From Escherichia coli (lineage in GTDB: Bacteria; Pseudomonadota; Gammaproteobacteria; Enterobacterales; Enterobacteriaceae): a DNA stretch of 64,000 nucleotides. The notes under the pieces were generated by a model. That model worked only from the letters and a program-made list of their open reading frames with translations. It was not told where the DNA came from and did no database searches. This document shows positions 1 through 64,000 of this stretch, one piece after another (position 1 is the stretch's first letter; the number at the start of each line of letters is the position of its first letter). The stretch is from assembly GCF_001677475.2 (NCBI RefSeq), contig NZ_CP015229.1; one strand, 5' to 3'. Both the position numbers and the translations under genes were made by a program.

Positions 1-1175
1 GGCCATCCACCCAGTGCCTCGCCGGCAAGCGCCTGGCCTATGTCGAACCAAACTCCGCAGCAGCGCAATGCACGCTGGATATTTTAAGTGAAACGCCGCT
101 GGAAGTGGTTTATAGCCCAACGTTCTCCGCGCTGCCTCCCGCGCATTACGACATGATGTTGTTAGGCATCGCGGTGACCTTCCGCGAGCCGCTAACAATG
201 CAACATGAGCGATTAGCGAAAGCGGTATCGATGACCGATTTCCTGATGCTGGCACTTCCTTGCCATGCACAAGTCAATGCTGAAAAACTCAAGCAAGATG
301 GTATCGGCGCGTGTCTGCTGAAACCATTAACACCTACGCGCCTGTTACCTGCCCTGACGGAATTTTGTCATCACAAACAAAACACGCTTTTGCCTGTAAC
401 CGATGAAAGTAAGCTGGCAATGACAGTCATGGCGGTTGATGACAACCCCGCTAACCTGAAACTTATCGGCGCATTGCTGGAAGATATGGTGCAACATGTG
501 GAACTTTGCGATAGCGGGCATCAGGCGGTTGAACGGGCGAAACAGATGCCGTTCGATTTGATCTTAATGGATATTCAAATGCCGGACATGGATGGCATCC
601 GGGCCTGCGAGCTCATCCACCAGCTCCCCCATCAGCAACAAACGCCGGTTATCGCGGTAACGGCGCATGCAATGGCCGGGCAAAAAGAGAAGCTGCTTGG
701 CGCAGGGATGAGCGATTATCTGGCGAAACCGATTGAAGAAGAGCGATTGCATAATTTGCTGTTGCGCTACAAGCCTGGCAGCGGCATTTCCTCTCGCGTC
801 GTGACGCCTGAAGTCAACGAAATTGTGGTGAACCCGAATGCAACCCTCGACTGGCAACTGGCACTACGCCAGGCAGCAGGAAAAACCGATTTAGCGCGCG
901 ATATGCTGCAAATGTTACTCGATTTCCTGCCTGAAGTTCGCAACAAAGTTGAGGAACAGCTGGTTGGAGAAAACCCGGAAGGCCTGGTTGATTTGATTCA
1001 TAAACTGCATGGCAGTTGCGGCTATAGCGGTGTGCCGCGTATGAAGAATCTCTGCCAGCTGATCGAACAACAGCTACGTAGCGGTACTAAAGAAGAAGAT
1101 TTGGAGCCGGAGCTGCTGGAACTGTTAGACGAGATGGATAATGTAGCGCGCGAAGCCAGCAAAATTCTCGGGTAA
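1..1175 (+). CDS. barA: Hybrid sensor histidine kinase BarA, C-terminal part (receiver + HPt domains); 5' end lies upstream of window
   Basis: ORF 105..1175 is in frame to the window start; contains receiver-domain motif ([14 protein letters not shown]...[13 protein letters not shown]) and C-terminal HPt-like segment; matches E. coli BarA C-terminus from memory. Confidence 0.9.
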
Positions 1176-1249
1176 TGGACGTCTTGTCGAGTAGCAATCG
1201 GCTTTTTATGACGCTGGTTTCAGATTGGTGACAAAGTGCCTGTGTTTAT

Positions 1250-1283
1250 GCCGGATGCGGCGTTAACGCCTTATCCGGCCTAC
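1250..1283. repeat. REP (repetitive extragenic palindromic) unit
   Basis: gccggatgcggcgttaacgccttatccggcctac matches the E. coli REP consensus. Confidence 0.75.
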
Positions 1284-1370
1284 AAAACCAATTAAATTCA
1301 ATGAATTAAAAAGTATGTTGGCCTGATACGTAGCGCAACAGGCAATTTTGCGTTTGGCATCAGTCTCAAA

Positions 1371-1400
1371 CCGGCTCCTGACAGAGCCGGTTTTGGTTTT
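1371..1400 (+). terminator. Hairpin plus T-run between convergent barA and gudD; likely rho-independent terminator (possibly bidirectional)
   Basis: ccggctc-ctgaca-gagccgg followed by ttttggtttt. Confidence 0.55.
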
Positions 1401-1405
1401 CTGTC

Positions 1406-2746
1406 TTAACGCACCATGCACGGACGCTTGTTATCGAACGTCCAGCCAGGAATCAGATACTGCATTCCCATTGCATCGTCACGCGCGCCAAGCCCGTGTT
1501 TCTGATACAGCTCGTGGGCTTTCATCACCTGATCCATATCGATTTCTACGCCCAATCCTGGTTTTTGCGGCACCTGTACCAGCCCGCCTTTGATCTCAAA
1601 CGGTTCTTTGGTCAGACGCTGATTGCCTTCCTGCCAGATCCAGTGCGTATCAATAGCAGTAATTTTACCCGGTGCAGCAGCGGCTACATGGGTAAACATC
1701 GCCAGGGAAATATCGAAGTGGTTGTTAGAGTGTGAACCCCAGGTCAGGCCAAATTCATGGCACATTTGCGCCACACGTACCGAACCTTGCATCGTCCAGA
1801 AATGCGGATCCGCCAGCGGGATATCAACGGATTGTAACGAGAGCGTATGGCCCATCTGCCGCCAGTCGGTGGCGATCATATTGGTTGCGGTCGGCAGGCC
1901 AGTCGCGCGACGGAACTCAGCCATCACTTCACGCCCGGAGAAACCTTGCTCCGCACCACACGGATCTTCTGCATAAGCCAGCGAACCTTTCAGGTATTTA
2001 CCAATTTTAATCGCTTCGTTCAGCGACCAGGCACCGTTAGGATCGAGCGTAATACGCGCCTGTGGGAAGCGTTGCGCCAGTGCCACAATAGATTCTGCTT
2101 CTTCTTCCCCGGCCAGTACACCGCCCTTCAGTTTGAAATCGTTGAAGCCATATTTTTCATATGCTGCTTCCGCCAGGCGCACCACCGCATCCGGCGTCAT
2201 CGCTTCTTCGTGACGCAGGCGATACCAGTCACATTTATCATCCGGCTGGCTTTGATACGGCAGCGGTGTGGCTTTGCGATTACCGACGAAGAACAGATAA
2301 CCGAGCATTTCGACTTCGCTACGCTGTTGACCATCGCCCAGCAGCGATGCCACGTTAACCCCCAGATGCTGCCCCAGCAGATCCAGCATTGCCGCTTCTA
2401 TCCCGGTAACTACATGAATAGTGGTACGCAAATCAAATGTCTGCAAACCGCGCCCGCCGGCATCACGATCGGCAAATGTATTACGCACCAGCGTCAGAAC
2501 GTTTTTGTATTCACCTAGCGTTTTACCCACCACCAGCGGAATCGCATCTTCCAGCGTTTTACGGATTTTCTCGCCGCCGGGAATTTCCCCTACGCCGGTG
2601 TGACCGGAATTATCTTTGATAATCACAATATTACGCGTGAAGAACGGTGCGTGTGCACCACTCAGATTCATCAGCATACTGTCATGACCCGCCACCGGGA
2701 TGACCTGCATTTCAGTAACAACAGGCGTCGTAAATTGAGAACTCAT
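1406..2746 (-). CDS. gudD: D-glucarate dehydratase (enolase superfamily), 446 aa
   Basis: ORF 1406..2770; protein from [25 protein letters not shown] matches E. coli GudD; start set at internal ATG giving 446 aa. Confidence 0.93.
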
Positions 2747-2766
2747 GTTTATGTCCTTATTCAGAA

Positions 2767-4107
2767 TCAATGACGGCCGAAAACGGGACGTTTACGGTCA
2801 AAGGTCCAGCCGGGGATCAGGTACTGCATCGGACCTGCGTCGTTACGCGCACCGCCAAGCAGACGTTTATAGGCTTCATGCGCCTTTTGTACCTGCTCCC
2901 AGTCCAGTTCCACGCCCAGACCGGGCGCATCAGGAACGGCAATTTTTCCGTTTTTAATCTCCAGCGGATTTTTGGTCAGGCGACAATCTCCCTCCTGCCA
3001 AATCCAGTGGGTATCGATAGCGGTAGGATTACCCGGTGCCGCCGCACCCACATGGGTAAACATCGCCAGAGAGATATCAAAGTGGTTATTGGAATGGCAG
3101 CCCCAGGTCAGCCCCCAGTCGTCGCAAAGCTGCGCTACGCGGACTGCACCGGAAAGCGTCCAGAAGTGCGGGTCGGCAAGTGGAATATCTACCGCATTGA
3201 GCATCACCGCATGGCCCATTTCGCGCCAGTTGGTGGCGATCATGTTAGTCGCGACGGGCAAGCCGGTCGCCCGTCGAAACTCCGCCATCACTTCACGTCC
3301 GGAGAAACCCTGTTCTGCGCCACATGGATCTTCGGCATAGGTGAGAACATCATTCAGCCCTTTGCACAGATAAATGGCTTCATCAAGCAGCCATGCACCG
3401 TTGGGATCAACGGTAATTCGCGCATCCGGGAAGAGTTTCTTCAATGCACGAACAGTGTCGATTTCTTGCTCGCCAGGTAACACTCCGCCCTTAAGTTTGA
3501 AATCTTTAAAGCCATAGCGATCCTGTGAGGCTTCCGCCAGACGTACAACGGCTTCGCTGTTCATCGCTTTCTGATGCCGCAATTGATACCACTCATGGTT
3601 GCCCGGCGTATTTTCCAGATAAGGAAGATCGGTTTTGGTCCGATCACCGATATAAAACAGATAACCGAGGACGGTAATAGCATCGCGTTGCTTGCCTGGC
3701 CCTAACAGTTCGCAGACCGGAACATTCAGCGCCTTACCTAGCAGGTCAAGCAAGGCGGCTTCCAGCGCCGCCACGGCATTAACGCGCAATTCAAAAGTCC
3801 AGGCACCTTTGCCGAAGGTATCAAAATCGGCTGCCTGATTACCTTTATGCACCTGCTGGACCACTTTATTCAGGCGCGCAACTTCCTGGCCCAGAACCAT
3901 CGGAATAGCATCGACAAGCGTCTGATAAATCACCTCTCCGCCTGGCGCTTCACCAATGCCGGAATGTCCGGCATTATCGGTGAGTACCACGATATTGCGG
4001 GTGAAATATGCGTCATGTGCACCACCAATATTAAGCAACATGCTATCGTGCCCGGCGACCGGAATGACTTTCATATCAGTAATAACAGGACTGGATTGTG
4101 TCGTCAT
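2767..4107 (-). CDS. gudX: Glucarate dehydratase-related protein (GudD paralog), 446 aa
   Basis: ORF 2767..4107; strong similarity to adjacent GudD along whole length (e.g. [38 protein letters not shown] motifs); 4-nt overlap with gudD start. Confidence 0.92.
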
Positions 4108-4108
4108 C

Positions 4109-5461
4109 TTATTGCCCCGCGACAGGTTTCAGCTCGATACGCTTGATATCGCCCACCAGCACCAGGTAGCTCAGTACCGCGATTAAGGCATGAACACCAA
4201 CATAAATCAGCGCCCCATTAAAGGAGCCAGTCGTGCCAACGATATAACCAATTGCGATTGGCGTGACGATGCCAGAAATGTTACCGAACATGTTGAACAG
4301 GCCACCGGAAAGACCGCTGATCTCTTTTGGCGCGGTATCTGCCATTACTGCCCAACCTAGCGCCCCGATGCCCTTACCGAAGAAGGCCAGCGCCATAAAG
4401 CCGATGATCATCCACTCAACATTGACGTAGTTGCAGAACACCATCACCATCGACAGCAACATGCCCATTACGATCGGTGTTTTACGCGCAATGTTCAGCG
4501 ATCCCGTGCGGCGCATCAGCCAGTCGGAAATAATCCCACCCAGCACACCGCCGATAAAACCGCAAACCGCCGGAACGGAAGCCACAAAGCCCGCTTTCAG
4601 AATCGACATCCCACGCGCCTGCACCAGATAAACCGGAAACCAGGTAATGAAAAAGTAAGTCAGGGCGTTGATACAGTACTGACCGATATAAACGCCGATC
4701 ATCATCCGTGACCCGAGCAGCTGTTTGATCTGCCCCCACTTCACGCTGAACGGCACTTTAACTTTGGTATTTTGCTGATCCATATTGATCAGCGCGCCAC
4801 CCGCGGCGATGTACTCCAACTCTTTCTGATTTACACCCGGATGTTGATTTGGCTCGTGGATGACTTTCAACCAGATAAAGCTGATGACAATGCCCAGACC
4901 GCCCATAAAGAAGAAGACGTGTGACCAGCCCACTTCATGCGTCAGCCAGCCCATAATCGGCGCGAAGATCACCGTTGCGAAGTATTGAGCGGAGTTAAAA
5001 ATCGACACCGCCGTTCCCCTTTCCTGCGCCGGAAACCAGGCCGCAACAATGCGACTGTTGCCGGGGAAAGATGGCGCTTCAGCAAGCCCGACCAGGAAGC
5101 GCAGCGTAAACAGGGCAACGATAATGCCGAATCCACTAAAGATATCGACGAAGCCTTGCAGCAAGGTAAACATCGACCAGATAAAGATCGACCAGAAGTA
5201 GACGCGTTTTGAACCAAAACGATCCAGCAACCAGCCACCTGGGATCTGCCCGATAACATAAGCCCATGAGAAGGCAGAGAACACATAGCCCATTCCCACG
5301 GGATCAAGGCCGATATCTTTGGCCATTTCCGAACCGGCAATAGAAAGCGTAGCGCGGTCGCCGTAGTTGAAGGATGTGACGATAAACAACATCACCACTA
5401 TCCAGTAACGAGCATTCGTGCGTTTTTCCACACTGCTCGCAGCCTGACTTAAAGAACTCAT
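4109..5461 (-). CDS. gudP: MFS transporter for D-glucarate/galactarate, 450 aa
   Basis: ORF 4109..5461; hydrophobic multi-TM protein, MFS signature; position upstream of gudXD. Confidence 0.92.
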
Positions 5462-5785
5462 TGTTGCACTCCTGAAAATTCGCGTTAGCCACGCTCACTC
5501 TGGACTGCGACATCGCCAGGAAATCAGAGGTGACGTAGGGTGTTTTTGCCGTTTTTATAGGTCGTTCGCCGAATACGGCGCGTGTTTATATCTGGCAATA
5601 GCAGTATAAAAAGCGCGCCATAGCGGCTCACCGTGCAACAACACAACATTAATGCGTTCAATGAGGCCCGATTTTGGCATTAGCCCTGGACGGTGGAATC
5701 CACTTCACGGAAATGAAAACAAGAACAAGAAAGGAAGGGTTAAAACGAAGAAATAAAGAAGAGTATGAAATGGATCGCTTGACTC

Positions 5786-5842
5786 CAGGCAAACGCCAGT
5801 AAAAATCCGCGCTATGAAGCAGTTTTTACTGGCATTTGCCTG
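5786..5842. repeat. Long inverted repeat (20-bp arms, 17-nt loop) in gudP/yqcA intergenic region
   Basis: caggcaaacgccagtaaaaa ... tttttactggcatttgcctg; arms complementary with one mismatch. Confidence 0.7.
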
Positions 5843-5894
5843 AAAAGATTCGATTCAGCATCGCTAAAACGGCATTTACCGCTCGCTGAACGTA

Positions 5895-6344
5895 TCAGGA
5901 CAACAGCGTGCCCCAATGTTCGACCCACGGATTTGATTCCGTTTCCGGTTCCGGGTTCTCACTGGCGTCAATCAACAGCATTTCGCCAACCCGCTGAGCG
6001 CTCTGTTCCTGCAACAATGCATCGAACTGTTTGCCGCCATTGCAGAAATTCACATAACTACTGTCGCCGAGCGCAATCACGCCATAACGCAGATTCGGCT
6101 GGAAGCCCAGACTATCTTTGATTCCCTGAAAGAGCGGCACAATGCTATCAGGAAGGTCGCCCTGCCCGGTCGTGGACGTAACCACCAGAACATACTTATC
6201 CTGATAGGGCAGCCAGTCGCTTAATTCAGGATCTTCAAATACCGTTGCTTTGTGGCCCTGCGCGGTCAGAATTGCTTCCGCTTCTTCCGCCACTAACAGC
6301 GAATTTCCGTACATAGTGCCCACAAAAATACCAATTTCCGCCAT
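5895..6344 (-). CDS. yqcA: Flavodoxin-like protein, 149 aa
   Basis: ORF 5895..6344; flavodoxin FMN-binding signature ([20 protein letters not shown]). Confidence 0.9.
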
Positions 6345-6361
6345 ACCGTTTTCTCCCTGGA

Positions 6362-7144
6362 TTAGGAACTTATCTCTCCATCCTGACCCGATGGCGCACT
6401 GAACTCAACCCTTTCATTTTCAGGAAGCAGACCCCGCCAGCCAAATTGTGATAACGCCTGCATCCAGGTGCCGTCCAGGCCCGCGTGAATAGTCAACGGC
6501 TCGCCAGTAAAAGGATGCGTCAATGACAACTGACTGGCATGCAGCATTAACCGCTGAAGGCCAAAATGTTCAGCACCGCTGCGATTCTGGCGTAAATCAC
6601 CATGTTTGCTGTCGCCAATAATCGGGTGGCGCAAATGGGCAAGATGGCGACGGAGCTGGTGCTTGCGTCCGGTTTTCGGCTCCAGTTCCACCAGGCCGTA
6701 GCGCGTGGTCGGATAACGTCCGGTCGCTACCGGCATTTCTACGGTCGCCAGACCGCGATAATGCGTCACTGCTGGCTGTGGGCCTTTATCTTCGCGGGCA
6801 AATTTATCAGCGATTTTGTCCAGTTCTTCCACCAGTGGATAATCCAGAACTGCTTCTTCCATCAACCAGCCGCGCACAATCGCATGGTAACGTTTCTGGA
6901 TTTGGTGCTGTTCAAACTGTTGTGCCAGCAGCCGTCCGGCCTCGCTGGATAATCCCATCAACAACACACCAGAAGTTGGTCGGTCCAGACGATGAGCAGT
7001 AAACACATGCTGGCCTATCTGGTCACGCACGGTTTGCATGACCACTACTTTCTCGTCGCGATCCAGCCAGCTGCGGTGAACCAGCCAGCCGGAGGGTTTA
7101 TTTACCGCAACCAGCCATTCATCCTGATAGAGTATTTCCAGCAT
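6362..7144 (-). CDS. truC: tRNA pseudouridine(65) synthase, 260 aa
   Basis: ORF 6362..7144; RluA-family motif [12 protein letters not shown]. Confidence 0.92.
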
Positions 7145-7473
7145 TAGCTCGCATCATCCGCAAAAAGAGCATCCAGTTTTTCCAGCTCAGCCAGAATAAG
7201 CGCGCGTTGCGGGTGGTCCGTCGCCAGCGCCATTTCATAATAGGGAGCAACGGCAAAAGCGCCCGGTAACGGCTGGTTGTTTTCTAACAAATCGTGCATT
7301 CGCGGGATCAGCACCCACTGCAACCACTCCAGTGGTTCCATGGTGTCCATAAAGAACGGTTGGGTACTATTAAATTGATGCGGCTGGGGTTCATCGTTTC
7401 GCCAGTGCTGATGTTCACGCAGTAACGCTTCAAGCGCCTGCAACTGGAGACGAACGCGGTCATGAGTGGTCAT
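7144..7473 (-). CDS. yqcC: DUF446 family protein, 109 aa
   Basis: ORF 7144..7473; 1-nt overlap with truC start; matches E. coli YqcC size and context. Confidence 0.85.
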   Translation of the reverse strand: MTTHDRVRLQLQALEALLREHQHWRNDEPQPHQFNSTQPFFMDTMEPLEWLQWVLIPRMHDLLENNQPLPGAFAVAPYYEMALATDHPQRALILAELEKLDALFADDAS

Positions 7474-7516
7474 AAAGCAACCTCAATAAGAAAAACTGCC
7501 GCGAAGGATAGCAGGA

Positions 7517-7551
7517 ATAAAAAAAGGGAGCACTGTATTCACAGTGCTCCC
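7517..7551 (-). terminator. Rho-independent terminator of csrB
   Basis: Minus-strand hairpin GGGAGCACUGU..ACAGUGCUCCC followed by UUUUUUUAUU. Confidence 0.85.
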
Positions 7552-7884
7552 GGTTCGTTTCGCAGCATTCCAGCTACTTTTGTTGCTCCCTGCTCATCCT
7601 TGACAACTTTTCCTCTGGCCTTGCGGCCAATCGTTCGTCCTGAACTATTGCTTCCTGCTCACACCACCCCGATGTGATACTTCATCCTGAAGTGTCCCTG
7701 GCCTTCCTGACCCACCGAATCATCCTGACCGGTTCTCATTCTCCATCCTGGAGGTGTCCTTTAACGCGTCCTGCGTCATCCTCTTCGCTTCGTCCAGAAG
7801 CCTTTCCCTGAAACACCATCCTGGTGTGTCCTTCAGAAGTGTCATCATCCTGATGTTCACTTCGTTGTCTGACTCCCTGTCGAC
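7517..7884 (-). ncRNA. csrB: CsrB small RNA (CsrA-sequestering), about 368 nt
   Basis: Minus strand begins GTCGACAGGGAGTCAGACAACGAAG and carries about 20 repeated CAGGA(U/A)G / AGGA motifs (seen as catcctg/tcctg on plus strand); ends with hairpin gggagcactgt-gaat-acagtgctccc plus U7. Confidence 0.9.
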
Positions 7885-8057
7885 GAAGATAGAATCGTCT
7901 TTTTCGCGAAGTCTTACAAGGCGCTTACAGACAATGCCTTAAGGAAAATTTCATATGAAAGTTAAGAATTGACAAGCAATATATTGATTTTAAATGAGAA
8001 TAACGATTCTTATCTTTTTAAGTATTCGCTTATTTCCTGGCGATCTCCTACAGAGTC

Positions 8058-8075
8058 TGTAAGAGATCTCTCACA
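8058..8075. promoter_or_regulatory. 18-bp near-perfect inverted repeat upstream of csrB; candidate UvrY response-regulator binding site
   Basis: tgtaagagatctctcaca (half sites tgtaagaga / tgtgagaga), about 175-190 bp upstream of the csrB 5' end. Confidence 0.6.
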
Positions 8076-8094
8076 ACCAGATGGGGTATTTGGA

Positions 8095-8640
8095 TTACAG
8101 AAGAGGCTTAAGTTGATTAAGGAATTCCGCAAGATTTGAGGCTAAATGCGCCCGTTTACGTGTTCCCAGCGTCTCTTTGCACACTTCACCGGAGAGATTA
8201 CACACCGAGATGACCTCTAACTCTTCTTCCAGTGTCGCGATAAATAGCGTGGGCGGCAGTTTTAGCCTTTTCTGAGTCACCAGATGACCAATCTGATTTT
8301 CCTGCACCCGACGGAAGTCGTCTTCACTCCAGGTTTGCAGCAATGTCAGTTTGATATCGCCAAACTGCGCATGCATATCCCCGGCAAACTGAGTCGTATA
8401 AAAGGTATGAATTGTGGGTTGTATCACAATATCAAAAGCGCGTTCAACCGCGTTTACATTTTGTTCCCCGGTAAACGGCTGGGGTTGCCAGTATACGGCG
8501 TCTTCGGTGGTTGAAATAATGCACGGTGAAGGAACGCCGTACAGTTCCTCACTCAACGGCCAGCTTTTATGCTCTTCATGCCACGCATCGCAGTAGCGTG
8601 CAGTAAAATCTGTCAGGGCTTGTGCGGTCAAATCGTCCAC
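8095..8640 (-). CDS. syd: SecY-interacting protein Syd, 181 aa
   Basis: ORF 8095..8640; matches E. coli Syd length/context. Confidence 0.9.
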
Positions 8641-8707
8641 TAATTTCTCTCTTCACTTAAACCAGATACACTTGTCGTTTAGTTTATCTGGTTTATGACG
8701 GTGAAAC

Positions 8708-9556
8708 ATGTCTTCTTATGCAAACCATCAGGCACTTGCGGGCCTGACTCTTGGAAAATCAACCGATTACCGGGATACCTATGACGCCAGCCTGCTACAA
8801 GGCGTTCCGCGTAGTCTGAATCGCGATCCGCTGGGTCTGAAAGCGGATAACCTGCCTTTTCACGGTACGGATATCTGGACGCTGTATGAACTTTCCTGGC
8901 TGAATGCGAAAGGTTTGCCGCAGGTCGCCGTCGGTCACGTTGAACTTGATTACACCAGCGCAAATCTGATTGAGTCGAAGAGTTTTAAGCTCTATCTCAA
9001 CAGTTTTAACCAGACGCGTTTCAATAAATGGGATGAGGTGCGCCAGACGCTGGAGCGCGACTTAAGCACTTGCGCCCAAGGTAAGGTTAGCGTGGCGTTA
9101 TATCGTCTTGATGAACTGGAAGGCCAACCGATAGGTCATTTCAATGGCACTTGCATTGATGACCAGGATATCACTATCGATAACTATGAATTCACTACTG
9201 ACTATCTGGAGAATGCCACCAGTGGCGAAAAAGTAGTAGAAGAGACGCTCGTCAGCCACCTGCTGAAATCAAATTGCCTGATCACCCATCAACCAGATTG
9301 GGGATCGATCCAAATTCAGTATCGTGGACGCCAAATTGACAGAGAAAAACTGCTGCGTTACCTGGTTTCTTTCCGTCATCACAACGAGTTCCACGAACAG
9401 TGCGTGGAACGCATCTTTAATGACCTGTTACGCTTCTGCCAGCCAGAGAAATTGAGCGTTTACGCACGTTATACCCGTCGTGGCGGTCTGGACATTAACC
9501 CGTGGCGCAGTAATAGCGATTTTGTCCCATCGACCACAAGACTGGTTCGGCAATAA
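8708..9556 (+). CDS. queF: NADPH-dependent 7-cyano-7-deazaguanine (preQ0) reductase, 282 aa
   Basis: ORF 8708..9556; two-domain QueF (type II) size; matches E. coli QueF N-terminus [13 protein letters not shown]. Confidence 0.92.
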
Positions 9557-9667
9557 ATTTTTTCTCAATTTTGCGTGCTGGATTCACGCAGAAGGTTGTG
9601 AAAGGTCATCAGGCAGGGCTATTGTAATCAAAGGGAATGACGATATTCGTCCCATAAGGAGTTTTTC

Positions 9668-11032
9668 TTGATTACACATATTAGCCCGCTTGGCTCCATG
9701 GATATGTTGTCGCAGCTGGAAGTGGATATGCTTAAACGCACCGCCAGCAGCGACCTCTATCAACTGTTTCGCAACTGTTCACTTGCCGTACTGAACTCCG
9801 GTAGTTTGACCGATAACAGCAAAGAATTGCTGTCTCGTTTTGAAAATTTCGATATTAACGTCCTGCGCCGTGAACGCGGCGTAAAGCTGGAACTGATTAA
9901 TCCCCCGGAAGAGGCTTTTGTCGATGGGCGAATTATTCGCGCTTTGCAGGCCAACTTGTTCGCGGTTCTGCGTGACATTCTCTTCGTTTACGGGCAAATC
10001 CATAACACCGTTCGTTTTCCCAATCTGAATCTCGACAACTCCGTCCACATCACTAACCTGGTCTTTTCCATCTTGCGTAACGCTCGCGCACTGCATGTCG
10101 GTGAAGCGCCAAATATGGTGGTCTGCTGGGGTGGTCACTCAATTAACGAAAACGAGTATTTGTATGCCCGTCGCGTCGGGAATCAGCTGGGCCTGCGTGA
10201 GCTGAATATCTGCACCGGCTGTGGTCCGGGAGCGATGGAAGCGCCGATGAAAGGTGCTGCGGTCGGACACGCGCAGCAGCGTTACAAAGACAGTCGTTTT
10301 ATTGGTATGACAGAGCCGTCGATTATCGCCGCTGAACCGCCTAACCCGCTGGTCAACGAATTGATCATCATGCCGGATATCGAAAAACGTCTGGAAGCGT
10401 TTGTGCGTATCGCTCACGGTATCATTATCTTCCCTGGCGGTGTGGGTACGGCAGAAGAGTTGCTGTATTTGCTGGGAATTTTAATGAACCCGGCCAACAA
10501 AGATCAGGTTTTACCATTGATCCTCACCGGCCCGAAAGAGAGCGCCGACTACTTCCGCGTACTGGACGAGTTTGTCGTGCATACGCTGGGTGAAAACGCG
10601 CGCCGCCATTACCGCATCATCATTGATGACGCCGCTGAAGTCGCTCGTCAGATGAAAAAATCGATGCCGCTGGTGAAAGAAAATCGCCGCGACACTGGTG
10701 ACGCTTACAGCTTTAACTGGTCAATGCGCATTGCGCCAGATTTGCAAATGCCGTTTGAGCCGTCTCACGAGAACATGGCTAATCTGAAGCTTTACCCGGA
10801 TCAACCTGTTGAAGTGCTGGCTGCCGATCTGCGCCGTGCGTTCTCCGGTATTGTGGCGGGTAACGTAAAAGAAGTCGGTATTCGCGCCATTGAAGAGTTT
10901 GGTCCTTACAAAATCAACGGCGATAAAGAGATTATGCGTCGTATGGACGACCTGCTACAGGGTTTTGTTGCCCAGCATCGTATGAAGTTGCCAGGCTCAG
11001 CCTACATCCCTTGCTACGAAATCTGCACGTAA
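9668..11032 (+). CDS. ppnN: Nucleotide 5'-monophosphate nucleosidase (LOG-family), 454 aa; TTG start
   Basis: ORF 9668..11032 begins with TTG preceded by aaggag RBS; LOG-family PGGxGTxEE motif ([13 protein letters not shown]). Confidence 0.88.
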
Positions 11033-11041
11033 TCTCCCTCC

Positions 11042-11075
11042 CCCGGTGACGTTTGTTGCCGGGTTTTCTCGTTTT
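11042..11075 (+). terminator. Putative terminator downstream of ppnN
   Basis: cccgg..ccggg hairpin followed by ttttctcgttttt. Confidence 0.45.
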
Positions 11076-11587
11076 TGGTCACATACCCATCAATTTATTT
11101 CATTTGTTATATGAATGTTTCTTACCACCATCACGCGATAAATATCATTACAGTTAATATGTCATACAATTTATGTTGTAACGCAAACGTTTTCCTATTT
11201 TCATAAACCACATTTTATCGCTATGAAAAAGAAATTATCGCCATGATTAACTAAAAGTATTGATTTTTTCAGTTCAACCTACATATATTGCGCGCCCCGG
11301 AAGAAGTCAGATGTCGTTTAATGGGCAAATATTGCCCTTAAATTCTCTTTTACTTTTGATTTACAGAGTAAAGCGTTGGGATAATCTATCTTCCAAGTAG
11401 ATTATTGTATTTGGGATCAAGATCACTGATAGATACATAACTTGTGTGTATCTTTCCGCCCTCAAATTATTACGGCGGTAAATGATTAAGCCATCGCCGA
11501 TAGACAGATTTCATTTTTACGGTCAGGCACCTTCCCGGGCTGAACTGGCTAAAAGCTGAATTATTTGCATTCCTCCAGGAGAAATAG

Positions 11588-12877
11588 ATGGAAACGACTC
11601 AAACCAGCACGATTGCGTCGAAAGACTCTCGTAGTGCCTGGCGCAAGACAGACACCATGTGGATGCTGGGCCTTTACGGCACGGCAATCGGCGCGGGCGT
11701 GCTGTTCCTGCCAATCAACGCCGGTGTTGGCGGTATGATCCCGCTGATCATCATGGCTATCCTTGCGTTCCCGATGACATTTTTTGCACACCGCGGCCTG
11801 ACTCGCTTCGTACTGTCTGGTAAAAACCCAGGCGAAGACATCACCGAGGTTGTAGAAGAACACTTTGGTATTGGCGCAGGTAAACTGATTACCCTGCTCT
11901 ACTTCTTCGCTATCTACCCGATCCTGCTGGTTTATAGCGTGGCAATCACCAATACAGTTGAAAGCTTCATGTCTCACCAGCTGGGTATGACACCACCGCC
12001 GCGTGCGATTCTGTCGCTGATCCTGATCGTGGGTATGATGACCATCGTTCGCTTCGGTGAGCAGATGATCGTTAAAGCGATGAGTATTCTGGTATTCCCG
12101 TTTGTTGGCGTACTGATGCTGCTGGCTCTGTACCTGATCCCGCAGTGGAACGGCGCAGCACTGGAAACGCTGTCTCTGGACACTGCATCGGCAACCGGAA
12201 ACGGTCTGTGGATGACCCTGTGGCTGGCAATTCCGGTAATGGTGTTCTCGTTCAACCACTCTCCGATCATCTCTTCTTTCGCTGTTGCGAAGCGTGAAGA
12301 GTACGGCGATATGGCAGAACAGAAATGCTCGAAGATCCTGGCATTCGCACACATCATGATGGTGCTGACCGTAATGTTCTTCGTCTTCAGCTGCGTACTG
12401 AGCCTGACTCCGGCAGACCTGGCTGCGGCTAAAGAGCAGAACATCTCGATTCTGTCTTACCTGGCTAACCACTTTAACGCACCGGTTATCGCGTGGATGG
12501 CTCCGATTATCGCGATTATCGCTATCACCAAATCCTTCCTCGGCCACTACCTGGGCGCACGTGAAGGCTTCAACGGTATGGTGATTAAATCTCTGCGTGG
12601 TAAAGGTAAGTCTATCGAAATCAACAAGCTGAACCGTATCACTGCGCTGTTCATGCTGGTAACGACCTGGATTGTTGCCACCCTGAACCCGAGCATCCTG
12701 GGTATGATTGAAACCTTGGGCGGCCCAATCATCGCGATGATCCTGTTCCTGATGCCGATGTACGCAATCCAGAAAGTACCGGCAATGCGTAAGTACAGCG
12801 GTCACATCAGCAACGTATTCGTTGTCGTGATGGGTCTGATTGCAATCTCCGCAATCTTCTACTCTCTGTTCAGCTAA
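11588..12877 (+). CDS. sdaC: Serine:H+ symporter, 429 aa
   Basis: ORF 11588..12877; multi-TM HAAAP-family transporter; RBS ccaggaga upstream. Confidence 0.93.
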
Positions 12878-12934
12878 GTCCTTTCGCGCCGCTTTCGGGC
12901 GGCGCTTCCTCCGTTTTAACGCGATGTATTTCCT

Positions 12935-14302
12935 ATGATTAGCGTATTCGATATTTTCAAAATCGGCATTGGCCCTTCCAGTTCTCATACCGTTGGACCA
13001 ATGAAAGCGGGTAAACAATTTACCGACGATCTGATTGCCCGTAACCTGCTTAAAGACGTGACCCGCGTGGTGGTTGATGTGTACGGCTCGCTCTCTCTGA
13101 CCGGTAAAGGCCACCACACTGATATCGCCATAATTATGGGTCTGGCGGGTAACCTGCCGGATACCGTGGATATCGATTCCATCCCTGGTTTTATTCAGGA
13201 TGTGAATACTCATGGTCGCCTGATGCTGGCAAACGGTCAGCATGAAGTGGAGTTCCCGGTTGATCAGTGCATGAACTTCCATGCCGACAACCTTTCTCTG
13301 CATGAAAACGGTATGCGCATTACCGCGCTGGCGGGCGATAAAGTCGTTTACAGCCAGACTTATTACTCTATCGGCGGTGGCTTTATTGTTGATGAAGAAC
13401 ATTTTGGTCAGCAGGATAGCGCACCGGTTGAAGTTCCTTATCCGTACAGTTCAGCAGCCGATCTGCAAAAACATTGTCAGGAAACCGGGCTGTCACTCTC
13501 TGGCCTGATGATGAAAAACGAGCTGGCGCTGCACAGCAAAGAAGAGCTGGAACAGCACCTGTCGAACGTCTGGGAAGTCATGCGTGGCGGTATTGAGCGC
13601 GGTATTTCTACCGAAGGCGTGTTGCCTGGCAAACTGCGCGTTCCGCGCCGTGCTGCGGCACTACGCCGGATGCTGGTCAGCCAGGATAAAACCACCACTG
13701 ACCCGATGGCGGTAGTTGACTGGATCAACATGTTTGCACTGGCAGTGAACGAAGAGAACGCTGCTGGCGGTCGCGTGGTGACTGCGCCGACTAACGGTGC
13801 GTGCGGGATTATCCCGGCTGTGCTGGCGTACTACGATAAGTTTATCCGCGAAGTGAACGCTAACTCTCTAGCTCGTTACCTGCTGGTAGCCAGCGCCATT
13901 GGTTCTCTTTATAAGATGAACGCGTCAATTTCTGGTGCCGAAGTGGGTTGCCAGGGTGAAGTTGGTGTGGCGTGCTCTATGGCGGCAGCTGGTCTGGCAG
14001 AACTGTTAGGCGCAAGCCCGGCGCAGGTGTGCATCGCAGCGGAGATCGCCATGGAGCACAACCTCGGTCTGACGTGTGACCCGGTCGCGGGGCAGGTTCA
14101 AGTGCCATGCATCGAGCGTAACGCCATTGCGGCAGTGAAAGCGGTGAATGCTGCACGTATGGCGCTGCGCCGTACCAGCGAGCCGCGCGTCTGCCTCGAT
14201 AAAGTTATCGAAACCATGTACGAAACAGGTAAAGATATGAACGCCAAGTACCGCGAAACCTCTCGCGGCGGCCTGGCAATGAAGATCGTTGCCTGCGATT
14301 AA
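12935..14302 (+). CDS. sdaB: L-serine deaminase II (Fe-S L-serine dehydratase), 455 aa
   Basis: ORF 12935..14302; N-terminus MISVFDIFKIGIGPSSSHTVGPM typical of Fe-S serine dehydratases. Confidence 0.93.
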   Translation: MISVFDIFKIGIGPSSSHTVGPMKAGKQFTDDLIARNLLKDVTRVVVDVYGSLSLTGKGHHTDIAIIMGLAGNLPDTVDIDSIPGFIQDVNTHGRLMLANGQHEVEFPVDQCMNFHADNLSLHENGMRITALAGDKVVYSQTYYSIGGGFIVDEEHFGQQDSAPVEVPYPYSSAADLQKHCQETGLSLSGLMMKNELALHSKEELEQHLSNVWEVMRGGIERGISTEGVLPGKLRVPRRAAALRRMLVSQDKTTTDPMAVVDWINMFALAVNEENAAGGRVVTAPTNGACGIIPAVLAYYDKFIREVNANSLARYLLVASAIGSLYKMNASISGAEVGCQGEVGVACSMAAAGLAELLGASPAQVCIAAEIAMEHNLGLTCDPVAGQVQVPCIERNAIAAVKAVNAARMALRRTSEPRVCLDKVIETMYETGKDMNAKYRETSRGGLAMKIVACD

Positions 14303-15169
<867 letters not shown>

Positions 15170-15171
15170 CG

Positions 15172-15206
15172 GCGTGCCGGATACGGCGCAAACGTCGTAT
15201 CCGGCA
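15172..15206. repeat. REP-like palindromic unit between xni and fucO
   Basis: gccggatacggcgcaaacgtcgtatccggc. Confidence 0.65.
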
Positions 15207-15223
15207 TTATCACATCAGCGCAT

Positions 15224-16372
15224 TTACCAGGCTGTATGGTAAAGCTCTACAATATCCTCAAGCGTTGCTTCACGCGGGTTGCCACCGGTACAAACATCAT
15301 CCAGTGCCGCCTGCGCCAGTGCCGGAATATCTTCCTTGCGTACACCAACATCACGCAAATGTGGCGGAATACCGACATCACGGTTGAGAGCAAACACCGC
15401 TTCAACAGCGGCATTACGCGCCTCTTCCAGGCTCATACCTTCCACTTTCACGCCCATAACGCGCGCGATATCGCGGTACTTCTCACCGGTAAAGTCAGCG
15501 TTATAGCGCATGACATGCGGTAGCAGGATGGCGTTTGCAACACCGTGTGGAGTGTTATAAAACGCGCCCAATGGATGCGCCATACCATGCACCAACCCTA
15601 ACCCAACATTCGAGAAGCCCATACCCGCAACATACTGCCCGAGCGCCATTTCTTCTCCGGCATCCTTATCACCAGCAACCGATCCTCGCAGCGCCCCAGC
15701 AATGATTTCAATCGCTTTAATGTGCAGCGCATCGGTTAGCGCCCACGCGCCACGGGTAATATACCCCTCAATAGCATGAGTGAGCGCATCGACACCCGTC
15801 GCGGCTTTCAGCGCTGGAGGCATACCATCCATCATGTCAGCGTCAATAAACGCCACCTGCGGGATATCATGCGGATCAACGCAAACAAACTTGCGCCGTT
15901 TCTCTTCGTCAGTGATCACGTAGTTAATGGTCACTTCTGCCGCAGTGCCTGCTGTGGTGGGGATTGCCAGAATCGGTACACTGGGTTTATTGGTCGGGGA
16001 AAGCCCTTCCAGGCTACGCACATCGGCAAACTCCGGGTTGTTGCTGATAATGCCAATCGCTTTACAAGTATCCTGTGGAGAACCACCACCAATAGCGATC
16101 AGGTAATCCGCGCCGCTATTCTGGAATACACCGAGCCCTTCTTTGACGACAGTAATTGTTGGGTTGGGCACTACGCCGTCGTAAATCGCCCATGCCAGCC
16201 CTTCAGCATCCATCTTATCGGTCACTTTCGCCACCACGCCGCATTGCACCAGCGTTTTATCGGTGACGATCAGCGCCTTCTGATAACCACGGCGTTTCAC
16301 CTCATCGGTTAAAGCCCCAACAGCACCCCGACCAAACCATGCCGTTTCGTTCAGAATCATTCTGTTAGCCAT
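15224..16372 (-). CDS. fucO: L-1,2-propanediol oxidoreductase (lactaldehyde reductase), 382 aa
   Basis: ORF 15224..16375; iron-containing alcohol dehydrogenase family; start taken at second Met (MANRMILNE). Confidence 0.93.
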   Translation of the reverse strand: MANRMILNETAWFGRGAVGALTDEVKRRGYQKALIVTDKTLVQCGVVAKVTDKMDAEGLAWAIYDGVVPNPTITVVKEGLGVFQNSGADYLIAIGGGSPQDTCKAIGIISNNPEFADVRSLEGLSPTNKPSVPILAIPTTAGTAAEVTINYVITDEEKRRKFVCVDPHDIPQVAFIDADMMDGMPPALKAATGVDALTHAIEGYITRGAWALTDALHIKAIEIIAGALRGSVAGDKDAGEEMALGQYVAGMGFSNVGLGLVHGMAHPLGAFYNTPHGVANAILLPHVMRYNADFTGEKYRDIARVMGVKVEGMSLEEARNAAVEAVFALNRDVGIPPHLRDVGVRKEDIPALAQAALDDVCTGGNPREATLEDIVELYHTAW

Positions 16373-16399
16373 CATCCTTCTCCTTGTTGCTTTACGAAA

Positions 16400-17047
16400 T
16401 TACTCTTCAATCCGTAACCCATAGGTTTTGAATTTCTCCAGCACTACGGCAATCTCTTCATCGCTCAGCACTGGCACCGGGTCCGTAATCGCCAGGGTCG
16501 TCAGGTAAAGTTGCGCCAGCACTTCAACTTCATGCGCCAGCCATAACGCTTTTTCCAGATTAACCTCACAAGCGATAAGCCCATGATGTTGTAACAAAGT
16601 TGCCTTACGATTTTTGAGAGCCAGCGCAACATGTTCAGAAAGTTCGCGTGTTCCAAAGGTCGCATAAGGCGCGCAAGGAATAGAATTACCGCCAGCCGCC
16701 GCAATCATGTAGTGAATAGCGGGGATCGGTCGGTTAAGAATGGAAACTGCCGTGCAATGAACGGCATGATTGTGAACAACCGCGTTGGCATCTGGTCTGC
16801 TTTGATAGGCCGCCATATGGAAACGCCACTCGCTTGAGGGGAGCTTTCCTTCCTCATGTTTACCGTTGCCATCAATAAAGACAATATGCGACTCCGTCAG
16901 TTTTTCATATGGAATGCCTGTAGGCGTAATCAGCATCCCATCCTGATAACGTACACTGACGTTACCCGCTGTCCCCTGGTTCAGTCCCAGGCGGGTCATT
17001 TCCAGGCAAGTGTCAATAATCTGACGAGCAAGTTTATTTCGTTCCAT
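16400..17047 (-). CDS. fucA: L-fuculose-1-phosphate aldolase, 215 aa
   Basis: ORF 16400..17047; class II aldolase; upstream of fucO in same orientation. Confidence 0.93.
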   Translation of the reverse strand: MERNKLARQIIDTCLEMTRLGLNQGTAGNVSVRYQDGMLITPTGIPYEKLTESHIVFIDGNGKHEEGKLPSSEWRFHMAAYQSRPDANAVVHNHAVHCTAVSILNRPIPAIHYMIAAAGGNSIPCAPYATFGTRELSEHVALALKNRKATLLQHHGLIACEVNLEKALWLAHEVEVLAQLYLTTLAITDPVPVLSDEEIAVVLEKFKTYGLRIEE

Positions 17048-17593
17048 TAGCTACCTCTCTCTGATTCAAAACAGGGCAATAATGTTGTTCCTTTCACACT
17101 ATTGAATTAGCCGTTTAATTACCCACCATCTTCTTCCTGATTAACAAGAAAGAAATTTACAAGCTTATATTTTGTGACCTGGTTCAACTAATCACAGTAA
17201 ATAACTGCAAGTTCTCTTTTTATAACCCAATTAAAAATGACCGCTCTTAAAAATATTTATCAAAACGGTCATTTTTCTATTCACCCAAGCCAGGAATGCC
17301 CGTTTTCGGCATAAACAATTAATACGGTCATCGGGTTTGTGTTTTTTATGATTTATTTTCTGAAACGGGCATGAAATTTCGATTATTAAAGTGATGGTAG
17401 TCACATAAAGTCACCTCCCAGCTAATAAGTGTGACCGCCGTCATATTACAGAGCGTTTTTTATTTGAAAATGAATCCATGAGTTCATTTCTGACAGGCAA
17501 ATATTCACTGATATGAAGCCCGAACTCGCTGGTTTTGCACTTTTGAAAACATAACCGATTACGTGCTTAAGCTTCTGAACCTAAGAGGATGCT
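17048..17593. promoter_or_regulatory. Divergent fucAO / fucPIKUR control region (FucR- and CRP-dependent promoters expected)
   Basis: 546-bp AT-rich non-coding spacer between divergent fucA and fucP; individual binding sites not resolved. Confidence 0.6.
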
Positions 17594-18910
17594 ATGGGAA
17601 ACACATCAATACAAACGCAGAGTTACCGTGCGGTAGATAAAGATGCAGGGCAAAGCAGAAGTTACATTATTCCATTCGCGCTGCTGTGCTCACTGTTTTT
17701 TCTTTGGGCGGTAGCCAATAACCTTAACGACATTTTATTACCTCAATTCCAGCAGGCTTTTACGCTGACAAATTTCCAGGCTGGCCTGATCCAATCGGCC
17801 TTTTACTTTGGTTATTTCATTATCCCAATCCCTGCCGGGATATTGATGAAAAAACTCAGTTATAAAGCAGGGATTATTACCGGATTATTTTTATATGCCT
17901 TGGGCGCTGCATTATTCTGGCCCGCTGCAGAAATAATGAACTACACCTTATTTTTAGTTGGCCTATTTATTATTGCAGCCGGATTAGGTTGTCTGGAAAC
18001 TGCCGCAAACCCTTTTGTTACGGTATTAGGGCCGGAAAGCAGTGGTCACTTCCGCTTAAATCTTGCGCAAACATTTAACTCGTTTGGCGCAATTATCGCG
18101 GTTGTCTTTGGACAAAGTCTTATTTTGTCTAACGTGCCACATCAATCGCAAGACGTTCTCGATAAAATGTCTCCAGAGCAATTGAGTGCGTATAAACACA
18201 GCCTGGTATTATCGGTACAGACACCTTATATGATCATCGTGGCTATCGTGTTACTGGTCGCCCTGCTGATCATGCTGACGAAATTCCCAGCATTGCAGAG
18301 TGATAATCACAGTGACGCCAAACAAGGATCGTTCTCCGCATCGCTTTCTCGCCTGGCGCGTATTCGTCACTGGCGCTGGGCGGTATTAGCGCAATTCTGC
18401 TATGTCGGCGCACAAACGGCCTGCTGGAGCTATTTGATTCGCTACGCTGTAGAAGAAATTCCAGGTATGACTGCAGGCTTTGCCGCTAACTATTTAACCG
18501 GAACCATGGTGTGCTTCTTTATTGGTCGTTTCACCGGTACCTGGCTCATCAGTCGCTTCGCACCACACAAAGTCCTGGCCGCCTACGCATTAATCGCTAT
18601 GGCACTGTGCCTGATCTCAGCCTTCGCTGGCGGTCATGTGGGCTTAATAGCCCTGACTTTATGCAGCGCCTTTATGTCGATTCAGTACCCAACAATCTTC
18701 TCGCTGGGCATTAAGAATCTCGGCCAGGACACCAAATACGGTTCGTCCTTCATCGTTATGACCATCATTGGCGGCGGTATTGTCACTCCGGTCATGGGTT
18801 TTGTCAGTGACGCGGCGGGCAACATCCCCACTGCTGAACTGATCCCCGCACTCTGCTTCGCGGTCATCTTTATCTTTGCCCGTTTCCGTTCTCAAACGGC
18901 AACTAACTGA
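17594..18910 (+). CDS. fucP: L-fucose:H+ symporter, 438 aa
   Basis: ORF 17594..18910; MFS transporter; RBS aagagga upstream. Confidence 0.93.
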   Translation: MGNTSIQTQSYRAVDKDAGQSRSYIIPFALLCSLFFLWAVANNLNDILLPQFQQAFTLTNFQAGLIQSAFYFGYFIIPIPAGILMKKLSYKAGIITGLFLYALGAALFWPAAEIMNYTLFLVGLFIIAAGLGCLETAANPFVTVLGPESSGHFRLNLAQTFNSFGAIIAVVFGQSLILSNVPHQSQDVLDKMSPEQLSAYKHSLVLSVQTPYMIIVAIVLLVALLIMLTKFPALQSDNHSDAKQGSFSASLSRLARIRHWRWAVLAQFCYVGAQTACWSYLIRYAVEEIPGMTAGFAANYLTGTMVCFFIGRFTGTWLISRFAPHKVLAAYALIAMALCLISAFAGGHVGLIALTLCSAFMSIQYPTIFSLGIKNLGQDTKYGSSFIVMTIIGGGIVTPVMGFVSDAAGNIPTAELIPALCFAVIFIFARFRSQTATN

Positions 18911-18942
18911 ACATATTTTCCGAATAAAGTGAGGAATCTGTA

Positions 18943-20718
18943 ATGAAAAAAATCAGCTTACCGAAAATTGGTATCCGCCCGGTTATTGACGGTCGTCGCA
19001 TGGGTGTTCGTGAGTCGCTTGAAGAACAAACAATGAATATGGCGAAAGCTACGGCCGCACTGCTGACCGAGAAACTGCGCCATGCCTGCGGAGCTGCCGT
19101 CGAGTGTGTCATTTCCGATACCTGTATCGCGGGTATGGCTGAAGCCGCTGCTTGCGAAGAAAAATTCAGCAGTCAGAATGTAGGCCTCACCATTACGGTA
19201 ACCCCTTGCTGGTGCTATGGCAGTGAAACCATCGACATGGATCCAACCCGCCCGAAAGCCATTTGGGGCTTTAACGGCACTGAACGCCCCGGTGCTGTTT
19301 ACCTGGCAGCGGCTCTGGCAGCTCACAGCCAGAAAGGCATCCCGGCATTCTCCATTTACGGTCATGACGTTCAGGATGCCGATGACACATCGATTCCTGC
19401 CGATGTTGAAGAAAAACTGCTGCGCTTTGCCCGCGCCGGTTTGGCCGTCGCCAGCATGAAAGGTAAAAGCTATCTGTCGCTGGGCGGCGTTTCGATGGGT
19501 ATCGCCGGTTCCATTGTTGATCACAACTTCTTTGAATCCTGGCTGGGAATGAAAGTCCAGGCGGTGGATATGACCGAACTGCGTCGCCGTATCGATCAGA
19601 AGATTTACGACGAAGCCGAACTGGAAATGGCGCTGGCCTGGGCTGATAAAAACTTCCGCTATGGCGAAGATGAAAATAACAAACAGTATCAACGCAATGC
19701 CGAGCAAAGCCGCGCAGTTCTGCGAGAAAGTTTACTGATGGCGATGTGTATCCGCGACATGATGCAAGGCAACAGCAAACTGGCCGATATTGGTCGCGTG
19801 GAAGAATCACTTGGCTACAACGCCATCGCTGCGGGCTTCCAGGGACAACGTCACTGGACCGATCAATATCCCAATGGCGACACCGCCGAAGCGATCCTTA
19901 ACAGTTCATTTGACTGGAATGGCGTGCGTGAACCCTTCGTCGTGGCGACCGAAAACGACAGTCTTAACGGCGTGGCAATGCTAATGGGCCACCAGCTCAC
20001 CGGTACCGCTCAGGTATTTGCCGATGTGCGTACCTACTGGTCACCAGAAGCAATTGAACGTGTAACGGGGCATAAACTGGATGGACTGGCAGAACACGGC
20101 ATCATCCATTTGATCAACTCCGGTTCTGCTGCGTTGGACGGTTCCTGTAAACAACGCGACAGCGAAGGTAACCCGACGATGAAGCCACACTGGGAAATCT
20201 CTCAGCAAGAGGCTGACGCTTGCCTCGCCGCTACCGAATGGTGCCCGGCGATCCACGAATACTTCCGTGGCGGCGGTTACTCTTCTCGCTTCCTTACCGA
20301 AGGCGGCGTCCCGTTCACTATGACTCGTGTCAACATCATCAAAGGCCTGGGACCGGTACTGCAAATCGCGGAAGGCTGGAGTGTTGAGTTACCGAAGGAT
20401 GTGCATGACATCCTCAACAAACGCACCAACTCAACCTGGCCAACCACCTGGTTTGCACCACGTCTCACCGGTAAAGGGCCGTTTACGGATGTGTACTCGG
20501 TAATGGCGAACTGGGGCGCTAACCACGGGGTTCTGACCATCGGCCACGTTGGCGCAGACTTTATCACTCTCGCCTCCATGCTGCGTATCCCGGTATGTAT
20601 GCACAACGTTGAAGAGACCAAAGTGTATCGTCCTTCTGCCTGGGCCGCGCACGGCATGGATATTGAAGGCCAGGATTATCGCGCTTGCCAGAACTACGGC
20701 CCGTTGTACAAGCGTTAA
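18943..20718 (+). CDS. fucI: L-fucose isomerase, 591 aa
   Basis: ORF 18943..20718; matches E. coli FucI length and N-terminus [19 protein letters not shown]. Confidence 0.94.
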
Positions 20719-20730
20719 TACATTACTCCC

Positions 20731-20809
20731 TGATGTGATGCCCGGTCGCTCCGGCTATCGGGCCTGAACAAGCAAGAGTGGTTAGCCGGATAAGCAATGT
20801 TATCCGGCT
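20731..20809. repeat. REP-like inverted repeats between fucI and fucK
   Basis: gcccggtcgctccggctatcgggc and perfect palindrome agccggataa-gcaatg-ttatccggct. Confidence 0.55.
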
Positions 20810-20826
20810 ATATTGCAGGAGCGATT

Positions 20827-22245
20827 ATGAAACAAGAAGTTATCCTGGTACTCGACTGTGGCGCGACCAATGTCAGGGCCATCGCGGTTAATCGGCAGGG
20901 AAAAATTGTTGCCCGCGCCTCAACGCCTAATGCCAGCGATATCGCGATGGAAAACAACACCTGGCACCAGTGGTCTTTAGACGCCATTTTGCAACGCTTT
21001 GCTGATTGCTGTCGGCAAATCAATAGTGAACTGACTGATTGCCACATCCGCGGTATCGCCGTCACCACCTTTGGTGTGGATGGCGCTCTGGTAGATAAGC
21101 AAGGCAATCTGCTCTATCCGATCATTAGCTGGAAATGTCCGCGAACAGCAGCGGTAATGGACAATATTGAACGGTTGATCTCCGCACAGCAGTTGCAGAC
21201 TATTTCTGGTGTCGGAGCCTTTAGTTTCAATACGTTATATAAATTGGTGTGGTTGAAAGAAAATTATCCACAACTGCTGGAACGCGCGCACGCCTGGCTC
21301 TTTATTTCGTCGCTGATTAACCACCGTTTAACCGGCGAATTCACTACTGATATCACGATGGCCGGAACCAGCCAGATGCTGGATATCCAGCAACGCGATT
21401 TCAGTCCGCAAATTTTACACGCCACCGGTATTCCACGCCGACTCTTCCCTCGTCTGGTGGAAGCGGGTGAACAGATTGGTACGTTACAGAACAGCGCCGC
21501 AGCAATGCTCGGCTTACCCGTTGGCATACCGGTGATTTCCGCAGGTCACGATACCCAGTTCGCCCTTTTTGGCGCTGGTGCCGAACAAAATGAACCCGTG
21601 CTCTCTTCCGGTACATGGGAAATTTTAATGGTCCGTAGCGCCCAGGTTGATACTTCGCTGTTAAGTCAGTACGCCGGTTCTACCTGCGAGCTGGATAGCC
21701 AGGCAGGGTTGTATAACCCAGGTATGCAATGGCTGGCATCCGGCGTGCTGGAATGGGTGAGAAAACTGTTCTGGACGGCTGAAACTCCCTGGCAAATATT
21801 GATTGAAGAAGCTCGCCTGATCGCGCCTGGCGCAGATGGAGTGAAAATGCAGTGTGATTTATTGTCGTGCCAGAACGCTGGCTGGCAAGGAGTGACGCTT
21901 AATACCACGCGGGGGCATTTCTATCGCGCGGCGCTGGAAGGGTTAACCACGCAATTACAGCGCAATCTACAGATGCTGGAAAAAATCGGGCACTTTAAAG
22001 CCTCTGAATTATTGTTAGTCGGCGGAGGAAGTCGCAACACATTGTGGAATCAGATTAAAGCCAATATGCTTGATATTCCGGTAAAAGTTCTCGACGATGC
22101 CGAAACGACCGTCGCAGGAGCTGCGCTGTTCGGTTGGTATGGCGTAGGGGAATTTAACAGCCCGGAAGAAGCCCGCGCGCAGATTCATTATCAGTACCGT
22201 TATTTCTACCCGCAAACTGAACCTGAATTTATAGAGGAAGTGTGA
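20827..22245 (+). CDS. fucK: L-fuculokinase, 472 aa
   Basis: ORF 20797..22245; FGGY sugar kinase; start placed at ATG 20827 after gcaggag RBS (longer ORF start 20797 also possible). Confidence 0.9.
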
Positions 22246-22246
22246 A

Positions 22247-22660
22247 ATGCTGAAAACAATTTCGCCGTTAATTTCTCCCGAACTATTGAAAGTGCTGGCA
22301 GAGATGGGGCATGGAGATGAAATTATTTTTTCCGATGCTCACTTTCCCGCCCATTCGATGGGACCGCAGGTGATCCGCGCTGATGGCCTGTTGGTGAGCG
22401 ACTTGCTCCAGGCGATTATCCCGTTATTTGAGCTGGACAGTTATGCACCACCGCTGGTGATGATGGCGGCGGTAGAAGGTGACACTCTCGATCCTGAAGT
22501 AGAACGACGTTATCGTAATGCGCTTTCACTACAAGCCCCCTGTCCTGACATCATCCGCATCAATCGTTTTGCGTTTTATGAACGGGCGCAAAAAGCCTTT
22601 GCGATCGTTATCACAGGCGAACGAGCGAAGTACGGGAATATTCTTTTAAAAAAGGGGTAA
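22247..22660 (+). CDS. fucU: L-fucose mutarotase (RbsD/FucU family), 137 aa as encoded here
   Basis: ORF 22247..22660; matches FucU; ends ...ILLKKG* at an A6 tract, 3 codons short of the 140-aa form I recall. Confidence 0.88.
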
Positions 22661-22725
22661 CACCGTAATCTCATACCGGTACGCCCGCATGACGCGGGCG
22701 GTTATCGAATGATGGGGTGAAAAAT

Positions 22726-23457
22726 ATGAAAGCGGCACGCCAGCAAGCGATAGTCGACCTGCTGCTGAACCATACCAGCCTGACCACGGAAGCTCTCTCT
22801 GAACAGCTAAAGGTCAGTAAAGAAACCATTCGTCGCGATCTCAATGAATTACAGACGCAGGGTAAAATTCTGCGCAATCATGGGCGCGCTAAATATATCC
22901 ACCGTCAAAATCAAGACAGTGGCGATCCCTTTCACATCCGGCTGAAAAGCCATTATGCGCATAAAGCAGATATCGCGCGCGAGGCGCTCGCGTGGATTGA
23001 AGAAGGGATGGTAATAGCCTTAGACGCAAGTTCAACCTGCTGGTATCTGGCACGCCAGTTGCCTGACATCAACATCCAGGTCTTCACCAATAGCCATCCG
23101 ATTTGCCATGAACTCGGTAAACGCGAACGCATTCAACTGATCAGTTCCGGCGGCACACTTGAGCGCAAATATGGTTGTTACGTCAATCCCTCTCTGATTT
23201 CCCAGCTTAAATCGCTGGAAATCGATCTGTTTATTTTTTCTTGTGAAGGGATCGATAGCAGCGGCGCACTGTGGGACTCCAATGCGATCAACGCTGATTA
23301 CAAATCAATGCTATTAAAACGTGCCGCGCAATCGTTGTTATTGATTGATAAAAGTAAATTTAATCGTTCAGGGGAAGCCCGCATCGGGCATCTGGATGAG
23401 GTCACGCACATTATTTCTGATGAGCGCCAGGTTGCGGCTTCTTTGGTAACAGCCTGA
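22726..23457 (+). CDS. fucR: L-fucose operon activator (DeoR family), 243 aa
   Basis: ORF 22717..23457; DeoR-type HTH N-terminus; start at MKAARQQ (22726). Confidence 0.9.
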   Translation: MKAARQQAIVDLLLNHTSLTTEALSEQLKVSKETIRRDLNELQTQGKILRNHGRAKYIHRQNQDSGDPFHIRLKSHYAHKADIAREALAWIEEGMVIALDASSTCWYLARQLPDINIQVFTNSHPICHELGKRERIQLISSGGTLERKYGCYVNPSLISQLKSLEIDLFIFSCEGIDSSGALWDSNAINADYKSMLLKRAAQSLLLIDKSKFNRSGEARIGHLDEVTHIISDERQVAASLVTA

Positions 23458-23500
23458 CGGAAAGGATAGCAGGCCGGAGACGACGCCCCGGCCTTGCCTG

Positions 23501-24601
23501 TTATCGCTCGTCGCGACGACCACCCACAGCAGCCCAGATACGGCGGACGTGCACCGTCACTTCTTCGCGATCGTGATACAACTGCCGCGCCTGAATCTGA
23601 GCATTTATGCCATGTTCATCAAGCTGTGCCTGAATATACGCCAGATTGTGTGACACTTCTTCATAGCGTTTTTTCATCGGCAGTTTGAGGTTGAAAATGG
23701 TTTCACGGCACCAGCCATTAACCAGCCACTGCGCCATCAATGCCGCAACTTTCGCCGGTTTTTCAACCATATCGCATACCATCCAGGAGATATTGCTGCG
23801 TGTCGGACGGAATTTGAAACCGTCTTCCCGCAGCCACGTCACCTGCCCGGTATCCATCAGACTTTGCGCCATCGGGCCGTTGTCGACGGAATAAACCCAC
23901 ATGTTGCGCTTTACCAGTTGGTAGGTCCAGCCGCCTGGGCAAGCGCCCAAATCCACCGCCCACATCCCGTTCGCCAGGCGTTCATCCCACTCATCCACAG
24001 GAATAAACACATGAAATGCCTCTTCCAGTTTGAGCGTGGAACGACTCGGCGCATCTGCCGGAAATTTCAGGCGCGGAATGCCCATATAGAACGGCGAATT
24101 ATTGTTGCTGTATGAGTAACCGGTATAGCAGCAACCTGGGGCAATAAAGAATACATGCACAACCGGACGCTTCGGCGTTTCATAGTTCGCCAGCACCCCG
24201 GCATCGCGCAAGGCAGCGCGTAGCGGCACGGTGAATTTACGGCAGAATTTCAGCAACTCTTTGCTTTCGTTGGTATCGGCAACTTCAACACGCAGTTCAC
24301 CGCCCTTCTCTACTACACCCTGTAACATGCCGACAATGGGGGTAATACGATCTTCTGGCGGCAAATGCTGCAGGAGTTCCCCCACCACAAACCACTGGCG
24401 GGCAAAAATTAATGAACTGAACGGCAGCTCACGGATTAACTTATCGCCATCATCAGGTTGATAACATTCATAAATGACATAACCCGCATTCTCTTTCACG
24501 CGGGCAAAACCGAAAATTTCCCGCTGGCCGGCTTTATCGGTAATTTCTGCGGCGCACTCTTTTTCAAAGCCCGGACGGCACAGCAATACAACCTTATTCA
24601 T
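23501..24601 (-). CDS. rlmM: 23S rRNA 2'-O-ribose C2498 methyltransferase, 366 aa
   Basis: ORF 23501..24601; SAM-dependent MTase; matches E. coli RlmM length/context. Confidence 0.9.
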
Positions 24602-24989
24602 GACTTACGCCCTTGCGCTTTAAACGGATAGCACCAACTAACATTAACGCCCAGCCCGCAAGGAAGCTCACGCCGCCAACCGGAGTGACAAACGCCCACA
24701 AACGCAGATGGGACAGTGCCAGGCAATAAAGGCTGCCGCTGAACAGCACCGTGCCTAACGCGAGGAAAACGCTACTCCAGTAAAACCAGATACTGATGCG
24801 ACGCTGCATTGCCACCGCCAGACCTAAGATCGCCAGCGTATGAAACGCCTGGTATTCGAGACCGGTCTGGATCCAGCCCATCTCAACGGCCCCCATGGTT
24901 TTACTTAACACATGCGCGCCAAAAGCGCCCAGTGCCACAAAAATGAAGCCGCTAATGGCGGCGAAAATCAGCATAAAACGGCTGGTCAT
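24594..24989 (-). CDS. ygdD: DUF423 inner-membrane protein, 131 aa
   Basis: ORF 24594..24989; four hydrophobic segments; 8-nt overlap with rlmM start. Confidence 0.85.
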
Positions 24990-25007
24990 GGTCGTACCCT
25001 ACGTAAA

Positions 25008-25925
25008 TTATTGTTCATAACGAAAGCGGAATTTTTCTTGTTCAGCAGCGGCTTTCGCCAGGATCCATTGACGAAAGGCGGCTATTTTACCCAGTTCTGC
25101 CTGGCTGTCATGACAAACCAGATAAAAAGCGTTTTTACTGACCAGAACATCATTAAACGGGCAAACAAGACGTCCGGCCTCGATTTCAGATTGCGCCATC
25201 ACGTTATTTGCCAGCGCCACTCCCTGCCCGTGGATAGCCGCTTGCAGCACCATGGCGCTATGGCTAAAAATTGGCCCTTGCTGAACGTTGATATGATTTA
25301 ACCCCAATTGGCGAGTATATGTCTGCCAGTCACGGCGTGACGCATCATGTAATAACGTATGTTTAGCCAGATCTTCCGGGGTCTTCAAGGGTTTTTCGCC
25401 AGTCAGCAGTAGCGGCGAACACACCGGCAATAAATATTCGGCGTACAGTTTTTCCACCCGTAGCCCCGGCCAGTTGCCCCGACCATAAAATATCGCCACA
25501 TCAACATCATCCGCCAGCTTATCTTCCTGACGATCAACCGCCTGGATTCGAACGTCAATTCCCGGATAAGCTGAATTAAAGCTGGAAAGTCGCGGAACCA
25601 ACCAATGAATGGCGAAACTGGGGAGTAAACTGACCGTCAACGCCCCCTTGGCGCTACGGGCCTGGAGTTTACGCGTCGCTTCGGTTAATTGCGAAAATAT
25701 CTCTTTGATATCGAGGAAATAGCTTTGACCTTCCTCGGTCAGCAGGAGTGAACGATTACGGCGGCGGAACAGTTTTAGCCCCAGAAAATCCTCAAGAGAC
25801 TTGATTTGATGACTTACTGCGGCCTGGGTCACAAAAAGCTCTTCTGCTGCGCGAGTGAAACTTAAATGGCGTGCTGCGGCATCAAAAACTCGTAAGGCAT
25901 TTAGCGGTGGTAATCGTTTAGACAT
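25008..25925 (-). CDS. gcvA: LysR-family glycine-cleavage transcriptional regulator, 305 aa
   Basis: ORF 25008..25925; LysR HTH (LSFTRAAEELFVTQAAVSHQI); divergent from gcvB. Confidence 0.93.
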   Translation of the reverse strand: MSKRLPPLNALRVFDAAARHLSFTRAAEELFVTQAAVSHQIKSLEDFLGLKLFRRRNRSLLLTEEGQSYFLDIKEIFSQLTEATRKLQARSAKGALTVSLLPSFAIHWLVPRLSSFNSAYPGIDVRIQAVDRQEDKLADDVDVAIFYGRGNWPGLRVEKLYAEYLLPVCSPLLLTGEKPLKTPEDLAKHTLLHDASRRDWQTYTRQLGLNHINVQQGPIFSHSAMVLQAAIHGQGVALANNVMAQSEIEAGRLVCPFNDVLVSKNAFYLVCHDSQAELGKIAAFRQWILAKAAAEQEKFRFRYEQ

Positions 25926-26053
25926 GGCTTTTAAACTTTGATGTTAAATGAATTTAACAATTAGATCACACTGTGTAACCTATTAGTTTTTTTAATCTGA
26001 GCCATTATAAATTGTCCGTTGAGCTTCTACCAGCAAATACCTATAGTGGCGGC

Positions 26054-26259
26054 ACTTCCTGAGCCGGAACGAAAAGTTTTATCGGAATGCGTGTTCTGGT
26101 GAACTTTTGGCTTACGGTTGTGATGTTGTGTTGTTGTGTTTGCAATTGGTCTGCGATTCAGACCATGGTAGCAAAGCTACCTTTTTTCACTTCCTGTACA
26201 TTTACCCTGTCTGTCCATAGTGATTAATGTAGCACCGCCTAATTGCGGTGCTTTTTTTT
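26054..26259 (+). ncRNA. gcvB: GcvB small RNA, about 206 nt
   Basis: ACTTCCTGAGCCGGAACGAAAAGTTTTATCGG 5' end, G/U-rich tgttgtgttgttgtgtttg region, terminal hairpin gcaccgcc-taatt-gcggtgc plus T8. Confidence 0.9.
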
Positions 26260-26275
26260 ACCTTGCGATCGCGAA

Positions 26276-26503
26276 TTACTGATCCAGTTCGACCATCTCT
26301 TTCACGTCGGTACGGTTGATCTGCTGTTTGTTGCCATTAGCGTCTTTATACGAAATCATACCGGTATCGTTATCAGTCTGTGGTTTGCCGTCAGAGACGA
26401 TGGTACGTCCGTCATTGGTGTGCATCACATAGTTCGAACCGGAACAGGCGCTCAGGGCAAAAGTCAGCATACAGGCAGAAATAATTGCGGCAGTCTTTTT
26501 CAT
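26276..26503 (-). CDS. ygdI: Small lipoprotein (DUF903), 75 aa
   Basis: ORF 26276..26506; lipobox LSAC; paralog of YgdR in this window. Confidence 0.88.
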
Positions 26504-26694
26504 CATCTTCTCCTTAAAGCGATTAATAAATCTTAATAGTATTGATTAACAGGCTAAAATTAACGCCTAACACTATTCAGCATATGTTACTGACGCGGCT
26601 TCGCCAGGATATCCAGATAATTCTGATGGTTAGCACCCTCCTTGTATCAAAGTGAATTTTGCGTCACGATCGGTGCATCAAGCCGAGGAGTACC

Positions 26695-27900
26695 ATGAAC
26701 GTTTTTAATCCCGCGCAGTTTCGCGCCCAGTTTCCCGCGCTACAGGATGCGGGCGTCTATCTCGACAGCGCCGCGACCGCGCTTAAACCTGAAGCCGTGG
26801 TTGAAGCCACCCGACAGTTTTATAGCCTGAGCGCCGGAAACGTCCATCGCAGCCAGTTTGCCGAAGCCCAACGCCTGACCGCGCGTTATGAAGCTGCGCG
26901 GGAAAAAGTGGCACAATTACTGAATGCATCAGATGACAAAAATATCGTCTGGACGCGCGGCACCACTGAATCCATCAACATGGTGGCACAATGCTATGCG
27001 CGTCCGCGTCTGCAACCGGGCGATGAGATTATTGTCAGCGTGGCAGAACACCACGCCAACCTCGTCCCCTGGCTGATGGTCGCCCAACAAACCGGAGCCA
27101 AAGTGGTGAAGTTGCCGCTTAATGCGCAGCGTCTGCCAGATGTCGATTTGTTACCAGAGCTGATTACTCCCCGTAGCCGGATTCTGGCGTTGGGCCAGAT
27201 GTCGAACGTCACTGGCGGCTGCCCGGATCTGGCGCGAGCGATTACCTTTGCCCATTCAGCCGGGATGGTGGTGATGGTTGATGGTGCTCAGGGGGCAGTG
27301 CATTTCCCCGCGGATGTTCAGCAACTGGATATTGATTTCTATGCTTTTTCAGGTCACAAACTGTATGGCCCGACAGGGATAGGCGTGCTGTATGGCAAAT
27401 CAGAACTGCTGGAAGCGATGTCGCCCTGGCTGGGCGGCGGCAAAATGGTTCACGAAGTGAGTTTTGACGGCTTCACTACTCAATCTGCGCCGTGGAAACT
27501 GGAAGCTGGAACGCCAAATGTCGCTGGTGTCATAGGATTAAGCGCGGCGCTGGAATGGCTGGCAGATTACGATATCAACCAGGCCGAAAGCTGGAGCCGT
27601 AGCTTAGCAACGCTGGCGGAAGATGCGCTGGCGAAACGTCCCGGCTTTCGTTCATTCCGCTGCCAGGATTCCAGCCTGCTGGCCTTTGATTTTGCTGGCG
27701 TTCATCACAGCGATATGGTGACGCTGCTGGCGGAGTACGGTATTGCCCTGCGGGCCGGGCAGCATTGCGCTCAGCCGCTACTGGCAGAATTAGGCGTAAC
27801 CGGCACACTGCGCGCCTCTTTTGCGCCATATAATACAAAGAGTGATGTGGATGCGCTGGTGAATGCCGTTGACCGCGCGCTGGAATTATTGGTGGATTAA
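26695..27900 (+). CDS. csdA: Cysteine sulfinate desulfinase / cysteine desulfurase (class V aminotransferase), 401 aa
   Basis: ORF 26659..27900 (TTG); start set at ATG 26695 after gaggag RBS; PLP-binding SGHK motif. Confidence 0.92.
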
Positions 27901-28343
27901 TGACGAACCCGCAATTCGCCGGACATCCGTTCGGCACAACCGTAACCGCAGAAACGTTACGCAATACCTTCGCACCGTTGACGCAATGGGAAGATAAATA
28001 TCGCCAGTTGATCATGCTGGGGAAACAGCTTCCGGCTTTGCCAGACGAGTTAAAAGCGCAGGCTAAAGAGATTGCCGGATGCGAAAACCGCGTCTGGCTG
28101 GGATATACCGTGGCTGAAAACGGTAAAATGCACTTCTTTGGCGACAGCGAAGGGCGCATTGTGCGCGGCCTGCTGGCGGTGTTGTTGACTGCCGTTGAGG
28201 GGAAAACCGCCACCGAGTTGCAGGCACAGTCACCGCTGGCATTGTTTGATGAGCTGGGATTACGTGCGCAACTTAGCGCCTCACGCAGCCAGGGGTTGAA
28301 TGCGTTAAGCGAGGCGATTATCGCTGCGGCGAAGCAGGTTTAA
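27900..28343 (+). CDS. csdE: Sulfur acceptor protein CsdE (SufE-like), 147 aa
   Basis: ORF 27900..28343; ATGA overlap with csdA stop. Confidence 0.92.
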
Positions 28344-28351
28344 GCACAGAA

Positions 28352-28388
28352 CCGGGTCGGATAAGACGTTTGCGTCGCATCCGACCTG
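28352..28388. repeat. REP-like palindromic unit between csdE and tcdA
   Basis: ggtcggataagacgtttgcgtcgcatccgacc. Confidence 0.6.
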
Positions 28389-28393
28389 ATTGT

Positions 28394-29200
28394 TTACCCC
28401 TGACGCGCCGCTTTCGCCATCATCTTCTTCAGCGCATGAGAAACCGCAACAAAACCAAAGGTGGCGGTCACCATCGTCGCGGCACCAAAGCCAGATGCAC
28501 AATCCATCCGCTTTGGCCCTTCTGCCGTGGCTTTCATCGCACACACCGTACCGTCTGACTGCGGATACACCAATGCTTCGGTAGAGAACACGCAATCCAC
28601 ACCGAGCTTACCTTTACTGTTTTTCACTACGCCAAAATCGCTTTTCAGGCGCTCGCGCAACTTCGCCGCCAACGGGTCCTGAATCGTTTTCGCCAGATCG
28701 GTAACCTGAATCTGCGTCGGGTCAATCTGCCCACCAGCGCCACCAGTCGTGACCAGCGGGATTTTATTGCGCCGACAATAAGCAATCAGCGCCGCTTTGG
28801 GCCGTACACTATCAATAGCATCAATCACGTACGAATAACCGGCATTCATATATTGCGCTACGTTATCCGGCGTCACGAAGTCATCCACCACCGTTACACG
28901 GCACTCCGGGTTAATCTGGCGAATACGCTCCGCCATTACTTCCGCTTTTGCCAGCCCGACGTTATCGCGCAGAGCGTGAATTTGCCGATTGGTATTGGTG
29001 ACGCACACATCATCCATATCGATAAGCGTGATTGCGCCAATCCCCGTGCGCGCTAGCGCTTCCGCCGCCCAGGAACCGACACCGCCAATACCCACCACAC
29101 AAATATGCGCGTCAGCAAACAGTTGCAATGCTTTTTCACCATACAGACGCGCTGTGCCACCAAAACGCTGACGCCATGCATCACTAATTACCACAGACAT
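28394..29200 (-). CDS. tcdA: tRNA threonylcarbamoyladenosine dehydratase (ThiF/MoeB E1-like), 268 aa
   Basis: ORF 28394..29200; GxGxxG nucleotide-binding motif (VVGIGGVGSWAAEALAR). Confidence 0.9.
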   Translation of the reverse strand: MSVVISDAWRQRFGGTARLYGEKALQLFADAHICVVGIGGVGSWAAEALARTGIGAITLIDMDDVCVTNTNRQIHALRDNVGLAKAEVMAERIRQINPECRVTVVDDFVTPDNVAQYMNAGYSYVIDAIDSVRPKAALIAYCRRNKIPLVTTGGAGGQIDPTQIQVTDLAKTIQDPLAAKLRERLKSDFGVVKNSKGKLGVDCVFSTEALVYPQSDGTVCAMKATAEGPKRMDCASGFGAATMVTATFGFVAVSHALKKMMAKAARQG

Positions 29201-29253
29201 AGCACCTCAGAATTAAAAAGGGCGAGGTTATCCCTCACCCTAAACGCATAAAT

Positions 29254-29360
29254 GCCTGATGCGCTACGCTTATCAGGCCTACATAACTCCTGCAATATTT
29301 TGGATTTGCATGAGTTGTAGGCCGGATAAGGCGTTCACGCCGCATCCGGCATGAACCACG
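29254..29360. repeat. BIME: two REP units in opposite orientation
   Basis: gcctgatgcgctacgcttatcaggcctac (29254..29282) and gtaggccggataaggcgttcacgccgcatccggca (29326..29360). Confidence 0.8.
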
Positions 29361-29438
29361 CGCACTTAGTCAATAATCAGGATGAGAGGTTATCCCTCAC
29401 CCTGTCGTATCCGTCAAAACGGTATACAGAATATCACA

Positions 29439-30536
29439 TCAGCCGCTAAAGACGTTACCTGCGCCCGGGGCGGTTTTCAGCACCCAGACACGTCCATAGT
29501 GGTTGTACCAACCTGCGCGGTGTCCGGCTTCCGGCCCGATCCCTTGATAGATATCGAAGTGTTGGCCTTTGATTGCGCCACCGACATCCAGCGCCACCAT
29601 CAGACGCAATTCGTACTGACCGTTAAATTTGCCGTTATTATCCAGCAGCGGCACTTCTGCCAGCAAGGTAGTACCTGGCGGAATAATTGAACGATCAGAG
29701 GCAACAGAAGCACGGCCAACCAGCGGCACCGCACTTGCCCCTTTCACCGGTGCAAAAGATTGCGGTTTAAAGAAGACGAAAGACGGGTTCTGTTCAAGCA
29801 GCTCGCGAACCTCGGCTTCACTGTGTGTTTCGCCCCAGTGACGAATCGCCTGCATCGACATATCTTCTTTTTTCACTTCGCCACGGTCGATCAGCACCTT
29901 ACCAATGCTGCGATAGGCATGACCGTTTTTCCCTGCATAGCTGAAAAAGTTAAGCGGACTGCCATCACCAAAGTCGATATACCCGCTACCCTGCACATCC
30001 ATAATGAAGTTATCCATCAGGGAGTTACTGTAAGCGAGAATATATTTATCACTCAGCGCTCCTGCGTAGATCTCCGCACGAGACGGCAGACGACCACGTT
30101 TTTGCGGCATACGGTAAATCGGATACTGGAACTCGCCCTGGCGGGTATGGCGTGCCTGAATTACCGGCGTGTAATAGCCTGTAAACTGCACGTTACCATA
30201 GTTGTCGGCACCTTCCATCTGCCAGGCATCAATGCCGAACTGGCGCATATTGCGGGTATCACCGCCTGCGCGCAGCCACTCTTGCACCGCGTTATAAACA
30301 TTACTCTGGTTGCCATACAGACGCGGTGACGAATTACGGATATGGTTAATTTGCTCGGCAAAATCACCGGCGTTAATCGGCGCGCCAACGGCATCTGGCT
30401 GGTTCACCAGAGAGAAAGGCTGGGTAAATTTCCCGTCTTTATATTGCTGTCCGCGATCGGTTGGTTTGGAAGAGCAGGCGGCAAGCATTGCCACAACCGT
30501 GCCCATAAGAAGGTACTTTACCCAACGTCCTTTCAT
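29439..30536 (-). CDS. mltA: Membrane-bound lytic murein transglycosylase A (lipoprotein), 365 aa
   Basis: Track ORF 29439..30818 is over-extended through the tRNA genes; true start at Met 30536 (MKGRWVKYLLMGTVVAMLAACSS lipobox). Confidence 0.92.
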   Translation of the reverse strand: MKGRWVKYLLMGTVVAMLAACSSKPTDRGQQYKDGKFTQPFSLVNQPDAVGAPINAGDFAEQINHIRNSSPRLYGNQSNVYNAVQEWLRAGGDTRNMRQFGIDAWQMEGADNYGNVQFTGYYTPVIQARHTRQGEFQYPIYRMPQKRGRLPSRAEIYAGALSDKYILAYSNSLMDNFIMDVQGSGYIDFGDGSPLNFFSYAGKNGHAYRSIGKVLIDRGEVKKEDMSMQAIRHWGETHSEAEVRELLEQNPSFVFFKPQSFAPVKGASAVPLVGRASVASDRSIIPPGTTLLAEVPLLDNNGKFNGQYELRLMVALDVGGAIKGQHFDIYQGIGPEAGHRAGWYNHYGRVWVLKTAPGAGNVFSG

Positions 30537-30703
30537 TGTTCTCTTCTTCAGGTTAAAAAATAAGGCGCAACGAAGATAACAAACCGCCGCGTTTAATGAA
30601 ATGAGCAGCCTCTCCCTGACGCAAATTTTGCACAAAAAATAGGCTTTAGTGATTTGTTTTTGTTCAAAATCATGCCAAATCCGTGATCGGGGTAAAAAAA
30701 AGG

Positions 30704-30731
30704 TTGCATGAAAACGCGAGCGGAGTATAGT
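30704..30731 (+). promoter_or_regulatory. Putative sigma70 promoter of the tRNA-fMet operon
   Basis: TTGCAT -N16- TATAGT, 13 nt upstream of first tRNA 5' end. Confidence 0.6.
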
Positions 30732-30744
30732 GCGCATCCACGGA

Positions 30745-30821
<77 letters not shown>

Positions 30822-30854
30822 ATTAAAATTTGATGAAGTAAAGCAGTACGGTGA

Positions 30855-30931
<77 letters not shown>

Positions 30932-30965
30932 ATCAAAATTTGATGAAGTAAAAGCAGTACGGTGA

Positions 30966-31042
<77 letters not shown>

Positions 31043-31050
31043 ATTATTGA

Positions 31051-31073
31051 ACACCCTGACGGGTGTTTTTTTG
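31051..31073 (+). terminator. Rho-independent terminator of the tRNA-fMet operon
   Basis: acaccc-tgac-gggtgt followed by ttttttt. Confidence 0.8.
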
Positions 31074-31116
31074 TTTCTGCTCTCCCATAAAAAAGGCGCC
31101 ATTCAGCGCCTTTTTA

Positions 31117-32370
31117 TCATCCCCTTCTCGCCAGCGTCGCCCCATCGGCAAAATACGCTTTAATCCCCGCAAGAATAGACTCCGCAACTTCCTGCTGGAA
31201 AGTCGCCGTTTTCAGTTTACGCTCTTCCTCAACGTTACTGATAAACGCCGTTTCGACCAGAATGGAGGGAATATCTGGTGCCTTTAGTACGGCAAACCCG
31301 GCCTGTTCAACCTGATTTTTATGCAGCTTGTTGATTTTACCGAGCTTATTCAGCACCGCTTTACCAAACTTAAGGCTGTCGGCAATGGTCAGCGACTGCA
31401 CCATATCGAACATGGTGTGGTCGACATAGCGGTCACCGCTTTTGCTCACGCCACCAATCAAGTCCGAGGCGTTCTGGGTCTGTGCCAGATATTTTGCCGC
31501 AGTACTGGTTGCGCCTTTGGTTGAGAGCGCAAACACTGAGGAACCGCTCGGCTGGCGACTGGTAAAGGCGTCTGCATGGATAGAGACAAACAGGTCGGCA
31601 CGCTGTTTCTGGGCTTTTGCTACGCGCACTTGCAACGGAATGAAGATGTCTTCATTGCGCGTCATGTACACCTTCATATTGCCCTCTTTCTCGATCAGAG
31701 AGCGCAAACGGCGAGCTATTTGCAATACCACGTCTTTTTCGCGCGTTTTGTATTTCCCCACCGCACCGGAGTCTTCGCCGCCGTGGCCAGGGTCAAGCAT
31801 AATAACAATCGGACGATCGCGCCCTGCTTTACCCGGTTGTGGACCACTTTGTGCTGGCGGCACCTGCTTTTCGAGGTCGCCTTTGTTGTAATCCTCCAGC
31901 AGCGCCAGCAGCGGGTCCTGCATATCCTGTGCATTGGCCGGATAGAGGTCCATCACCAGACGCTCTTTAAACCCGGCGACCGGCGCAAGGGCAAACAGCT
32001 GCGGTTTTACGTTTTGCTTTAATTCAAAAACCATGCGTACGGTCTGCGGGTCAAATTGCCCGACGCGCGCCGACTTGATGAACGGGTCGTCTGCACGAAT
32101 TTGTGCCGCCATCCCCTTGAGTACCGAGTTCAGGTTTACATCTTCGATATCCACCACCACGCGTTCCGGGTTACTCAACGCGAACTGCTTATATTTCAGC
32201 TGACGATTTGATTCTACCGTCACGCGGGTGTAGCTGGACGCAGGCCAGACGCGCACCGCCACGACCTGGCTAACCGCAGCCAGGCTGACCTGACTTACGC
32301 TCAATAGCCACATGGCACCCGCGCCTTGCAGTAAACGACGACGGCTGATTGCAGTGTTGGATCCTGACAT
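31117..32370 (-). CDS. amiC: N-acetylmuramoyl-L-alanine amidase AmiC (Tat-exported), 417 aa
   Basis: ORF 31117..32460; start at Met 32370 giving Tat signal [15 protein letters not shown]; amidase_3 domain. Confidence 0.92.
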
Positions 32371-32552
32371 GCCTCTCCCGAGCAAAAGAAATCTAAGCTG
32401 TGTAACAAGTAAACGACTAATTTGACCGGAAACTTTAGCGAAAGACGCATAATCTGTCATCTAATAAACGGTAAACATTCTTTTTATATTCACGGCATTA
32501 CTGATAAAAAAGTCGCTCTCGCATAAAATTTACACTTGCACCCTGCGAAAAA

Positions 32553-32588
32553 ACAGAATAAAAATACACTAATTTCGAATAATCATGC
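32553..32588. promoter_or_regulatory. Tandem ARG boxes (ArgR operator) at the argA promoter
   Basis: acagaataaaaatacact + aatttcgaataatcatgc, each close to the TGAAT-w4-ATTCA consensus, just upstream of the argA RBS. Confidence 0.7.
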
Positions 32589-32601
32589 AAAGAGGTGTGC
32601 C

Positions 32602-33933
32602 GTGGTAAAGGAACGTAAAACCGAACTGGTCGAGGGATTCCGCCATTCGGTTCCCTATATCAATACCCACCGGGGAAAAACGTTTGTCATCATGCTCGGC
32701 GGTGAAGCCATTGAGCATGAGAATTTCTCCAGTATCGTTAATGATATCGGGTTGCTGCACAGCCTCGGCATCCGTCTGGTGGTGGTCTATGGCGCACGTC
32801 CGCAGATCGACGCAAATCTGGCCGCGCATCACCACGAACCGCTGTATCACAAGAATATACGTGTGACCGACGCCAAAACACTGGAACTGGTGAAGCAGGC
32901 TGCGGGAACATTGCAACTGGATATTACTGCTCGCCTGTCGATGAGTCTCAATAACACGCCGCTGCAGGGCGCGCATATCAACGTCGTCAGTGGCAATTTT
33001 ATTATTGCCCAGCCGCTGGGCGTCGATGACGGCGTGGATTACTGCCATAGCGGGCGTATCCGGCGGATTGATGAAGACGCGATCCATCGTCAACTGGACA
33101 ACGGTGCAATAGTGCTAATGGGGCCGGTCGCTGTTTCAGTCACTGGCGAGAGCTTTAATCTGACCTCGGAAGAGATTGCCACTCAACTGGCCATCAAACT
33201 GAAAGCTGAAAAGATGATTGGTTTTTGCTCTTCCCAGGGCGTCACTAATGACGACGGTGATATTGTCTCCGAACTTTTCCCTAACGAAGCGCAAGCACGG
33301 GTAGAAGCCCAGGAAGAGAAAGGCGATTACAACTCCGGTACGGTGCGCTTTTTGCGTGGCGCAGTGAAAGCCTGCCGCAGCGGCGTGCGTCGCTGTCATT
33401 TAATCAGTTATCAGGAAGATGGCTCGCTGTTGCAAGAGTTGTTCTCACGCGACGGTATCGGTACGCAGATTGTGATGGAAAGCGCCGAGCAGATTCGTCG
33501 CGCAACAATCAACGATATTGGCGGTATTCTGGAGTTGATTCGCCCGCTGGAGCAGCAAGGTATTCTGGTGCGCCGTTCTCGCGAGCAGCTGGAGATGGAA
33601 ATCGACAAATTCACCATTATTCAGCGCGATAACACGACTATTGCCTGCGCCGCGCTCTATCCGTTCCCGGAAGAGAAGATTGGGGAAATGGCCTGTGTGG
33701 CAGTTCACCCGGATTACCGCAGTTCATCACGGGGCGAGGTTCTGCTGGAACGCATTGCCGCTCAGGCGAAGCAGAGCGGCTTAAGCAAATTATTTGTGCT
33801 GACCACGCGCAGTATTCACTGGTTCCAGGAACGTGGATTTACCCCAGTGGATATTGATTTACTGCCCGAGAGCAAAAAGCAGTTGTACAACTACCAGCGT
33901 AAATCCAAAGTGTTGATGGCGGATTTGGGGTAA
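32602..33933 (+). CDS. argA: N-acetylglutamate synthase, 443 aa; GTG start
   Basis: ORF 32536..33933; start at GTG 32602 after agagg RBS giving [13 protein letters not shown]; kinase-like + GNAT domains. Confidence 0.92.
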
Positions 33934-33945
33934 GCGATGAAAATC

Positions 33946-33986
33946 GCCGGATGCGACATGCGTAACACTCGTGCGTCGCATCCGGC
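33946..33986. repeat. REP unit between convergent argA and recD
   Basis: gccggatgcgacatgcgtaacactcgtgcgtcgcatccggc. Confidence 0.7.
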
Positions 33987-33994
33987 AATTACGT

Positions 33995-35821
33995 TTATCC
34001 CCGTGAACTAAACAACGCCGCCAGACCGCTGCGCCGCTCGGTGCGCGTGGCAATTGCCGCACTTAAAATGCGCTCATCGGCATACAGCGACAGACGGCGA
34101 CGCGCGCGGGTCACCGCAGTGTAAACCAGCTCTCGTGTTACTACTGGCGTGCGTTGGCTCGGTAAAATCAACGCCGCATGGTCGAACTCCGATCCCTGCG
34201 ATTTATGTACCGTCATCGCCCACGTAGTTTCGTGCTCTGGCAAGCGACTCGGTTGCACAGACTTAATATTGCCGTCCGGCATCGCAAACCAGACGCGCGT
34301 CCCCTGCCCGCGATCCAGCGCAATACCGATATCGCCATTAAACAACCCAAGCGCGCTGTCATTACGGGCAATCATCACCGGTCGGCCTTCGTACCAACGA
34401 GAGTGCAGATGACGATGAATTTTGCGCTTCTGTTGCATAAACTGCTCAATTCGCTCATTCAGTCCAGCCACGCCAAACGGCCCTTCCCGCAGGGCGCACA
34501 AAAGCTGGTACTCATTGAACGCCTGAATGATTAAATCCGGCTCGGCACGCGCTTGCAGCAGATCCAGATAACGTCCATAACCCGCAAGAGCTTCCTCAAG
34601 CATCGCAATATAATCTTCGCCGCTCTGTAAAAGCCGTTTTTCGATATCAGTAAAATCCTGCTGAAAAACGGTTTTCACTGCCGTTTTATCACCACGGTTG
34701 ATCGCCGCAGCTAACTGACCAATGCCAGAATCGCTGCCGAAACGATAGCTTTTTTGCAGCAGGCAGAGACTGTCGCGCAAAGATGCCGCTTCTGTGCCAG
34801 TTCCTGCCGGAACGTGAGTTCCCGTCAGGCGGCTTAGCTGCCCGGCACGCTCGGCGGTAAAGCCGGCATTGGCATAAGCGCAGATATCGCCCAGCACAGC
34901 CCCAGCCTCAACCGAGGCCAGTTGATCACGATCGCCGAGAAAGATCACTCGCGCATGATCGGGCAAGGCGTCGATCAGTCTCGACATCATAGGCAGATCG
35001 ATCATTGACGCTTCATCTACCACCAGCACATCAAGATGCAGCGGGTTACCGGCATGATGACGTAAACGCTGGCTACCCGGCTGCGCACCCAGCAATCGGT
35101 GCAAAGTGCTGGCATCTTCCGGAATGCGTTTCTTTTGTTCATCGGTCAGCGGTAACTGGCGCAAAGCCTTGCCGAGAGATTCGGTTAAGCGCGCGGCAGC
35201 TTTACCCGTTGGTGCAGCCAGACGGATACGGCAGCGTTCGCCGTCTGCCATTTGAATTAACGCTGCCAGCAACTTCGCTACGGTGGTCGTTTTACCGGTG
35301 CCAGGGCCGCCGGAAATCACCGAGATCCGCCGCGTCAGCGCCACTGCCGCCGCAACTTTTTGCCAGTTAATTTCATCGCTTACTGGAAAAAGTTTGTCCA
35401 GGGTTTGCGCCAGTAGAGCTTCATCAACCTCAATGGCATGATTCACTTCGTTGAAAAAGCGTGCCACTGTGCGCTCGTTACACCACATGCGATTCAAATA
35501 AAGACGATCACCACAGAGGATCATCGGCGTTGGTTCATCTCCCCGGCTGACCGCTTGTGAAGCCAGCAAGCATTCTTCCCAATTTTGTAGCTCACCGATT
35601 TCACTGACGCAGGTTGCTAACAGCGGATGTGACTCCTCGTTATTTTCCAGTCGTGAGAGCGGTAAACAGACATGCCCTTCCCCGGCGTCGTGGCTTAACA
35701 GGGCTGCCGCGAGGGTGACGGCAGGATGTTCATCTCCCGCCACGGTCAGGGCAAATTGCACATCCAGCGGGCGTAGCTGTTTGTGCTCCACAGCTTCCAG
35801 TAATTGCTTTTGCAATTTCAT
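33995..35821 (-). CDS. recD: Exodeoxyribonuclease V alpha subunit, 608 aa
   Basis: ORF 33995..35821; Walker [11 protein letters not shown]; SF1 helicase. Confidence 0.94.
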
Positions 35822-38800
35822 TACGCCTCCTCCAAGGTCATACCGGCAAACATCTCATCCATCAGGTCAATCAACCCGGCGTTGGGTCGGGTTGTGTAAA
35901 TCCCCTGTTGCGGATGTTCTTTATCAACGCCACGCAGGAACAGATAGATAACGCCGCCAAAGTGACGATCATAGTCGTAATCAGCAATGCGATGGCGCAG
36001 ATAACGATGCAGCGCCAGGGTATAAAGCTGATATTGCAGATCATAGCGGTGTGCCTGCATCGCTGCTGCCATAGCCTGTTGGGTGTAAGCCGAACTGTCT
36101 TCACCCAGCCAGTTGGATTTATAGTCGAGCAGGTAATAACGCCCTTCGTGGCGGAATACCAGGTCGATAAAGCCTTTTAACATGCCGCGTACCTGCATGA
36201 ACTCCAGCGGCGGGCAGCCAGCGGATAGCGGGTCAAACTGGCGAATTAGTGCATCAAGCTGGCTGGCGATGAGCGGTTCGCTAATCGGCAGGTAAAACTC
36301 CATCTCCACCTGTTTATCGCGGTCGGAAAGCTGACTCAGGCTAACACCCGTTTCATTGAGATGTGCCTGGAGGACAGCCGTGATCCACTCGGTCAACACC
36401 GGTTCCCACTGCGATTCAAAGCCGCCGAGTTCCAGTTTTTCCTGTACCCAGTTCGGGTCAACCGGCTGGGTAAAATCGAGGTCTTCAAACAAACTGTGCA
36501 AGAATGTCCCCGGTGACGCACCGCGCGGGAACTGATGCGGTGTTAACGTCGGTTCTTCAACGACGCTGACCACGCCTGCGGCATCAACATCCAGCCGTGG
36601 CATCAGATCCTGAGCGATACCGTGACCACGCTGCTGCAAACCGGAGTAGCTGGTGACACGCCAGTTATCGCCGGGCAATCGTTGTAGCGTCCTCGCATTC
36701 AGTTCTGCAGTTAAAACATCATTAACCTGCCAGGACTGGTTATCACCAGTTTGTGCCGTTTGCCAGGCAATATCATCATCGCATAACGCTTCAATACAGG
36801 TGCGAAGCCCTGCCGCATCTTGCGGTTCCCCTTTTTGCAGCAAACGCCCGAGCGCACTTTGGTGGACGTCGGTGTCACCTTTTTTATCGCCACGACGGCG
36901 CACCAGCGGTGCAACGCCGAGGCTGCAATGCCAAACCGAACGCGTCAGCGCCACGTAAAGCAAACGCAGATCTTCCGCCAGACGTTCGGCCTCCGCGAGA
37001 TCGACACTTTCTGGCGCAGCGTTAAGATCCAGAACAGCCTCAAACGAGTGGCGATCGTGATAAAACGCCTGATCCTGGACGCGGAAATTGGTAATAAATG
37101 GCAACCAGACCAGCGGATATTCCAGCCCTTTTGATTTATGGATCGTGACAATCTGCACCAGATGTTTATCACTTTCGAGGCGCATTTGTTGGCTGGAGGC
37201 ATTACTGTCTGGCTCGAGGATATGTTGCGATAACCAGCGTACCAGCGCATGTTCACTTTCCAGCTGCGTTCCGGCTTCTTGTAGCAGTTCGCTGATATGC
37301 AAGATATCGGTAAGACGCCGCTCACCGCCTGCCGTTGCCAGCAAGTTTTCAGCAATGTTACGCGCCGACATCAGCGCCCGCAGCATCGGCATAACGCCAC
37401 GTTTGCGCCAGATTTGCCGATAACCATCGAACTCTTCGACTACCGCATCCCACGCATGTTCGTCATTGTTCAGCGTTTCGATATCCAGCGCGTTCAGCCC
37501 CATCATTGACGTTGCCAGCGCACTACGCAGGGTGTTCTCACGTTCGGGCGTCATCACCGCCTGCAACAACCAAAGCATTTCCTGCGCTTCCAGAGTTTCA
37601 AAAACACTGTCGCGGTTCGAAAGGTAAACGGAAGGGATTTCCAGCAGCGTTAAGGCATCGCGCACCTGAGCGGCCTCCTGACGGCTGCGCACCAGCACGC
37701 TGATGTCCGAAGCACGCACCGGACGCGCGTCGTCGCCGTTCATCAGCAACGCTTCGCCCCGCTGTCCGGCTTGTAGCCAGTCGCGGATTTGCCCAGCACA
37801 TACCTGCGCCATGGTACTTTGATAGTCGCCAACGCCGCAGCTTTCGCCTTCCATCAGCCACATTTTCATCGCAGGCTGCGTTTCACCTTTAAATACAAAA
37901 CGTAACGCCTGATTTTTCCTAGCTGATTTCACTGGAATAAACGGTATTTCGCGAAACATGAACGCGTCATCAGTCTGGCTAAAAAGCTTGTTCACACTGT
38001 TCACCATTCCTGGTGCGGAACGCCAGTTGGTGTCTAAAGTGTAGTGGGCGTGAACTTCGCTACGCGCCTTCATATAAGTGAAGATATCCGCACCCCGGAA
38101 TGCATATATGGCCTGCTTCGGGTCGCCAATCAGCAACAATGCGGTTTCCGGCTGATGGTGCCAGATACGGCGAAAAATTCGGTACTGCTGGGGGTCGGTA
38201 TCCTGAAATTCATCGATCATTGCCACCGGGAATCGCGTACGGATCGCCGCTGCCAACACCTCGCCGCTTTCGCTACGCAGCGCGGAATCGAGCCGACTTA
38301 ACATGTCATCAAAACCCAATTCGCCACGGCGGCGTTTTTCACGCGCTACTGTTTCGCGGATCTCAGCCAATGCGCGGGTGATCACCAGATCGCGGATCGA
38401 CAATGGTTCTGCAAGCAGTTGATCGATCGCATCAAACAGTGGATGTCGCGGGGTTTCCCCCCCGGCCTTCGTGCGATCTTCTAAGAAACGCTGGGAGAAT
38501 TTTTCCAGCGACTCCGGTAACTGATAACTGTTGGTCTCTTCTTCTGCCCAGGCGCTGATCTTCTCGATCCATTTAGCCTGATTGCTACGGTTAAACTTGC
38601 GTCGATCAATACCAGAAGATTCGATCAGCGCATCCAGTTCACCCACTGCGTCGCGCCACTGCTGTTTTACGGCGTCGATACGCGCCACAATTTTCGCGTG
38701 GCGGGAAGCCAGCGTTTCATCATCGGGCGGCGGTGCTTTGATAACCGGTGCTTCGCCTTGCAGATAACGATTAATATCGCGCAGCAACGCCTGCGGCCCT

Positions 38801-39363
38801 TTCCAGGTTTCAAAGACCACCTGGGCAATTTCACGCGGCAGCGGGTAGCAGTGGCGACGCCAGAAATCGGCGCAGGCCTGGTAGCGTAGCAGAGACTCAT
38901 CTTCAATCAGCTGCTGCTCAAACAGCATGCCGGATTCAAAGGCATTCAGGTTGAGCATGCGCTGGCAAAAACCGTGAATAGTAAAGACTGCCGCTTCATC
39001 CATCTGCCGTTCGGCTAACAACAACCACTGCGCGGCTTGCGCTTTATCGTCGATCTCTTCCAGCAGGCGTTTGTACAGTGGATTGTCGGTGGTTTCACGC
39101 AGACAGGCGATGCGCAACTCGTGGATATTGCTACGGATACGACCGCGCAATTCTGCCGTGGCAGCCTCGGTAAAGGTGACCACCAGCAGTTCTTCAACGG
39201 TCAGCGGGCGGGGAAAGGCGGCAGAACCGCCTAGTCCAAGTAACAGGCGCAAATAGAGCGCCGCAATCGTAAAGGTTTTGCCTGTGCCGGCAGAGGCTTC
39301 AATCAGGCGCTCGCCCTGTAAGGGCAAGCGCAAAGGATCTAGTGTCTCGGCGACATCACTCAT
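35821..39363 (-). CDS. recB: Exodeoxyribonuclease V beta subunit, 1180 aa
   Basis: ORF 35821..39372; start at [11 protein letters not shown] (39363); Walker [11 protein letters not shown]; 1-nt overlap with recD start. Confidence 0.94.
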
Positions 39364-42244
39364 TCTTTTCACTCATCAGGGGCATTGTTTGCTGCAACGC
39401 GCTGACGTTCTCCCACACTTTCCAGCCTTCAGGATGCACATATTCGGCTTTCCCGTTCTGGCTGCCGGAAATCTGCGACAGAATAGCCATGCCTTGCGGC
39501 TCGACCACCGCCTGATGGAAGAAATCAGCAAGTTTTTGCGGCGTCAGCAGTTTTATCTGGGCCACGATTTTATCACGCGAATCGAAGCGCATATTGCCGC
39601 GATCGAAATCTTTACTTAACTTCGATGCTTCTTCGCCGAGCGTTTGCGGTGCCTGCAGCATCTGGGTTATTACCGCCTGCTGGATTTGCGCAAACTCTTC
39701 TGGCTTCATCGCCCGCAATTTTGCCTCTGCGGTTGGGAAAAACGCCTTGTAACGCTCCCACAAGAATGAAGGCTGTTTATCATTGCTTTGCAAAAGGAAG
39801 CCCATGCCCCACTGACGCCCCACGCTCATTGGAAACGCAAACACGGCATAGCCCAATTGTTCTTCGGTACGCAACTGATTGTAGAACCACGGCTGTACGA
39901 TCTGCCCCAACAGAGAGCTATAGGCTGAGCTGGTGTATTCATCGTAGCCAGTCGGTACAAATACCGCTGCCAGTGCGGAGTCGGTACTGTTACCGGCTTT
40001 TTCAAAGATGACGGATTGTTTTTTATCGACCACGACATCTTTGTTACGACACCACTCCGAACCATCAGCGCCCAACTGTTTTTGCACATCGCGTGCCAGC
40101 GTTGTTGCCTGGGCTTCGGTCATGTTGCCAATAACCATAAACTCTGGTCGAGCCCCTGATTTTAAGGCGTCGCGATAGGCCAGCACCTCTTTCAAAGTGA
40201 TTGAAGGCAAAATTTTGCGCCGTTCATCTCGCGAGAAGTACGGCACTTGCGAGAGCATCTGCGCGGGCATAATCGCCTGCTCGAACGCTTTGCCCTTTTC
40301 TGCGGAATCCATCATCTGGTTATACCAGGACTTCGCCTGCTCAAGCTGATCTTCCGTAGCGGTATAGCTAAAGTAGCCCTCCAGCAGAGCCTGGAACAGC
40401 TGCGGCAGGCGCTGGGTGTAACCATTGGCATTAACCATAAGGCCGTTGTTAGCATTGGTGGAAAAACTTATGCCACCAACCGACGCCTGGTTGCTTAACT
40501 GATCAAGCGCCAGTCCGGCAAGATAATCATTGAGCGCAAACATCACTTGATTGCGGGCGCTGTCCATGGCTTTCGGGTTACGCAAAATCAGGCTGACATC
40601 AGCTTTGGGTTCGCTGGAAAAATAACGGCTTGGCGCATACACCACACGCAGATTCGACTCATCAACAATCAGCTCTGGATGGTCATATTTCTTCTCTGAC
40701 TTAATCAGCGAGAAATCGTCAGGAATATAGGGGTTAAGCTCTGGCAAAGAGAGCGCAATGTCGGCGGCTTTTTTCTGCCAGTCAGCGAAAGTTTGTGCGC
40801 TAATTTTATCGACCTGATACGGCGCATCGACAAAGTAAGCCGTTTTGTTGTGCGGCTCTTTCGGGCTGATATACCAGATACGCGCATTCTGCGGCGTCAT
40901 CATCGCCAGGCGTTCTTTTACTGCTTTAGCGTCGTACCGATCGGCAATATTGACTGCATCCAGCGTATGCTCAACAGGAACGCGAATCATGGTATCTGCC
41001 AGCCATTCGACGTAATCCATATCACGGGTGATTGACGGATAACGAAAGTCGATATCCAGCACATTCGCCAGTTCATCGAAGTATTGTTTATCAATCCCTT
41101 TTTCGCGTAACAGATTGAGGTAGCTAAAAATGGCCGCCACAACCTGATCGCGATTCGCCAGACCTTTATCGGTTAAAGACGCAGAGATCGCTAATACGCC
41201 GCTGTTGCCGTTGACGATAGGATCGGAATTGGCGCTAATGCCCTCAACTAATCCCTGCTTTTGCAGCCAGTCAGAAAGTGTACCTGGGCTGCGATTACCG
41301 ATCAGATAGGTAATCAATTCATCCGTTTTACTACGGAACTTCGCTGAATTGTTATCGATGCGAAACTCAACGCGCAGAACTTTACGCGGCAGCGCCGGGA
41401 CGTAATGAATGATAATGCCCTTTTGCGCGTCGGTGACTACCGGCACGGTGATTTCCGGTTTTTTGCTCTCTTTGTTCGGCACGCGACCAAAGGTGTCCGC
41501 CGCCATTTTTGCCAACTCCGGCAGCGGTTTATTGCTGTAAATAACCGCCTTCATCAGATTGGCGGAATAGTACTTCTCGTGGAAATCTTTCAGCGCCTGC
41601 TGCACCGGATTTCCGGGTTTGTCGCTTAAAGTTTCGAGGTTACCACCAGAAAACTTTGAACCGGGGTGTGCCGGGTTAATGGTTTCTGCGCTGACCTGTG
41701 CCATGCGCATCCCGTCACGCGTACGCGCCATGGTTAATTCGGCATTCACTGCATTACGTTCACGTTCGGCGTATTTCTTGTCGAGCAAGGGTTCTGCAAT
41801 AGCGTCCGCCAGGCGGTCTACCGCACCGGGCAAGGCGTCGTTCTCAACTTCCAGATAGAAAGCCGTGCGATACGGTGCCGTGCTGGCATTGTGACTGCCG
41901 CCGTGCATTTTGAGATATTCGGCCAGACTGTCAGCCTGCGGGTACTTTTTCGACCCCATCAGACTCATATGTTCAAGGTAATGTGCCAGCCCCTGGTACG
42001 CCTCGGGATCTTCCAGCGACCCAACGGGCACTACCAGCGCCGAGAGCGATTTAACCGCCTGCGGATCAGAAACCAGCAAGACCACCATACCGTTATCCAG
42101 ACGTATAGCCTGATACTGGCGGTTATCTTTATCACTTTTACGGATGGTTTCCTGAATCGGCTGCCATCCCGTTTCTGCCTGACTTAAGGGTGCCCAAAGG
42201 GCAACAAACAACAATAATGCTTTGAACCAGGTGCTGCGGGGCAT
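39356..42244 (-). CDS. ptrA: Protease III (pitrilysin, M16 zinc metalloprotease), 962 aa
   Basis: ORF 39356..42244; signal peptide; inverted zinc-binding motif HYLEH; 8-nt overlap with recB start. Confidence 0.94.
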   Translation of the reverse strand: MPRSTWFKALLLFVALWAPLSQAETGWQPIQETIRKSDKDNRQYQAIRLDNGMVVLLVSDPQAVKSLSALVVPVGSLEDPEAYQGLAHYLEHMSLMGSKKYPQADSLAEYLKMHGGSHNASTAPYRTAFYLEVENDALPGAVDRLADAIAEPLLDKKYAERERNAVNAELTMARTRDGMRMAQVSAETINPAHPGSKFSGGNLETLSDKPGNPVQQALKDFHEKYYSANLMKAVIYSNKPLPELAKMAADTFGRVPNKESKKPEITVPVVTDAQKGIIIHYVPALPRKVLRVEFRIDNNSAKFRSKTDELITYLIGNRSPGTLSDWLQKQGLVEGISANSDPIVNGNSGVLAISASLTDKGLANRDQVVAAIFSYLNLLREKGIDKQYFDELANVLDIDFRYPSITRDMDYVEWLADTMIRVPVEHTLDAVNIADRYDAKAVKERLAMMTPQNARIWYISPKEPHNKTAYFVDAPYQVDKISAQTFADWQKKAADIALSLPELNPYIPDDFSLIKSEKKYDHPELIVDESNLRVVYAPSRYFSSEPKADVSLILRNPKAMDSARNQVMFALNDYLAGLALDQLSNQASVGGISFSTNANNGLMVNANGYTQRLPQLFQALLEGYFSYTATEDQLEQAKSWYNQMMDSAEKGKAFEQAIMPAQMLSQVPYFSRDERRKILPSITLKEVLAYRDALKSGARPEFMVIGNMTEAQATTLARDVQKQLGADGSEWCRNKDVVVDKKQSVIFEKAGNSTDSALAAVFVPTGYDEYTSSAYSSLLGQIVQPWFYNQLRTEEQLGYAVFAFPMSVGRQWGMGFLLQSNDKQPSFLWERYKAFFPTAEAKLRAMKPEEFAQIQQAVITQMLQAPQTLGEEASKLSKDFDRGNMRFDSRDKIVAQIKLLTPQKLADFFHQAVVEPQGMAILSQISGSQNGKAEYVHPEGWKVWENVSALQQTMPLMSEKNE

Positions 42245-42419
42245 TCACGGACCTCATAATCAACTTTATTTTCTGGCCAGATTCAACAGGTTAACGCAAA
42301 TCATCTGCCAGAATTTAATCTTGTGCTGCACGAGTCAGCCTATGTTTATATAACCATCAGTCCGTGACTGGTGCGCATCATAAAGTAAGCGGACAGATTG
42401 CGCAATTTTTATACAGCGC

Positions 42420-45400
42420 TCATGACTGATTAAAGCGAAACAGCGGTAACAGGAAACGTTGCGACTGTTCAACGATGGCCTCCATTGTCTCTGGTGTTAA
42501 TTGCCGCCAGAGCCTTTGATACCAGATATCATCACCTTCGCCACGCACCATCATGTTGCCTTCGTAAGCCTGAAGGAATTTCGTACGGGCTTTTTGCAAC
42601 GTGGAATCGTCATCCAGCATGGCATCGTTTTGCGCGTCATAACAGGTTTTTAGCCACGCGCCGCCACTTTCAGGTAACACCAGCAATGGCGCGGACATCC
42701 CTTCACGATACCCCTCAATCAGTTGTGAGAGGTAATGCAAAGCCTGTTCGGCTGCAAGCGGCGGAAAACGCCACTCGCCGTCTTTGCGTAGAAAAAGGCG
42801 ACTTTCACCATTACCACCGCTGGCACAGTAGACAAGGTGTTCCAGCCAAAGTTGCATTCCCTGCGCCACACTTAATAAAGAGGGACGCCAGCGCAACAAG
42901 CCATCCGGCTGCACCTGCGGCAACCAGCCAGTTATCTGCACACCGTTGCAAGCGAGATCAATTTCCATACTCTGCCCCGGCTGGCGACAGGCAATGACTC
43001 TGTCGGCAAGCTGCTGCATCTCCTGGCACTGTGTTTCCCAGAAAATTTCACCAAAAGCGCCATACGGTAAATCCCCTGCCGCCCGGAAGCGGCGGAACAA
43101 GCGTTCGGCATCATCCTGCTCAACCAGTGCATTCAATAACTGCTGATTGATTTGATAACGGCTAAGTCCTTCCAGAATAAATGGCTCGGTGTCGGGGATT
43201 TCGCTGTCTTCAGTACGGAAGTTCACCTGCAAACGCATCTGGAAGAACGCCCGCACCGGATGTGCCCAGAATCGTTGTAGCGTTTCCAGCGGCACGGTTT
43301 CCGGTAAGGTAAACGGCAGCGGCTGAACAAATTCAGAATGTGCTTTACCAGCCTGGCTGGCCGCAGGTAGCCATTCACGAGCATAGCTTTGTCGTTCGCC
43401 TGGCTGGTAGTTTTGTGGATCAAACGGCATCCGGGTATGGAGGCAAGTAAGATGCGCTTTTACTCTTGCCTCGCTTTCATCACAGTTGAGCGCTTCATCG
43501 CCCGGTAGATAATGACTTTGCCCGATGTAGTCGATCAGTTCCTGCACCAGTACCGACGGGAAACGTTCACTGTTATCCTGAATGGAACGCCCGATATAGC
43601 TGATATAGAGTTTTTGCTGCGCGGAAATTAACGCTTCCAGGAACAGATAGCGGTCATCATCGCGACGGCTACGGTCGCCACGCTTCGGTTTCTGGCTCAT
43701 CAGGTCAAAGCCCAATGGCGCAAGCTGACGTGGATAAACGCCGTCGTTCATTCCCAGCAGGCAAACCACTTTGAACGGAATTGAACGCATTGGCATCAGA
43801 GTACAAATGTTAACCGGTCCGGCGAGAAAACGCTGGCTGATACGTTCCTGATCCAGACGCTGTGCCAGTTCATCACGCAATAGTGACAGCGGCACCGCGT
43901 CGCCATACTGCGCACCTAAACCTTCGGCGATAATCGCCTGCCATTGTTGTTCGATCAGCGTCATCGCCGCTTCGGTTTCCGCATCCGGCAGGAAGAAGGC
44001 GTTGAGCATATCGCGACAAACCGGCAACCACTCTTCCAGCGGACGCTCCTGTGCCAGCCCGCGACGCCAGATGTTTAGCTGCATTAGCAGTGAAGCCAGA
44101 TGCCCCACCAGTTCTGCAATTAAGCCGCTCGATTCATCATAAGGTAGAACCGATTGCCACTCGCCCTGCGCGCTCTCCATCGCGTAGCCCAGCAACATAC
44201 GCGTCAGGCCAAATCGCCAGGTGTGTTGTCCGGTGGCGGGGAGTTCCAGCTCGCGAACGTTGTCGTCATCTATGCCCCAACGAATGCCGGACTCGTTGAC
44301 CCACTGGCGTAAATAACGCAGCCCTTCTTCGGTGATGTCAAACCGCGCCGCCAGCACCGGCACATCCAGTAATGCCAGCACATCCTCTGACACAAAGCGA
44401 CTGTCAGGCAGTGATAACAGGCTGATAAACGCTTCCAGTACCGGATGCGACTGCCGCGCCCGACGGTCGGAAATGGCGTAAGGCAGGTAACGATCCGCAG
44501 GTGCGCTACCAAACACAGCCTGAATAAACGGACTGTAGCTGTCGATATCAGCCACCATCACGATGATGTCGCGCGGAGTAAGTGTCGGGTCTTCCTCCAG
44601 CATCGCCAGCAGGCGATCGTGTAAAACTTCAACTTCACGCTGCGGGCTATGGCAAACGTGGAAGGTGATACTGCTATCCAGTGGATCAAGCGGGCGTTTG
44701 TTATCGCTACGGGAAAACTCTTCGATGTTCACACCAGCAACGGCGCGGTTTTCCAGTTCCAGAATGTCAGACTGAATGTTATGCAGCAGGTTATCTGGCG
44801 TGACATCGACAAAGGCGTCCAGCTCCTGGCTGCTCTCCAGGTCAGAAAGGAGATAAATGTAGTCGCGCCCAAGCTTACCCCATGAGGCCAGCAGCGGGTT
44901 GCCGACATCCTGTTCACCATCGCTGTTAAAGAGCTGCCCGGCATTTTCGCTATCGCGAAATAGCGGTAATTCGCGATCTTCAAAACTGTGTCGGCGCTGG
45001 CGAGTCAGCAGTTTCGCCAGATAAGCAGGATCTTTAATGTCGCCCCAGTAATAACGGCAGGGGTTGGTAAACAGGAGATGGATTTCAATATGTTTACCCA
45101 GCGCCTGGAGCGCCTGGAGATAAACAGGCGGTAACGCGGAAATACCGCATATAAAGACGCGCGAAGGTAACCCCGGCGGGCAGGTCGTCGCGGACTCCAG
45201 CGTTTCGATAAAGCGCTGATAGAGATTGGCGCGGTGCCAACGCGGTTGTCCGAGTTCATGGGTATATTCCACCAGCGCCTTCCACAACGGCGCTTGCCAG
45301 GCCTGTGCCTCTCCCAGCCCTTCAACCAAATGTCCTGTTTCCCACTGTGCCAGCCAGTCCGGACGATAGACCAGATACTGGTCAAACAGGTCCGCCGCTT

Positions 45401-45788
45401 TTGAGGAAAGCTGGAACAGTTTTCGCTTGTCGCTATCATCAGTCAGATAATGCCGCAGCAGGGTAAAGTCTTCGCGATCCAGCAATTGCGGCAGCAGAGT
45501 CATCAGTTTCCAGCTCATGCTCTGTTTGTTAAAGGCGCTCTCTTTGGGGATCTCCGGTAACACCCGGACGAACATATCCCAGATAAAGCTCGCAGGCAGC
45601 GGAAAATCAATGTTTGCCGCAATACCAAACTTTTGCGACAGGGTCATTTGCAGCCACTGTGCCATACCGGTACTTTGCACCAGAATCATCTCTGGTTCGA
45701 AAGGATCGTCCAGCCGTTCGCGTTCGACAATAAACTCCATCAACGCTTCCAGCACGTCCAGACGATTGGAATGGTAGACCCTTAACAT
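42420..45788 (-). CDS. recC: Exodeoxyribonuclease V gamma subunit, 1122 aa
   Basis: ORF 42420..45788; matches E. coli RecC length/N-terminus MLRVYHSNRLDVL. Confidence 0.94.
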   Translation of the reverse strand: MLRVYHSNRLDVLEALMEFIVERERLDDPFEPEMILVQSTGMAQWLQMTLSQKFGIAANIDFPLPASFIWDMFVRVLPEIPKESAFNKQSMSWKLMTLLPQLLDREDFTLLRHYLTDDSDKRKLFQLSSKAADLFDQYLVYRPDWLAQWETGHLVEGLGEAQAWQAPLWKALVEYTHELGQPRWHRANLYQRFIETLESATTCPPGLPSRVFICGISALPPVYLQALQALGKHIEIHLLFTNPCRYYWGDIKDPAYLAKLLTRQRRHSFEDRELPLFRDSENAGQLFNSDGEQDVGNPLLASWGKLGRDYIYLLSDLESSQELDAFVDVTPDNLLHNIQSDILELENRAVAGVNIEEFSRSDNKRPLDPLDSSITFHVCHSPQREVEVLHDRLLAMLEEDPTLTPRDIIVMVADIDSYSPFIQAVFGSAPADRYLPYAISDRRARQSHPVLEAFISLLSLPDSRFVSEDVLALLDVPVLAARFDITEEGLRYLRQWVNESGIRWGIDDDNVRELELPATGQHTWRFGLTRMLLGYAMESAQGEWQSVLPYDESSGLIAELVGHLASLLMQLNIWRRGLAQERPLEEWLPVCRDMLNAFFLPDAETEAAMTLIEQQWQAIIAEGLGAQYGDAVPLSLLRDELAQRLDQERISQRFLAGPVNICTLMPMRSIPFKVVCLLGMNDGVYPRQLAPLGFDLMSQKPKRGDRSRRDDDRYLFLEALISAQQKLYISYIGRSIQDNSERFPSVLVQELIDYIGQSHYLPGDEALNCDESEARVKAHLTCLHTRMPFDPQNYQPGERQSYAREWLPAASQAGKAHSEFVQPLPFTLPETVPLETLQRFWAHPVRAFFQMRLQVNFRTEDSEIPDTEPFILEGLSRYQINQQLLNALVEQDDAERLFRRFRAAGDLPYGAFGEIFWETQCQEMQQLADRVIACRQPGQSMEIDLACNGVQITGWLPQVQPDGLLRWRPSLLSVAQGMQLWLEHLVYCASGGNGESRLFLRKDGEWRFPPLAAEQALHYLSQLIEGYREGMSAPLLVLPESGGAWLKTCYDAQNDAMLDDDSTLQKARTKFLQAYEGNMMVRGEGDDIWYQRLWRQLTPETMEAIVEQSQRFLLPLFRFNQS

Positions 45789-45800
45789 AGCGGCTCCTGA

Positions 45801-46124
45801 CTACTGACGATTCGGGCAATGCAGGCGGGTCATCTCGCCTTCTCTGCCCCCGGGTGAAACTAGCGTAACGCTGATGCTGACACATCCCGCCTGCGATGTC
45901 TGCATTCGGTTGACCTGCCAGTTGGCAGGTGGCGAAATCGCGCGCAGTTGCGTTTGCTGCCAACTATGCCGCCAGAGCTGTTGGTACTGGTTTCTGCTGG
46001 CAAGACTGTTCATTAATGTTCGCTGGAAACCCGATAACGCAGTGACAATCATCACCATCAACACCATCGCCAACATTACCTCCGGCAGGCTAAAGCCTTG
46101 TTGATTCTTCAGGGAAGCTGACAT
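45801..46124 (-). CDS. ppdC: Prepilin peptidase-dependent pseudopilin-like protein C, 107 aa
   Basis: ORF 45801..46211; start at [16 protein letters not shown] (46124); type IV prepilin leader/cleavage motif G-F-x-x-x-E. Confidence 0.88.
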
Positions 46125-46516
46125 AACGCCCCCTCTTTCAGCGGACAAAAATCGCTCCAGCCGCGTGGCGAAAAAACAATGTTTCCATCGATGACTTCGC
46201 CTGTTCGCCACAACGAAACGCCTTCATAACCGGCAATCAATAAGGCTTCATTATCTGCCAGTAAACGCAAACAAACCCGGGCATCGGTTCCAGCGTACTG
46301 CGAGCACTGAACTGCGGGCTGCGTCTGCCAGGAGTGCATTTTTCCCCACGCCAGCGCCGACTGAACGATGGCCTGGCGGCGCAATGACTGACTTTCCATG
46401 CTCACGCGAGAGGCAAAACTGCGATCCTGTTGGCTCATTCCTTGTAATAGCAAGCTACCCAAAACCAGCAGCATCAGGACCAGAGCCAGTGACGAAACAC
46501 CCTTTTCGCGGTTCAC
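46109..46516 (-). CDS. ygdB: DUF2509 protein in the pseudopilin operon, 135 aa
   Basis: ORF 46109..46516; N-terminal hydrophobic segment; overlaps ppdC start and ppdB stop. Confidence 0.85.
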
Positions 46517-47076
46517 AGGTTGAATCCTGTCACGCTATAGCTGGCATCCACCACGGTTTGCGGATCAGCCTTGCTGGCAGCGTGCATATTAACCGTCAAC
46601 ACCGGCGAGAAACCGCTGACATCCTCTTGGGTAACCTGAAAAGTGTCGATAATGATGGCATCCGGATTAGTGACTTTATCCCAGCCCTTACCTTCACAGG
46701 ATGTCGCACCGCGTAGCGTTTCCAGCACATGCGCTTTCAGACGAAATCCAATCTGGTCGGACTCTTTTACCGGTTCGCGATCCCAGATACCGTTACTGTT
46801 CGCATCCCACTGCACAATGACACAGTCACCCTGTCCGACAATTTCCAGCCCTTCGCCGGTACAGCTGCCATGACAATAACCCGCCCTCTGGAGATGCTTC
46901 GCAACGGTAAATACCCGCAGCCAGATTTCATCTTCCAGCGCCAGCTTACGGGTGCTCGTTAAACTGTCACGCTGTAACGCAGGCAGAAAGCGTGCAGCCC
47001 CCAGCAACAATACGCTACTGATCGCCATAGCAATCAACACTTCCAGCAGAGAAAAACCTTGCTCTTTTACAGGCAT
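46513..47076 (-). CDS. ppdB: Prepilin peptidase-dependent pseudopilin-like protein B, 187 aa
   Basis: ORF 46513..47316; start at [18 protein letters not shown] (47076); prepilin motif. Confidence 0.88.
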
Positions 47077-47537
47077 CCTTCTGTTTCTCCTTGCTGACAA
47101 AGCCGGAGTCTTCCCCACGGCGAAACCACCAGCCACCACTCGCCCGTTGAGTTTTTGAAGCGAATATGCCCGGCCCATGCGGTATTGCGCAGGCCAAAGA
47201 AAGCAAGCGAAGGTGTCAGGTCGCTCATTTCGACTTCGGGCCAGCGTGGCACAAAGACCAATGGTGAACTGCCATGACAGGTATTCGCCCCAGCAACGGA
47301 ACTCACAAGGCACCATAACGTCCCCTCCCTGATAACACTGATACTGTGGTCGCGGTTATGCCAGTTGGCATCTTCACGTAAATAGAGCAAATAGTCCCGC
47401 GCCTGGCAGGCGGTTTGCCAAAGCCGTTGCGACTGCTGCCAGTATTGCCAGCCATAGAGCCCACTTGCGCTTAGCATGACCAAAATCAGCATCGCAACCA
47501 GCGTTTCAATCAGCGTATAACCACGTTGTGTTTTCAT
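47067..47537 (-). CDS. ppdA: Prepilin peptidase-dependent pseudopilin-like protein A, 156 aa
   Basis: ORF 47067..47537; N-terminus [19 protein letters not shown] (prepilin motif); overlaps ppdB start. Confidence 0.88.
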
Positions 47538-47721
47538 GCCGGCAGTATGGAGCGAGGAGAAAAAAAGACGAGGGCCAGTTTCTATTTCTTCGGCGCATCT
47601 TCCGGACTATTTACGCCGTTGCAGGACGTTGCAAAATTTCGGGAAGGTGTCTCGAAGAATTTAACGGAGGGTAAAAAAAACCGACGCACACTGGCGTCGG
47701 CTCTGGCAGGATGTTTCGTAA

Positions 47722-48516
47722 TTAGATAGCTACCGGCGCTTTAATGCCCGGATGCGGATCGTAGCCTTCAATCTCAAAGTCTTCGAAACGATAGTCGAAG
47801 ATGGATTTGGGTTTACGTTTGATAATCAACTTCGGCAGCGGACGCGGTTCGCGGCTTAATTGCAGATGAGTTTGATCCATATGATTGCTGTACAGGTGCG
47901 TATCGCCACCGGTCCAGACAAAATCACCCACATCCAGATCGCACTGCTGCGCCATCATATGCACCAGTAACGCGTAGCTGGCAATATTAAACGGCAGGCC
48001 GAGGAAGACGTCACAGGAGCGCTGATAAAGCTGACAAGAGAGTTTGCCGTCTGCCACATAGAACTGGAAGAATGCATGGCACGGTGCCAGCGCCATTTTA
48101 TCCAGTTCGCCTACGTTCCACGCTGAAACAATAATGCGGCGGGAATCCGGGTCGTTTTTCAGCTGGTTCAGTACCGTAGTGATCTGGTCAATATGACGAC
48201 CATCTGGCGTTGGCCAGGCGCGCCACTGTTTACCATACACTGGCCCGAGGTCGCCGTTTTCATCGGCCCATTCGTCCCAGATGGTGACATTGTTTTCGTG
48301 TAGATAAGCAATGTTAGTGTCGCCCTGCAGGAACCACAGCAGTTCGTGGATGATGGAACGCAGATGGCAACGTTTAGTTGTCACCAGCGGGAATCCATCC
48401 TGCAAGTTAAAACGCATCTGATGACCAAAAATGGAAAGCGTTCCGGTTCCGGTACGGTCGTTTTTCTGTGTGCCTTCGTCGAGCACTTTTTGCATCAGTT
48501 CTAAATACTGTTTCAT
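47722..48516 (-). CDS. thyA: Thymidylate synthase, 264 aa
   Basis: ORF 47722..48516; catalytic Cys motif [13 protein letters not shown]; matches E. coli ThyA. Confidence 0.96.
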
Positions 48517-48522
48517 GGTTCC

Positions 48523-49398
48523 TCAGGAAACGTGTTGCTGTGGGCTGCGACGATATGCCCAGACCATCATGATCACACCCGCGACAATCATCGGGATGGA
48601 AAGAATTTGCCCCATGCTGATGTACTGCACCCAGGCACCGGTAAACTGCGCGTCGGGCTGGCGGAAAAACTCAACAATGATGCGAAACGCGCCGTAACCA
48701 ATCAGGAACAAGCCTGAGACAGCTCCCATTGGGCGCGGTTTACGAATATACAGGTTGAGGATAATAAACAGCACCACACCTTCCAGCAGCAGTTCGTAAA
48801 GCTGTGATGGGTGGCGCGGCAGCACACCGTAAGTGTCGAAAATGGATTGCCACTGCGGGTTGGTTTGCAGCAGCAAAATATCTTCTGTACGGGAGCCAGG
48901 GAACAGCATGGCAAACGGGAAGTTCGGGTCAACGCGGCCCCACAATTCACCGTTAATAAAGTTGCCCAGACGCCCGGCACCAAGACCAAACGGAATGAGT
49001 GGTGCGATAAAATCAGAGACCTGGAAGAAGGAACGTTTAGTACGGCGGGCGAAGATAATCATCACCACGATAACGCCAATCAGGCCGCCGTGGAAGGACA
49101 TGCCGCCGTCCCAGACACGGAACAGATACAGCGGATCGGCCATAAACTGCGGGAAATTGTAGAACAGAACATAACCAATACGTCCACCGAGGAAGACGCC
49201 GAGGAAGCCCGCATAGAGTAAGTTTTCAACTTCATTTTTGGTCCAGCCGCTGCCCGGACGATTCGCCCGACGTGTTGCCAGCCACATTGCAAAAATGAAA
49301 CCCACCAGATACATCAGGCCGTACCAGTGAAGCGCCACGGGTCCTATTGAGAAAATGACCGGATCAAACTCCGGAAAATGCAGATAGCTACTGGTCAT
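48523..49398 (-). CDS. lgt: Prolipoprotein diacylglyceryl transferase, 291 aa
   Basis: ORF 48523..49398; multi-TM; Lgt signature; immediately upstream of thyA. Confidence 0.94.
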
Positions 49399-49548
49399 CT
49401 GTCACCACAAGTTCTTGTTATTTCGCTGAAAGAGAACAGCGATTGAAATGCGCGCCGCAGGTTTCAGGCGCTCCAAAGGTGCGAATAATAGCACAAGGGG
49501 ACCAGGCTGGTTGCCGGATACCGTTAAAAGATATGTATATGATCCGCG

Positions 49549-51795
49549 CTATAACCCTCCGCGAATCAGCCCGCCCATGCCGCGACGCTCCATAAAGGCT
49601 GCAACCTGATGGCGAACTTCGGTCGCCAGTTGCGCTTCCAGACTACGCTGCGCAAGATTCTCTGCTTCGGCATAATCAATGCGCCGCAGCAGGTATTTTA
49701 CCCGCGCTACAGAACGTCCGTTCATAGACAGATGGCGATACCCAAGCCCAATGAGGATTGCCACGCACATGGGATCGCCCGCCATTTCACCGCACAAACG
49801 GAGATCGATACCATGTATTTCCGCTTCCCGGGCGATCATCGCCAGAGCTCGTAACATTGCAGGATGAAGGCTGTCATAAATGTTCGCCACCCGGGTATTG
49901 TTGCGATCAACGGCCAGGATGTATTGAGTCAGATCGTTGGTGCCAACAGAGATGAAATCGACCCGCTTTGCCAGATGCGGCAACATAAATACCATTGACG
50001 GCACTTCCAGCATGATGCCGATACGTGGTTTGGGAATTTCGTAACCGATCATCTCCTCGACTTCACGTCCGGCACGTTCAATCAGGCGGCGTGCTTCGTC
50101 AACTTCATCGAGGCTGGTGACCATCGGCAACAGAATATTCAGGTTGCCCGTAGCGGCATTAGCACGCAGCATCGCCCGCACCTGGATCAAGAAGATCTCC
50201 GGCTGATCGAGCGTAATGCGAATCCCACGCCAACCCAGGCATGGATTCTCTTCGCTGATCGGCATGTAAGGCAGCTGCTTATCTGCTCCGACATCCAGCG
50301 TACGTAAGGTGACAGGTTTATCATTGAACATTTGCAGCATCCCCTGATACTGCGCCACCTGTTCTTCTTCCGACGGGAAACCACTTTGCAGCATGAATGG
50401 GATTTCAGTGCGATAAAGACCGATGCCATCAATACGGCTGCCCAGTTTTTCTTCATGTTCCGGGCTTAAACCAGCATTGAGCATGACTTTTATACGCTCA
50501 CCGCTTTTTAACTGCGCGGGTAAATTGACGTCATCTTCCGCCAGACGGCTAAGCTCAATCTCTTCACTAATTAGCCGCTGATATTCTTGCAGCAGTACCG
50601 GCTCCGGATCGACCAGCAATTCACCGCGATAGCCATCAACGATCAGCGTCCTACGATGCAACACTGAAGGTTGAATGTCCGCCCCCATCACCGTAGGAAT
50701 ACCCAGCGCGCGTACCATAATCGCCGCATGGGAGTTGGCCGCACCATCGCGTACGACGACGCCGACTAAGCGATCCTGAGGCAACTCCGCAAGGGTCGTC
50801 GCCGACAATTCATCTGCCACCAGAATGAAACGTTCCGGCCAGGCGTTCGGCCCTTGATTAGCGTCATCAAGATGAAACAGCAATCGCTGACCCAGCGCAC
50901 GTAAATCGCCAGCCCGCTCTTTGAGATAGTTATCGCTTAGCGCGGCAAACTGTTCGGCAAATTTTTCAATGACCGTTTTTACCGCCCATTCTGCCACCGA
51001 GCCTTTATCAACCTCGGCAAACAATTCGCGACGCAGCCGGGTGTCCGAAAGCAGGTGCGAGTAAAGATCGAAAATAGCCGCCGTTTCTTTTTGTGCACCG
51101 GCGGCAAAGCGTTTGCTGTAGCGGCGAAACTCGTTTGCCGCTTCTTCCAGCGCCCCGGTCAGTCGTTCGCGTTCCAGAGCCGGATCCAGCGTTGATGCCT
51201 GATACACCTGTTCCATTAAAGGTAACGTGGCATCCTGCCAGCCTTCGGCAATCGCCACACCAGGTGCTGCCGGTAATGCGCGGATTCGCGTCTGGCGATA
51301 TTGCCCAAACAGTGCAGTCAACTGCGACTGAGAAAGAATAGCTGCCATCTGGGTGGCAAGCGTCACCAGGAAGGATTCTTCACTTTCGTCATACTGGCGC
51401 AACTCTCGTTGCTGTACCACCAGTACACCAAGCAACTGGCGACGTTGAATAATTGGTACGCCTAAAAACGCGCGGAAACGTTCTTCTTTTACGGAGGGGA
51501 TGTATTTGAAGCTGGGGTGCTTTTGCGCATCTGCAAGGTTTATCGGTTCCGCCAGCCTGCCAACCAGGCCGACGATCCCTTCATCAAACGCGAGCGTTAC
51601 AGTGCGACCGCGTGGTTTTTTCAGCCCCCGGGTCGCCATCAGGTAGTAACAACGTCGATCATGATCGGCCAGGTAGACCGAACAGACCTCGGTATCCATC
51701 GCAAGACAGATGTCGGTAACCAGAATATTTAACGCCTCATTCAGGCGTGGTGCGCTGGCTACCTTTTCGACTATTTCGCGCAGGCGAGTGAGCAT
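49549..51795 (-). CDS. ptsP: PEP-protein phosphotransferase enzyme I-Ntr (GAF + EI domains), 748 aa
   Basis: ORF 49549..51795; N-terminal GAF domain, C-terminal enzyme I PEP-utilizing domain. Confidence 0.94.
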   Translation of the reverse strand: MLTRLREIVEKVASAPRLNEALNILVTDICLAMDTEVCSVYLADHDRRCYYLMATRGLKKPRGRTVTLAFDEGIVGLVGRLAEPINLADAQKHPSFKYIPSVKEERFRAFLGVPIIQRRQLLGVLVVQQRELRQYDESEESFLVTLATQMAAILSQSQLTALFGQYRQTRIRALPAAPGVAIAEGWQDATLPLMEQVYQASTLDPALERERLTGALEEAANEFRRYSKRFAAGAQKETAAIFDLYSHLLSDTRLRRELFAEVDKGSVAEWAVKTVIEKFAEQFAALSDNYLKERAGDLRALGQRLLFHLDDANQGPNAWPERFILVADELSATTLAELPQDRLVGVVVRDGAANSHAAIMVRALGIPTVMGADIQPSVLHRRTLIVDGYRGELLVDPEPVLLQEYQRLISEEIELSRLAEDDVNLPAQLKSGERIKVMLNAGLSPEHEEKLGSRIDGIGLYRTEIPFMLQSGFPSEEEQVAQYQGMLQMFNDKPVTLRTLDVGADKQLPYMPISEENPCLGWRGIRITLDQPEIFLIQVRAMLRANAATGNLNILLPMVTSLDEVDEARRLIERAGREVEEMIGYEIPKPRIGIMLEVPSMVFMLPHLAKRVDFISVGTNDLTQYILAVDRNNTRVANIYDSLHPAMLRALAMIAREAEIHGIDLRLCGEMAGDPMCVAILIGLGYRHLSMNGRSVARVKYLLRRIDYAEAENLAQRSLEAQLATEVRHQVAAFMERRGMGGLIRGGL

Positions 51796-51807
51796 AATTG
51801 GCGTGAC

Positions 51808-52338
51808 TTAACCTCTTTTACGTCGATAAGCAGATGCGTTTTGTGGTTTTGGCGTATTTTCCTGCAGTGACATCACCACACTCGCGAACTCTTTCATTAC
51901 CCTACGGTAGACATCACGTTTAAATGACACCACCTGTCTGACCGGATACCAGTAACTTACCCATCGCCAGCCGTCAAACTCTGGTGTACTGCTGGTTTGC
52001 ATATTGATTTCTGCATCGCCGCTCACCAGCTGCAAGAGAAACCATTTTTGTTTTTGGCCGATACAAACCGGCTTCGTGTCCCAACGCACCAAACGTTTCG
52101 GTAATTTGTAGCGCAACCAGTTACGCGTTGAAGCAAGGATTCGAACGTCTTTGCGGCTTAATCCTACTTCTTCAAACAATTCACGGTACATCGCCTGCTC
52201 TGCGGATTCTCCGGGGTTGATTCCGCCTTGCGGAAATTGCCAGGAGTGCTGACCAAATCGCCGGGCCCACATTACCTGCCCCTGGCGATTACAAATCACG
52301 ATACCTACGTTTGGGCGGTAGCCATCGTCATCAATCAC
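51808..52338 (-). CDS. rppH: RNA pyrophosphohydrolase (Nudix), 176 aa
   Basis: ORF 51808..52338; Nudix box [22 protein letters not shown]. Confidence 0.94.
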
Positions 52339-52479
52339 CGGACTACCTCAAAATAAAGCTTTATATACGAATGATTGTTTCATACTCCAGGAAGACGGTA
52401 AACCACTCTCTGCAGGGCATTACACACTAATAACAATTGAATAACTCACAGTTATGTGCAGAGTTATAAACAGAAGAAG

Positions 52480-52850
52480 GGGTGGATAGCCGTTTTTATT
52501 CACCTTTTCTGTGGATAGAGTTGTGAAGAACTACGGAATTACTACGGGAAAACCCGGAGCATTCTGAATAAGCCCGATATAGACATTTTAAAATATTCAT
52601 TATCAGTCAATGCATTACATGTAATTTGAGTAATAAAAAAGAGTAATTCGTGACCCAGGTCACACCTCTCATTTACGGGTTGGCGAAAGATCAACCAATG
52701 CGGTATTTATCCACAGAATGTGCCACTAAGTTAAGCACTGAGCCACTAAAAACTGGAGTTTCGTCGCACGTCAAGGCTGTAAATGGAAACAGTAGTGGAG
52801 GTTTTTCACAGTTATCCCAGCTTTCTGTGGATAACATGGTGTAAGATCCT
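52480..52850. promoter_or_regulatory. DnaA-box cluster in rppH-mutH intergenic region, consistent with DARS2 (DnaA-reactivating sequence 2); boundaries approximate
   Basis: Perfect DnaA boxes ttatccaca at 52708..52716 (fwd) and tgtggataa at 52826..52834 (rev); 1-mismatch box tgtggatag 52510..52518; weaker box-like 9-mers nearby; DARS2 is reported to lie between ygpD(rppH) and mutH. Confidence 0.6.
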
Positions 52851-53022
52851 GTTTATTTTCAGTGACCAGATTTGGAAAACCCGTTGCAGTGTTGCGCAAC
52901 TCGATTACCGACAATCTAAAAAGCAATATAAATCAGAGAATTGAACAACGCATGTGGAAAAAGTTACACTGCGAATATTCGGCACAGAAATGCTGTTTGT
53001 TTTTTAACCAAGGTATCGTGAC

Positions 53023-53712
53023 ATGTCCCAACCTCGCCCACTGCTCTCTCCTCCCGAAACTGAAGAACAATTGTTAGCGCAAGCACAACAACTTTCTGGT
53101 TATACATTGGGAGAACTGGCGGCACTTGCTGGGCTGGTGACGCCGGAGAATTTAAAACGCGATAAGGGCTGGATTGGCGTGTTACTGGAGATCTGGCTAG
53201 GTGCCAGCGCAGGGAGTAAACCTGAGCAAGATTTTGCTGCTCTGGGCGTGGAACTTAAAACTATCCCTGTGGATAGTCTTGGTCGTCCGCTGGAAACAAC
53301 ATTCGTTTGTGTTGCCCCGTTAACGGGTAATAGCGGGGTGACCTGGGAAACCAGCCACGTGCGCCACAAGCTCAAACGCGTGCTGTGGATACCGGTTGAA
53401 GGCGAGCGCTGCATCCCGCTGGCGCAGCGTCGCGTAGGATCACCGTTGCTGTGGAGCCCGAATGAAGAGGAAGACCGGCAGCTACGCGAAGACTGGGAAG
53501 AATTAATGGATATGATTGTTCTCGGTCAGGTTGAGCGGATTACCGCTCGTCACGGGGAATATTTACAGATACGACCGAAAGCAGCGAATGCGAAAGCGCT
53601 TACCGAAGCCATTGGTGCCCGGGGCGAACGGATTCTGACGCTGCCACGCGGCTTTTATTTGAAGAAGAATTTCACCAGTGCACTACTGGCCCGTCATTTT
53701 CTGATCCAGTAG
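53023..53712 (+). CDS. mutH: DNA mismatch repair endonuclease MutH, 229 aa
   Basis: ORF 53023..53712; matches E. coli MutH N-terminus [20 protein letters not shown]. Confidence 0.95.
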
Positions 53713-53780
53713 CCATCGCTTTGACCTGCCGCTTTCCGGGCATATAATTACCGCTTCATTTTTTTGGCAGGGCTTTTTAG

Positions 53781-54494
53781 ATGTTATTTGCATGGATAAC
53801 CGATCCTAACGCCTGGCTTGCGCTCGGTACGCTGACGCTGCTGGAGATCGTTCTTGGGATCGACAATATTATTTTCCTTTCTCTGGTGGTGGCAAAGCTC
53901 CCCACAGCACAACGTGCTCATGCGCGCCGTCTGGGGTTGGCGGGAGCCATGGTTATGCGTCTGGCGCTGCTGGCATCAATCGCCTGGGTTACGCGCCTGA
54001 CGAATCCGCTTTTTACAATATTCAGTCAGGAAATTTCCGCCCGTGATTTGATTCTGCTTCTGGGGGGCTTGTTCCTTATCTGGAAAGCCAGCAAGGAAAT
54101 CCACGAATCCATTGAAGGTGAAGAAGAAGGGCTGAAAACACGCGTTTCATCATTCCTCGGCGCTATCGTGCAGATTATGCTGCTGGATATTATCTTCAGC
54201 CTCGACTCGGTGATTACCGCTGTGGGTCTGTCAGATCACCTGTTTATTATGATGGCCGCCGTGGTGATTGCCGTAGGCGTGATGATGTTCGCCGCGCGCT
54301 CGATTGGTGATTTTGTCGAGCGCCATCCTTCGGTAAAAATGCTGGCGCTCTCTTTCCTGATTCTGGTCGGCTTTACCCTGATTCTGGAAAGTTTCGACAT
54401 CCACGTACCGAAAGGTTACATCTACTTCGCGATGTTCTTCTCTATTGCGGTTGAAAGCCTCAACCTGATTCGCAACAAAAAGAATCCGCTCTGA
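53781..54494 (+). CDS. ygdQ: TerC-family inner-membrane protein, 237 aa
   Basis: ORF 53781..54494; multi-TM, TerC-like. Confidence 0.88.
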
Positions 54495-54631
54495 TACTCC
54501 GTACGCTCTCCTGCGGGAGGGCGTACTCACTCCTGTTACCCTCACAGTTTAAGATTTTCCTGCTTTCAAGATATATAACGTCGGTTTATAAACAGACTAT
54601 TATCATAGGTGGGCCAAATGAGGATAACCGG

Positions 54632-54850
54632 ATGAAAAAATGGGCAGTAATAATTTCTGCAGTCGGACTGGCGTTTGCTGTTTCCGGGTGTTCCAGTGAT
54701 TACGTCATGGCGACCAAAGATGGCCGTATGATTTTGACCGATGGAAAACCTGAAATTGATGATGATACCGGGCTGGTGAGTTATCACGATCAGCAAGGTA
54801 ACGCGATGCAAATTAACCGTGATGATGTTTCGCAAATTATTGAACGTTAA
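54632..54850 (+). CDS. ygdR: Small lipoprotein (DUF903), 72 aa
   Basis: ORF 54632..54850; lipobox VSGC; clear paralog of YgdI (shared SDYVM..DGR..DGKP..DDTG..Q.NRDDV pattern). Confidence 0.88.
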
Positions 54851-54957
54851 CAAATAAGGTCAGCATCCGGCTGGCCTTAAGATTTTTCTCTTTCCCTTTT
54901 CCCTTCCCTCTGCCATTTTTATATTCCTTATGTTGTGATTATAAAAAGGAAACGGCT

Positions 54958-55998
54958 ATGCAATATCACCGTATACCCCACAGTTCGCTGGAAGTCAGCA
55001 CGCTGGGGCTTGGCACGATGACGTTTGGTGAACAGAACAGCGAAGCCGACGCCCACGCACAACTCGACTATGCCGTCGCTCAGGGCATTAACCTTATCGA
55101 CGTTGCCGAAATGTACCCAGTACCTCCGCGCCCCGAAACGCAAGGGTTAACCGAAACCTACGTCGGCAACTGGCTGGCGAAACATGGCAGCCGCGAAAAG
55201 TTAATTATCGCCTCCAAAGTGAGCGGACCGTCGCGCAATAATGACAAGGGCATCCGCCCGGATCAGGCGCTGGATCGGAAGAATATCCGCGAAGCGTTGC
55301 ATGACAGCCTCAAGCGTCTGCAGACTGATTACCTCGATCTTTATCAGGTGCACTGGCCGCAGCGCCCAACCAACTGCTTTGGCAAACTCGGTTATAGCTG
55401 GACGGATTCTGCGCCTGCAGTTTCGCTGCTAGATACGCTGGACGCACTGGCAGAGTACCAACGCGCGGGAAAAATTCGTTATATCGGCGTGTCGAACGAA
55501 ACTGCATTTGGCGTAATGCGCTACCTGCATCTGGCGGACAAACACGATCTGCCGCGTATTGTCACCATTCAGAACCCTTACAGTCTGTTAAACCGCAGTT
55601 TTGAAGTAGGTCTGGCAGAAGTCAGCCAGTATGAAGGGGTCGAACTGCTGGCCTATTCGTGCCTGGGTTTCGGCACGCTGACCGGGAAATATCTCAACGG
55701 TGCAAAACCCGCTGGCGCACGTAATACGCTCTTTAGTCGGTTCACCCGCTATAGCGGTGAGCAAACGCAAAAAGCCGTCGCGGCGTATGTTGATATAGCC
55801 AGACGTCATGGCCTGGATCCTGCACAGATGGCGCTCGCTTTTGTACGCCGTCAACCGTTTGTTGCCAGCACTCTGCTAGGCGCAACCACGATGGAGCAGC
55901 TGAAAACTAACGTCGAAAGTTTGCATCTGGAGTTAAGCGAAGACGTATTAGCTGAAATTGAAGCGGTACATCAGGTTTATACTTATCCGGCACCATAA
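54958..55998 (+). CDS. tas: Aldo-keto reductase Tas, 346 aa
   Basis: ORF 54958..55998; AKR family. Confidence 0.92.
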   Translation: MQYHRIPHSSLEVSTLGLGTMTFGEQNSEADAHAQLDYAVAQGINLIDVAEMYPVPPRPETQGLTETYVGNWLAKHGSREKLIIASKVSGPSRNNDKGIRPDQALDRKNIREALHDSLKRLQTDYLDLYQVHWPQRPTNCFGKLGYSWTDSAPAVSLLDTLDALAEYQRAGKIRYIGVSNETAFGVMRYLHLADKHDLPRIVTIQNPYSLLNRSFEVGLAEVSQYEGVELLAYSCLGFGTLTGKYLNGAKPAGARNTLFSRFTRYSGEQTQKAVAAYVDIARRHGLDPAQMALAFVRRQPFVASTLLGATTMEQLKTNVESLHLELSEDVLAEIEAVHQVYTYPAP

Positions 55999-56000
55999 GA

Positions 56001-56026
56001 TTAACGCCGGTTAAAACCGGCGTTAA
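56001..56026. terminator. Perfect 10-bp stem hairpin between convergent tas and lplT (probable bidirectional terminator)
   Basis: ttaacgccgg-ttaaaa-ccggcgttaa. Confidence 0.55.
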
Positions 56027-56029
56027 ATA

Positions 56030-59396
<3,367 letters not shown>

Positions 59397-59461
59397 TCAG
59401 TAAAAGCGAATGGAGGGAGATTACACGAGATAAAGAACGCGAGCGACAGTAAATTAGGTGC

Positions 59462-59550
59462 AAAAAAAAACCTGCGCATCCGCGCAGGTTGGTGCAAGAG
59501 ACAGGGTACGAAGAGCGTACCGAATAATCTCACCAATCAATACCTCTGGG
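59462..59550 (-). ncRNA. omrA: OmrA (RygA) small RNA
   Basis: Minus strand reads CCCAGAGGTATTGATTGGTGAGATTATTCGGTACGCTCTTCGTACCCTGTCTCTTGCACCAACCTGCGCGGATGCGCAGGTTTTTTTTT, including terminator hairpin. Confidence 0.9.
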
Positions 59551-59664
59551 ATCTTGATTGTGGTCTGCGCGACGACTCTTCGCCAGCGAGAAAACGCAAA
59601 GGAATGAAGGGAAATGCAACGAGGTGTGTAAATTGTCGGTTACTGTTACAGATTGATGACCGGC

Positions 59665-59747
59665 AAAAAAAAACCTGCGCATCTGCGCAGGCTGGTGTAA
59701 TTCATGTGCTCAACCCGAAGTTGACTTCACCTATCAATACCTCTGGG
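59665..59747 (-). ncRNA. omrB: OmrB (RygB) small RNA
   Basis: Minus strand reads CCCAGAGGTATTGATAGGTGAAGTCAACTTCGGGTTGAGCACATGAATTACACCAGCCTGCGCAGATGCGCAGGTTTTTTTTT; shares 5' and 3' ends with omrA. Confidence 0.9.
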
Positions 59748-59960
59748 ATCACCACTTTAGCAACCTGAAGCCAAACGCCACCAGCGGTCAATCGCAACAG
59801 CGTTTCGCAAAGTGTAACCAAAGGTTTGCAATCTCTTTTTTTGTCTTACTTATTTGCGTTTGGCTCACATTACCACGATGAAAACACGCCGCCCCTTGAA
59901 CCAACGGGCGTTTTCCGTAACACTGAAACAATGTAAGCGTTTACCCACTAAGGTATTTTC

Positions 59961-60992
59961 ATGGCGACCATAAAGGATGTAGCCCGACTGGCAGGCGTTT
60001 CAGTCGCCACCGTTTCCCGCGTCATTAATAATTCACCCAAAGCCAGCGAAGCTTCCCGGCTGGCTGTGCATAGTGCAATGGAGTCTCTTAGCTATCACCC
60101 GAACGCCAACGCCCGTGCGCTGGCGCAGCAGACCACTGAAACGGTCGGTCTGGTCGTTGGTGATGTTTCCGATCCGTTTTTCGGTGCAATGGTGAAAGCG
60201 GTCGAACAGGTGGCTTATCACACTGGTAATTTTTTATTGATTGGCAACGGTTACCACAACGAACAAAAAGAGCGTCAGGCCATTGAGCAACTGATCCGCC
60301 ATCGCTGTGCTGCGTTGGTCGTCCATGCCAAAATGATCCCGGATGCTGATTTAGCCTCATTAATGAAACAAATGCCCGGTATGGTGCTGATCAACCGTAT
60401 CCTGCCTGGCTTTGAAAACCGTTGTATTGCTCTGGACGATCGTTACGGTGCCTGGCTGGCAACGCGTCATTTAATTCAGCAAGGTCATACCCGCATTGGT
60501 TATCTGTGTTCTAACCACTCTATTTCTGACGCCGAAGATCGTCTGCAAGGGTATTACGATGCCCTTGCTGAAAGTGGTATTGCGGCCAATGACCGGCTGG
60601 TGACATTTGGCGAACCAGACGAAAGCGGCGGCGAACAGGCAATGACCGAGCTTTTGGGACGAGGCAGAAATTTCACTGCGGTAGCCTGTTATAACGATTC
60701 AATGGCGGCGGGTGCGATGGGCGTTCTCAATGATAATGGTATTGACGTACCGGGTGAGATTTCGTTAATTGGCTTTGATGATGTGCTGGTGTCACGCTAT
60801 GTGCGTCCGCGCCTGACCACCGTGCGTTACCCAATCGTGACGATGGCGACGCAGGCTGCCGAACTGGCTTTGGCGCTGGCGGATAATCGCCCTCTCCCGG
60901 AAATCACTAATGTCTTTAGTCCGACGCTGGTACGTCGCCATTCAGTGTCAACTCCGTCGCTGGAGGCAAGTCATCATGCAACCAGCGACTAA
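59961..60992 (+). CDS. galR: Galactose operon repressor (LacI/GalR family), 343 aa
   Basis: ORF 59961..60992; HTH MATIKDVARLAGVSVATVSRVIN. Confidence 0.95.
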   Translation: MATIKDVARLAGVSVATVSRVINNSPKASEASRLAVHSAMESLSYHPNANARALAQQTTETVGLVVGDVSDPFFGAMVKAVEQVAYHTGNFLLIGNGYHNEQKERQAIEQLIRHRCAALVVHAKMIPDADLASLMKQMPGMVLINRILPGFENRCIALDDRYGAWLATRHLIQQGHTRIGYLCSNHSISDAEDRLQGYYDALAESGIAANDRLVTFGEPDESGGEQAMTELLGRGRNFTAVACYNDSMAAGAMGVLNDNGIDVPGEISLIGFDDVLVSRYVRPRLTTVRYPIVTMATQAAELALALADNRPLPEITNVFSPTLVRRHSVSTPSLEASHHATSD

Positions 60993-60998
60993 CCGCAG

Positions 60999-62261
60999 TT
61001 AAAGCAATTCCAGCGCCAGTAATTCTTCGATGGTCTGGCGACGGCGAATCAACCGCGCCTGACCATTATCAAACAGAACTTCTGGTAACAGCGGACGGCT
61101 ATTGTAGTTGGATGACATTGACGCGCCATATGCCCCCGTATCATGCAGTACCAGATAATCCCCTGCCTTCACTTCCGGCAAGGCGCGGGTTTCAACATTT
61201 CCCCCTTCCTGCTGGGTAAAGACATCGCCCGATTCACATAATGGCCCGGCGACGACGGTTTCCACCGTTGGCGCGTGTTCCAGAGAACGACCATCAGCTG
61301 CCAGGGCACTGATATGGTGGTAACTACCGTACATTGCCGGACGCATCAGATCGTTGAACCCGGCATCAACCAGCACAAAGTGGCGGCTACCCATTTGTTT
61401 GACGCTCCGCACTTGAGTAATTAATACGCCAGCCTGCGCTACCAGAAAGCGACCCGGTTCAATTTCCAGTTTCACAGGATGGCCCAAATGGCGGGCGATT
61501 TGCTCACGCGCGGCATTCCACAGACCATAATAATGTTCGGTATCAACCGCCTCTTCACCCTGTTGATAAGGAATAGAAAGCCCACCGCCCGCAGAAATAG
61601 CCTGTATATCCTGACCGAATTCGAGGACCTGACGCACCATAGCACCACATACCTGTTCCAGATGGGCATAATCAACGCCAGAACCAATGTGCATGTGAAT
61701 GCCGACCAGCTGTAGATGATGACGTTGTATCACGTCCAGTGCGGCGGGCAGATCGGTGTACCAGATACCGTGCTTGCTGTTTTCGCCACCAGTATTGGTT
61801 TTTTGGCTATGCCCGTGACCAAACCCCGGATTAACACGCAGCCATACCCGATGCCCTGGCGAAACCTGACCCAGTTGGTCGAGCATATCAACAGAACCCG
61901 CATTCACCGGAATTTGCAATGCACTGACGCGTTCAAGCGTCGCCTGATCGATAACATCTGCCGTAAAAACAATATCATCGGGGTGCGTTTGCGGATTGTA
62001 ACCCGCCGCCAACGCACGCTCTATTTCGCCTAACGAGACGGAATCCACTTTCACGCCCTGCTCACGCATTAAGCGCAAAATATGAATATTGGAACAGGCT
62101 TTCTGTGCGAAGCGCACCACATCAAACTGTTTCAGCGCTGCAATCTGCCGACGAATAATTTGCGCATCGTAGACCCACACCGGGCAGCCAAATTCTGCGG
62201 GCAAACGCAGCAGATTTTCGGCGGTGAGATCGGTATCAGTGCTGAACAGTGAATGTGGCAT
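60999..62261 (-). CDS. lysA: Diaminopimelate decarboxylase, 420 aa
   Basis: ORF 60999..62261; PLP-dependent fold-III decarboxylase. Confidence 0.94.
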   Translation of the reverse strand: MPHSLFSTDTDLTAENLLRLPAEFGCPVWVYDAQIIRRQIAALKQFDVVRFAQKACSNIHILRLMREQGVKVDSVSLGEIERALAAGYNPQTHPDDIVFTADVIDQATLERVSALQIPVNAGSVDMLDQLGQVSPGHRVWLRVNPGFGHGHSQKTNTGGENSKHGIWYTDLPAALDVIQRHHLQLVGIHMHIGSGVDYAHLEQVCGAMVRQVLEFGQDIQAISAGGGLSIPYQQGEEAVDTEHYYGLWNAAREQIARHLGHPVKLEIEPGRFLVAQAGVLITQVRSVKQMGSRHFVLVDAGFNDLMRPAMYGSYHHISALAADGRSLEHAPTVETVVAGPLCESGDVFTQQEGGNVETRALPEVKAGDYLVLHDTGAYGASMSSNYNSRPLLPEVLFDNGQARLIRRRQTIEELLALELL

Positions 62262-62382
62262 AACAAACTCCAGATAAGTGCTTTTTTATGATTACGCCAC
62301 ATCATAAAAAGAATAAAAAATATCGATTTGTGTCGAGTCTATGCAAAAATGATATGGATTACCGGATTGCGAGAGAGCGCTA
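62262..62382. promoter_or_regulatory. Divergent lysA / lysR promoter region
   Basis: 121-bp AT-rich spacer between divergent lysA and lysR; LysR-type activator arrangement. Confidence 0.55.
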
Positions 62383-63318
62383 ATGGCCGCCGTTAACTTA
62401 CGTCATATTGAAATTTTTCATGCGGTAATGACCGCCGGAAGCCTGACTGAGGCGGCACACCTGCTACACACCTCACAGCCAACTGTCAGCCGCGAACTGG
62501 CGCGCTTTGAGAAGGTGATCGGGCTGAAATTGTTTGAGCGCGTACGTGGACGATTGCATCCTACCGTGCAAGGACTGCGTCTGTTTGAAGAAGTGCAACG
62601 ATCCTGGTACGGACTGGATCGCATTGTCAGCGCCGCAGAAAGTCTGCGCGAGTTTCGCCAGGGAGAACTGTCTATTGCCTGCCTGCCGGTCTTTTCGCAA
62701 TCTTTTTTACCGCAGCTCCTGCAACCCTTTCTGGCACGTTATCCCGATGTCAGCTTAAATATCGTGCCCCAGGAATCACCGCTACTTGAAGAGTGGCTCT
62801 CGGCCCAGCGTCATGATTTAGGACTCACTGAGACACTCCATACGCCTGCGGGAACAGAACGTACCGAATTACTCTCTTTAGATGAAGTGTGTGTGTTACC
62901 TCCGGGCCATCCGCTGGCGGTAAAAAAGGTATTAACGCCGGATGATTTTCACGGTGAAAACTACATCAGCCTTTCCCGTACTGACAGCTATCGCCAGTTG
63001 CTGGATCAATTGTTTACTGAGAATCAGGTTAAACGACGCATGATCGTAGAAACCCACAGCGCCGCGTCAGTCTGCGCAATGGTACGGGCGGGGGTAGGCG
63101 TTTCGGTAGTTAACCCACTCACCGCACTGGATTATGCGGCAAGCGGTTTAGTGGTGCGGCGGTTCAGCATTGCGGTTCCATTCACCGTCAGCCTGATCCG
63201 CCCCCTGCACCGCCCGTCATCAGCGCTGGTGCAGGCGTTTAGTGAGCATTTACAAGCGGGATTACCGAAACTGGTCACTTCTCTTGACGCTATTTTGTCG
63301 TCAGCTACGACAGCATAA
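62383..63318 (+). CDS. lysR: LysR-family transcriptional activator of lysA, 311 aa
   Basis: ORF 62383..63318; LysR HTH ([21 protein letters not shown]). Confidence 0.94.
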
Positions 63319-63997
63319 AAGCGACAGCATCCTCGGCATGGATCGCCGCGGTATCAAACACAGGCAGAACACTGCGCTCTTCTGGCACCAGTAAACCAAT
63401 TTCTGTGCAGCCAAAAATAACGCCCTGTGCGCCCTGTTCTGCAAGGCGAGCAATCACTTGCGCATAATAAGCGCGTGACGCTTCGGTAAATTGCCCCAGA
63501 CACAGTTCTTCAAAAATAATCTGATTAATTTTCGCCCGTTCATCCGCTTCAGGAATAAGACAGTTGATGGAAAATTGTTCCGTCAGCCGCCCGCGATAAA
63601 AATCCTGTTCCATGGTGTAACGTGTACCCAGCAGCGCCACACGAGTCATTCCTGCCCCGGTAATTGCACGTCCAGTGGCATCCGCTATGTGTAAGAAAGG
63701 CAGAGAGCAACGAGACTCAATGGCATCCGCCACTTTGTGCATCGTATTGGTACATAACACAATACCTTCTGCGCCCGCCCGCTGTAAGCCAAGCGCCGCC
63801 TCAGCCAGAATATCCCCGGTTTTGTCCCACTCACCGCGACGCTGGCACTCTTCTATTTCATGAAAATCGACGCTATGTAGCAGCACTTGCGCAGAGTGAA
63901 GCCCACCAAGCCGCTGTTTAATGCCTTCATTTATCAGACGATAGTAAGGAATAGTGGATTCCCAAGTCATTCCTCCCAGCAAACCAATTGTTTTCAT
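63305..63997 (-). CDS. ygeA: Asp/Glu/hydantoin-family amino-acid racemase, 230 aa
   Basis: ORF 63305..63997; N-terminus [19 protein letters not shown]; overlaps lysR 3' end by 14 nt. Confidence 0.88.
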
Positions 63998-64000
63998 TCC

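Follow-up and report, generated by a model that had tools for sequence, protein, structure and literature searches.

A BIME-1 element at the predicted mltA terminator of Escherichia coli and the hairpin repeats that flank it

The BIME-1 element in the spacer between tcdA and mltA of Escherichia coli has probably inserted at the intrinsic terminator of mltA and thereby duplicated the terminator stem-loop, leaving one copy on each side. The stem-loop is present twice around the element, alleles without the element retain it once, outgroups possess a single hairpin, and flanking repeats of the same kind recur in the BIME-1 family. From this, we infer that it was the insertion event itself which produced the duplication. 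The single locus is ordinary for the family; the family signature is a useful, possibly under-reported clue to the insertion and loss of BIME-1.

The duplicated stem-loop and the element between its copies

The 18-mer GAGGTTATCCCTCACCCT occurs on the plus strand at positions 29224-29241 and again at 29386-29403 of the window (the whole 64-kb stretch of DNA that was analysed), with a start-to-start spacing of 162. The 144 bp between the copies (29242-29385) contain two inverted REP units, as the first-pass annotation had described for this perfect direct repeat. With up to three mismatches allowed and both strands searched, these two were the only matches in the window; dinucleotide-preserving shuffles gave an expected number of 0.00 matches, and two matches were obtained in 0 of 100 shuffles, which rules out a chance repeat. 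A search for further copies, likewise proposed in the first-pass annotation, uncovered no dispersed repeat: the other loci fetched, about 0.9 Mb in all, contain the 18-mer at tcdA-mltA only, and a 67-nt query across the hairpin region matched a median of 1 and a maximum of 2 places per E. coli genome. The hairpin is therefore specific to this locus, and a dispersed repeat family as the source of the 18-mer was ruled out by the same two results. The features of the region are as follows, with the evidence in brackets.

28394-29200, minus strand: tcdA coding sequence, with start codon 29200-29198 and Shine-Dalgarno sequence GAGGTG at 29208-29203 (open reading frame list, RefSeq annotation of matching E. 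coli records)
29201-29438, minus strand: mltA 3' untranslated region and spacer to tcdA (whole interval)
29215-29241, minus strand: predicted mltA intrinsic terminator with repeat copy 1 (terminator scan, RNA fold, empty alleles)
29224-29241, plus strand: direct repeat copy 1, GAGGTTATCCCTCACCCT, tcdA-proximal (repeat search, shuffles)
29242-29252, plus strand: truncated left outer motif AAACGCATAAA (paralogue alignment, family listing)
29253-29282, plus strand: Y-type REP TGCCTGATGCGCTACGCTTATCAGGCCTAC, inverted, CTAC head toward the linker (invariant in paralogue alignment)
29283-29316, plus strand: L linker, 34 bp, with a predicted IHF-site-type motif (motif match, Rfam ES036)
29317-29351, plus strand: Z1-type REP GTAGGCCGGATAAGGCGTTCACGCCGCATCCGGCA (invariant in paralogue alignment)
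29352-29385, plus strand: right outer motif TGAACCACGCGCACTTAGTCAATAATCAGGATGA (paralogue alignment, family listing)
29386-29403, plus strand: direct repeat copy 2, GAGGTTATCCCTCACCCT, mltA-proximal (repeat search, shuffles)
29439-29441, minus strand: mltA stop codon (open reading frame list, matching E. coli records)

What the first-pass annotation overlooked is that the 18-mer is, on the minus strand, most of the predicted mltA terminator stem-loop. This stem-loop comprises 23 nt (AGGGTGAGG-GATAA-CCTCGCCCT, 29241-29219 on the minus strand) and is followed by a T tract at 29218-29215. According to the terminator scan, the stem of the copy-1 hairpin has 9 pairs, 6 of them G-C, and its RNA fold reaches -17.2 kcal/mol (z = -4.75). 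Copy 2 lies on the minus strand inside a hairpin at 29404-29378 (-16.9 kcal/mol) with the T tract absent, and the scan called a terminator at 29241-29219 only. Compared with the general form of an intrinsic terminator, i.e., a G+C-rich stem-loop plus a T/U tract, copy 1 possesses both parts and copy 2 is a hairpin without the tract, which is not terminator-like. As the hairpin is situated beyond the end of mltA, with 14 nt separating its T tract from the tcdA start codon, it is the predicted intrinsic terminator of mltA, and a single hairpin like copy 1 is kept in empty alleles. With copy 1 being a terminator stem-loop and copy 2 a hairpin, the repeat represents a duplicated terminator stem-loop. 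On the mltA transcript, the order is a hairpin without U tract, Z1 REP, linker, Y REP and a hairpin with U tract; because the latter is distal to BIME-1, termination is predicted to be kept, with the element residing within the 3' untranslated region. No sigma-70-like promoter was found in 28900-29700. The transcription of tcdA may depend on read-through of the mltA terminator and, in occupied alleles, of BIME-1.

The element itself is, on its alignment with paralogues, a standard and long-known BIME-1 with a truncated left end. The architecture of these elements, also termed RIP or RIB, is defined in PMC3333891, and the tcdA-mltA copy agrees with it in one Y and one Z1 REP placed head to head around an L linker of 34-35 bp, and in its occurrence as a single extragenic copy at the 3' end of a transcription unit. 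The Y REP ends with CCTAC and the Z1 REP starts with GTAGG; the Y end ATCAGGCCTAC closes at 29282, the Z1 head GTAGGCCGGATAAGGCG opens at 29317, and both REPs are invariant in the alignment with the entD-fepA and yqjG-yqjF copies. A single unit is found here; on the mltA transcript it follows the stop codon and precedes the terminator. Differences from the BIME-1 standard concern the linker and the outer motifs. The linker motif CTGCAATATTTTGGATTTGCA deviates from the common CTGCAATATATTGAATTTGCA by 2 mismatches in 21, one of them in the IHF-like core. Among the conserved outer motifs (GAGACTGATGACAAACG... / ...TTGTCAGCAATCTG), the right one is present as the counterpart of the canonical ...TGAACAAAGCGCACTTTGTCAGCAATCTG, with the last approximately 8 nt atypical, and the left one is truncated to AAACGCATAAA, the canonical first 12-13 nt, (T)GAGACTGATGAC, being absent. 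Since the ends of this copy are atypical, its original junctions are not exactly readable. Paralogues in genomes with an empty tcdA-mltA site (e.g., at entD-fepA and yqjG-yqjF) cover positions 1-137 at 87-89% identity, which identifies the 144 bp as one repeated unit.

The window holds no other BIME-1 copy for an internal comparison; a further REP head, an exact GTAGGCCGGATAAGGCG, is located at 1267-1283 on the minus strand, far from the element. Rfam ES036 matches 29275-29317 on the minus strand with 46.6 bits, against a gathering score of 37.6, and a match of naRNA4 to the Z1 REP (29320-29356, plus strand) remained below threshold. Both families, ES036 (CssrF sRNA) and naRNA4, appear to be built on BIME/REP sequence. 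In the K-12 MG1655 record, no repeat feature is listed in the tcdA-mltA spacer.

Occupied and empty alleles

Among 5425 complete E. coli genomes with a match, 2754 carry the occupied allele, i.e., the full 621-bp query region. In sampled genomes without the full query the same flanks are 459 bp apart, a difference of exactly 162 bp (144 + 18). The empty alleles fetched from the strains Nissle, 6EVA and Nord122 feature one intact hairpin and no BIME; they contain ...AAAAAGGG[C/T]GAGGTTA[T/C]CCCTCACCCTGTC... and, in the form given for these three strains, read AAAAAGGG[C/T]GAGGTTA[T/C]CCCTCACCCT[G/A]TC.... When the window sequence with 162 bp deleted in silico was used as a 67-nt empty-site query, the best match was at least 99% identical in 406 genomes, and the sampled 100% matches were single 67-bp pieces and hence empty alleles. 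The window's own allele minus 162 bp thus exists as an exact 67-nt empty allele. The resemblance to a target-site duplication that the first-pass annotation had noted is thereby supported, as one-copy, BIME-free alleles that are exactly 162 bp shorter occur both in E. fergusonii and in about half of the E. coli genomes, and the comparison across Escherichia that it had suggested did recover these one-hairpin alleles in both species.

Beyond E. coli, the tcdA-mltA spacer of E. fergusonii contains one hairpin and no BIME, that of Salmonella one homologous hairpin (GGTGAGGTTATTCCTCACC) together with an unrelated palindrome, and that of Citrobacter a different terminator and its own REP pair. The single hairpin of E. 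fergusonii and Salmonella indicates that this state is ancestral and that the duplication arrived with the BIME. Tandem terminators do occur in bacteria, and it might be supposed that the mltA terminator was already tandemly duplicated before BIME-1 inserted between the copies with no duplication of its own, two events which on one branch are inseparable in these data. Such a history is highly improbable, since one hairpin is present in all empty alleles seen (E. coli, E. fergusonii and Salmonella, as well as yqjG-yqjF and uvrB-yvcK, treated below) and since each of the many independent loci where the repeat adjoins both ends of the element would need its own prior duplication. No allele with two hairpins and no BIME was encountered among the tcdA-mltA, yqjG-yqjF and uvrB-yvcK alleles examined.

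The duplication was probably longer at first than the perfect repeat, a point also overlooked in the first-pass annotation. In K-12-type occupied alleles, the right copy GTGAGGTTACCCCTCACCCT is identical over 20 nt plus the right flank to the Nissle-type empty allele, so that the original duplication measured at least 20 bp; probably it was the whole 23-bp hairpin, and the perfect 18-mers would be its surviving core. The two copies agree at 18 of 18 positions in the window strain, 17 of 18 in K-12 and 13 of 18 in E. albertii. The latter species shares the insertion together with its unusual left junction, CCCT|AAACGCATAAATG, and has a decayed right copy (GAGATTATTTCTCACTCT) and a partly deleted right outer motif. 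The BIME body of E. albertii is 93% identical to the window, and the flanks toward tcdA and mltA are 91% and 90% identical, respectively, values that fit vertical descent of the insertion from a common ancestor with E. coli. As the insertion and its junction are common to both species, the insertion is old. A perfect 18/18 identity is somewhat unexpected if the insertion predates the split of E. coli and E. albertii, and this speaks against the preferred explanation.

The occupied E. coli alleles, with 2771 records at 95% identity or more over 143 of the 144 nt, are by this similarity all one insertion. Both right-flank haplotypes were seen, each in occupied and in empty form. The simplest reading would be one old insertion followed by repeated precise loss via the direct repeats, with the direction of gain and loss within E. 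coli deduced from the alleles; the pattern of empty and occupied alleles may also stem from allele exchange by recombination. Among the sampled strains, K-12, B and O157 are occupied and Nissle, F11, ST131, O26 and O103 are empty, and with the phylogroups to which we take these strains to belong, more than one event is needed.

Precise loss would proceed by slippage or recombination between the direct repeats around the palindromic body and would regenerate an empty one-hairpin allele. Because direct repeats permit such a loss, it most simply explains the empty allele in about half of E. coli. The recombination footprint that had been offered in the first-pass annotation as a second reading of the repeat stands to this extent, namely that the 18-mers are a plausible recombination or slippage substrate for loss of the element. 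The precise excision of Tn10 and Tn5 is known to occur by transposase-independent slippage between flanking direct repeats and to be promoted by inverted repeats. BIME-1 loci are similar in having direct repeats around a palindromic body and an empty allele that keeps exactly one copy, and differ in the length of the repeats (18-26 bp versus 9 bp) and in a body of only about 150 bp. Excision at BIME-1 loci is deduced here from population data.

Flanking hairpins at other BIME-1 loci

Three further loci were compared. Of 5425 genomes, 89 carry the BIME-1 between yqjG and yqjF; the empty allele, shorter by 178 bp, has one hairpin, AAAAACGAGGAG-CTTC-CTCCTCGTTTTTT. Three different loops occur at this locus (L007 versus L133), namely CTTC in the allele lacking the element and, where the element is present, CGTTT to its left and TGTTC to its right, an example of the fast change in the loops of duplicated hairpins. 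What appears to be one yqjG-yqjF insertion, with flanking hairpin and variant bases in common, occurs in Escherichia sp. E1V33 (L125) and in E. coli CUVET19-1704 (L007), and in only 1.6% of E. coli genomes; this reflects either a trans-species polymorphism or introgression. At uvrB-yvcK, the empty alleles (L134/L136) feature one hairpin. Of the occupied alleles, that of E69 (L104) retains both hairpin copies and that of K-12 DH1 (L135) has lost the left one; this allelic series illustrates the decay of flanking repeats. An empty site with one repeat copy and no element, the general mark of a target-site duplication, was hence found at tcdA-mltA, yqjG-yqjF and uvrB-yvcK. The entD-fepA copy (L005/L073) has no flanking hairpin repeat and is nearly fixed (5345 of 5425 genomes), whereas the three repeat-flanked or hairpin-associated loci are polymorphic, with 2754, 89 and 3676 of 5425 genomes occupied. 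The near-fixed copy without repeat fits repeat-dependent loss as a single case.

When species-representative genomes were scanned for ATCAGGCCTAC-N(20-45)-GTAGGCCGGATAAGGCG, at least 120 loci emerged. The survey set consisted of the 84 BIME-1-type copies among the matches listed that possess a 33-36-bp linker and sufficient flanks, drawn from Escherichia and Pseudocitrobacter. In 30 of these 84 listed copies, the best flank-to-flank direct repeat exceeded the 99th percentile of permuted left/right pairs; some of the 30 are a few tandem arrays, not target hairpins. For strong repeats, again among the matches listed, the end of the left copy and the start of the right copy typically lie 42 nt to the left and 47 nt to the right of the core, respectively. 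Canonical copies, defined by the presence of both outer motifs, account for 38 of the 84 matches listed, and 20 of these 38 have a repeat with a score of at least 8 abutting both element ends, compared with 0.3% of 1500 permuted pairs. Under positional criteria, an anchored repeat was identified in 21 of the 84 copies among the matches listed. These 21 repeats are 16-31 bp long (median 21), different in sequence at every locus, and fold with a median hairpin energy of -13.3 kcal/mol. In 18 of the 21, the right copy leads into a T run, and in 15, the left copy comes after an A run.

Judged by stem, energy and adjoining runs, the flanking repeats are ordinary, often bidirectional, terminator hairpins. 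Among the matches listed, the junctions are constant and can be written as [A run] hairpin | GAGACTGATGAC ... CAGCAATCTG | hairpin [T run], so that in either direction of transcription a hairpin plus T run ends up distal to the element. The hairpin pairs in these matches are direct, with asymmetric loops in register and rare loop inversions. An inverted duplication of the palindrome was rejected because the asymmetric loops are nearly all direct, including those at tcdA-mltA (TTATC in both copies). One loop inversion, AA versus TT, distinguishes L061 from L087, two apparently orthologous Pseudocitrobacter loci with the same hairpin and flanks; the inverted loop of L061 looks like a later inversion. 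The first-pass annotation had regarded flanking repeats as unusual for REP/BIME elements, a statement that finds no support in the BIME-1 subclass, which the family survey showed to be commonly flanked by direct repeats of a local hairpin.

The signature is present in only a quarter to half of the surveyed copies among the matches listed, and within these it is better preserved in Pseudocitrobacter than in E. coli proper. By a strict positional test, E. coli strain SCPM-O-B-8794 had it in 0 of 9 copies, with decayed copies being visible. Some loci showed additional peculiarities. The locus L014 (6976-7480) is a tandem array of three BIME-1-type units, and L034 of E. albertii has a direct repeat of about 56-59 bp containing outer motif, hairpin and outer motif; both look like local amplification through flanking repeats. 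BIME-1-type sequence was further recorded in unrelated taxa, i.e., in a 262-bp contig of Desulfosporosinus sp. OT (L035), a Bacteroidales MAG (L036, closely similar to the E. albertii locus L012) and a 278-bp contig of Oceanobacillus saliphilus (L117), where it is probably enterobacterial sequence from assembly contamination.

The survey bears on two further explanations of the repeat. The hairpins might be terminal direct repeats carried by the element rather than host sequence, as their position exactly at both element ends would lead one to expect; there is very little chance of this, given that the hairpin sequence is locus-specific, that empty alleles and outgroups keep one copy in place and that the 18-mer occurs at this locus only. 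Carriage by the element was accordingly rejected, being contradicted by the empty sites and the locus-specific sequences. A chance match or convergent hairpin evolution would be in keeping with both copies being hairpins and with nothing further; with no shuffle out of 100 yielding two matches, an exact 162-bp indel and a recurrence in the family against 0.3% of permuted pairs, its probability is next to nil.

Insertion at hairpins and its meaning for the BIME-1 family

According to the preferred explanation, a BIME-1, i.e., a non-coding unit of about 150 bp in which a Y REP and a Z1 REP enclose an IHF-type L linker and short outer motifs form the ends, would have inserted at the mltA terminator, and the insertion would have duplicated the terminator stem-loop to give one copy on each side of the element. 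The strand breaks would fall at both feet of the extruded target hairpin or no more than about 3 nt away. In an extruded hairpin, the two feet would be adjacent in space and a hairpin-length apart in sequence, and cuts at these feet would let the length of the duplication follow the structure of the target. We know of no enzyme that makes target duplications with a length following a hairpin. DDE transposases generate fixed short duplications, and a transposase with a fixed stagger was rejected in view of the repeat length, which varies between 16 and 31 bp among the matches listed.

The mobilisation of REPINs is attributed to the REP-associated tyrosine transposase, which is related to the IS200/IS605 transposases. 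BIME-1 resembles the REPIN/RAYT system as an inverted REP doublet with GTAG heads that is non-autonomous and present in many copies per genome; a GTAG tetranucleotide was found 5' of each REP. The outer motifs of BIME-1, in contrast, are conserved beyond the REP doublet. According to PMC2817692, transposases of the IS200/IS605 type leave no sizeable duplication, whereas the target hairpin is duplicated here, with a repeat of 18 bp at this locus and 16-31 bp in the family (matches listed). Likewise, the in vitro cleavage by TnpA-REP described in PMC3333891 takes place at C|T, whereas the junctions observed here are ...stem-T|GAGAC and CTG|A-stem. The REP-associated transposase cutting at C|T was rejected as the source of the junctions because these sequences do not fit.

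Other known systems provide partial analogies. Like MITEs, BIME-1 elements are short and non-coding, with a palindromic body, flanking direct repeats and empty sites in relatives, and the family possesses imperfect terminal inverted repeats (GAGACTGATGAC versus the right-end complement CAGATTGCTGAC, 9/12), of which the tcdA-mltA copy lacks the left end. The duplication of a MITE is, however, short, fixed and set by the transposase, whereas that of BIME-1 corresponds to the target hairpin and varies from 16 to 31 bp with it (matches listed). To our knowledge, no autonomous partner with BIME-1 ends has been described, and among prokaryotic integrations only those by CRISPR Cas1-Cas2 and casposons (14-15 bp) are well known for duplicating a long target that is often palindromic. 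Spacer integration in E. coli also uses IHF. The comparison is an analogy only, since no Cas1-like enzyme is implicated and the targets of BIME-1 are unrelated terminators instead of one fixed repeat.

The main rival to a duplicating insertion is a replicative template switch without transposase, in which a nascent strand stalls at the hairpin, copies a BIME-1 located elsewhere and returns upstream of its point of departure, the hairpin thereby being copied a second time. This would lead to the same end product, with a stalled-segment duplication of hairpin length, and the A/T runs beside the hairpins could supply microhomology. The frequent differences between the loops of the two copies, together with inversions (L061/L087; yqjG-yqjF), suggest such a process, and some copies, that of tcdA-mltA included, have variable ends. 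It is nevertheless considered unlikely, as the ends are very constant (GAGACTGATGAC ... CAGCAATCTG) and fixed at 42 and 47 nt from the core among the matches listed, which is expected of defined element termini and not of microhomology-guided switching; moreover, no chimeric hairpins of donor and target were seen.

Extending insertion with hairpin duplication to the family leads to a more tentative proposal, which we consider conceivable although rather doubtful: BIME-1 would be a discrete mobile unit of about 152 bp (GAGACTGATGAC...CAGCAATCTG) that inserts specifically at terminator hairpins and duplicates the whole hairpin, with the length of the duplication set by the structure. If true, this would be a structure-directed integration not yet described, in which an extruded hairpin is cut at both its feet. 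Bending of the element by IHF may then take part, as may an enzyme that is not the REP-associated transposase, or this transposase acting unlike it does in vitro. The duplication would moreover preserve termination in both directions and equip the element for precise excision.

The spread of REP and BIME sequences has been a question since the 1980s. A 2026 preprint (10.64898/2026.03.23.713779) describes the mechanism of their insertion in vivo as still not fully established, and according to PMC1187871, which cites Bachellier et al. (1997), the presence or absence of BIME-1 among isolates is already known. In the papers covered by full-text literature searches, there was no description of direct repeats flanking BIME-1, of a duplication of terminator hairpins or of a structure-dependent length; older work (Boccard and Prentki, 1993; Bachellier et al., 1997, Genetics 145:551) may already mention flanking repeats.

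For the annotation of these genomes, the second hairpin copy should not be named an independent terminator or a new repeat family. BIME-1 insertions are predicted to spare terminators, as each direction of transcription meets a hairpin and then a T run past the element, and the presence/absence polymorphism of BIME-1 loci would be explained by the precise loss that the repeats allow. The three-part footprint of a terminator-hairpin target, a duplication of the whole hairpin and constant ends gives the question of REP/BIME spread a testable content, and could guide the design of target plasmids, of substrates for cleavage in vitro and of screens that look for new insertions in populations.

Follow-up and report, generated by a model that had tools for sequence, protein, structure and literature searches.

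Why does the gene of a secreted protease stand among the genes of a DNA-repair enzyme, and what does its position mean for the expression of that enzyme? We addressed this question in a window of 64,000 nucleotides (i.e., the whole stretch of DNA analyzed) from Escherichia coli (GCF_001677475.2, contig NZ_CP015229.1). The initial annotation described the RecBCD subunit genes as interrupted by ptrA, a known arrangement that pairs functions oddly. Both statements are borne out: the order recC, ptrA, recB, recD on the minus strand was recovered with equivalog matches for all four genes, and the same arrangement is found in the K-12 annotation, in thousands of genomes, and in the literature (PMC12342828, PMC8339205). 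The cluster had been placed at positions 35821 to 45788; this interval does hold recB, ptrA, and recC, whereas recD lies immediately outside it (33995 to 35821). We conclude, with a probability of about 0.9, that the cluster represents the core chromosomal recC / ptrA-recB-recD locus of E. coli, intact and organized as in K-12. Published work already covers its organization, its regulation, and its evolutionary oddity, and the copy in this strain is intact and ordinary.

Gene content and integrity of the locus

Table 1. Genes, junctions, and candidate regulatory features of the locus (positions within the window)
Feature	Position	Strand	Description	Basis
recC	42420..45788	minus	ATG..TGA, 1122 aa, exodeoxyribonuclease V gamma subunit	ORF listing
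recC-ptrA spacer	42245..42419	minus	Non-coding, 175 nt	Direct sequence reading
Candidate ptrA-recB-recD promoter	42405-42400 (-35); 42382-42377 (-10)	minus	-35 TTGCGC, 17-nt spacer, -10 TATGAT	Permissive hexamer scan
Counterpart of the K-12 36-nt Hfq-binding region	42259..42294	minus	ptrA 5'UTR	Alignment to K-12
ptrA	39356..42244	minus	ATG..TGA, 962 aa, pitrilysin / protease III	ORF listing
ptrA/recB overlap	39356..39363	minus	8 nt, ATGAGTGA; recB start codon and ptrA stop codon	
recB	35821..39363	minus	ATG..TAA, 1180 aa, exodeoxyribonuclease V beta subunit, helicase-nuclease	
recB/recD overlap	35821	minus	1 nt, TAATG; recB stop and recD start	
recD	33995..35821	minus	ATG..TAA, 608 aa, exodeoxyribonuclease V alpha subunit	

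The identities of the four genes are secure. RecC, RecB, and RecD matched their NCBIfam equivalogs end-to-end (NF008289, 2128.8 bits, cut-off 1470; NF008128, 2334.7 bits, cut-off 1697; and NF008127, 1137.4 bits, cut-off 671, respectively), and PtrA matched the pitrilysin equivalog NF011681 (1854.7 bits; cut-off 765). In a phmmer search against the PDB, residues 1-1180 of RecB corresponded to residues 1-1180 of 1w36_B (2642 bits), and Protease III (1q2l_A) was aligned to PtrA residues 24-962. The exact RecB protein recurs in public assemblies with unchanged neighbours, and the identical ptrA gene in such assemblies carries the Pfam domains Peptidase_M16, M16_M, and M16_C. The zinc motif HYLEH of PtrA (residues 88-92) fits the inverted HxxEH motif of the M16 domain. 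Its N terminus resembles a Sec signal peptide (MPRSTWFKALLLFVALWAPLSQA, followed by ETG), and the crystallised chain begins at residue 24. PtrA looks like a periplasmic zinc metalloprotease of family M16A with a putative signal peptide at residues 1-23. The assembled RecBCD enzyme would be expected to have ATP-dependent helicase-nuclease activity and to recognize Chi, given protein identities of at least 98% to K-12.

None of the four genes contained internal stops or frameshifts. The start of recC lies 12 nt after the stop of ppdC, and recD is the final gene of the operon, followed by the convergent argA. The flanks (mltA, three tRNA(Met) genes, amiC, and argA on one side; ppdC, ygdB, ppdB, ppdA, thyA, lgt, and ptsP on the other) are those of K-12. 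G+C content was about 50 to 51% for ptrA and about 53 to 56% for the rec genes; in composition, ptrA resembles an ordinary gene of E. coli, and no signal usable as evidence of recent horizontal transfer was obtained. No RNA families were found inside the cluster in a search with Rfam. The locus block was present in 5422 of 5426 complete E. coli genomes (at least 80% coverage).

In K-12 MG1655, recC (b2822; 2959060-2962428) and ptrA, recB, and recD (b2821-b2819; 2955996-2958884, 2952461-2956003, and 2950635-2952461, respectively) have the same order, strand, and lengths as here. The two overlaps, with identical junction sequences, and the 175-nt length of the spacer are also shared, so that the overlap coordinates agree with the reference. 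The differences are point substitutions only (per-gene nucleotide identity, 97.2 to 98.9%), which amount to 21 amino acid changes in RecB, 2 in RecC, 3 in PtrA, and 4 in RecD. The spacer differs at 5 positions, of which 3 fall within the Hfq-binding region.

Overlapping gene junctions

The overlaps of 8 nt (ptrA/recB) and 1 nt (recB/recD) given in the initial annotation proved exact. The 3' end of ptrA reads GAA AAG AAT GAG TGA and includes the recB ATG; the ribosome-binding region of recB is weak and is contained in the final ptrA codons. At the recB/recD junction the sequence is GGAGGAGGCG TAATG, and a strong Shine-Dalgarno sequence, GGAGGAGG, precedes the recD start.

Such overlaps could be annotation artefacts of a mis-called start or a frameshift, and the longest mechanical recB ORF does open at GTG 39372 rather than at ATG 39363, the start used in RefSeq and K-12. 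The overlap with ptrA persists with either start, however. ATG 39363 also aligns with the recB start of 100 other loci, where recB likewise overlaps an upstream stop, and RecB translated from this ATG equals the full-length crystal structure chain. The next in-frame start would remove the conserved N-terminal LDPLxLPL, which further argues against a start-calling artefact. With gene lengths equal to those of K-12 and reading frames free of frameshifts and internal stops, we regard an artefactual origin of the overlaps as ruled out for practical purposes.

The recC-ptrA spacer and transcription of the operon

In K-12, the locus comprises two transcription units, recC alone and a polycistronic ptrA-recB-recD (PMC12342828). 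The spacer between them carries, in this strain, a conserved sigma-70-like candidate promoter (Table 1). Its hexamers are identical to those of K-12, and both hexamers and their spacing are kept in Escherichia, Citrobacter, and several Enterobacter-like genomes. This spacer promoter is not universal: in one Enterobacter-like genome the recC-ptrA gap is only 17 nt. The spacer also contains a conserved GTCACGGACTGAT block and the ptrA 5'UTR, with a Shine-Dalgarno GAGG 7 nt before the ATG. The published sequence of the K-12 Hfq region (PMC12342828) was located in the window and aligned to K-12; its counterpart differs at 3 of 36 positions (TTAACCTGTTGAATCTGGCCAGAAAATAAAGTTGAT). In K-12, the distance from the promoter to the Hfq site downstream is 76 nt (PMC12342828), which fits the position of our candidate. 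As a separate and speculative observation, a loose sigma-E-like match, GGACTG..N..GCTGA, occurs in the spacer at 42363.

In published K-12 experiments, RecB translation is limited by Hfq, which binds to the 5'UTR of ptrA; Hfq CLASH peaks lie at the ptrA ribosome-binding site, and the recB ribosome-binding site lies inside ptrA (PMC12342828). Deletion of 36 nt from the ptrA 5'UTR halved recB mRNA and doubled RecB translation efficiency (PMC12342828). Overproduction of sigma-E induced transcripts of ptrA 10.7-fold, recB 4.5-fold, and recD 3.1-fold (PMC2731931); ptr, recB, and recD are not mentioned in the main text of Rhodius 2006 (PMC1312014), and PMC1193525 contains nothing specific about ptrA. 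Coupling of recB to ptrA is a suggestion in the literature (PMC12342828).

By extension from K-12, we infer that ptrA, recB, and recD are cotranscribed and coupled in this strain as well. A scan of positions 33800 to 46300 found no intrinsic terminator with a convincing T-tract between the genes, and terminator-like sites in this region were not in excess over chance. Ribosomes ending ptrA would reinitiate at the overlapping recB ATG, which is poorly supported by a Shine-Dalgarno sequence, and those ending recB would reinitiate at the recD ATG. Reinitiation at these two ATGs would keep the synthesis of RecB and RecD low, mutually proportioned, and bound to the ptrA message.

Distribution of ptrA upstream of recB

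We compared 120 recB loci sampled across Proteobacteria. The ptrA gene was directly upstream of recB in 27 loci, all from Enterobacterales (Enterobacteriaceae, Erwiniaceae, Yersiniaceae, Pectobacteriaceae, and Budviciaceae); translation of a 123-nt flank revealed ptrA-recB also in Edwardsiella (Hafniaceae), in addition to these 27. The ptrA-interrupted order was thus confined to Enterobacterales in the 120-locus sample. In 73 loci, recC was directly upstream of recB. Aeromonas caviae, Vibrio casei, Shewanella, Pseudomonas, Marinobacter, and Burkholderiales have the rec genes in the same order as here (recC-recB-recD). In these other Proteobacteria, there is no ptrA between recC and recB; recC is the overlap partner of recB, and recD is close behind recB or overlaps it.

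An overlap of the upstream stop with the recB start was common to both arrangements. It was present in 26 of the 27 ptrA-bearing loci (4 nt in 15 loci, 8 nt in 5, 1 nt in 5, and 20 nt in 1) and in at least 50 of the 73 recC-recB loci; an ATGA overlap occurred in 44 of these 73. E. albertii, E. coli, two Citrobacter genomes, and one MAG shared the ATGAnTGA form; in Pantoea and Erwinia, where the order is recC-ptrA-recB-recD, the overlaps are 4 nt long. The neighbour of recB (i.e., recC in most Proteobacteria and ptrA in Enterobacterales) usually ends across the recB start. This recurrence lends support to the proposal, already published, that translational coupling sets the synthesis of RecB.

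Two Erwiniaceae, Tatumella and Rosenbergiella, lack ptrA. Tatumella has the synteny seen here (ptsP-lgt-thyA-ppd genes-recC ... recB-recD-argA-amiC), a recC-recB gap of about 45 to 51 nt, and a RecB nearest to those of Pantoea and Erwinia (63 to 66% identity). Rosenbergiella has an ATGA overlap of recC and recB. Because Pantoea and Erwinia carry ptrA, its absence from these two genera is most simply explained by secondary loss; ptrA can evidently be lost again with the rec genes undisturbed. The reduced symbiont genomes (a Logan contig, Candidatus Steffania, and an Arsenophonus MAG) had rearranged or decayed recB neighbourhoods and were uninformative. A search for PtrA homologues was of no use for distribution, given that only Enterobacteriaceae at 83% identity or more were among the matches listed.

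Origin and meaning of the ptrA position

The position of ptrA has been explained in the literature as a lineage-specific secondary interruption of an ancestral recC-recB-recD operon; the arrangement is discussed in PMC12342828 and PMC8339205. Our comparative sample bears this explanation out, and the oddity of the pairing noted at the outset is real. On this account, the entry of ptrA into the operon would date to the common ancestor of Enterobacterales, with ptrA taking over the stop/start overlap of recC onto recB, and a secreted protease would have come to be paired with a DNA-repair enzyme by historical accident.

Alternatively, recB-recD might be driven mainly by a promoter of their own in the 3' part of ptrA, with the overlap incidental and ptrA functionally uncoupled from the rec genes. 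An RNAP-ChIP peak termed "putative recB promoter" lies a few hundred bp upstream of the recB GATC cluster (bioRxiv 10.1101/2025.01.06.631547), published genomic-SELEX peaks include one for a minor sigma factor within recB, and weak extended -10-like candidates (TGnTAAAAT near 39575-39567) lie some 200 nt before the recB ATG. The initial annotation had pointed to internal promoters within ptrA as worth looking for, but no conserved one was found in our scans or alignment. A consensus sigma-70 and terminator scan of 33800-46300 (12.5 kb) gave 3 sigma-70-like sites against 9.0 +/- 3.2 expected by chance, with none in the last 2.5 kb of ptrA and none near recB. Permissive hexamer and sigma-E-like scans inside ptrA yielded weak candidates only. 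Over the final 400 nt of ptrA, third codon positions showed no conserved stretch in an alignment of 16 Enterobacteriaceae. The effect of the 36-nt deletion, which acts from 3 kb upstream on both recB mRNA and RecB translation efficiency, is hard to reconcile with recB mRNA that mostly initiates inside ptrA, since the deletion halves that mRNA. We therefore consider a predominant internal promoter improbable; given the RNAP-ChIP peak, some recB-recD transcripts may have a start of their own, independent of ptrA.

The position of ptrA might instead be adaptive: with recB-recD behind an envelope protease gene under sigma-E and Hfq control, double-strand-break repair would be tied to envelope stress, and selection would keep the order. 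The order is indeed kept in six Enterobacterales families, nearly always with the recB overlap (26 of 27 loci), and both the sigma-E induction of all three genes (PMC2731931) and the action of Hfq at the ptrA 5'UTR (PMC12342828) accord with such a link. Against it, Tatumella and Rosenbergiella retain recC-recB-recD without ptrA in an otherwise identical neighbourhood, and Rosenbergiella again has the ATGA overlap; none of the sampled non-Enterobacterales has ptrA here. No function of PtrA in DNA repair is known (PMC12342828), the genes of an operon can keep their order without special selection, and the spacer promoter itself is not universal, given the 17-nt recC-ptrA gap of one Enterobacter-like genome. 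An adaptive position is accordingly unlikely in our judgment. A fuller version, in which the insertion was not neutral, is likewise unlikely: the Sec-exported, sigma-E/Hfq-controlled ptrA would have replaced recC as the coupling partner of recB and rewired RecB/RecD synthesis to envelope stress, possibly with translation of the ptrA-recB-recD mRNA at the membrane, and this rewiring would conserve both order and overlap. We thus retain the reading of a lineage-specific interruption. The comparative tally is a small addition to what is known of the locus, which otherwise belongs to the textbook picture of the E. coli chromosome.

Comparison with known coupled genes

The ptrA-recB junction resembles those of the trp operon genes and of galT-galK, which are cited for this locus in PMC12342828. 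In all of them, stop and start codons overlap or abut, and the downstream ribosome-binding site lies within the upstream coding sequence. Experiments have established coupling for trp and gal, whereas for ptrA-recB it is suggested by the anatomy. Unlike the trp and gal cistrons, ptrA and recB encode functionally unrelated products that act in different compartments.

Gene identities and junctions

Four long genes lie head to tail on the minus strand in the order recC-ptrA-recB-recD, according to the ORF listing and a reading of the three junctions. The initial annotation had assigned this cluster to 35821-45788, an interval that holds recB, ptrA, and recC, with recD just outside. NCBIfam equivalog models for RecD, RecB, pitrilysin, and RecC matched all four products end to end (scores of ~1.4 to 2.4 times the curated cutoffs). 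RecB aligned with the crystallized E. coli RecB (1w36_B) over residues 1 to 1180, and PtrA aligned with protease III (1q2l_A) from residue 24 onward. PtrA carries the zinc motif HYLEH at residues 88 to 92, and its N terminus resembles a signal peptide.

Positions of features in the window
Feature	Position	Strand	Basis or description
recC	42420-45788	-	ORF listing, direct junction reading
recC-ptrA spacer	42245-42419		Noncoding, 175 nt
Candidate spacer promoter	42405-42377		-35 TTGCGC, 17 nt, -10 TATGAT
GTCACGGACTGAT block	42350-42363	-	Just 3' of -10 hexamer
Hfq region	42294-42259		Counterpart of K-12 Hfq-binding stretch
ptrA	39356-42244	-	ORF listing, direct junction reading
recB	35821-39363	-	ORF listing, direct junction reading
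recD	33995-35821	-	ORF listing, direct junction reading
GATC cluster, recB	38351-38650		11 in 300 bp
GATC cluster, recD	34924-35000		7 in 80 bp
Chi sites in recD, recB, recC	35020, 39180, 45269	-	GCTGGTGG
Rfam matches	7516-7875, 26054-26259, 59463-59747, 30745-31039, 29275-29317		

The 3' end of ptrA reads GAA AAG AAT GAG TGA and contains the recB ATG (39363-39361), which bears out the proposed 8-nt overlap (ATGAGTGA). At the next junction (TAATG), the A at base 35821 both ends the recB TAA and begins the recD ATG, giving the 1-nt overlap also proposed in the initial annotation. Although the longest mechanical recB ORF starts at a GTG (39372) three codons upstream of the ATG annotated in RefSeq genomes and K-12, recB overlaps ptrA from either start. 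Comparison with K-12 detected no frameshifts or internal stops in the four genes; the overlaps are thus not removed by a frameshift or a miscalled start.

Distribution of ptrA upstream of recB

Published work treats ptrA among the rec genes as a lineage-specific insertion into an ancestral recC-recB-recD operon. To test this, we searched one-genome-per-species contigs with a degenerate DNA pattern matching the N terminus of RecB; the resulting 120 loci were sorted by tblastn hits to the window's proteins and by where the stop and start codons lay. ptrA immediately preceded recB in 27 loci, each from Enterobacterales (Escherichia, Citrobacter, Enterobacter, Kluyvera, Pluralibacter, Mangrovibacter, Pseudescherichia, and Superficieibacter; Pantoea and Erwinia; Yersinia and Serratia; Acerihabitans; Budvicia; and several MAGs). 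Translation of a short flank placed ptrA upstream of recB in Edwardsiella too. recC was directly upstream in 73 loci, among them Aeromonas, Shewanella, Pseudomonas, Marinobacter, Halomonas, and many Burkholderiales, and the flank was too short or the neighbor not recognizable in 20. Full-context look-ups found recC-recB-recD in Aeromonas caviae and Vibrio casei and recC-ptrA-recB-recD in Pantoea agglomerans and Erwinia amylovora; the latter order has been reported for S. marcescens (PMC8339205). The sample and these look-ups therefore identify ptrA between recC and recB as a shared derived character of Enterobacterales.

Within this order, a Tatumella locus (L005, 4581-11585) reads ptsP-lgt-thyA-ppd genes-recC-recB-recD-argA-amiC, an extended order shared with E. 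coli apart from the missing ptrA; its recC and recB are separated by ~45 to 51 nt. Two Rosenbergiella species (L060 and L090) also lack ptrA, and their recC and recB overlap by ATGA. Because the RecB proteins closest to that of Tatumella are from Pantoea and Erwinia, both of which have ptrA, the simplest reading is secondary loss within Erwiniaceae, and the absence of ptrA in Tatumella and Rosenbergiella is likely a secondary deletion. The rec genes can thus do without ptrA.

The conserved feature upstream of recB is the overlap. ATGA overlaps were present in 44 of the 73 recC-recB loci, and 6 overlapped by other lengths (1, 11, 13, or 20 nt); the remainder had short gaps. Overlap was observed in 26 of the 27 ptrA-recB loci: ATGA in 15, TAATG in 5, the 8-nt ATGAnTGA typical of Escherichia and Citrobacter in 5, and 20 nt in 1 that had lost the usual stop. 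According to these tallies, the inserted ptrA would have inherited the proposed coupling position.

Transcription and translation

In K-12, recC and a polycistronic ptrA-recB-recD form two transcription units, the ribosome-binding site of recB falls within ptrA, suggesting translational coupling, and Hfq cross-links close to the ptrA ribosome-binding site (PMC12342828). A 36-nt deletion in the ptrA 5' UTR halved recB mRNA and doubled RecB translation efficiency (PMC12342828); RecB output is therefore controlled from 3 kb upstream of recB. Sigma-E overproduction increased ptrA 10.7-fold, recB 4.5-fold, and recD 3.1-fold (PMC2731931).

The Hfq region of the window has three substitutions relative to K-12. 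The position of the candidate spacer promoter matches the published "76 nt upstream of the Hfq site" (PMC12342828), and its hexamers and spacing are kept in Escherichia, Citrobacter, and several Enterobacter-like genomes. The GTCACGGACTGAT block is conserved among Escherichia, Citrobacter, and two Enterobacter-like genomes; it may mark where transcription starts or belong to a sigma-E-type promoter (GGACTG ... GCTGA). recB has a weak Shine-Dalgarno-like sequence, which would fit low, coupled RecB synthesis; GGAGGAGG precedes the recD start, and reinitiation on recD after RecB synthesis may be efficient.

The recC-ptrA spacer is highly variable in length (100 to 180 nt in most Enterobacteriaceae). 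It is 17 nt in Enterobacter sp. BIGb0383 (L049), leaving no room for a spacer promoter, and ~1 kb in an uncultured Enterobacterales MAG (L037); transcriptional organization may therefore differ between genera.

An RNAP-ChIP peak has been called a putative recB promoter (bioRxiv 10.1101/2025.01.06.631547), and given this peak, a minor internal promoter is possible. A consensus scan of 12.5 kb detected 3 promoter-like sites (9.0 ± 3.2 expected), none in the 3'-terminal 2.5 kb of ptrA, and a permissive scan gave at most weak candidates ~200 nt upstream of recB. Alignment of 16 Enterobacteriaceae showed no conserved synonymous block in the final 400 nt of ptrA. A conserved internal recB promoter has no support from the sequence.

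Other sequence features

recB and recD hold the two GATC (Dam site) clusters with the highest density in the 64-kb window (average, ~1.2 per 300 bp), and both clusters were reported before for K-12 (bioRxiv 10.1101/2025.01.06.631547). At the recB position, GATC counts were 11 in E. coli, 7 in E. albertii, and ≤4 in other genera; this cluster looks specific to Escherichia. The window contains 12 Chi sites, all on the minus strand (~2 expected by chance), three of them within genes of the Chi-recognizing enzyme; the excess is the usual strand-biased Chi overrepresentation of E. coli. The Rfam scan of the window found no families inside the rec-ptrA cluster and matched CsrB, GcvB, OmrA, OmrB, ES036, and three tRNA genes elsewhere, the last predicted by K-12 synteny to be the metZWV initiator tRNAs.

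Comparison with K-12 and other E. coli genomes

The 9,968-nt interval was present in 5,422 of 5,426 complete E. coli genomes (≥80% coverage), where it was always annotated as recC, ptrA, recB, and recD. None of these 5,426 genomes matched a part of the window (1-25000, 35821-45788, and 46000-64000) at more than 98.6 to 98.8% identity, and the exact RecB protein was found in many draft assemblies. The window appears to derive from an Escherichia/Shigella lineage without a close complete genome in the collection.

Every gene has the same length as in K-12 MG1655, as does the 175-nt spacer, and the two junctions match base for base. The loci differ by point substitutions (97.2 to 98.9% nucleotide identity per gene), the great majority of them synonymous except in RecB, where 21 amino acids are changed (RecC, 2; PtrA, 3; RecD, 4). 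Ten of the 21 are in the C-terminal region (residues 877 to 1166). The excess in RecB may amount to normal polymorphism in a protein that phages target. The initial annotation was correct in both observing ptrA among the rec genes and calling it a known arrangement, one already described. This is the ordinary arrangement in E. coli; its regulation and evolutionary oddity are already known, and our comparative tally adds only detail.

Follow-up and report, generated by a model that had tools for sequence, protein, structure and literature searches.

The analyzed window, a 64,000-nucleotide stretch of Escherichia coli DNA, carries four overlapping open reading frames on its minus strand at positions 45801-47537, in the interval between thyA and recC, and direct reading of the sequence returned exactly the coordinates given for them in an earlier note. 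The first gene, ppdA (47067-47537), encodes 156 amino acids with the leader MKTQRG/YTLIE (slash, predicted cleavage point) and a glutamate at position +5 (Glu+5), and its product is assigned to the GspH/FimU/FimT class of core minor pilins. The second, ppdB (46513-47076), encodes 187 amino acids with the leader MPVKEQG/FSLLE, also with Glu+5, and is assigned to the PilW/GspJ class. The third, ygdB (46109-46516), starts with GTG and encodes a 135-residue DUF2509 protein with the N-terminus MNREKG/VSSLA, assigned as the PilX/GspK-equivalent minor pilin, and the fourth, ppdC (45801-46124), encodes a 107-residue core minor pilin of the PilV/GspI class with the post-cleavage sequence FSLPE, again with Glu+5. 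All four genes lie on the minus strand and overlap by 10 nt (ppdA/ppdB), 4 nt (ppdB/ygdB, sequence GTGA), and 16 nt (ygdB/ppdC). The end of thyA is at position 47722, and the recC ATG is at 45788, 12 nt past the ppdC stop codon. A program-made listing of open reading frames gives longer versions of ppdB (267 amino acids) and ppdC (136 amino acids), which begin at in-frame start codons further upstream; the shorter versions were preferred because they are the ones in the RefSeq annotation and because their N-termini are conserved across 30 species. The flanks of the locus were compared as three segments, each of which aligned in one piece and at 100% coverage to annotated E. coli chromosomes, with the gene content gud/sda/fuc/.../recBCD/ptrA and thyA/lgt/ptsP/.../lysA. 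These are annotated chromosomal genes that include no pilus machinery, in agreement with the earlier observation that no prepilin peptidase, assembly ATPase, platform, or secretin gene is present in the window.

The locus is very probably the known core E. coli operon ppdA-ppdB-ygdB-ppdC, whose four products serve as core minor pilins of a chromosomally dispersed type IVa pilus. We take this to be the pilus whose major pilin is PpdD and which also goes by the names haemorrhagic coli pilus and competence pilus. The NCBIfam equivalog models PRK10506, PRK10557, PRK11521, and PRK10332 were all passed, with scores of 249.6 versus 158, 324.2 versus 120, 255 versus 159, and 216 versus 86 bits, respectively. 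The genes, their order and overlaps, and the positions of thyA upstream and recC downstream are all as in the K-12 and EHEC operon (b2826-b2823). Protein identities to K-12 are 98.7% for PpdA, 94.7% for PpdB, 96.3% for YgdB, and 99.1% for PpdC, which amount to allelic differences only (2, 10, 4, and 1 amino acid changes, respectively). The 1737-base locus was found in 5425 of 5426 complete E. coli genomes when at least 80% of it had to align, a count that records the presence of the locus and says nothing about the intactness of the open reading frames in each genome, and the best match was 98.5% identical. Over its full length the window aligns collinearly with E. coli chromosomes, at 98.6-98.9% identity, and 98.9% is the highest identity that any complete E. 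coli genome in the collection reaches to any part of it. The description of the operon as an orphan without machinery proved to be an artefact of the 64-kb view: in K-12 the genes for the major pilin and the motor, ppdD-hofB-hofC, map to 114.5-117.5 kb, and those for the alignment proteins and the secretin, hofMNOPQ, to 3519-3523 kb. Nor can its function be called the least understood feature of the region, as had been proposed, because the literature already reports pilus priming, assembly defects in EHEC, and induction by Sxy. According to a paper that cites the work, PpdAB-YgdB-PpdC substitute for PulHIJK and prime the Klebsiella PulG pseudopilus in a pulHIJK mutant (Cisneros 2012), and a review relates that deletion of the four genes leads to strong pilus assembly defects in EHEC (Luna Rico 2019). 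The ppdAB-ygdB-ppdC genes are also part of a published E. coli pilus-assembly expression construct, modified from an earlier design, and gspO was used as well. The operon is described as induced by Sxy, with ppdA responding most strongly, as located upstream of recC, and as orthologous to comNOPQ; the induction of ppdA by Sxy and CRP is attributed by a citing paper to Sinha 2009 and to Jaskolska and Gerdes 2015. Sxy-induced DNA uptake in E. coli requires HofQ. What the pilus does physiologically remains a matter of debate, since natural transformation of E. coli under natural conditions is not known. The locus is therefore already known, and as the result of a genome scan it is real but ordinary and establishes nothing new.

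The class III prepilin leaders with Glu+5 that had been read in PpdA, PpdB, and PpdC were confirmed by profile matches to TIGR02532 (24-29 bits versus a cut-off of 16.3) and to Pfam N_methyl (PF07963; E values of 1e-8 to 2e-6). Pfam also placed a T2SSppdC domain in PpdC and DUF2509 in YgdB. The leader motif is conserved across the 30 species, with the single exception of one species (L016) in which PpdA has Gly at +5. For YgdB, the Pfam search returned DUF2509 only, and there was no N_methyl or TIGR02532 match; the protein keeps Gly at position -1 and the hydrophobic helix, and its residue at +5 is Ala. The same holds across the YgdB family, in which Gly-1 is found in 59 of 60 sequences, Glu is found at +5 in none of 69 members, and four Cys positions hardly vary. 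Absence of Glu5 is characteristic of PilX and GspK and is the mark of this class of tip subunit, in which a review places ygdB. The proposal that ygdB encodes a fourth minor pilin without Glu+5 was thus upheld, but the label "atypical" attached to it was not, since the missing glutamate is what defines the class. YgdB fits the PilX/GspK-class subclass and not the canonical leader motif. It is a member of DUF2509 and not of Pfam PilX_N, with sub-threshold PilX_N matches in 4 of the 69 family members.

Structures were predicted for single chains only; PpdA, PpdB, and PpdC were joined by linkers and modeled with a paired alignment, solely to obtain the folds of the domains. The models show the pilin fold, a long N-terminal α-helix packed on an antiparallel β-sheet. 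YgdB was modeled confidently as a pilin, and its top structural matches were minor pilins and pseudopilins, while structural comparison matched the PpdA model to FimU/GspH structures and the PpdB model to the GspJ type. The fused model gave weak Foldseek E values, and its PpdC part was of low confidence. Searching the PDB by sequence gave nothing for PpdA, YgdB, and PpdC and an unusable best E value of 0.13 for PpdB. The earlier note had made its minor pilin reading depend on structural similarity to known minor pilins, and the reading survived, as the models do resemble minor pilins and pseudopilins. The equivalences in a review table are ppdA with FimU and GspH, ppdC with PilV and GspI, ppdB with PilW and GspJ, and ygdB with PilX and GspK. 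The structures lend weak support to PpdC as the I-class protein and YgdB as the K/X-class protein, assignments that draw more on the Glu5 rule and on the literature. The locus contains what is characteristic of a type IVa pilus core set: four clustered minor pilin genes, one per class, one of them without Glu5. A priming or tip complex of the four proteins is reported in the literature, and the geometry that we suggest for it is borrowed from homologues. In the FimU-PilV-PilW-PilX sets of Pseudomonas aeruginosa and Myxococcus, the gene order is H-I-J-K, whereas that of the operon in the window is H-J-K-I, and the E. coli set has no PilY1 adhesin or PilE gene (Table 1 of the review).

The name of the PpdC domain, weak N-terminal NCBIfam matches to GspH and GspJ, and the presence of type II secretion pseudopilins among the structural matches raise the question of whether the operon supplies spare minor pseudopilins to a type II secretion system (Gsp) and not subunits to a type IV pilus. 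We consider this very improbable. The E. coli gsp operons carry their own GspH-K, and the ppd genes lie outside the gsp operon and are regulated by Sxy. In the secretion system proteins GspH-GspI-GspJ-GspK (PDB 3CI0, 2KNQ), GspK is about 280 residues long in the crystal and has a large inserted domain that is missing from YgdB, with its 135 residues, and 78 of the 280 GspK residues align. The ability of the proteins to prime the PulG pseudopilus appears to favor a secretion role, but, as presented in the citing paper, this was a heterologous complementation designed to show that the sets are interchangeable. Moreover, type II secretion gene sets encode their own minor pseudopilins GspH-K in the review table, and a secretion role is also opposed by the co-regulation of the operon by Sxy with ppdD and hofM and by its orthology to comNOPQ, which is needed for DNA uptake.

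The conservation of the locus was followed in 30 Enterobacteriaceae species, including members of Escherichia, Citrobacter, Enterobacter, Kluyvera, Phytobacter, and Kosakonia. Wherever the contig reaches far enough, the genes follow one another as lgt-thyA-ppdA-ppdB-ygdB-ppdC-recC, and most of the species share junctions of -10, -4, -16, and +12 nt. Within Escherichia, the dN/dS ratios are 0.08-0.18 for the four genes versus 0.01-0.03 for the flanking genes, values that clearly indicate purifying selection on every one of the four. Together with the NCBIfam scores, they mark the four as genuine genes and not open reading frames that arose by chance. The pilin genes evolve fast, with 50-70% protein identity between genera versus 91-99% for ThyA. 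Homologues of YgdB at 24-28% identity are encoded in the same cassette (GspH-like, PpdB (PF27121), DUF2509, and T2SSppdC), with recC and ptrA downstream where the contig continues. Damaged copies occur in a few lineages, with ygdB truncated in L004, ppdA frameshifted in L006, and ppdB/ygdB disrupted in L033, and the comparison of the window with K-12 gives a raised pN/pS of 0.41 for ppdB and ygdB. Added to the silence of the genes in laboratory culture, to the fact that natural transformation of E. coli is unseen without forced sxy expression, and to an invariant promoter-like block for recC within ppdC (described below), such damage could be taken to mean that the operon is a decaying relic, retained only for the recC promoter and ribosome-binding site in its 3' end and with no function of its own. 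There is very little chance that this is so: all four open reading frames are intact in the window, and the locus is nearly universal in E. coli; the low dN/dS ratios extend to every gene, beyond the 3' end of ppdC; the leaders, Cys pairs, GRxR motif, overlap lengths, and upstream candidate CRP-S site are conserved across genera; and the proteins work in published reconstitution and priming experiments. A functional set of core minor pilins remains our preferred interpretation.

The spacer between thyA and ppdA was examined by footprinting in 28 aligned sequences, those of the window and 27 other species. The CRP-S motif published for E. coli reads TGCGA-N6-TTCCA, and a candidate site with two mismatches to it, TTCGA-gacacc-TTCCC, is located on the minus strand at 47641-47656. 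The copy in the window is by itself no better than chance, with 80 matches to the motif window-wide versus 73 expected. At the orthologous position, 27 of the 28 aligned sequences have 0-3 mismatches and two species have a perfect site, and the element conserved in the footprint at 47656-47641 reads TTCGA-N6-TTCC(C/A/T). The palindromic H. influenzae-type CRP-S motif (TGCGA-N6-TCGCA, up to 2 mismatches) has no match in the thyA-ppdA spacer, and the asymmetric E. coli motif is the right model. The footprint also revealed a conserved direct repeat, TGCAAC-N4-TGCAAC (minus strand, 47617-47633), that begins 7 nt downstream of the CRP-S-like site and whose second copy forms CTGCAACG (47624-47617), 16 nt after the site. 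A sigma-54 reading of this repeat was rejected, the -24 GG being absent. The elements of the K-12 ppdD promoter are arranged in the same way and in register (TTCTTCG..., CRP-S site, 16 nt, CTGCAACG, and GGAA(T/G)(C/A)T), and a hand count of the two promoters gave an ungapped identity of 31 of 53 positions. Because of this in-register likeness, CTGCAACG probably serves as the -35 region of the Sxy/CRP promoter. That promoter would be of the CRP-S kind, class-I-type, and would start near 47590, with the distance between the CRP-S site and the start estimated from the similarity to the ppdD promoter. According to one paper, a promoter element beyond the CRP-S site has not been described. A second, inverted CRP-S-like sequence at 47589-47604, which departs from the motif at 3 positions in the window and at 1-2 in some species, was not counted as a site because it overlaps the likely -10 element (GAAGAT), which is common to the ppdD promoter.

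A simple promoter scan of this region found no sigma-70 site; it also missed the intrinsic terminator of thyA, which folding confirmed. That terminator, a hairpin followed by a T-run on the minus strand at 47673-47704, folds with -16.6 kcal/mol (z = -5.0), and the pairing of its stem is maintained through compensatory changes across the species in the footprint. It insulates the operon from thyA transcription. Direct reading of the sequence revealed no Shine-Dalgarno sequence before the ppdA ATG; what precedes it, by 6 nt, is a conserved CA(t/c/g)ACT. These two features would be compatible with a leaderless ppdA mRNA, but the arrangement shared with ppdD favors a start close to 47590.

At its other end the operon runs closely into recC. 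The ppdC-recC junction, tcAGGAGccgct (minus strand, 45789-45800), is only 12 nt long and carries the recC Shine-Dalgarno sequence (AGGAG), and a gap of this length is conserved in 28 of the 30 species. The terminator scan detected no terminator-like site at this junction, where 12 nt leaves no room for one, and transcripts from the ppd promoter would therefore have to continue into recC. Within the whole operon, conservation is highest in TGTGTCAGCATCA (45884-45872), a stretch of ppdC that is invariant, synonymous sites included, in 27 aligned sequences (the window and 26 other species). This block resembles an extended -10 promoter and probably gives recC a constitutive promoter of its own; the candidate element spans 45874-45902 on the minus strand with the composition CAGACA, 17 nt, TGTGtCAGCAT. 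A recC promoter embedded in ppdC would explain the stable gene order.

Among the closest known systems in other genera is comN-comO-comP-comQ of Haemophilus influenzae (HI0938-0941), reported to be the counterpart of ppdAB-ygdB-ppdC. It too has four genes, stands immediately before recC with the same orientation, and is a member of the Sxy/CRP-S regulon, and its first gene encodes a GspH/FimT-class pilin. The comNOPQ genes are required for DNA uptake in H. influenzae. PpdA and ComN share very low identity, about 18%, and ComN has been proposed to be sequence-specific for the uptake sequence USS, whereas E. coli has no known uptake sequence. PpdA ends in ...WGRLRLC, where G142-R-L-R145 forms a GRxR motif; none of G142, R143, and R145 varies across 18 species. 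The defining feature of the FimT type of DNA-binding minor pilin is a C-terminal GRxR whose arginines bind DNA, and PpdA combines this motif with the GspH/FimT fold. It differs from FimT of Legionella and Acinetobacter in that disulfide-forming Cys residues follow the GRxR (Legionella FimT has none) and in that FimT binds DNA, whereas for E. coli PpdA binding is hypothesized only. By analogy, PpdA may be the likely DNA-contacting subunit in Sxy-induced uptake, a plausible idea but not a new one: a 2025 paper already notes the PpdA arginines and hypothesizes that the E. coli protein binds DNA.

These features can be combined into a probable mechanism. The operon is normally silent, and, following the literature, Sxy (TfoX) and cAMP-CRP would switch on the CRP-S promoter 5' of ppdA, for which the site described above is a candidate. 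The overlapping genes ppdA-ppdB-ygdB-ppdC are then translated together, and the four proteins enter the inner membrane, where, judging from the leader motif, a prepilin peptidase encoded elsewhere, GspO or PppA, would cut after the conserved Gly. PpdC (I-class), PpdB (J-class), and YgdB (K/X-class, without Glu+5, at the top of the fiber) may form a staggered priming complex, which PpdA (H/FimU/FimT-class) would join to PpdD. As reported for the operon and its homologues, this complex would start fiber assembly by HofB/HofC/HofMNOPQ and remain at the pilus tip, where the GRxR of PpdA would hypothetically contact DNA during Sxy-induced DNA uptake. Induced transcripts would read into recC, which also appears to have its own promoter within ppdC.

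A broader interpretation is that the cassette is a DNA-receptor tip module wired to recombination, in which the PpdA GRxR binds DNA, CTGCAACG is a promoter box shared with ppdD, and read-through delivers transcripts to recC. We regard this as rather unlikely. If it were true, competence induction would also alter the supply of RecC, and CTGCAACG would be an extra promoter element. The residual interest of the locus, read as the core minor pilin operon of the PpdD pilus, concerns the natural expression conditions of the cryptic competence pilus, the binding of DNA by PpdA, and the co-induction of recC, and for these questions the conserved promoter blocks and the recC signals inside ppdC are concrete sequences that can be mutated.

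On the alignment of the thyA-ppdA spacer from 28 sequences (the window and 27 other species), we found that the direct repeat TGCAAC-N4-TGCAAC, located upstream of ppdA at 47617-47633 on the minus strand, is strongly conserved. The second TGCAAC copy forms the 8-mer CTGCAACG, which is positioned 16 nt downstream of the candidate Sxy-dependent CRP site (CRP-S; 47641-47656, minus strand), and the identical 8-mer occurs at the matching offset, 16 nt after CRP-S, in the K-12 ppdD promoter (L034, ∼4158-4165). According to one paper, conservation beyond the CRP site itself has not been described for CRP-S promoters. In the same region, TTCGGCGCATCTTCCG (47589-47604, plus strand) resembles a second, inverted CRP-S site and overlaps the likely -10 region; it differs from CRP-S by three mismatches in the window and by one to two in Pseudocitrobacter and Enterobacter. 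Closer to the gene, no Shine-Dalgarno sequence was present before ppdA (47538-47560, minus strand), and the -10-like hexamer CA(t/c/g)ACT (47549-47544, minus strand) lies exactly 6 nt upstream of the ppdA ATG in 28 of 28 aligned sequences. This hexamer could point to a leaderless transcript or else be a different 5′ UTR element.

A promoter-like block lies within ppdC (45872-45902, minus strand). Here TGTGTCAGCATCA is unchanged, synonymous codon positions included, in 27 aligned sequences (the window and 26 other species), and CAGACA precedes the CAGCAT hexamer by 17 nt. Taken together, TGTGTCAGCATCA and CAGACA resemble a recC promoter of the extended -10 type situated inside the ppdC coding region.

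Comparison of the window with K-12 (L036) gave a pN/pS of ∼0.41 for ppdB and ygdB (46109-47076); in lgt, thyA, and recC the ratio was 0.00-0.04. The amino acid changes are few, 10 in PpdB and 4 in YgdB, with those in PpdB clustered at residues 149-151 and 165-177. The higher ratios, which derive from these small counts, may mean that selection on subunits exposed at the tip is relaxed or diversifying. Damage to the operon in relatives is sporadic: in Escherichia sp. MOD1-EC7003 a truncated ygdB encodes 79 aa (L004, 1156-1395), the C-terminus of ppdA is frameshifted in Escherichia sp. E1V33 (L006, 4541-5062), ppdB/ygdB is disrupted in Kluyvera genomosp. 3 (L033, 4984-5914), and Gly replaces the Glu+5 residue of PpdA in Citrobacter sp. 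On2M (L016, 4540).

The window is collinear with all 5426 complete E. coli genomes compared, the identity of any window segment to these genomes did not exceed 98.9%, and the lineage of the window therefore seems to be either absent from that collection or held out of it. A PpdB search of the species-representative collection likewise yielded no locus from E. coli or Shigella. The median number of matches to segment 24001-45800 was 36 per E. coli genome, and the segment thus harbors a short dispersed repeat, which is presumably REP/BIME-type or tRNA-related.

Follow-up and report, generated by a model that had tools for sequence, protein, structure and literature searches.

The window analysed here is a stretch of 64,000 nucleotides of Escherichia coli DNA, in which the ORF list and the RefSeq annotation place exactly 684 bp between rppH and mutH. 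The order of genes around this gap, ptsP-rppH on one side and mutH-ygdQ-ygdR-tas on the other, matches that of MG1655 (ORF list and RefSeq annotation), and the gap is present in 5424 of 5426 complete E. coli genomes with a top identity of 99.6%. In the GC profile the gap has values of 0.35-0.43 compared with 0.48-0.56 in its flanks, and the coordinates together with this profile bear out an AT-rich, non-coding gap of 684 bp, as had been described in an earlier reading made from the letters of the sequence (the sequence-only reading). The genes and the gap are arranged as follows.

49549..51795, minus strand: ptsP, beyond rppH
51808..52338, minus strand: rppH, the left flank of the gap
52339..53022: the rppH-mutH divergent intergenic region, AT-rich, 684 bp (ORF list, RefSeq annotation, GC profile)
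53023..53712, plus strand: mutH, the right flank of the gap

The sequence-only reading had described three DnaA boxes in the gap and had interpreted them as the DnaA-reactivating sequence DARS2. The perfect box TTATCCACA is indeed present on the plus strand, although its true position is 52707..52715 and not 52708..52716, an error of one nucleotide; the perfect inverted box TGTGGATAA lies at 52826..52834 as claimed, and the one-mismatch box TGTGGATAG was found again at 52510..52518. We mapped published oligonucleotides to the window by script: those in Table S1 of Kasho 2014, the primers with which Frimodt-Moller 2015 made its deletions and, from the 2024 DnaA ChIP-seq study, the "double box" sequences together with the qPCR primers. 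All 27 of the 27 DARS2 oligonucleotide sequences tested map in the gap with 0-2 mismatches, which fixes the limits of the 455-bp fragment, of the deltaCore deletion and of the critical 21-mer. A check on whether the published coordinates of DARS2 map elsewhere therefore returned the gap itself, where the published primers place the element. The features are listed below.

52473..52927, plus strand: 455-bp DARS2 fragment, from primer MutH-4 (52473..52491) to primer MutH-2 (52909..52927)
52473..52705, plus strand: minimal DARS2, the deltaRight construct pOA67 (primers MutH-4 to MutH-11), with activity as given in Kasho 2014
52496..52530: deltaCore deletion, defined by MutH-14/15, holding boxes I-III
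52496..52504, plus strand: core DnaA box I, TTATTCACC, one mismatch, inside deltaCore, cross-genus identity 0.94
52510..52518, minus strand: core DnaA box II, CTATCCACA, head-to-head with box I and 5 bp apart from it, the one-mismatch box of the sequence-only reading
52522..52530, minus strand: core DnaA box III, TTCTTCACA, 3 bp from box II
52563..52571, minus strand: DnaA box IV, TTATTCAGA, between substitution primers Ksh-30 and Ksh-31, dispensable, identity 0.70
52589..52617, plus strand: IBS1-2 (IHF), composed of TAAAATATTCATT, ATC and AGTCAATGCATTA, an exact match to the IBS block of insIBS-10U
52641..52655, plus strand: FBS1 (Fis), dispensable, 15 nt replaced by Ksh-3/Ksh-4, oligo FIS-1U
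52649..52664: CRP box CGTGACCCAGGTCACA, overlapping FBS1, with invariant half-sites, a genomic-SELEX 16-mer
52682..52706, plus strand: FBS2-3 (Fis), comprising the 18-nt substitution block 52682..52699 (Ksh-20/21) and the critical 21-mer 52686..52706 (MutH-24/25)
52707..52715, plus strand: DnaA box V, TTATCCACA, perfect, the first perfect box of the sequence-only reading, invariant in 80 species
52812..52846, plus strand: DARS-core-like module around box VI, TTATCCCAG-CTTTC-TGTGGATAA-CAT-GGTGTAAGA, in a 9+5+9+3+9 layout
52826..52834, minus strand: DnaA box VI, TTATCCACA, perfect, the second perfect box of that reading, invariant, no assigned function
52883..52897, plus strand: FBS6 (Fis), dispensable, 15 nt replaced by Ksh-9/Ksh-10, oligo FIS-4U at 52875..52905

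Alignment of the gap with that of MG1655 gave 684 columns with 12 SNPs and no indels (98% identity), with seven of the 12 SNPs falling inside the 455-bp fragment. All six DnaA boxes are intact and, like IBS1-2, the FBS1 block, the 18-nt FBS2-3 block and the FBS6 block, identical to those of MG1655. The critical 21-mer carries a single SNP (C to G relative to MG1655, at 52702), which is unlikely to affect Fis binding because the 18-nt FBS2-3 block does not include it and genera differ from one another at this position in our alignment of relatives.

The core at 52496..52530 reads TTATTCACC-TTTTC-TGTGGATAG-AGT-TGTGAAGAA, which is the published DARS core layout. All three core boxes carry one mismatch, and box II alone had been listed in the sequence-only reading; the two perfect boxes on which that reading had centred are boxes V and VI, both outside the minimal DARS2 at 52473..52705. 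Boxes IV-VI are dispensable for stimulating initiation (Kasho 2014). Since one-mismatch boxes make up the functional DARS core, perfect DnaA boxes are a poor guide to it. IBS1-2 is about equidistant from the core and FBS2-3, with a centre-to-centre distance of ~95 bp each way, in agreement with the position that Kasho 2025 gives for the IHF site of DARS2, roughly halfway from the core to the Fis sites, and FBS2-3 contains an invariant GATC at 52689.

Binding of DnaA, IHF and Fis to DARS2 has been demonstrated in MG1655 by footprinting, EMSA and ChIP, and the 2024 DnaA ChIP-seq study of that strain gave three strong peaks at DARS2. The "double box" sequences of these peaks match the window exactly, gTTCTTCACAactCTATCCACAg at 52509..52531 and another, which encloses box VI, at 52825..52846. 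When the peak positions are read as NC_000913.3 coordinates and converted to those of the window, a conversion made by us, they fall near 52485, 52667 and 52862, i.e., near the core, box V and box VI. Because the binding sites are identical to those of MG1655, all three proteins would be expected to bind here as well.

The identity and end-points of the fragment, its location between rppH (ygdP) and mutH, the core layout and the IBS1-2/FBS2-3 region all agree with DARS2 as published, and we found no evidence against this identification. The cluster of boxes between rppH and mutH is almost certainly DARS2, the non-coding DnaA-reactivating sequence 2 of Escherichia coli, as the sequence-only reading had proposed, and as such a thoroughly characterised, already known element. 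Sequence identity, the mapped positions of the elements, conservation and the probable non-coding nature of the overlapping ORFs are what was assessed by computation here.

For the comparative analysis we took 80 loci from a MutH scan of Enterobacteriaceae, one genome per species and covering more than 20 genera, and aligned their gaps with that of the window (81 sequences; identities are relative to the window). rppH lies upstream of mutH in all loci that reach far enough. The neutral level, taken as the identity at four-fold degenerate sites, was 0.48 for rppH and 0.39 for mutH. The core boxes showed identities of 0.94-0.98, the spacer that separates boxes I and II being invariant, and box V and box VI each reached 1.00; the critical 21-mer had an identity of 0.70 with AAGATC invariant, IBS1-2 0.50-0.59, FBS1 0.49 and FBS6 0.47. 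The core, FBS2-3 and box V are thus conserved across the 80 Enterobacteriaceae species, and their deeper conservation has been published (Miyoshi 2021). A block at 52759..52882, beyond the minimal DARS2, for which the literature searched assigns no DARS2 function, is conserved like the core (identity 0.88-1.00 in the 80 species). Of the 80 aligned relatives, 79 have a gap of 678-688 bp (80 of 81 sequences with the window included), and from ~52420 to 53012 almost no indels occur in any species, even where the sequence is at the neutral level. Such a near-fixed spacer length fits a nucleoprotein complex whose geometry may matter. To the left of the 455-bp fragment, two further segments are conserved, 52430..52452 (identity 0.93) and 52463..52475 (identity 0.91), the latter containing TTATAAACA, invariant at 52464..52472. 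Both segments may be parts of the rppH promoter.

Both promoters of the flanking genes must fall in the gap, which might therefore be an ordinary divergent promoter, with the boxes acting as operators by which DnaA would control how mutH and/or rppH-ptsP are transcribed. Shimada 2014 reports an RpoD-holoenzyme SELEX peak at this locus and hexamers predicted for both directions, a review names the site "the mutH promoter", and the presence of a CRP box and of a conserved right half without an assigned DARS2 role would also be in keeping with such a function. However, a scan of the gap for the sigma-70 consensus returned no promoter, and the published deletions and substitutions tie nucleotide exchange to the core, IBS1-2 and FBS2-3. 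As the two roles are compatible, operator function would be an addition to DARS2 and not a replacement for it; we consider it possible but doubtful. A sigma-54-like sequence, TGGAAAACCCGTTGCA at 52872..52887, was rejected since its TTGCA half is not conserved. Two terminator-like hairpins occur in the gap, one of them corresponding to the CRP palindrome and the other, at 52980..52995 and accompanied by a T run, overlapping a promoter predicted by others (Shimada 2014).

The CRP box itself, CGTGACCCAGGTCACA, matches 9 of the 10 core positions of TGTGA-N6-TCACA; it shares bases with FBS1 and stands between the IHF and Fis sites. All 81 sequences keep GTGA-N6-TCAC around a variable spacer, with the site reading GTGATGATCATCACA in many genera, and the 82 occurrences of the pattern in 443 kb of loci are essentially all the DARS2 site. 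Genomic SELEX with cAMP-CRP yielded exactly this 16-mer, which was assigned to rppH (Shimada 2011); both the sequence and the SELEX listing speak for a CRP binding site. A literature search found no link of CRP to DARS2, and a search on "DnaA box VI" and on ygdP/mutH/CRP gave nothing useful.

Three ORFs overlap the right part of the gap. The sequence-only reading had noted the two on the plus strand, with 64 and 71 codons, and both are in the ORF list; the third, ygdT, is annotated on the minus strand.

52691..52837, minus strand: ygdT, 48 codons (RefSeq), with its start inside box VI and its end just past box V
52650..52844, plus strand: 64-codon ORF (ORF list)
52862..53077, plus strand: 71-codon ORF, entering mutH out of frame

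The conserved sequence could in principle code for a small protein, from ygdT or from one of the plus-strand ORFs. RefSeq annotates ygdT in MG1655 and many other genomes, RNA-seq detected transcription of b4610 (ygdT) in all seven samples, and a weak AGGA can be read in the sequence 9 nt upstream of its ATG. Transcription of the ygdT strand, however, says nothing on translation, and the reading frames are not maintained: ygdT is intact in 8 of the 80 species, the 64-codon ORF in 28 of 80 and the intergenic part of the 71-codon ORF in 9 of 80, and the in-frame stops that break ygdT are found at more than one place. None shows the excess of third-position changes of a protein-coding gene, the rates at the three codon positions being 0.221/0.224/0.177 for ygdT, 0.265/0.259/0.222 for the 64-codon ORF and 0.453/0.400/0.441 for the 71-codon ORF. 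Pfam and NCBIfam scans of the three ORFs gave no family match; a sub-threshold conotoxin match, the only hit, is meaningless. Of 35 literature hits for "YgdT", the two examined proved to be misprints of YdgT, the partner of H-NS. The DNA under ygdT is conserved (0.88-1.0) where the DnaA-box modules sit. Since the ORFs are broken in relatives and lack codon bias while the DNA is conserved, the conservation is at the level of DNA. We therefore consider a small protein very unlikely as the explanation of the conserved sequence. ygdT is probably not a protein gene, an ORF product translated specifically in Escherichia being formally conceivable, and the 64- and 71-codon ORFs are judged from their conservation pattern not to be genes, in line with the sequence-only reading. 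ygdT and the unannotated small ORFs over DARS2 are best treated as non-coding. A structured RNA finds no support either: Rfam gave no match at E <= 1 on either strand of 52200..53200, and folding z-scores ranged from -1.3 to +0.1 (-1.2 and -1.3 for the two strands of the conserved right block, -1.0 for the ygdT region and +0.1 for the mutH leader).

The original DARS2 paper is Fujimitsu 2009 (Genes Dev). The closest known system is DARS2 of E. coli K-12 MG1655 (Kasho 2014; Miyoshi 2021; Kasho 2025), which shares the locus, the flanking genes and the 455-bp fragment and differs by the SNPs described above (12 across the gap, 7 in the fragment). DARS1, in the bioD-uvrB intergenic region, has a 35-bp core of the same design (box I, 5 bp, inverted box II, 3 bp, box III), 24 of whose 35 positions are identical to the DARS2 core found here. 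Unlike DARS2, DARS1 lacks a regulatory region for IHF and Fis and needs neither protein, and its box II is perfect whereas that of DARS2 carries one mismatch. oriC resembles DARS2 in that a high-affinity box, which at DARS2 is box V, nucleates cooperative head-to-tail assembly of ATP-DnaA on low-affinity boxes 2-3 bp apart, a process assisted at oriC by IHF and DiaA. Unlike oriC, DARS2 has no duplex-unwinding element or replication start, and its oligomer evicts Fis instead of opening DNA.

Like the present locus, datA combines a cluster of DnaA boxes with an IHF site, and likewise its IHF binding is timed to the cell cycle and its DnaA ChIP signal is very strong. The cluster might thus be a site of the datA type, serving titration of DnaA or hydrolysis of DnaA-bound ATP and not reactivation, and it is true that the ChIP-seq signals here equal those of datA and oriC in height and that it was high affinity for DnaA by which the fragment was originally isolated (review). 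datA, however, promotes ATP hydrolysis on DnaA, the opposite outcome, lies at a different locus, is Fis-independent and has no head-to-head pair of boxes I and II, which is the signature of a DARS. Published assays of the DARS2 fragment show ADP release, not ATP hydrolysis. Comparison with the essential boxes 2, 3 and 7 and the single IBS of datA also showed that both the locus and the arrangement of boxes differ, and we regard a datA-like site as so improbable that it carries almost no weight. As a side effect, boxes V and VI may still titrate DnaA.

Chance grouping of DnaA boxes in an AT-rich spacer would be compatible with the number of perfect TTATNCACA sites in the whole window (four, with 1.74 expected, a count reached in 9 of 100 shuffles), but the conservation data already refute it, the boxes being invariant over 80 species in which neutral sites there are only 39-48% identical. 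Perfect boxes are not enriched across the window as a whole and the unusual feature is their clustering: two of the four lie in the gap, within ~1% of the window's length. The gap moreover holds 10 sites with at most one mismatch to TTWTNCACA compared with 1.09 per 684 bp window-wide, which makes it the densest stretch of the 64 kb for such sites; one of 2000 shuffles of the gap reached 10.

A second module with the layout of a DARS core (9+5+9+3+9) lies around box VI at 52812..52846, inside the conserved block 52759..52882. It is identical to the MG1655 DARS1 core at 25 of 35 positions, compared with 24 of 35 for the true DARS2 core, and when all 35-mers on both strands of the window were ranked against the DARS1 core these two took the top places, the next having 21 identities. 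Local alignment of the module with DARS1 gave a z of 9.6, and the short repeats TCACAGTTAT, TTTCTGTGGATA and GGAAAACCCG stand beside both modules in the same order. The equivalent of box I in this module has three mismatches, so that the original search of the genome, which asked for box pairs with 0-1 misfit, would have passed the module over (review). As a self-sufficient DARS the module was rejected, both for these three mismatches and because the deltaCore plasmid retains it yet is inactive (Kasho 2014). The same study speculated on an unidentified, Fis-dependent third DARS; placing it at 52812..52846 is unsupported by the present data. DARS2 might consist of two modules and sense carbon status as well, the second module and/or cAMP-CRP tuning the reactivation of DnaA on the chromosome, an idea that we find speculative and rather unlikely. 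If true, the tuning would be beyond the sight of multicopy plasmid assays, and its effect could be on timing, on DnaA titration, or on the dependence on growth rate or carbon source. The CRP box, the second core-like module and the fixed spacer length are modest leads, not findings.

For DARS2 itself, the following mechanism can be assembled from published work (Kasho 2014; Miyoshi 2021; Sugiyama 2019; Kasho 2025) and placed on the coordinates of the window. The MG1655 fragment stimulates ADP-DnaA to release its ADP, and it increases both ATP-DnaA and the frequency of initiation. ADP-DnaA would occupy core boxes I-III (52496..52530), where the facing boxes I and II, spaced 5 bp (Sugiyama 2019), would force the AAA+ domains of DnaA head-to-head and so loosen ADP. 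IHF on IBS1-2 (52589..52617) would bend or loop the DNA such that Fis at FBS2-3 (52682..52706) meets the DnaA complex on the core. ADP would then be released, and apo-DnaA would depart and rebind ATP, giving initiation-competent ATP-DnaA before each round of replication. At high levels of ATP-DnaA, an oligomer seeded at the perfect box V (52707..52715) is expected to extend across FBS2-5, evict Fis and switch DARS2 off; this role of box V as the seed of the Fis-evicting oligomer was reported previously (Miyoshi 2021), and the eviction would constitute a negative-feedback loop. Because the sequence is nearly identical to that of MG1655, we expect the same biochemical steps in the present strain. 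DARS2 is among the main chromosomal sites that time the initiation of replication in E. coli, and what the rppH-mutH gap offers here is the confirmation of this textbook element in another strain.

The gap between rppH (minus strand) and mutH (plus strand), 684 bp at 52339..53022, contains the DnaA-reactivating sequence DARS2 (published 455-bp fragment, 52473..52927), and the following features were mapped in and around it.

52430..52452, strongly conserved segment (identity 0.93) in the stretch separating rppH from the published DARS2 fragment
52463..52475, strongly conserved segment (identity 0.91) in the same stretch
52649..52664, CRP-type palindrome CGTGACCCAGGTCACA inside DARS2, positioned between the IHF and Fis sites, where it overlaps Fis site FBS1
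52689..52692, GATC within the critical FBS2-3 21-mer
52691..52837, minus strand, ygdT (b4610), 48 codons, RefSeq annotation; runs from within DnaA box VI to just past box V
52770..52775 and 52746..52751, minus strand, predicted leftward promoter hexamers inside the ygdT ORF
52812..52846, second module, around box VI, laid out exactly like a DARS core; part of the conserved block 52759..52882
52845..52848, GATC within the third box of the box VI module
52980..53007, terminator-like hairpin and T run (CGGCACAGAAATGCTG, then TTTGTTTTTT) directly upstream of the mutH start codon

The module around box VI is identical to the core of DARS1 (bioD-uvrB intergenic region) at 25 of 35 positions, compared with 24 of 35 for the true DARS2 core. 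It lies outside minimal DARS2 (52473..52705) and shows almost no variation in an alignment of the gaps of 80 Enterobacteriaceae species. The possibility that the module is an independent DARS was ruled out because the deltaCore plasmid, which lacks the true core (52496..52530), retains the module yet is inactive.

Within DARS2, the GTGA-N6-TCAC half-sites of the CRP-type palindrome are invariant in all 81 aligned Enterobacteriaceae sequences, whereas the spacer is variable. Genomic SELEX with cAMP-CRP has already recovered this 16-mer, which was assigned to rppH (Shimada 2011), and we found no mention of CRP in the DARS2 literature open to search. The two conserved segments closer to rppH may be promoter elements of that gene or additional DnaA sites. 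Within them lie TTATAAACA at 52464..52472, which is invariant and resembles a DnaA box with one mismatch, and one copy of the TCACAGTTAT repeat.

Two promoters have been predicted in the gap (Shimada 2014). The leftward one (TTGACG-18-TTTAGT), whose -35 hexamer is invariant across species whereas its -10 is not, would produce transcripts running in the direction of rppH and crossing box V, the Fis sites, the IHF sites and the core. The hexamers of the mutH promoter (TCGGCA-18-TTTAAT) are overlapped by the hairpin, in which the T run is conserved but not the stem; owing to a SNP, the predicted -10 reads TTTAAC in this strain.

The ygdT reading frame is intact in only 8 of the 80 species, codon-position bias was absent across them and no protein family match was found; the annotation of ygdT is probably spurious, placed on non-coding DNA that is conserved.

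Elsewhere in the window, two consensus DnaA boxes were found, both isolated and consistent with chance occurrence.

14523..14531, TTATGCACA, outside the DARS2 gap
21264..21272, TTATCCACA, inside a 482-codon ORF (20797..22245)

GATC (Dam) sites occur just twice in the gap, and neither varies among the 80 species. Of the 81 aligned sequences, 80 have an rppH-mutH gap of 678-688 bp, and 52420..53012 is nearly free of indels in the 80 species, including in segments that have drifted to the neutral level (identity 0.35-0.5). Taken together, the near-constant length and the near-absence of indels in the alignment suggest selection on the geometry of the whole region 52420..53012.

Follow-up and report, generated by a model that had tools for sequence, protein, structure and literature searches.

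Tandem PrrF1/PrrF2 of Pseudomonas and Qrr1-5 of Vibrio are duplicated Hfq-dependent small RNAs (sRNAs) with a common seed. Like OmrA and OmrB of Escherichia coli, they have overlapping regulons and partly different promoters that serve different signals; their sequences, regulators and targets are unrelated to those of the Omr pair, and the resemblance is one of analogy rather than homology. Sibling sRNA sets have been reviewed elsewhere (PMC4211561). OmrA and OmrB (formerly RygA/RygB, SraE; Rfam family RF00079) bind Hfq, and their action needs both Hfq and RNase E; the conserved 5' end of the two RNAs pairs with ompT, cirA and ompR, as demonstrated by compensatory mutations (PMC2588501). Further targets are csgD, flhD, flgM, dgcM, fepA and btuB; the pairing with btuB is specific to OmrA and uses its centre, and OmrB can act as a sponge for RydC (PMC12692685, PMC13425233). 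Both genes are activated by EnvZ-OmpR, and the Omr RNAs repress ompR-envZ in a negative feedback (PMC5175337). At the level of transcription, a difference at position -12 has been shown experimentally to make omrA, but not omrB, sigma-S dependent, and a -12C to T change in omrA makes its promoter more than 10 times as strong and independent of rpoS (PMC4447067). An omrB promoter with the T-75C/A-68G change in box B2 is no longer activated by RstAB and responds to OmpR with severe impairment, and four conserved regions have been reported in the omrA promoter (PMC13425233). An 'ancestral duplication' has been proposed as the origin of the pair (PMC3318445, PMC12692685), and earlier work placed OmrA in the core and OmrB in the variable set in E. 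coli/Shigella (PMC3318445).

Our analysis concerns a stretch of 64,000 nucleotides of E. coli DNA (hereafter the window), the minus strand of which is matched twice by the OmrA-B model RF00079, both times over model positions 1-87 of 87 and with scores far above the gathering score of 40 bits. The copy that comes first in the direction of transcription (59666-59747, minus strand; 86.1 bits, E = 2e-15) is the 82-nt sRNA OmrB, with 100% identity to K-12 b4445, while the downstream copy (59463-59550, minus strand; 96.6 bits, E = 6e-18) is the 88-nt sRNA OmrA, with 100% identity to K-12 b4444; both genes equal the annotated genes of K-12 MG1655 at every base. They are flanked by aas (57216-59375, minus strand; a 719-aa ORF), 87 nt downstream of omrA, and by galR (59961-60992, plus strand; a 343-aa ORF), which is divergent from omrB and 213 nt away, both names being taken from matching E. 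coli records. The K-12 MG1655 record gives the order aas, omrA (b4444, 88 nt), omrB (b4445, 82 nt), galR in this same intergenic region, and the aas/galR flanks recur at most of the Enterobacterales omr loci compared. Over its full length the window aligns with K-12 positions 2,916,639-2,980,638 in a single block, at 98.16% identity and with 10 gap openings, which makes it DNA of a non-K-12 E. coli without rearrangement here.

The window shares with K-12 the identical RNAs and the order galR <-> omrB -> omrA -> aas, together with the promoter determinants (-12C vs -12T; T-75 and A-68) and the terminators, and differs from it at strain level only. The 585-nt aas-galR intergenic region carries six substitutions or indels relative to K-12, none of them within the annotated RNAs, and two of the six account for longer terminators: the T-tracts at 59462 (omrA) and 59665 (omrB) each have 9 T in the window against 8 T in K-12, where the ninth position is a C at omrA and one T is missing at omrB. 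We consider it virtually certain that the two look-alike stretches are omrB and omrA, paralogous Hfq-dependent trans-acting sRNAs descended from an old tandem duplication, the copied unit of about 200 bp probably including the promoter as well as sRNA and terminator; no evidence contrary to the identification of omrB and omrA was found. The pair is already known: it is a textbook feature, the same as in the reference, and it agrees with the RF00079 family in every respect that can be tested on sequence. An earlier note on this DNA had named the OmrA-B family, with absence of an Rfam OmrA-B match as its refutation, and had placed two RNAs about 200 bp apart on the minus strand, all of which holds, the 5' ends at 59747 and 59550 being 197 nt apart; it left open which copy is which, a point settled by the assignment of omrB to the upstream and omrA to the downstream copy. 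Its span of 59462-59800 has the right place, but the end at 59800 cuts through the omrB promoter, whose conserved upstream boxes reach to about 59824.

The repeat formed by omrA and omrB is real and far beyond chance, because a 15-mer is confined to the two loci, their ends and terminators match and their centres are unlike. The 15-mer, CCCAGAGGTATTGAT, is present exactly twice in the window with both strands searched, at the two omr 5' ends, against a chance expectation of about 1e-4 occurrences. Nucleotides 1-21 form the shared 5' target-pairing module, CCCAGAGGTATTGATAGGTGA in OmrB (59727-59747, minus strand) and CCCAGAGGTATTGATTGGTGA in OmrA (59530-59550, minus strand), which agree at 20 of 21 nt; the triplet GAT directly upstream is also common to both, and the family 5' end CCCAGAGGUAUUGAU-N-GGUG is found in both copies. 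At the other end the last 35 nt of the two genes have 32 identical positions. The distance between the 3' ends is 203 nt, and a 115-nt spacer separates the genes. Between the shared modules lie the copy-specific centres: nt 22-47 of OmrB (26 nt; 59701-59726, minus strand), predicted to fold into the stem-loop UCAAC-UUCGG-GUUGA, and nt 22-53 of OmrA (32 nt; 59498-59529, minus strand), with the predicted stem-loop GGUACG-CUCUU-CGUACC. When these centres are compared with each other, 1534 of 2000 shuffles equal or exceed the score of the real pair, which is the similarity expected by chance. The description in the earlier note of near-identical 5' ends and 3' terminator hairpins around differing middles is thus borne out in all three parts, the two hairpins also being recovered by a terminator scan.

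Each gene ends in an intrinsic terminator consisting of a GC-rich 9-bp hairpin and 9 T, at 59665-59693 for omrB and 59462-59490 for omrA (both minus strand), which according to the literature doubles as the Hfq-binding 3' module. All 45 distinct sequences (100%) keep the terminator helix paired, and 3 of the 8 base pairs covary, with changes on either side; the outer GGUG/CACC stem never varies in these sequences and is thus uninformative on covariation. RNAalifold detected no compensatory changes in the central stems of either the OmrA-type or the OmrB-type subset, because MAFFT does not hold these stems in register, and among the covariation signals that of the terminator alone is solid. Both RNAs fold more stably than their shuffles (z of -2.7 and -2.9). 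In the minimum free energy fold of OmrA, nt 1-15 are unpaired and are followed by an internal stem-loop and then the terminator; in that of OmrB the unpaired 5' end is limited to nt 1-6, with nt 7-9 and 12-15 paired. The terminator hairpin is present in both folds.

Two other readings of the region would deny one or both stretches the status of an sRNA gene. The stretch downstream of omrB might be a leader or attenuator of aas rather than an independent gene, given that omrA and aas are co-oriented, with aas starting only 87 nt past the omrA terminator, and that a terminator hairpin ahead of a gene resembles an attenuator; the corresponding region of Siccibacter gives a Leu_leader match, albeit a sub-threshold one (23.8 bits vs a cut-off of 50). 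We rejected this reading and regard it as very improbable, since omrA has a conserved promoter of its own with a defined -10 element and matches RF00079 from end to end, and since its transcript is described as a discrete 88-nt Hfq-binding RNA that acts on targets in trans, as established by compensatory mutations (PMC2588501, PMC4447067). Still more remote is the idea that the region encodes small proteins, even if mechanical calling gives overlapping ORFs of 32-78 aa on each strand (for example 59530-59682 on the minus strand, 50 aa, and 59604-59768 on the plus strand, 54 aa). ORFs as short as these are expected by chance and K-12 annotates none; the homologues range in length from 75 to 110 nt and differ by non-multiples of three; and the conserved positions are concentrated at the RNA ends and in compensating paired columns of the terminator, which is the pattern of an RNA and not of codons. 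On these grounds the protein-coding reading was also rejected, and the identification of the two stretches as the sRNA genes omrB and omrA stands.

The promoters of the two genes carry the determinants that have been described for K-12. Indexed from the transcription start sites, the -10 element of omrB is TAAAGT (59754-59759, minus strand), with -12T and of the sigma-70 type, and that of omrA is CACAAT (59557-59562, minus strand), with -12C and -13C and sigma-S selective, as described in PMC4447067. In the promoter alignment the omrB pattern TA..GT/T is kept in 10 of 12 genera and strains, and CACAAT is present upstream of omrA in 10 of 12 two-copy genomes. The cross-species promoter alignment of 12 two-copy genomes further delimits conserved boxes that are specific to each copy, in agreement with PMC13425233. 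For omrB these form an upstream activator region (59781-59824, minus strand) with the box TTGCGATTGACCGCTGG at -50 to -34 and the box CCTTTGGTTACACTTTGCG at -77 to -59, the latter containing T at -75 and A at -68 in the window. The conserved region upstream of omrA (59583-59650, minus strand) consists of TTGCGTTTTCTCGCTGG at -49 to -33, TCATTCC, GTTGCA and TGTAACAG at -100 to -93. A scan for consensus sigma-70 promoters detected neither sRNA promoter, since a good -35 element is absent from both, as expected of activator-dependent promoters.

That each copy has its own upstream region, as the earlier note had it, agrees with the separate promoters and unlike -10 elements found here and in previous work (PMC4447067, PMC13425233), with the refinement that the two regions are not wholly unrelated and have one collinear box in common. 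This box, TTGCG(A/T)TT-N5-GCTGG, lies at 59583-59599 (omrA, from -49) and 59781-59797 (omrB, from -50); TTGCGATTGACCGCTGG and TTGCGTTTTCTCGCTGG are identical at 13 of 17 positions with an offset of 1 nt. It is kept across genera and can still be made out in Serratia, Dickeya and Pantoea. When the upstream regions were aligned without gaps from their transcription start sites, identity was 27%, no more than expected by chance, and a local alignment of the omrA and omrB upstream regions was matched by 1018 of 2000 shuffles; only gapped global alignment, in which the real score for the two 115-nt upstream regions beats 2000 of 2000 shuffles, and the cross-species alignments reveal the box. The duplicated unit probably included the promoter, some 200 bp in all, because the upstream regions share the collinear box and their global alignment beats the shuffles. 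The box itself may be a common activator site, putatively for OmpR, that was inherited from the duplication.

The sequence of the window is consistent with the mode of action reported for these RNAs. CCAGAG, nt 2-7 of both Omr RNAs of the window, complements the published target motif CUCUGG (PMC12692685), and GUACGC, nt 31-36 of OmrA, complements the published OmrA-specific motif GCGUAC, as in btuB (PMC12692685, PMC13425233). With RNAduplex, Omr nt 1-9 (CCCAGAGGU) are predicted to pair with ompR positions -18 to -10 (ACCUUUGGG), just upstream of the start codon, with free energies of -16.9 kcal/mol for OmrA and -19.0 kcal/mol for OmrB that are reached by 2 of 200 and 1 of 200 shuffled seeds, respectively; the ompR leader used is that of K-12, as ompR lies outside the window, and the pairing is computational only. 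On the cirA leader the same program, a crude test, placed the optimum away from the published site, and 58 of 200 and 27 of 200 shuffles did as well.

From these data and the literature a model of the activity of the locus can be drawn, in which the identity with K-12, the anatomy, the promoter determinants, the terminators, the two lineages and the complementarity to ompR come from the sequence of the window, and expression, the dependence on Hfq, OmpR, sigma-S and RstA, and the effects on targets come from published experiments. Each sRNA would be transcribed from its own promoter and end at its own intrinsic terminator. EnvZ-OmpR would activate both genes, with omrA also served by sigma-S through -12C, and omrB transcribed by sigma-70 and responsive to RstA in multicopy; these activities are described in the literature and the corresponding determinants are present in the window. 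The single-stranded 5' end common to both (nt 1 to about 21) would form imperfect duplexes with many mRNAs, in or close to the ribosome-binding site or early in the coding region, the named targets being ompT, cirA, fecA, fepA, csgD, flhD, flgM, dgcM and ompR, and this pairing would repress translation and promote decay by RNase E; repression of ompR-envZ would close a negative feedback loop. The shared terminator hairpin and U-tail would serve as the Hfq-binding 3' module, a role known from the literature and one with which the window is consistent. The diverged centres would provide separate functions, with the GUACGC of OmrA pairing with btuB and OmrB sponging RydC.

The history of the pair was traced with Omr copies from about 30 Enterobacterales genomes, among the matches listed by an exact 15-mer scan of genome contigs, about half of which were chance matches in unrelated phyla; 46 copies were aligned. 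In these, nt 1-15 and 17-20 are invariant, an observation that is partly built in by the retrieval of the loci with an exact 15-mer. The centres of the Enterobacteriaceae copies (Escherichia, Citrobacter, Enterobacter, Kosakonia, Pluralibacter and two metagenome-assembled genomes (MAGs)) fall into two sets. All upstream copies are like OmrB of the window (z of 3.4-11.4) and unlike OmrA (z of at most 1.9), and all downstream copies are like OmrA (z of 3.7-12.7) and unlike OmrB (z of at most 2.3). Judged by their centres, these copies represent two orthologous lineages within the Enterobacteriaceae, and the duplication is older than those genera, because the upstream copies are always of the OmrB type and the downstream copies always of the OmrA type. 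The order of events given in the earlier note, duplication followed by divergence of the central region, is in keeping with the two centre lineages and the near-invariant ends of the 46 copies, and with published views (PMC3318445, PMC12692685).

Outside the Enterobacteriaceae the centres are assignable to neither the OmrA nor the OmrB type. Serratia grimesii (10379-10746) and Edwardsiella ictaluri (3475-3753) each have two tandem copies whose centres are similar to each other (z of 6.9 and 3.3, respectively) and unlike those of E. coli; as the paralogous centres are alike, this suggests a separate duplication or gene conversion in these lineages. At other Serratia loci one copy was seen, one of these loci being incomplete. 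In Pantoea stewartii (2747-4879) and a Pantoea MAG (647-2770), two Omr-family genes, a short one of 76 nt and a long one of 91 nt, stand about 2 kb apart, not about 200 bp, with other sequence between them.

The arrangement seen in the window is the rule in E. coli. The aas-galR segment was matched in 5,423 of 5,426 complete E. coli genomes, and the two-gene segment is present in one piece in at least 5,405 of the 5,426, the other 21 falling short of 80% coverage of it. One exception is E. coli A29 (NZ_CP028746.1, 1414-1795), where the aas-galR spacer measures 382 nt as opposed to 585 nt and holds a single omr gene, a complete OmrB body joined to the downstream flank of omrA (…GCGCAGGTTTTTTTTCGCACCTAATTTA), with omrA and its promoter lost; this is a deletion of one unit with the crossover inside the shared terminator. 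In E. coli AF60 (NZ_OZ547048.1, 537-1832) an IS200/IS605 element (tnpA) sits immediately behind the T-tract of omrB, ahead of the omrA promoter, and both sRNA sequences are intact despite the insertion. Single-copy loci were also encountered in a survey of other genera, which is a sample and not a census. Enterobacter sp. BIGb0383, Superficieibacter and Lelliottia have one copy with an omrB-type promoter and an OmrA-type body, which is the published 'chimera' (PMC13425233), and Shimwellia has OmrB only. The single-copy and chimeric Enterobacteriaceae loci (PMC13425233) have the aas-galR site, the 5' and 3' modules and the omrB-type promoter in common with the window, but carry one gene where the window has the full two-gene arrangement. 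In Siccibacter colletis (4050-4446) the sole omr gene in the aas-galR spacer is of the OmrA type and has an omrA-type promoter (CACAAT), and a search of that spacer for an omrB remnant found none at E up to 10; this locus contradicts the general statement that the omrB promoter is always retained (PMC13425233).

We propose, at about an even chance, that the 5' and 3' modules, being nearly identical, double as direct repeats and destabilise copy number, that most of the single-copy states could be products of deletion between them, with Siccibacter representing a different, non-homologous loss, and that the shared promoter box is a relic of a duplicated activator site. A crossover in the 5' repeat would join the omrB promoter to the OmrA body and so yield the published chimera, while one in the terminator repeat would leave OmrB only, with the junction exactly as in E. 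coli A29. Deletion between direct repeats necessarily retains the flank upstream of the first copy, and this would alone explain why the omrB promoter usually survives.

Recombination between the repeats also bears on how their ends have stayed alike, which might reflect concerted evolution through ongoing gene conversion rather than independent purifying selection on old paralogues. Such recombination does happen, given that E. coli A29 lost exactly one unit with a crossover in the terminator, and position 16 is the same in both copies of some loci (C/C in Enterobacter sp. Bisph1, A/A in Pluralibacter, G/G in Pantoea and T/T in Serratia and Edwardsiella). However, 11 of 13 other Enterobacteriaceae two-copy loci have A at this position in the upstream and T in the downstream copy, as does the window, and the differences UUACACC vs UUGCACC and A vs G on the loop side mostly track copy type, both of which frequent conversion would erase; moreover, the Omr 5' end is functionally constrained by its many targets (PMC2588501). 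We therefore consider concerted evolution an unlikely reason for the likeness of the ends, and retain the reading of omrA and omrB as old paralogues.

Several other RNAs were recognised in the window. CsrB (7516-7875, minus strand; Rfam 380 bits over the full model) corresponds to K-12 csrB, and GcvB (26054-26259, plus strand; Rfam 199 bits, full model) to K-12 gcvB, beside gcvA. Three tandem initiator-type tRNA-Met genes (CAU) at 30745-31042 (plus strand), with a spacing of about 110 nt, correspond to K-12 metZ-metW-metV. A match to Rfam ES036 (CssrF) at 29275-29317 (minus strand; 46.6 bits vs a cut-off of 37.6) lies, by collinearity, between tcdA and mltA, where the K-12 annotation has no RNA; the match possibly marks a 3'-end or terminator element of mltA.

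Of 60 complete E. coli records sampled, 59 have no RefSeq feature under the omrA/omrB match (59440-59860); the K-12 reference has both genes labelled. Recognition of the two genes from sequence alone adds value to annotation, because the automatic RefSeq annotation omits both in nearly all of the sampled complete E. coli genomes. It is established that OmrA and OmrB tie the EnvZ-OmpR envelope-stress system to outer-membrane composition, iron uptake, motility and biofilm formation, and the pair is likewise an established model for duplicated sRNAs that split regulatory inputs.
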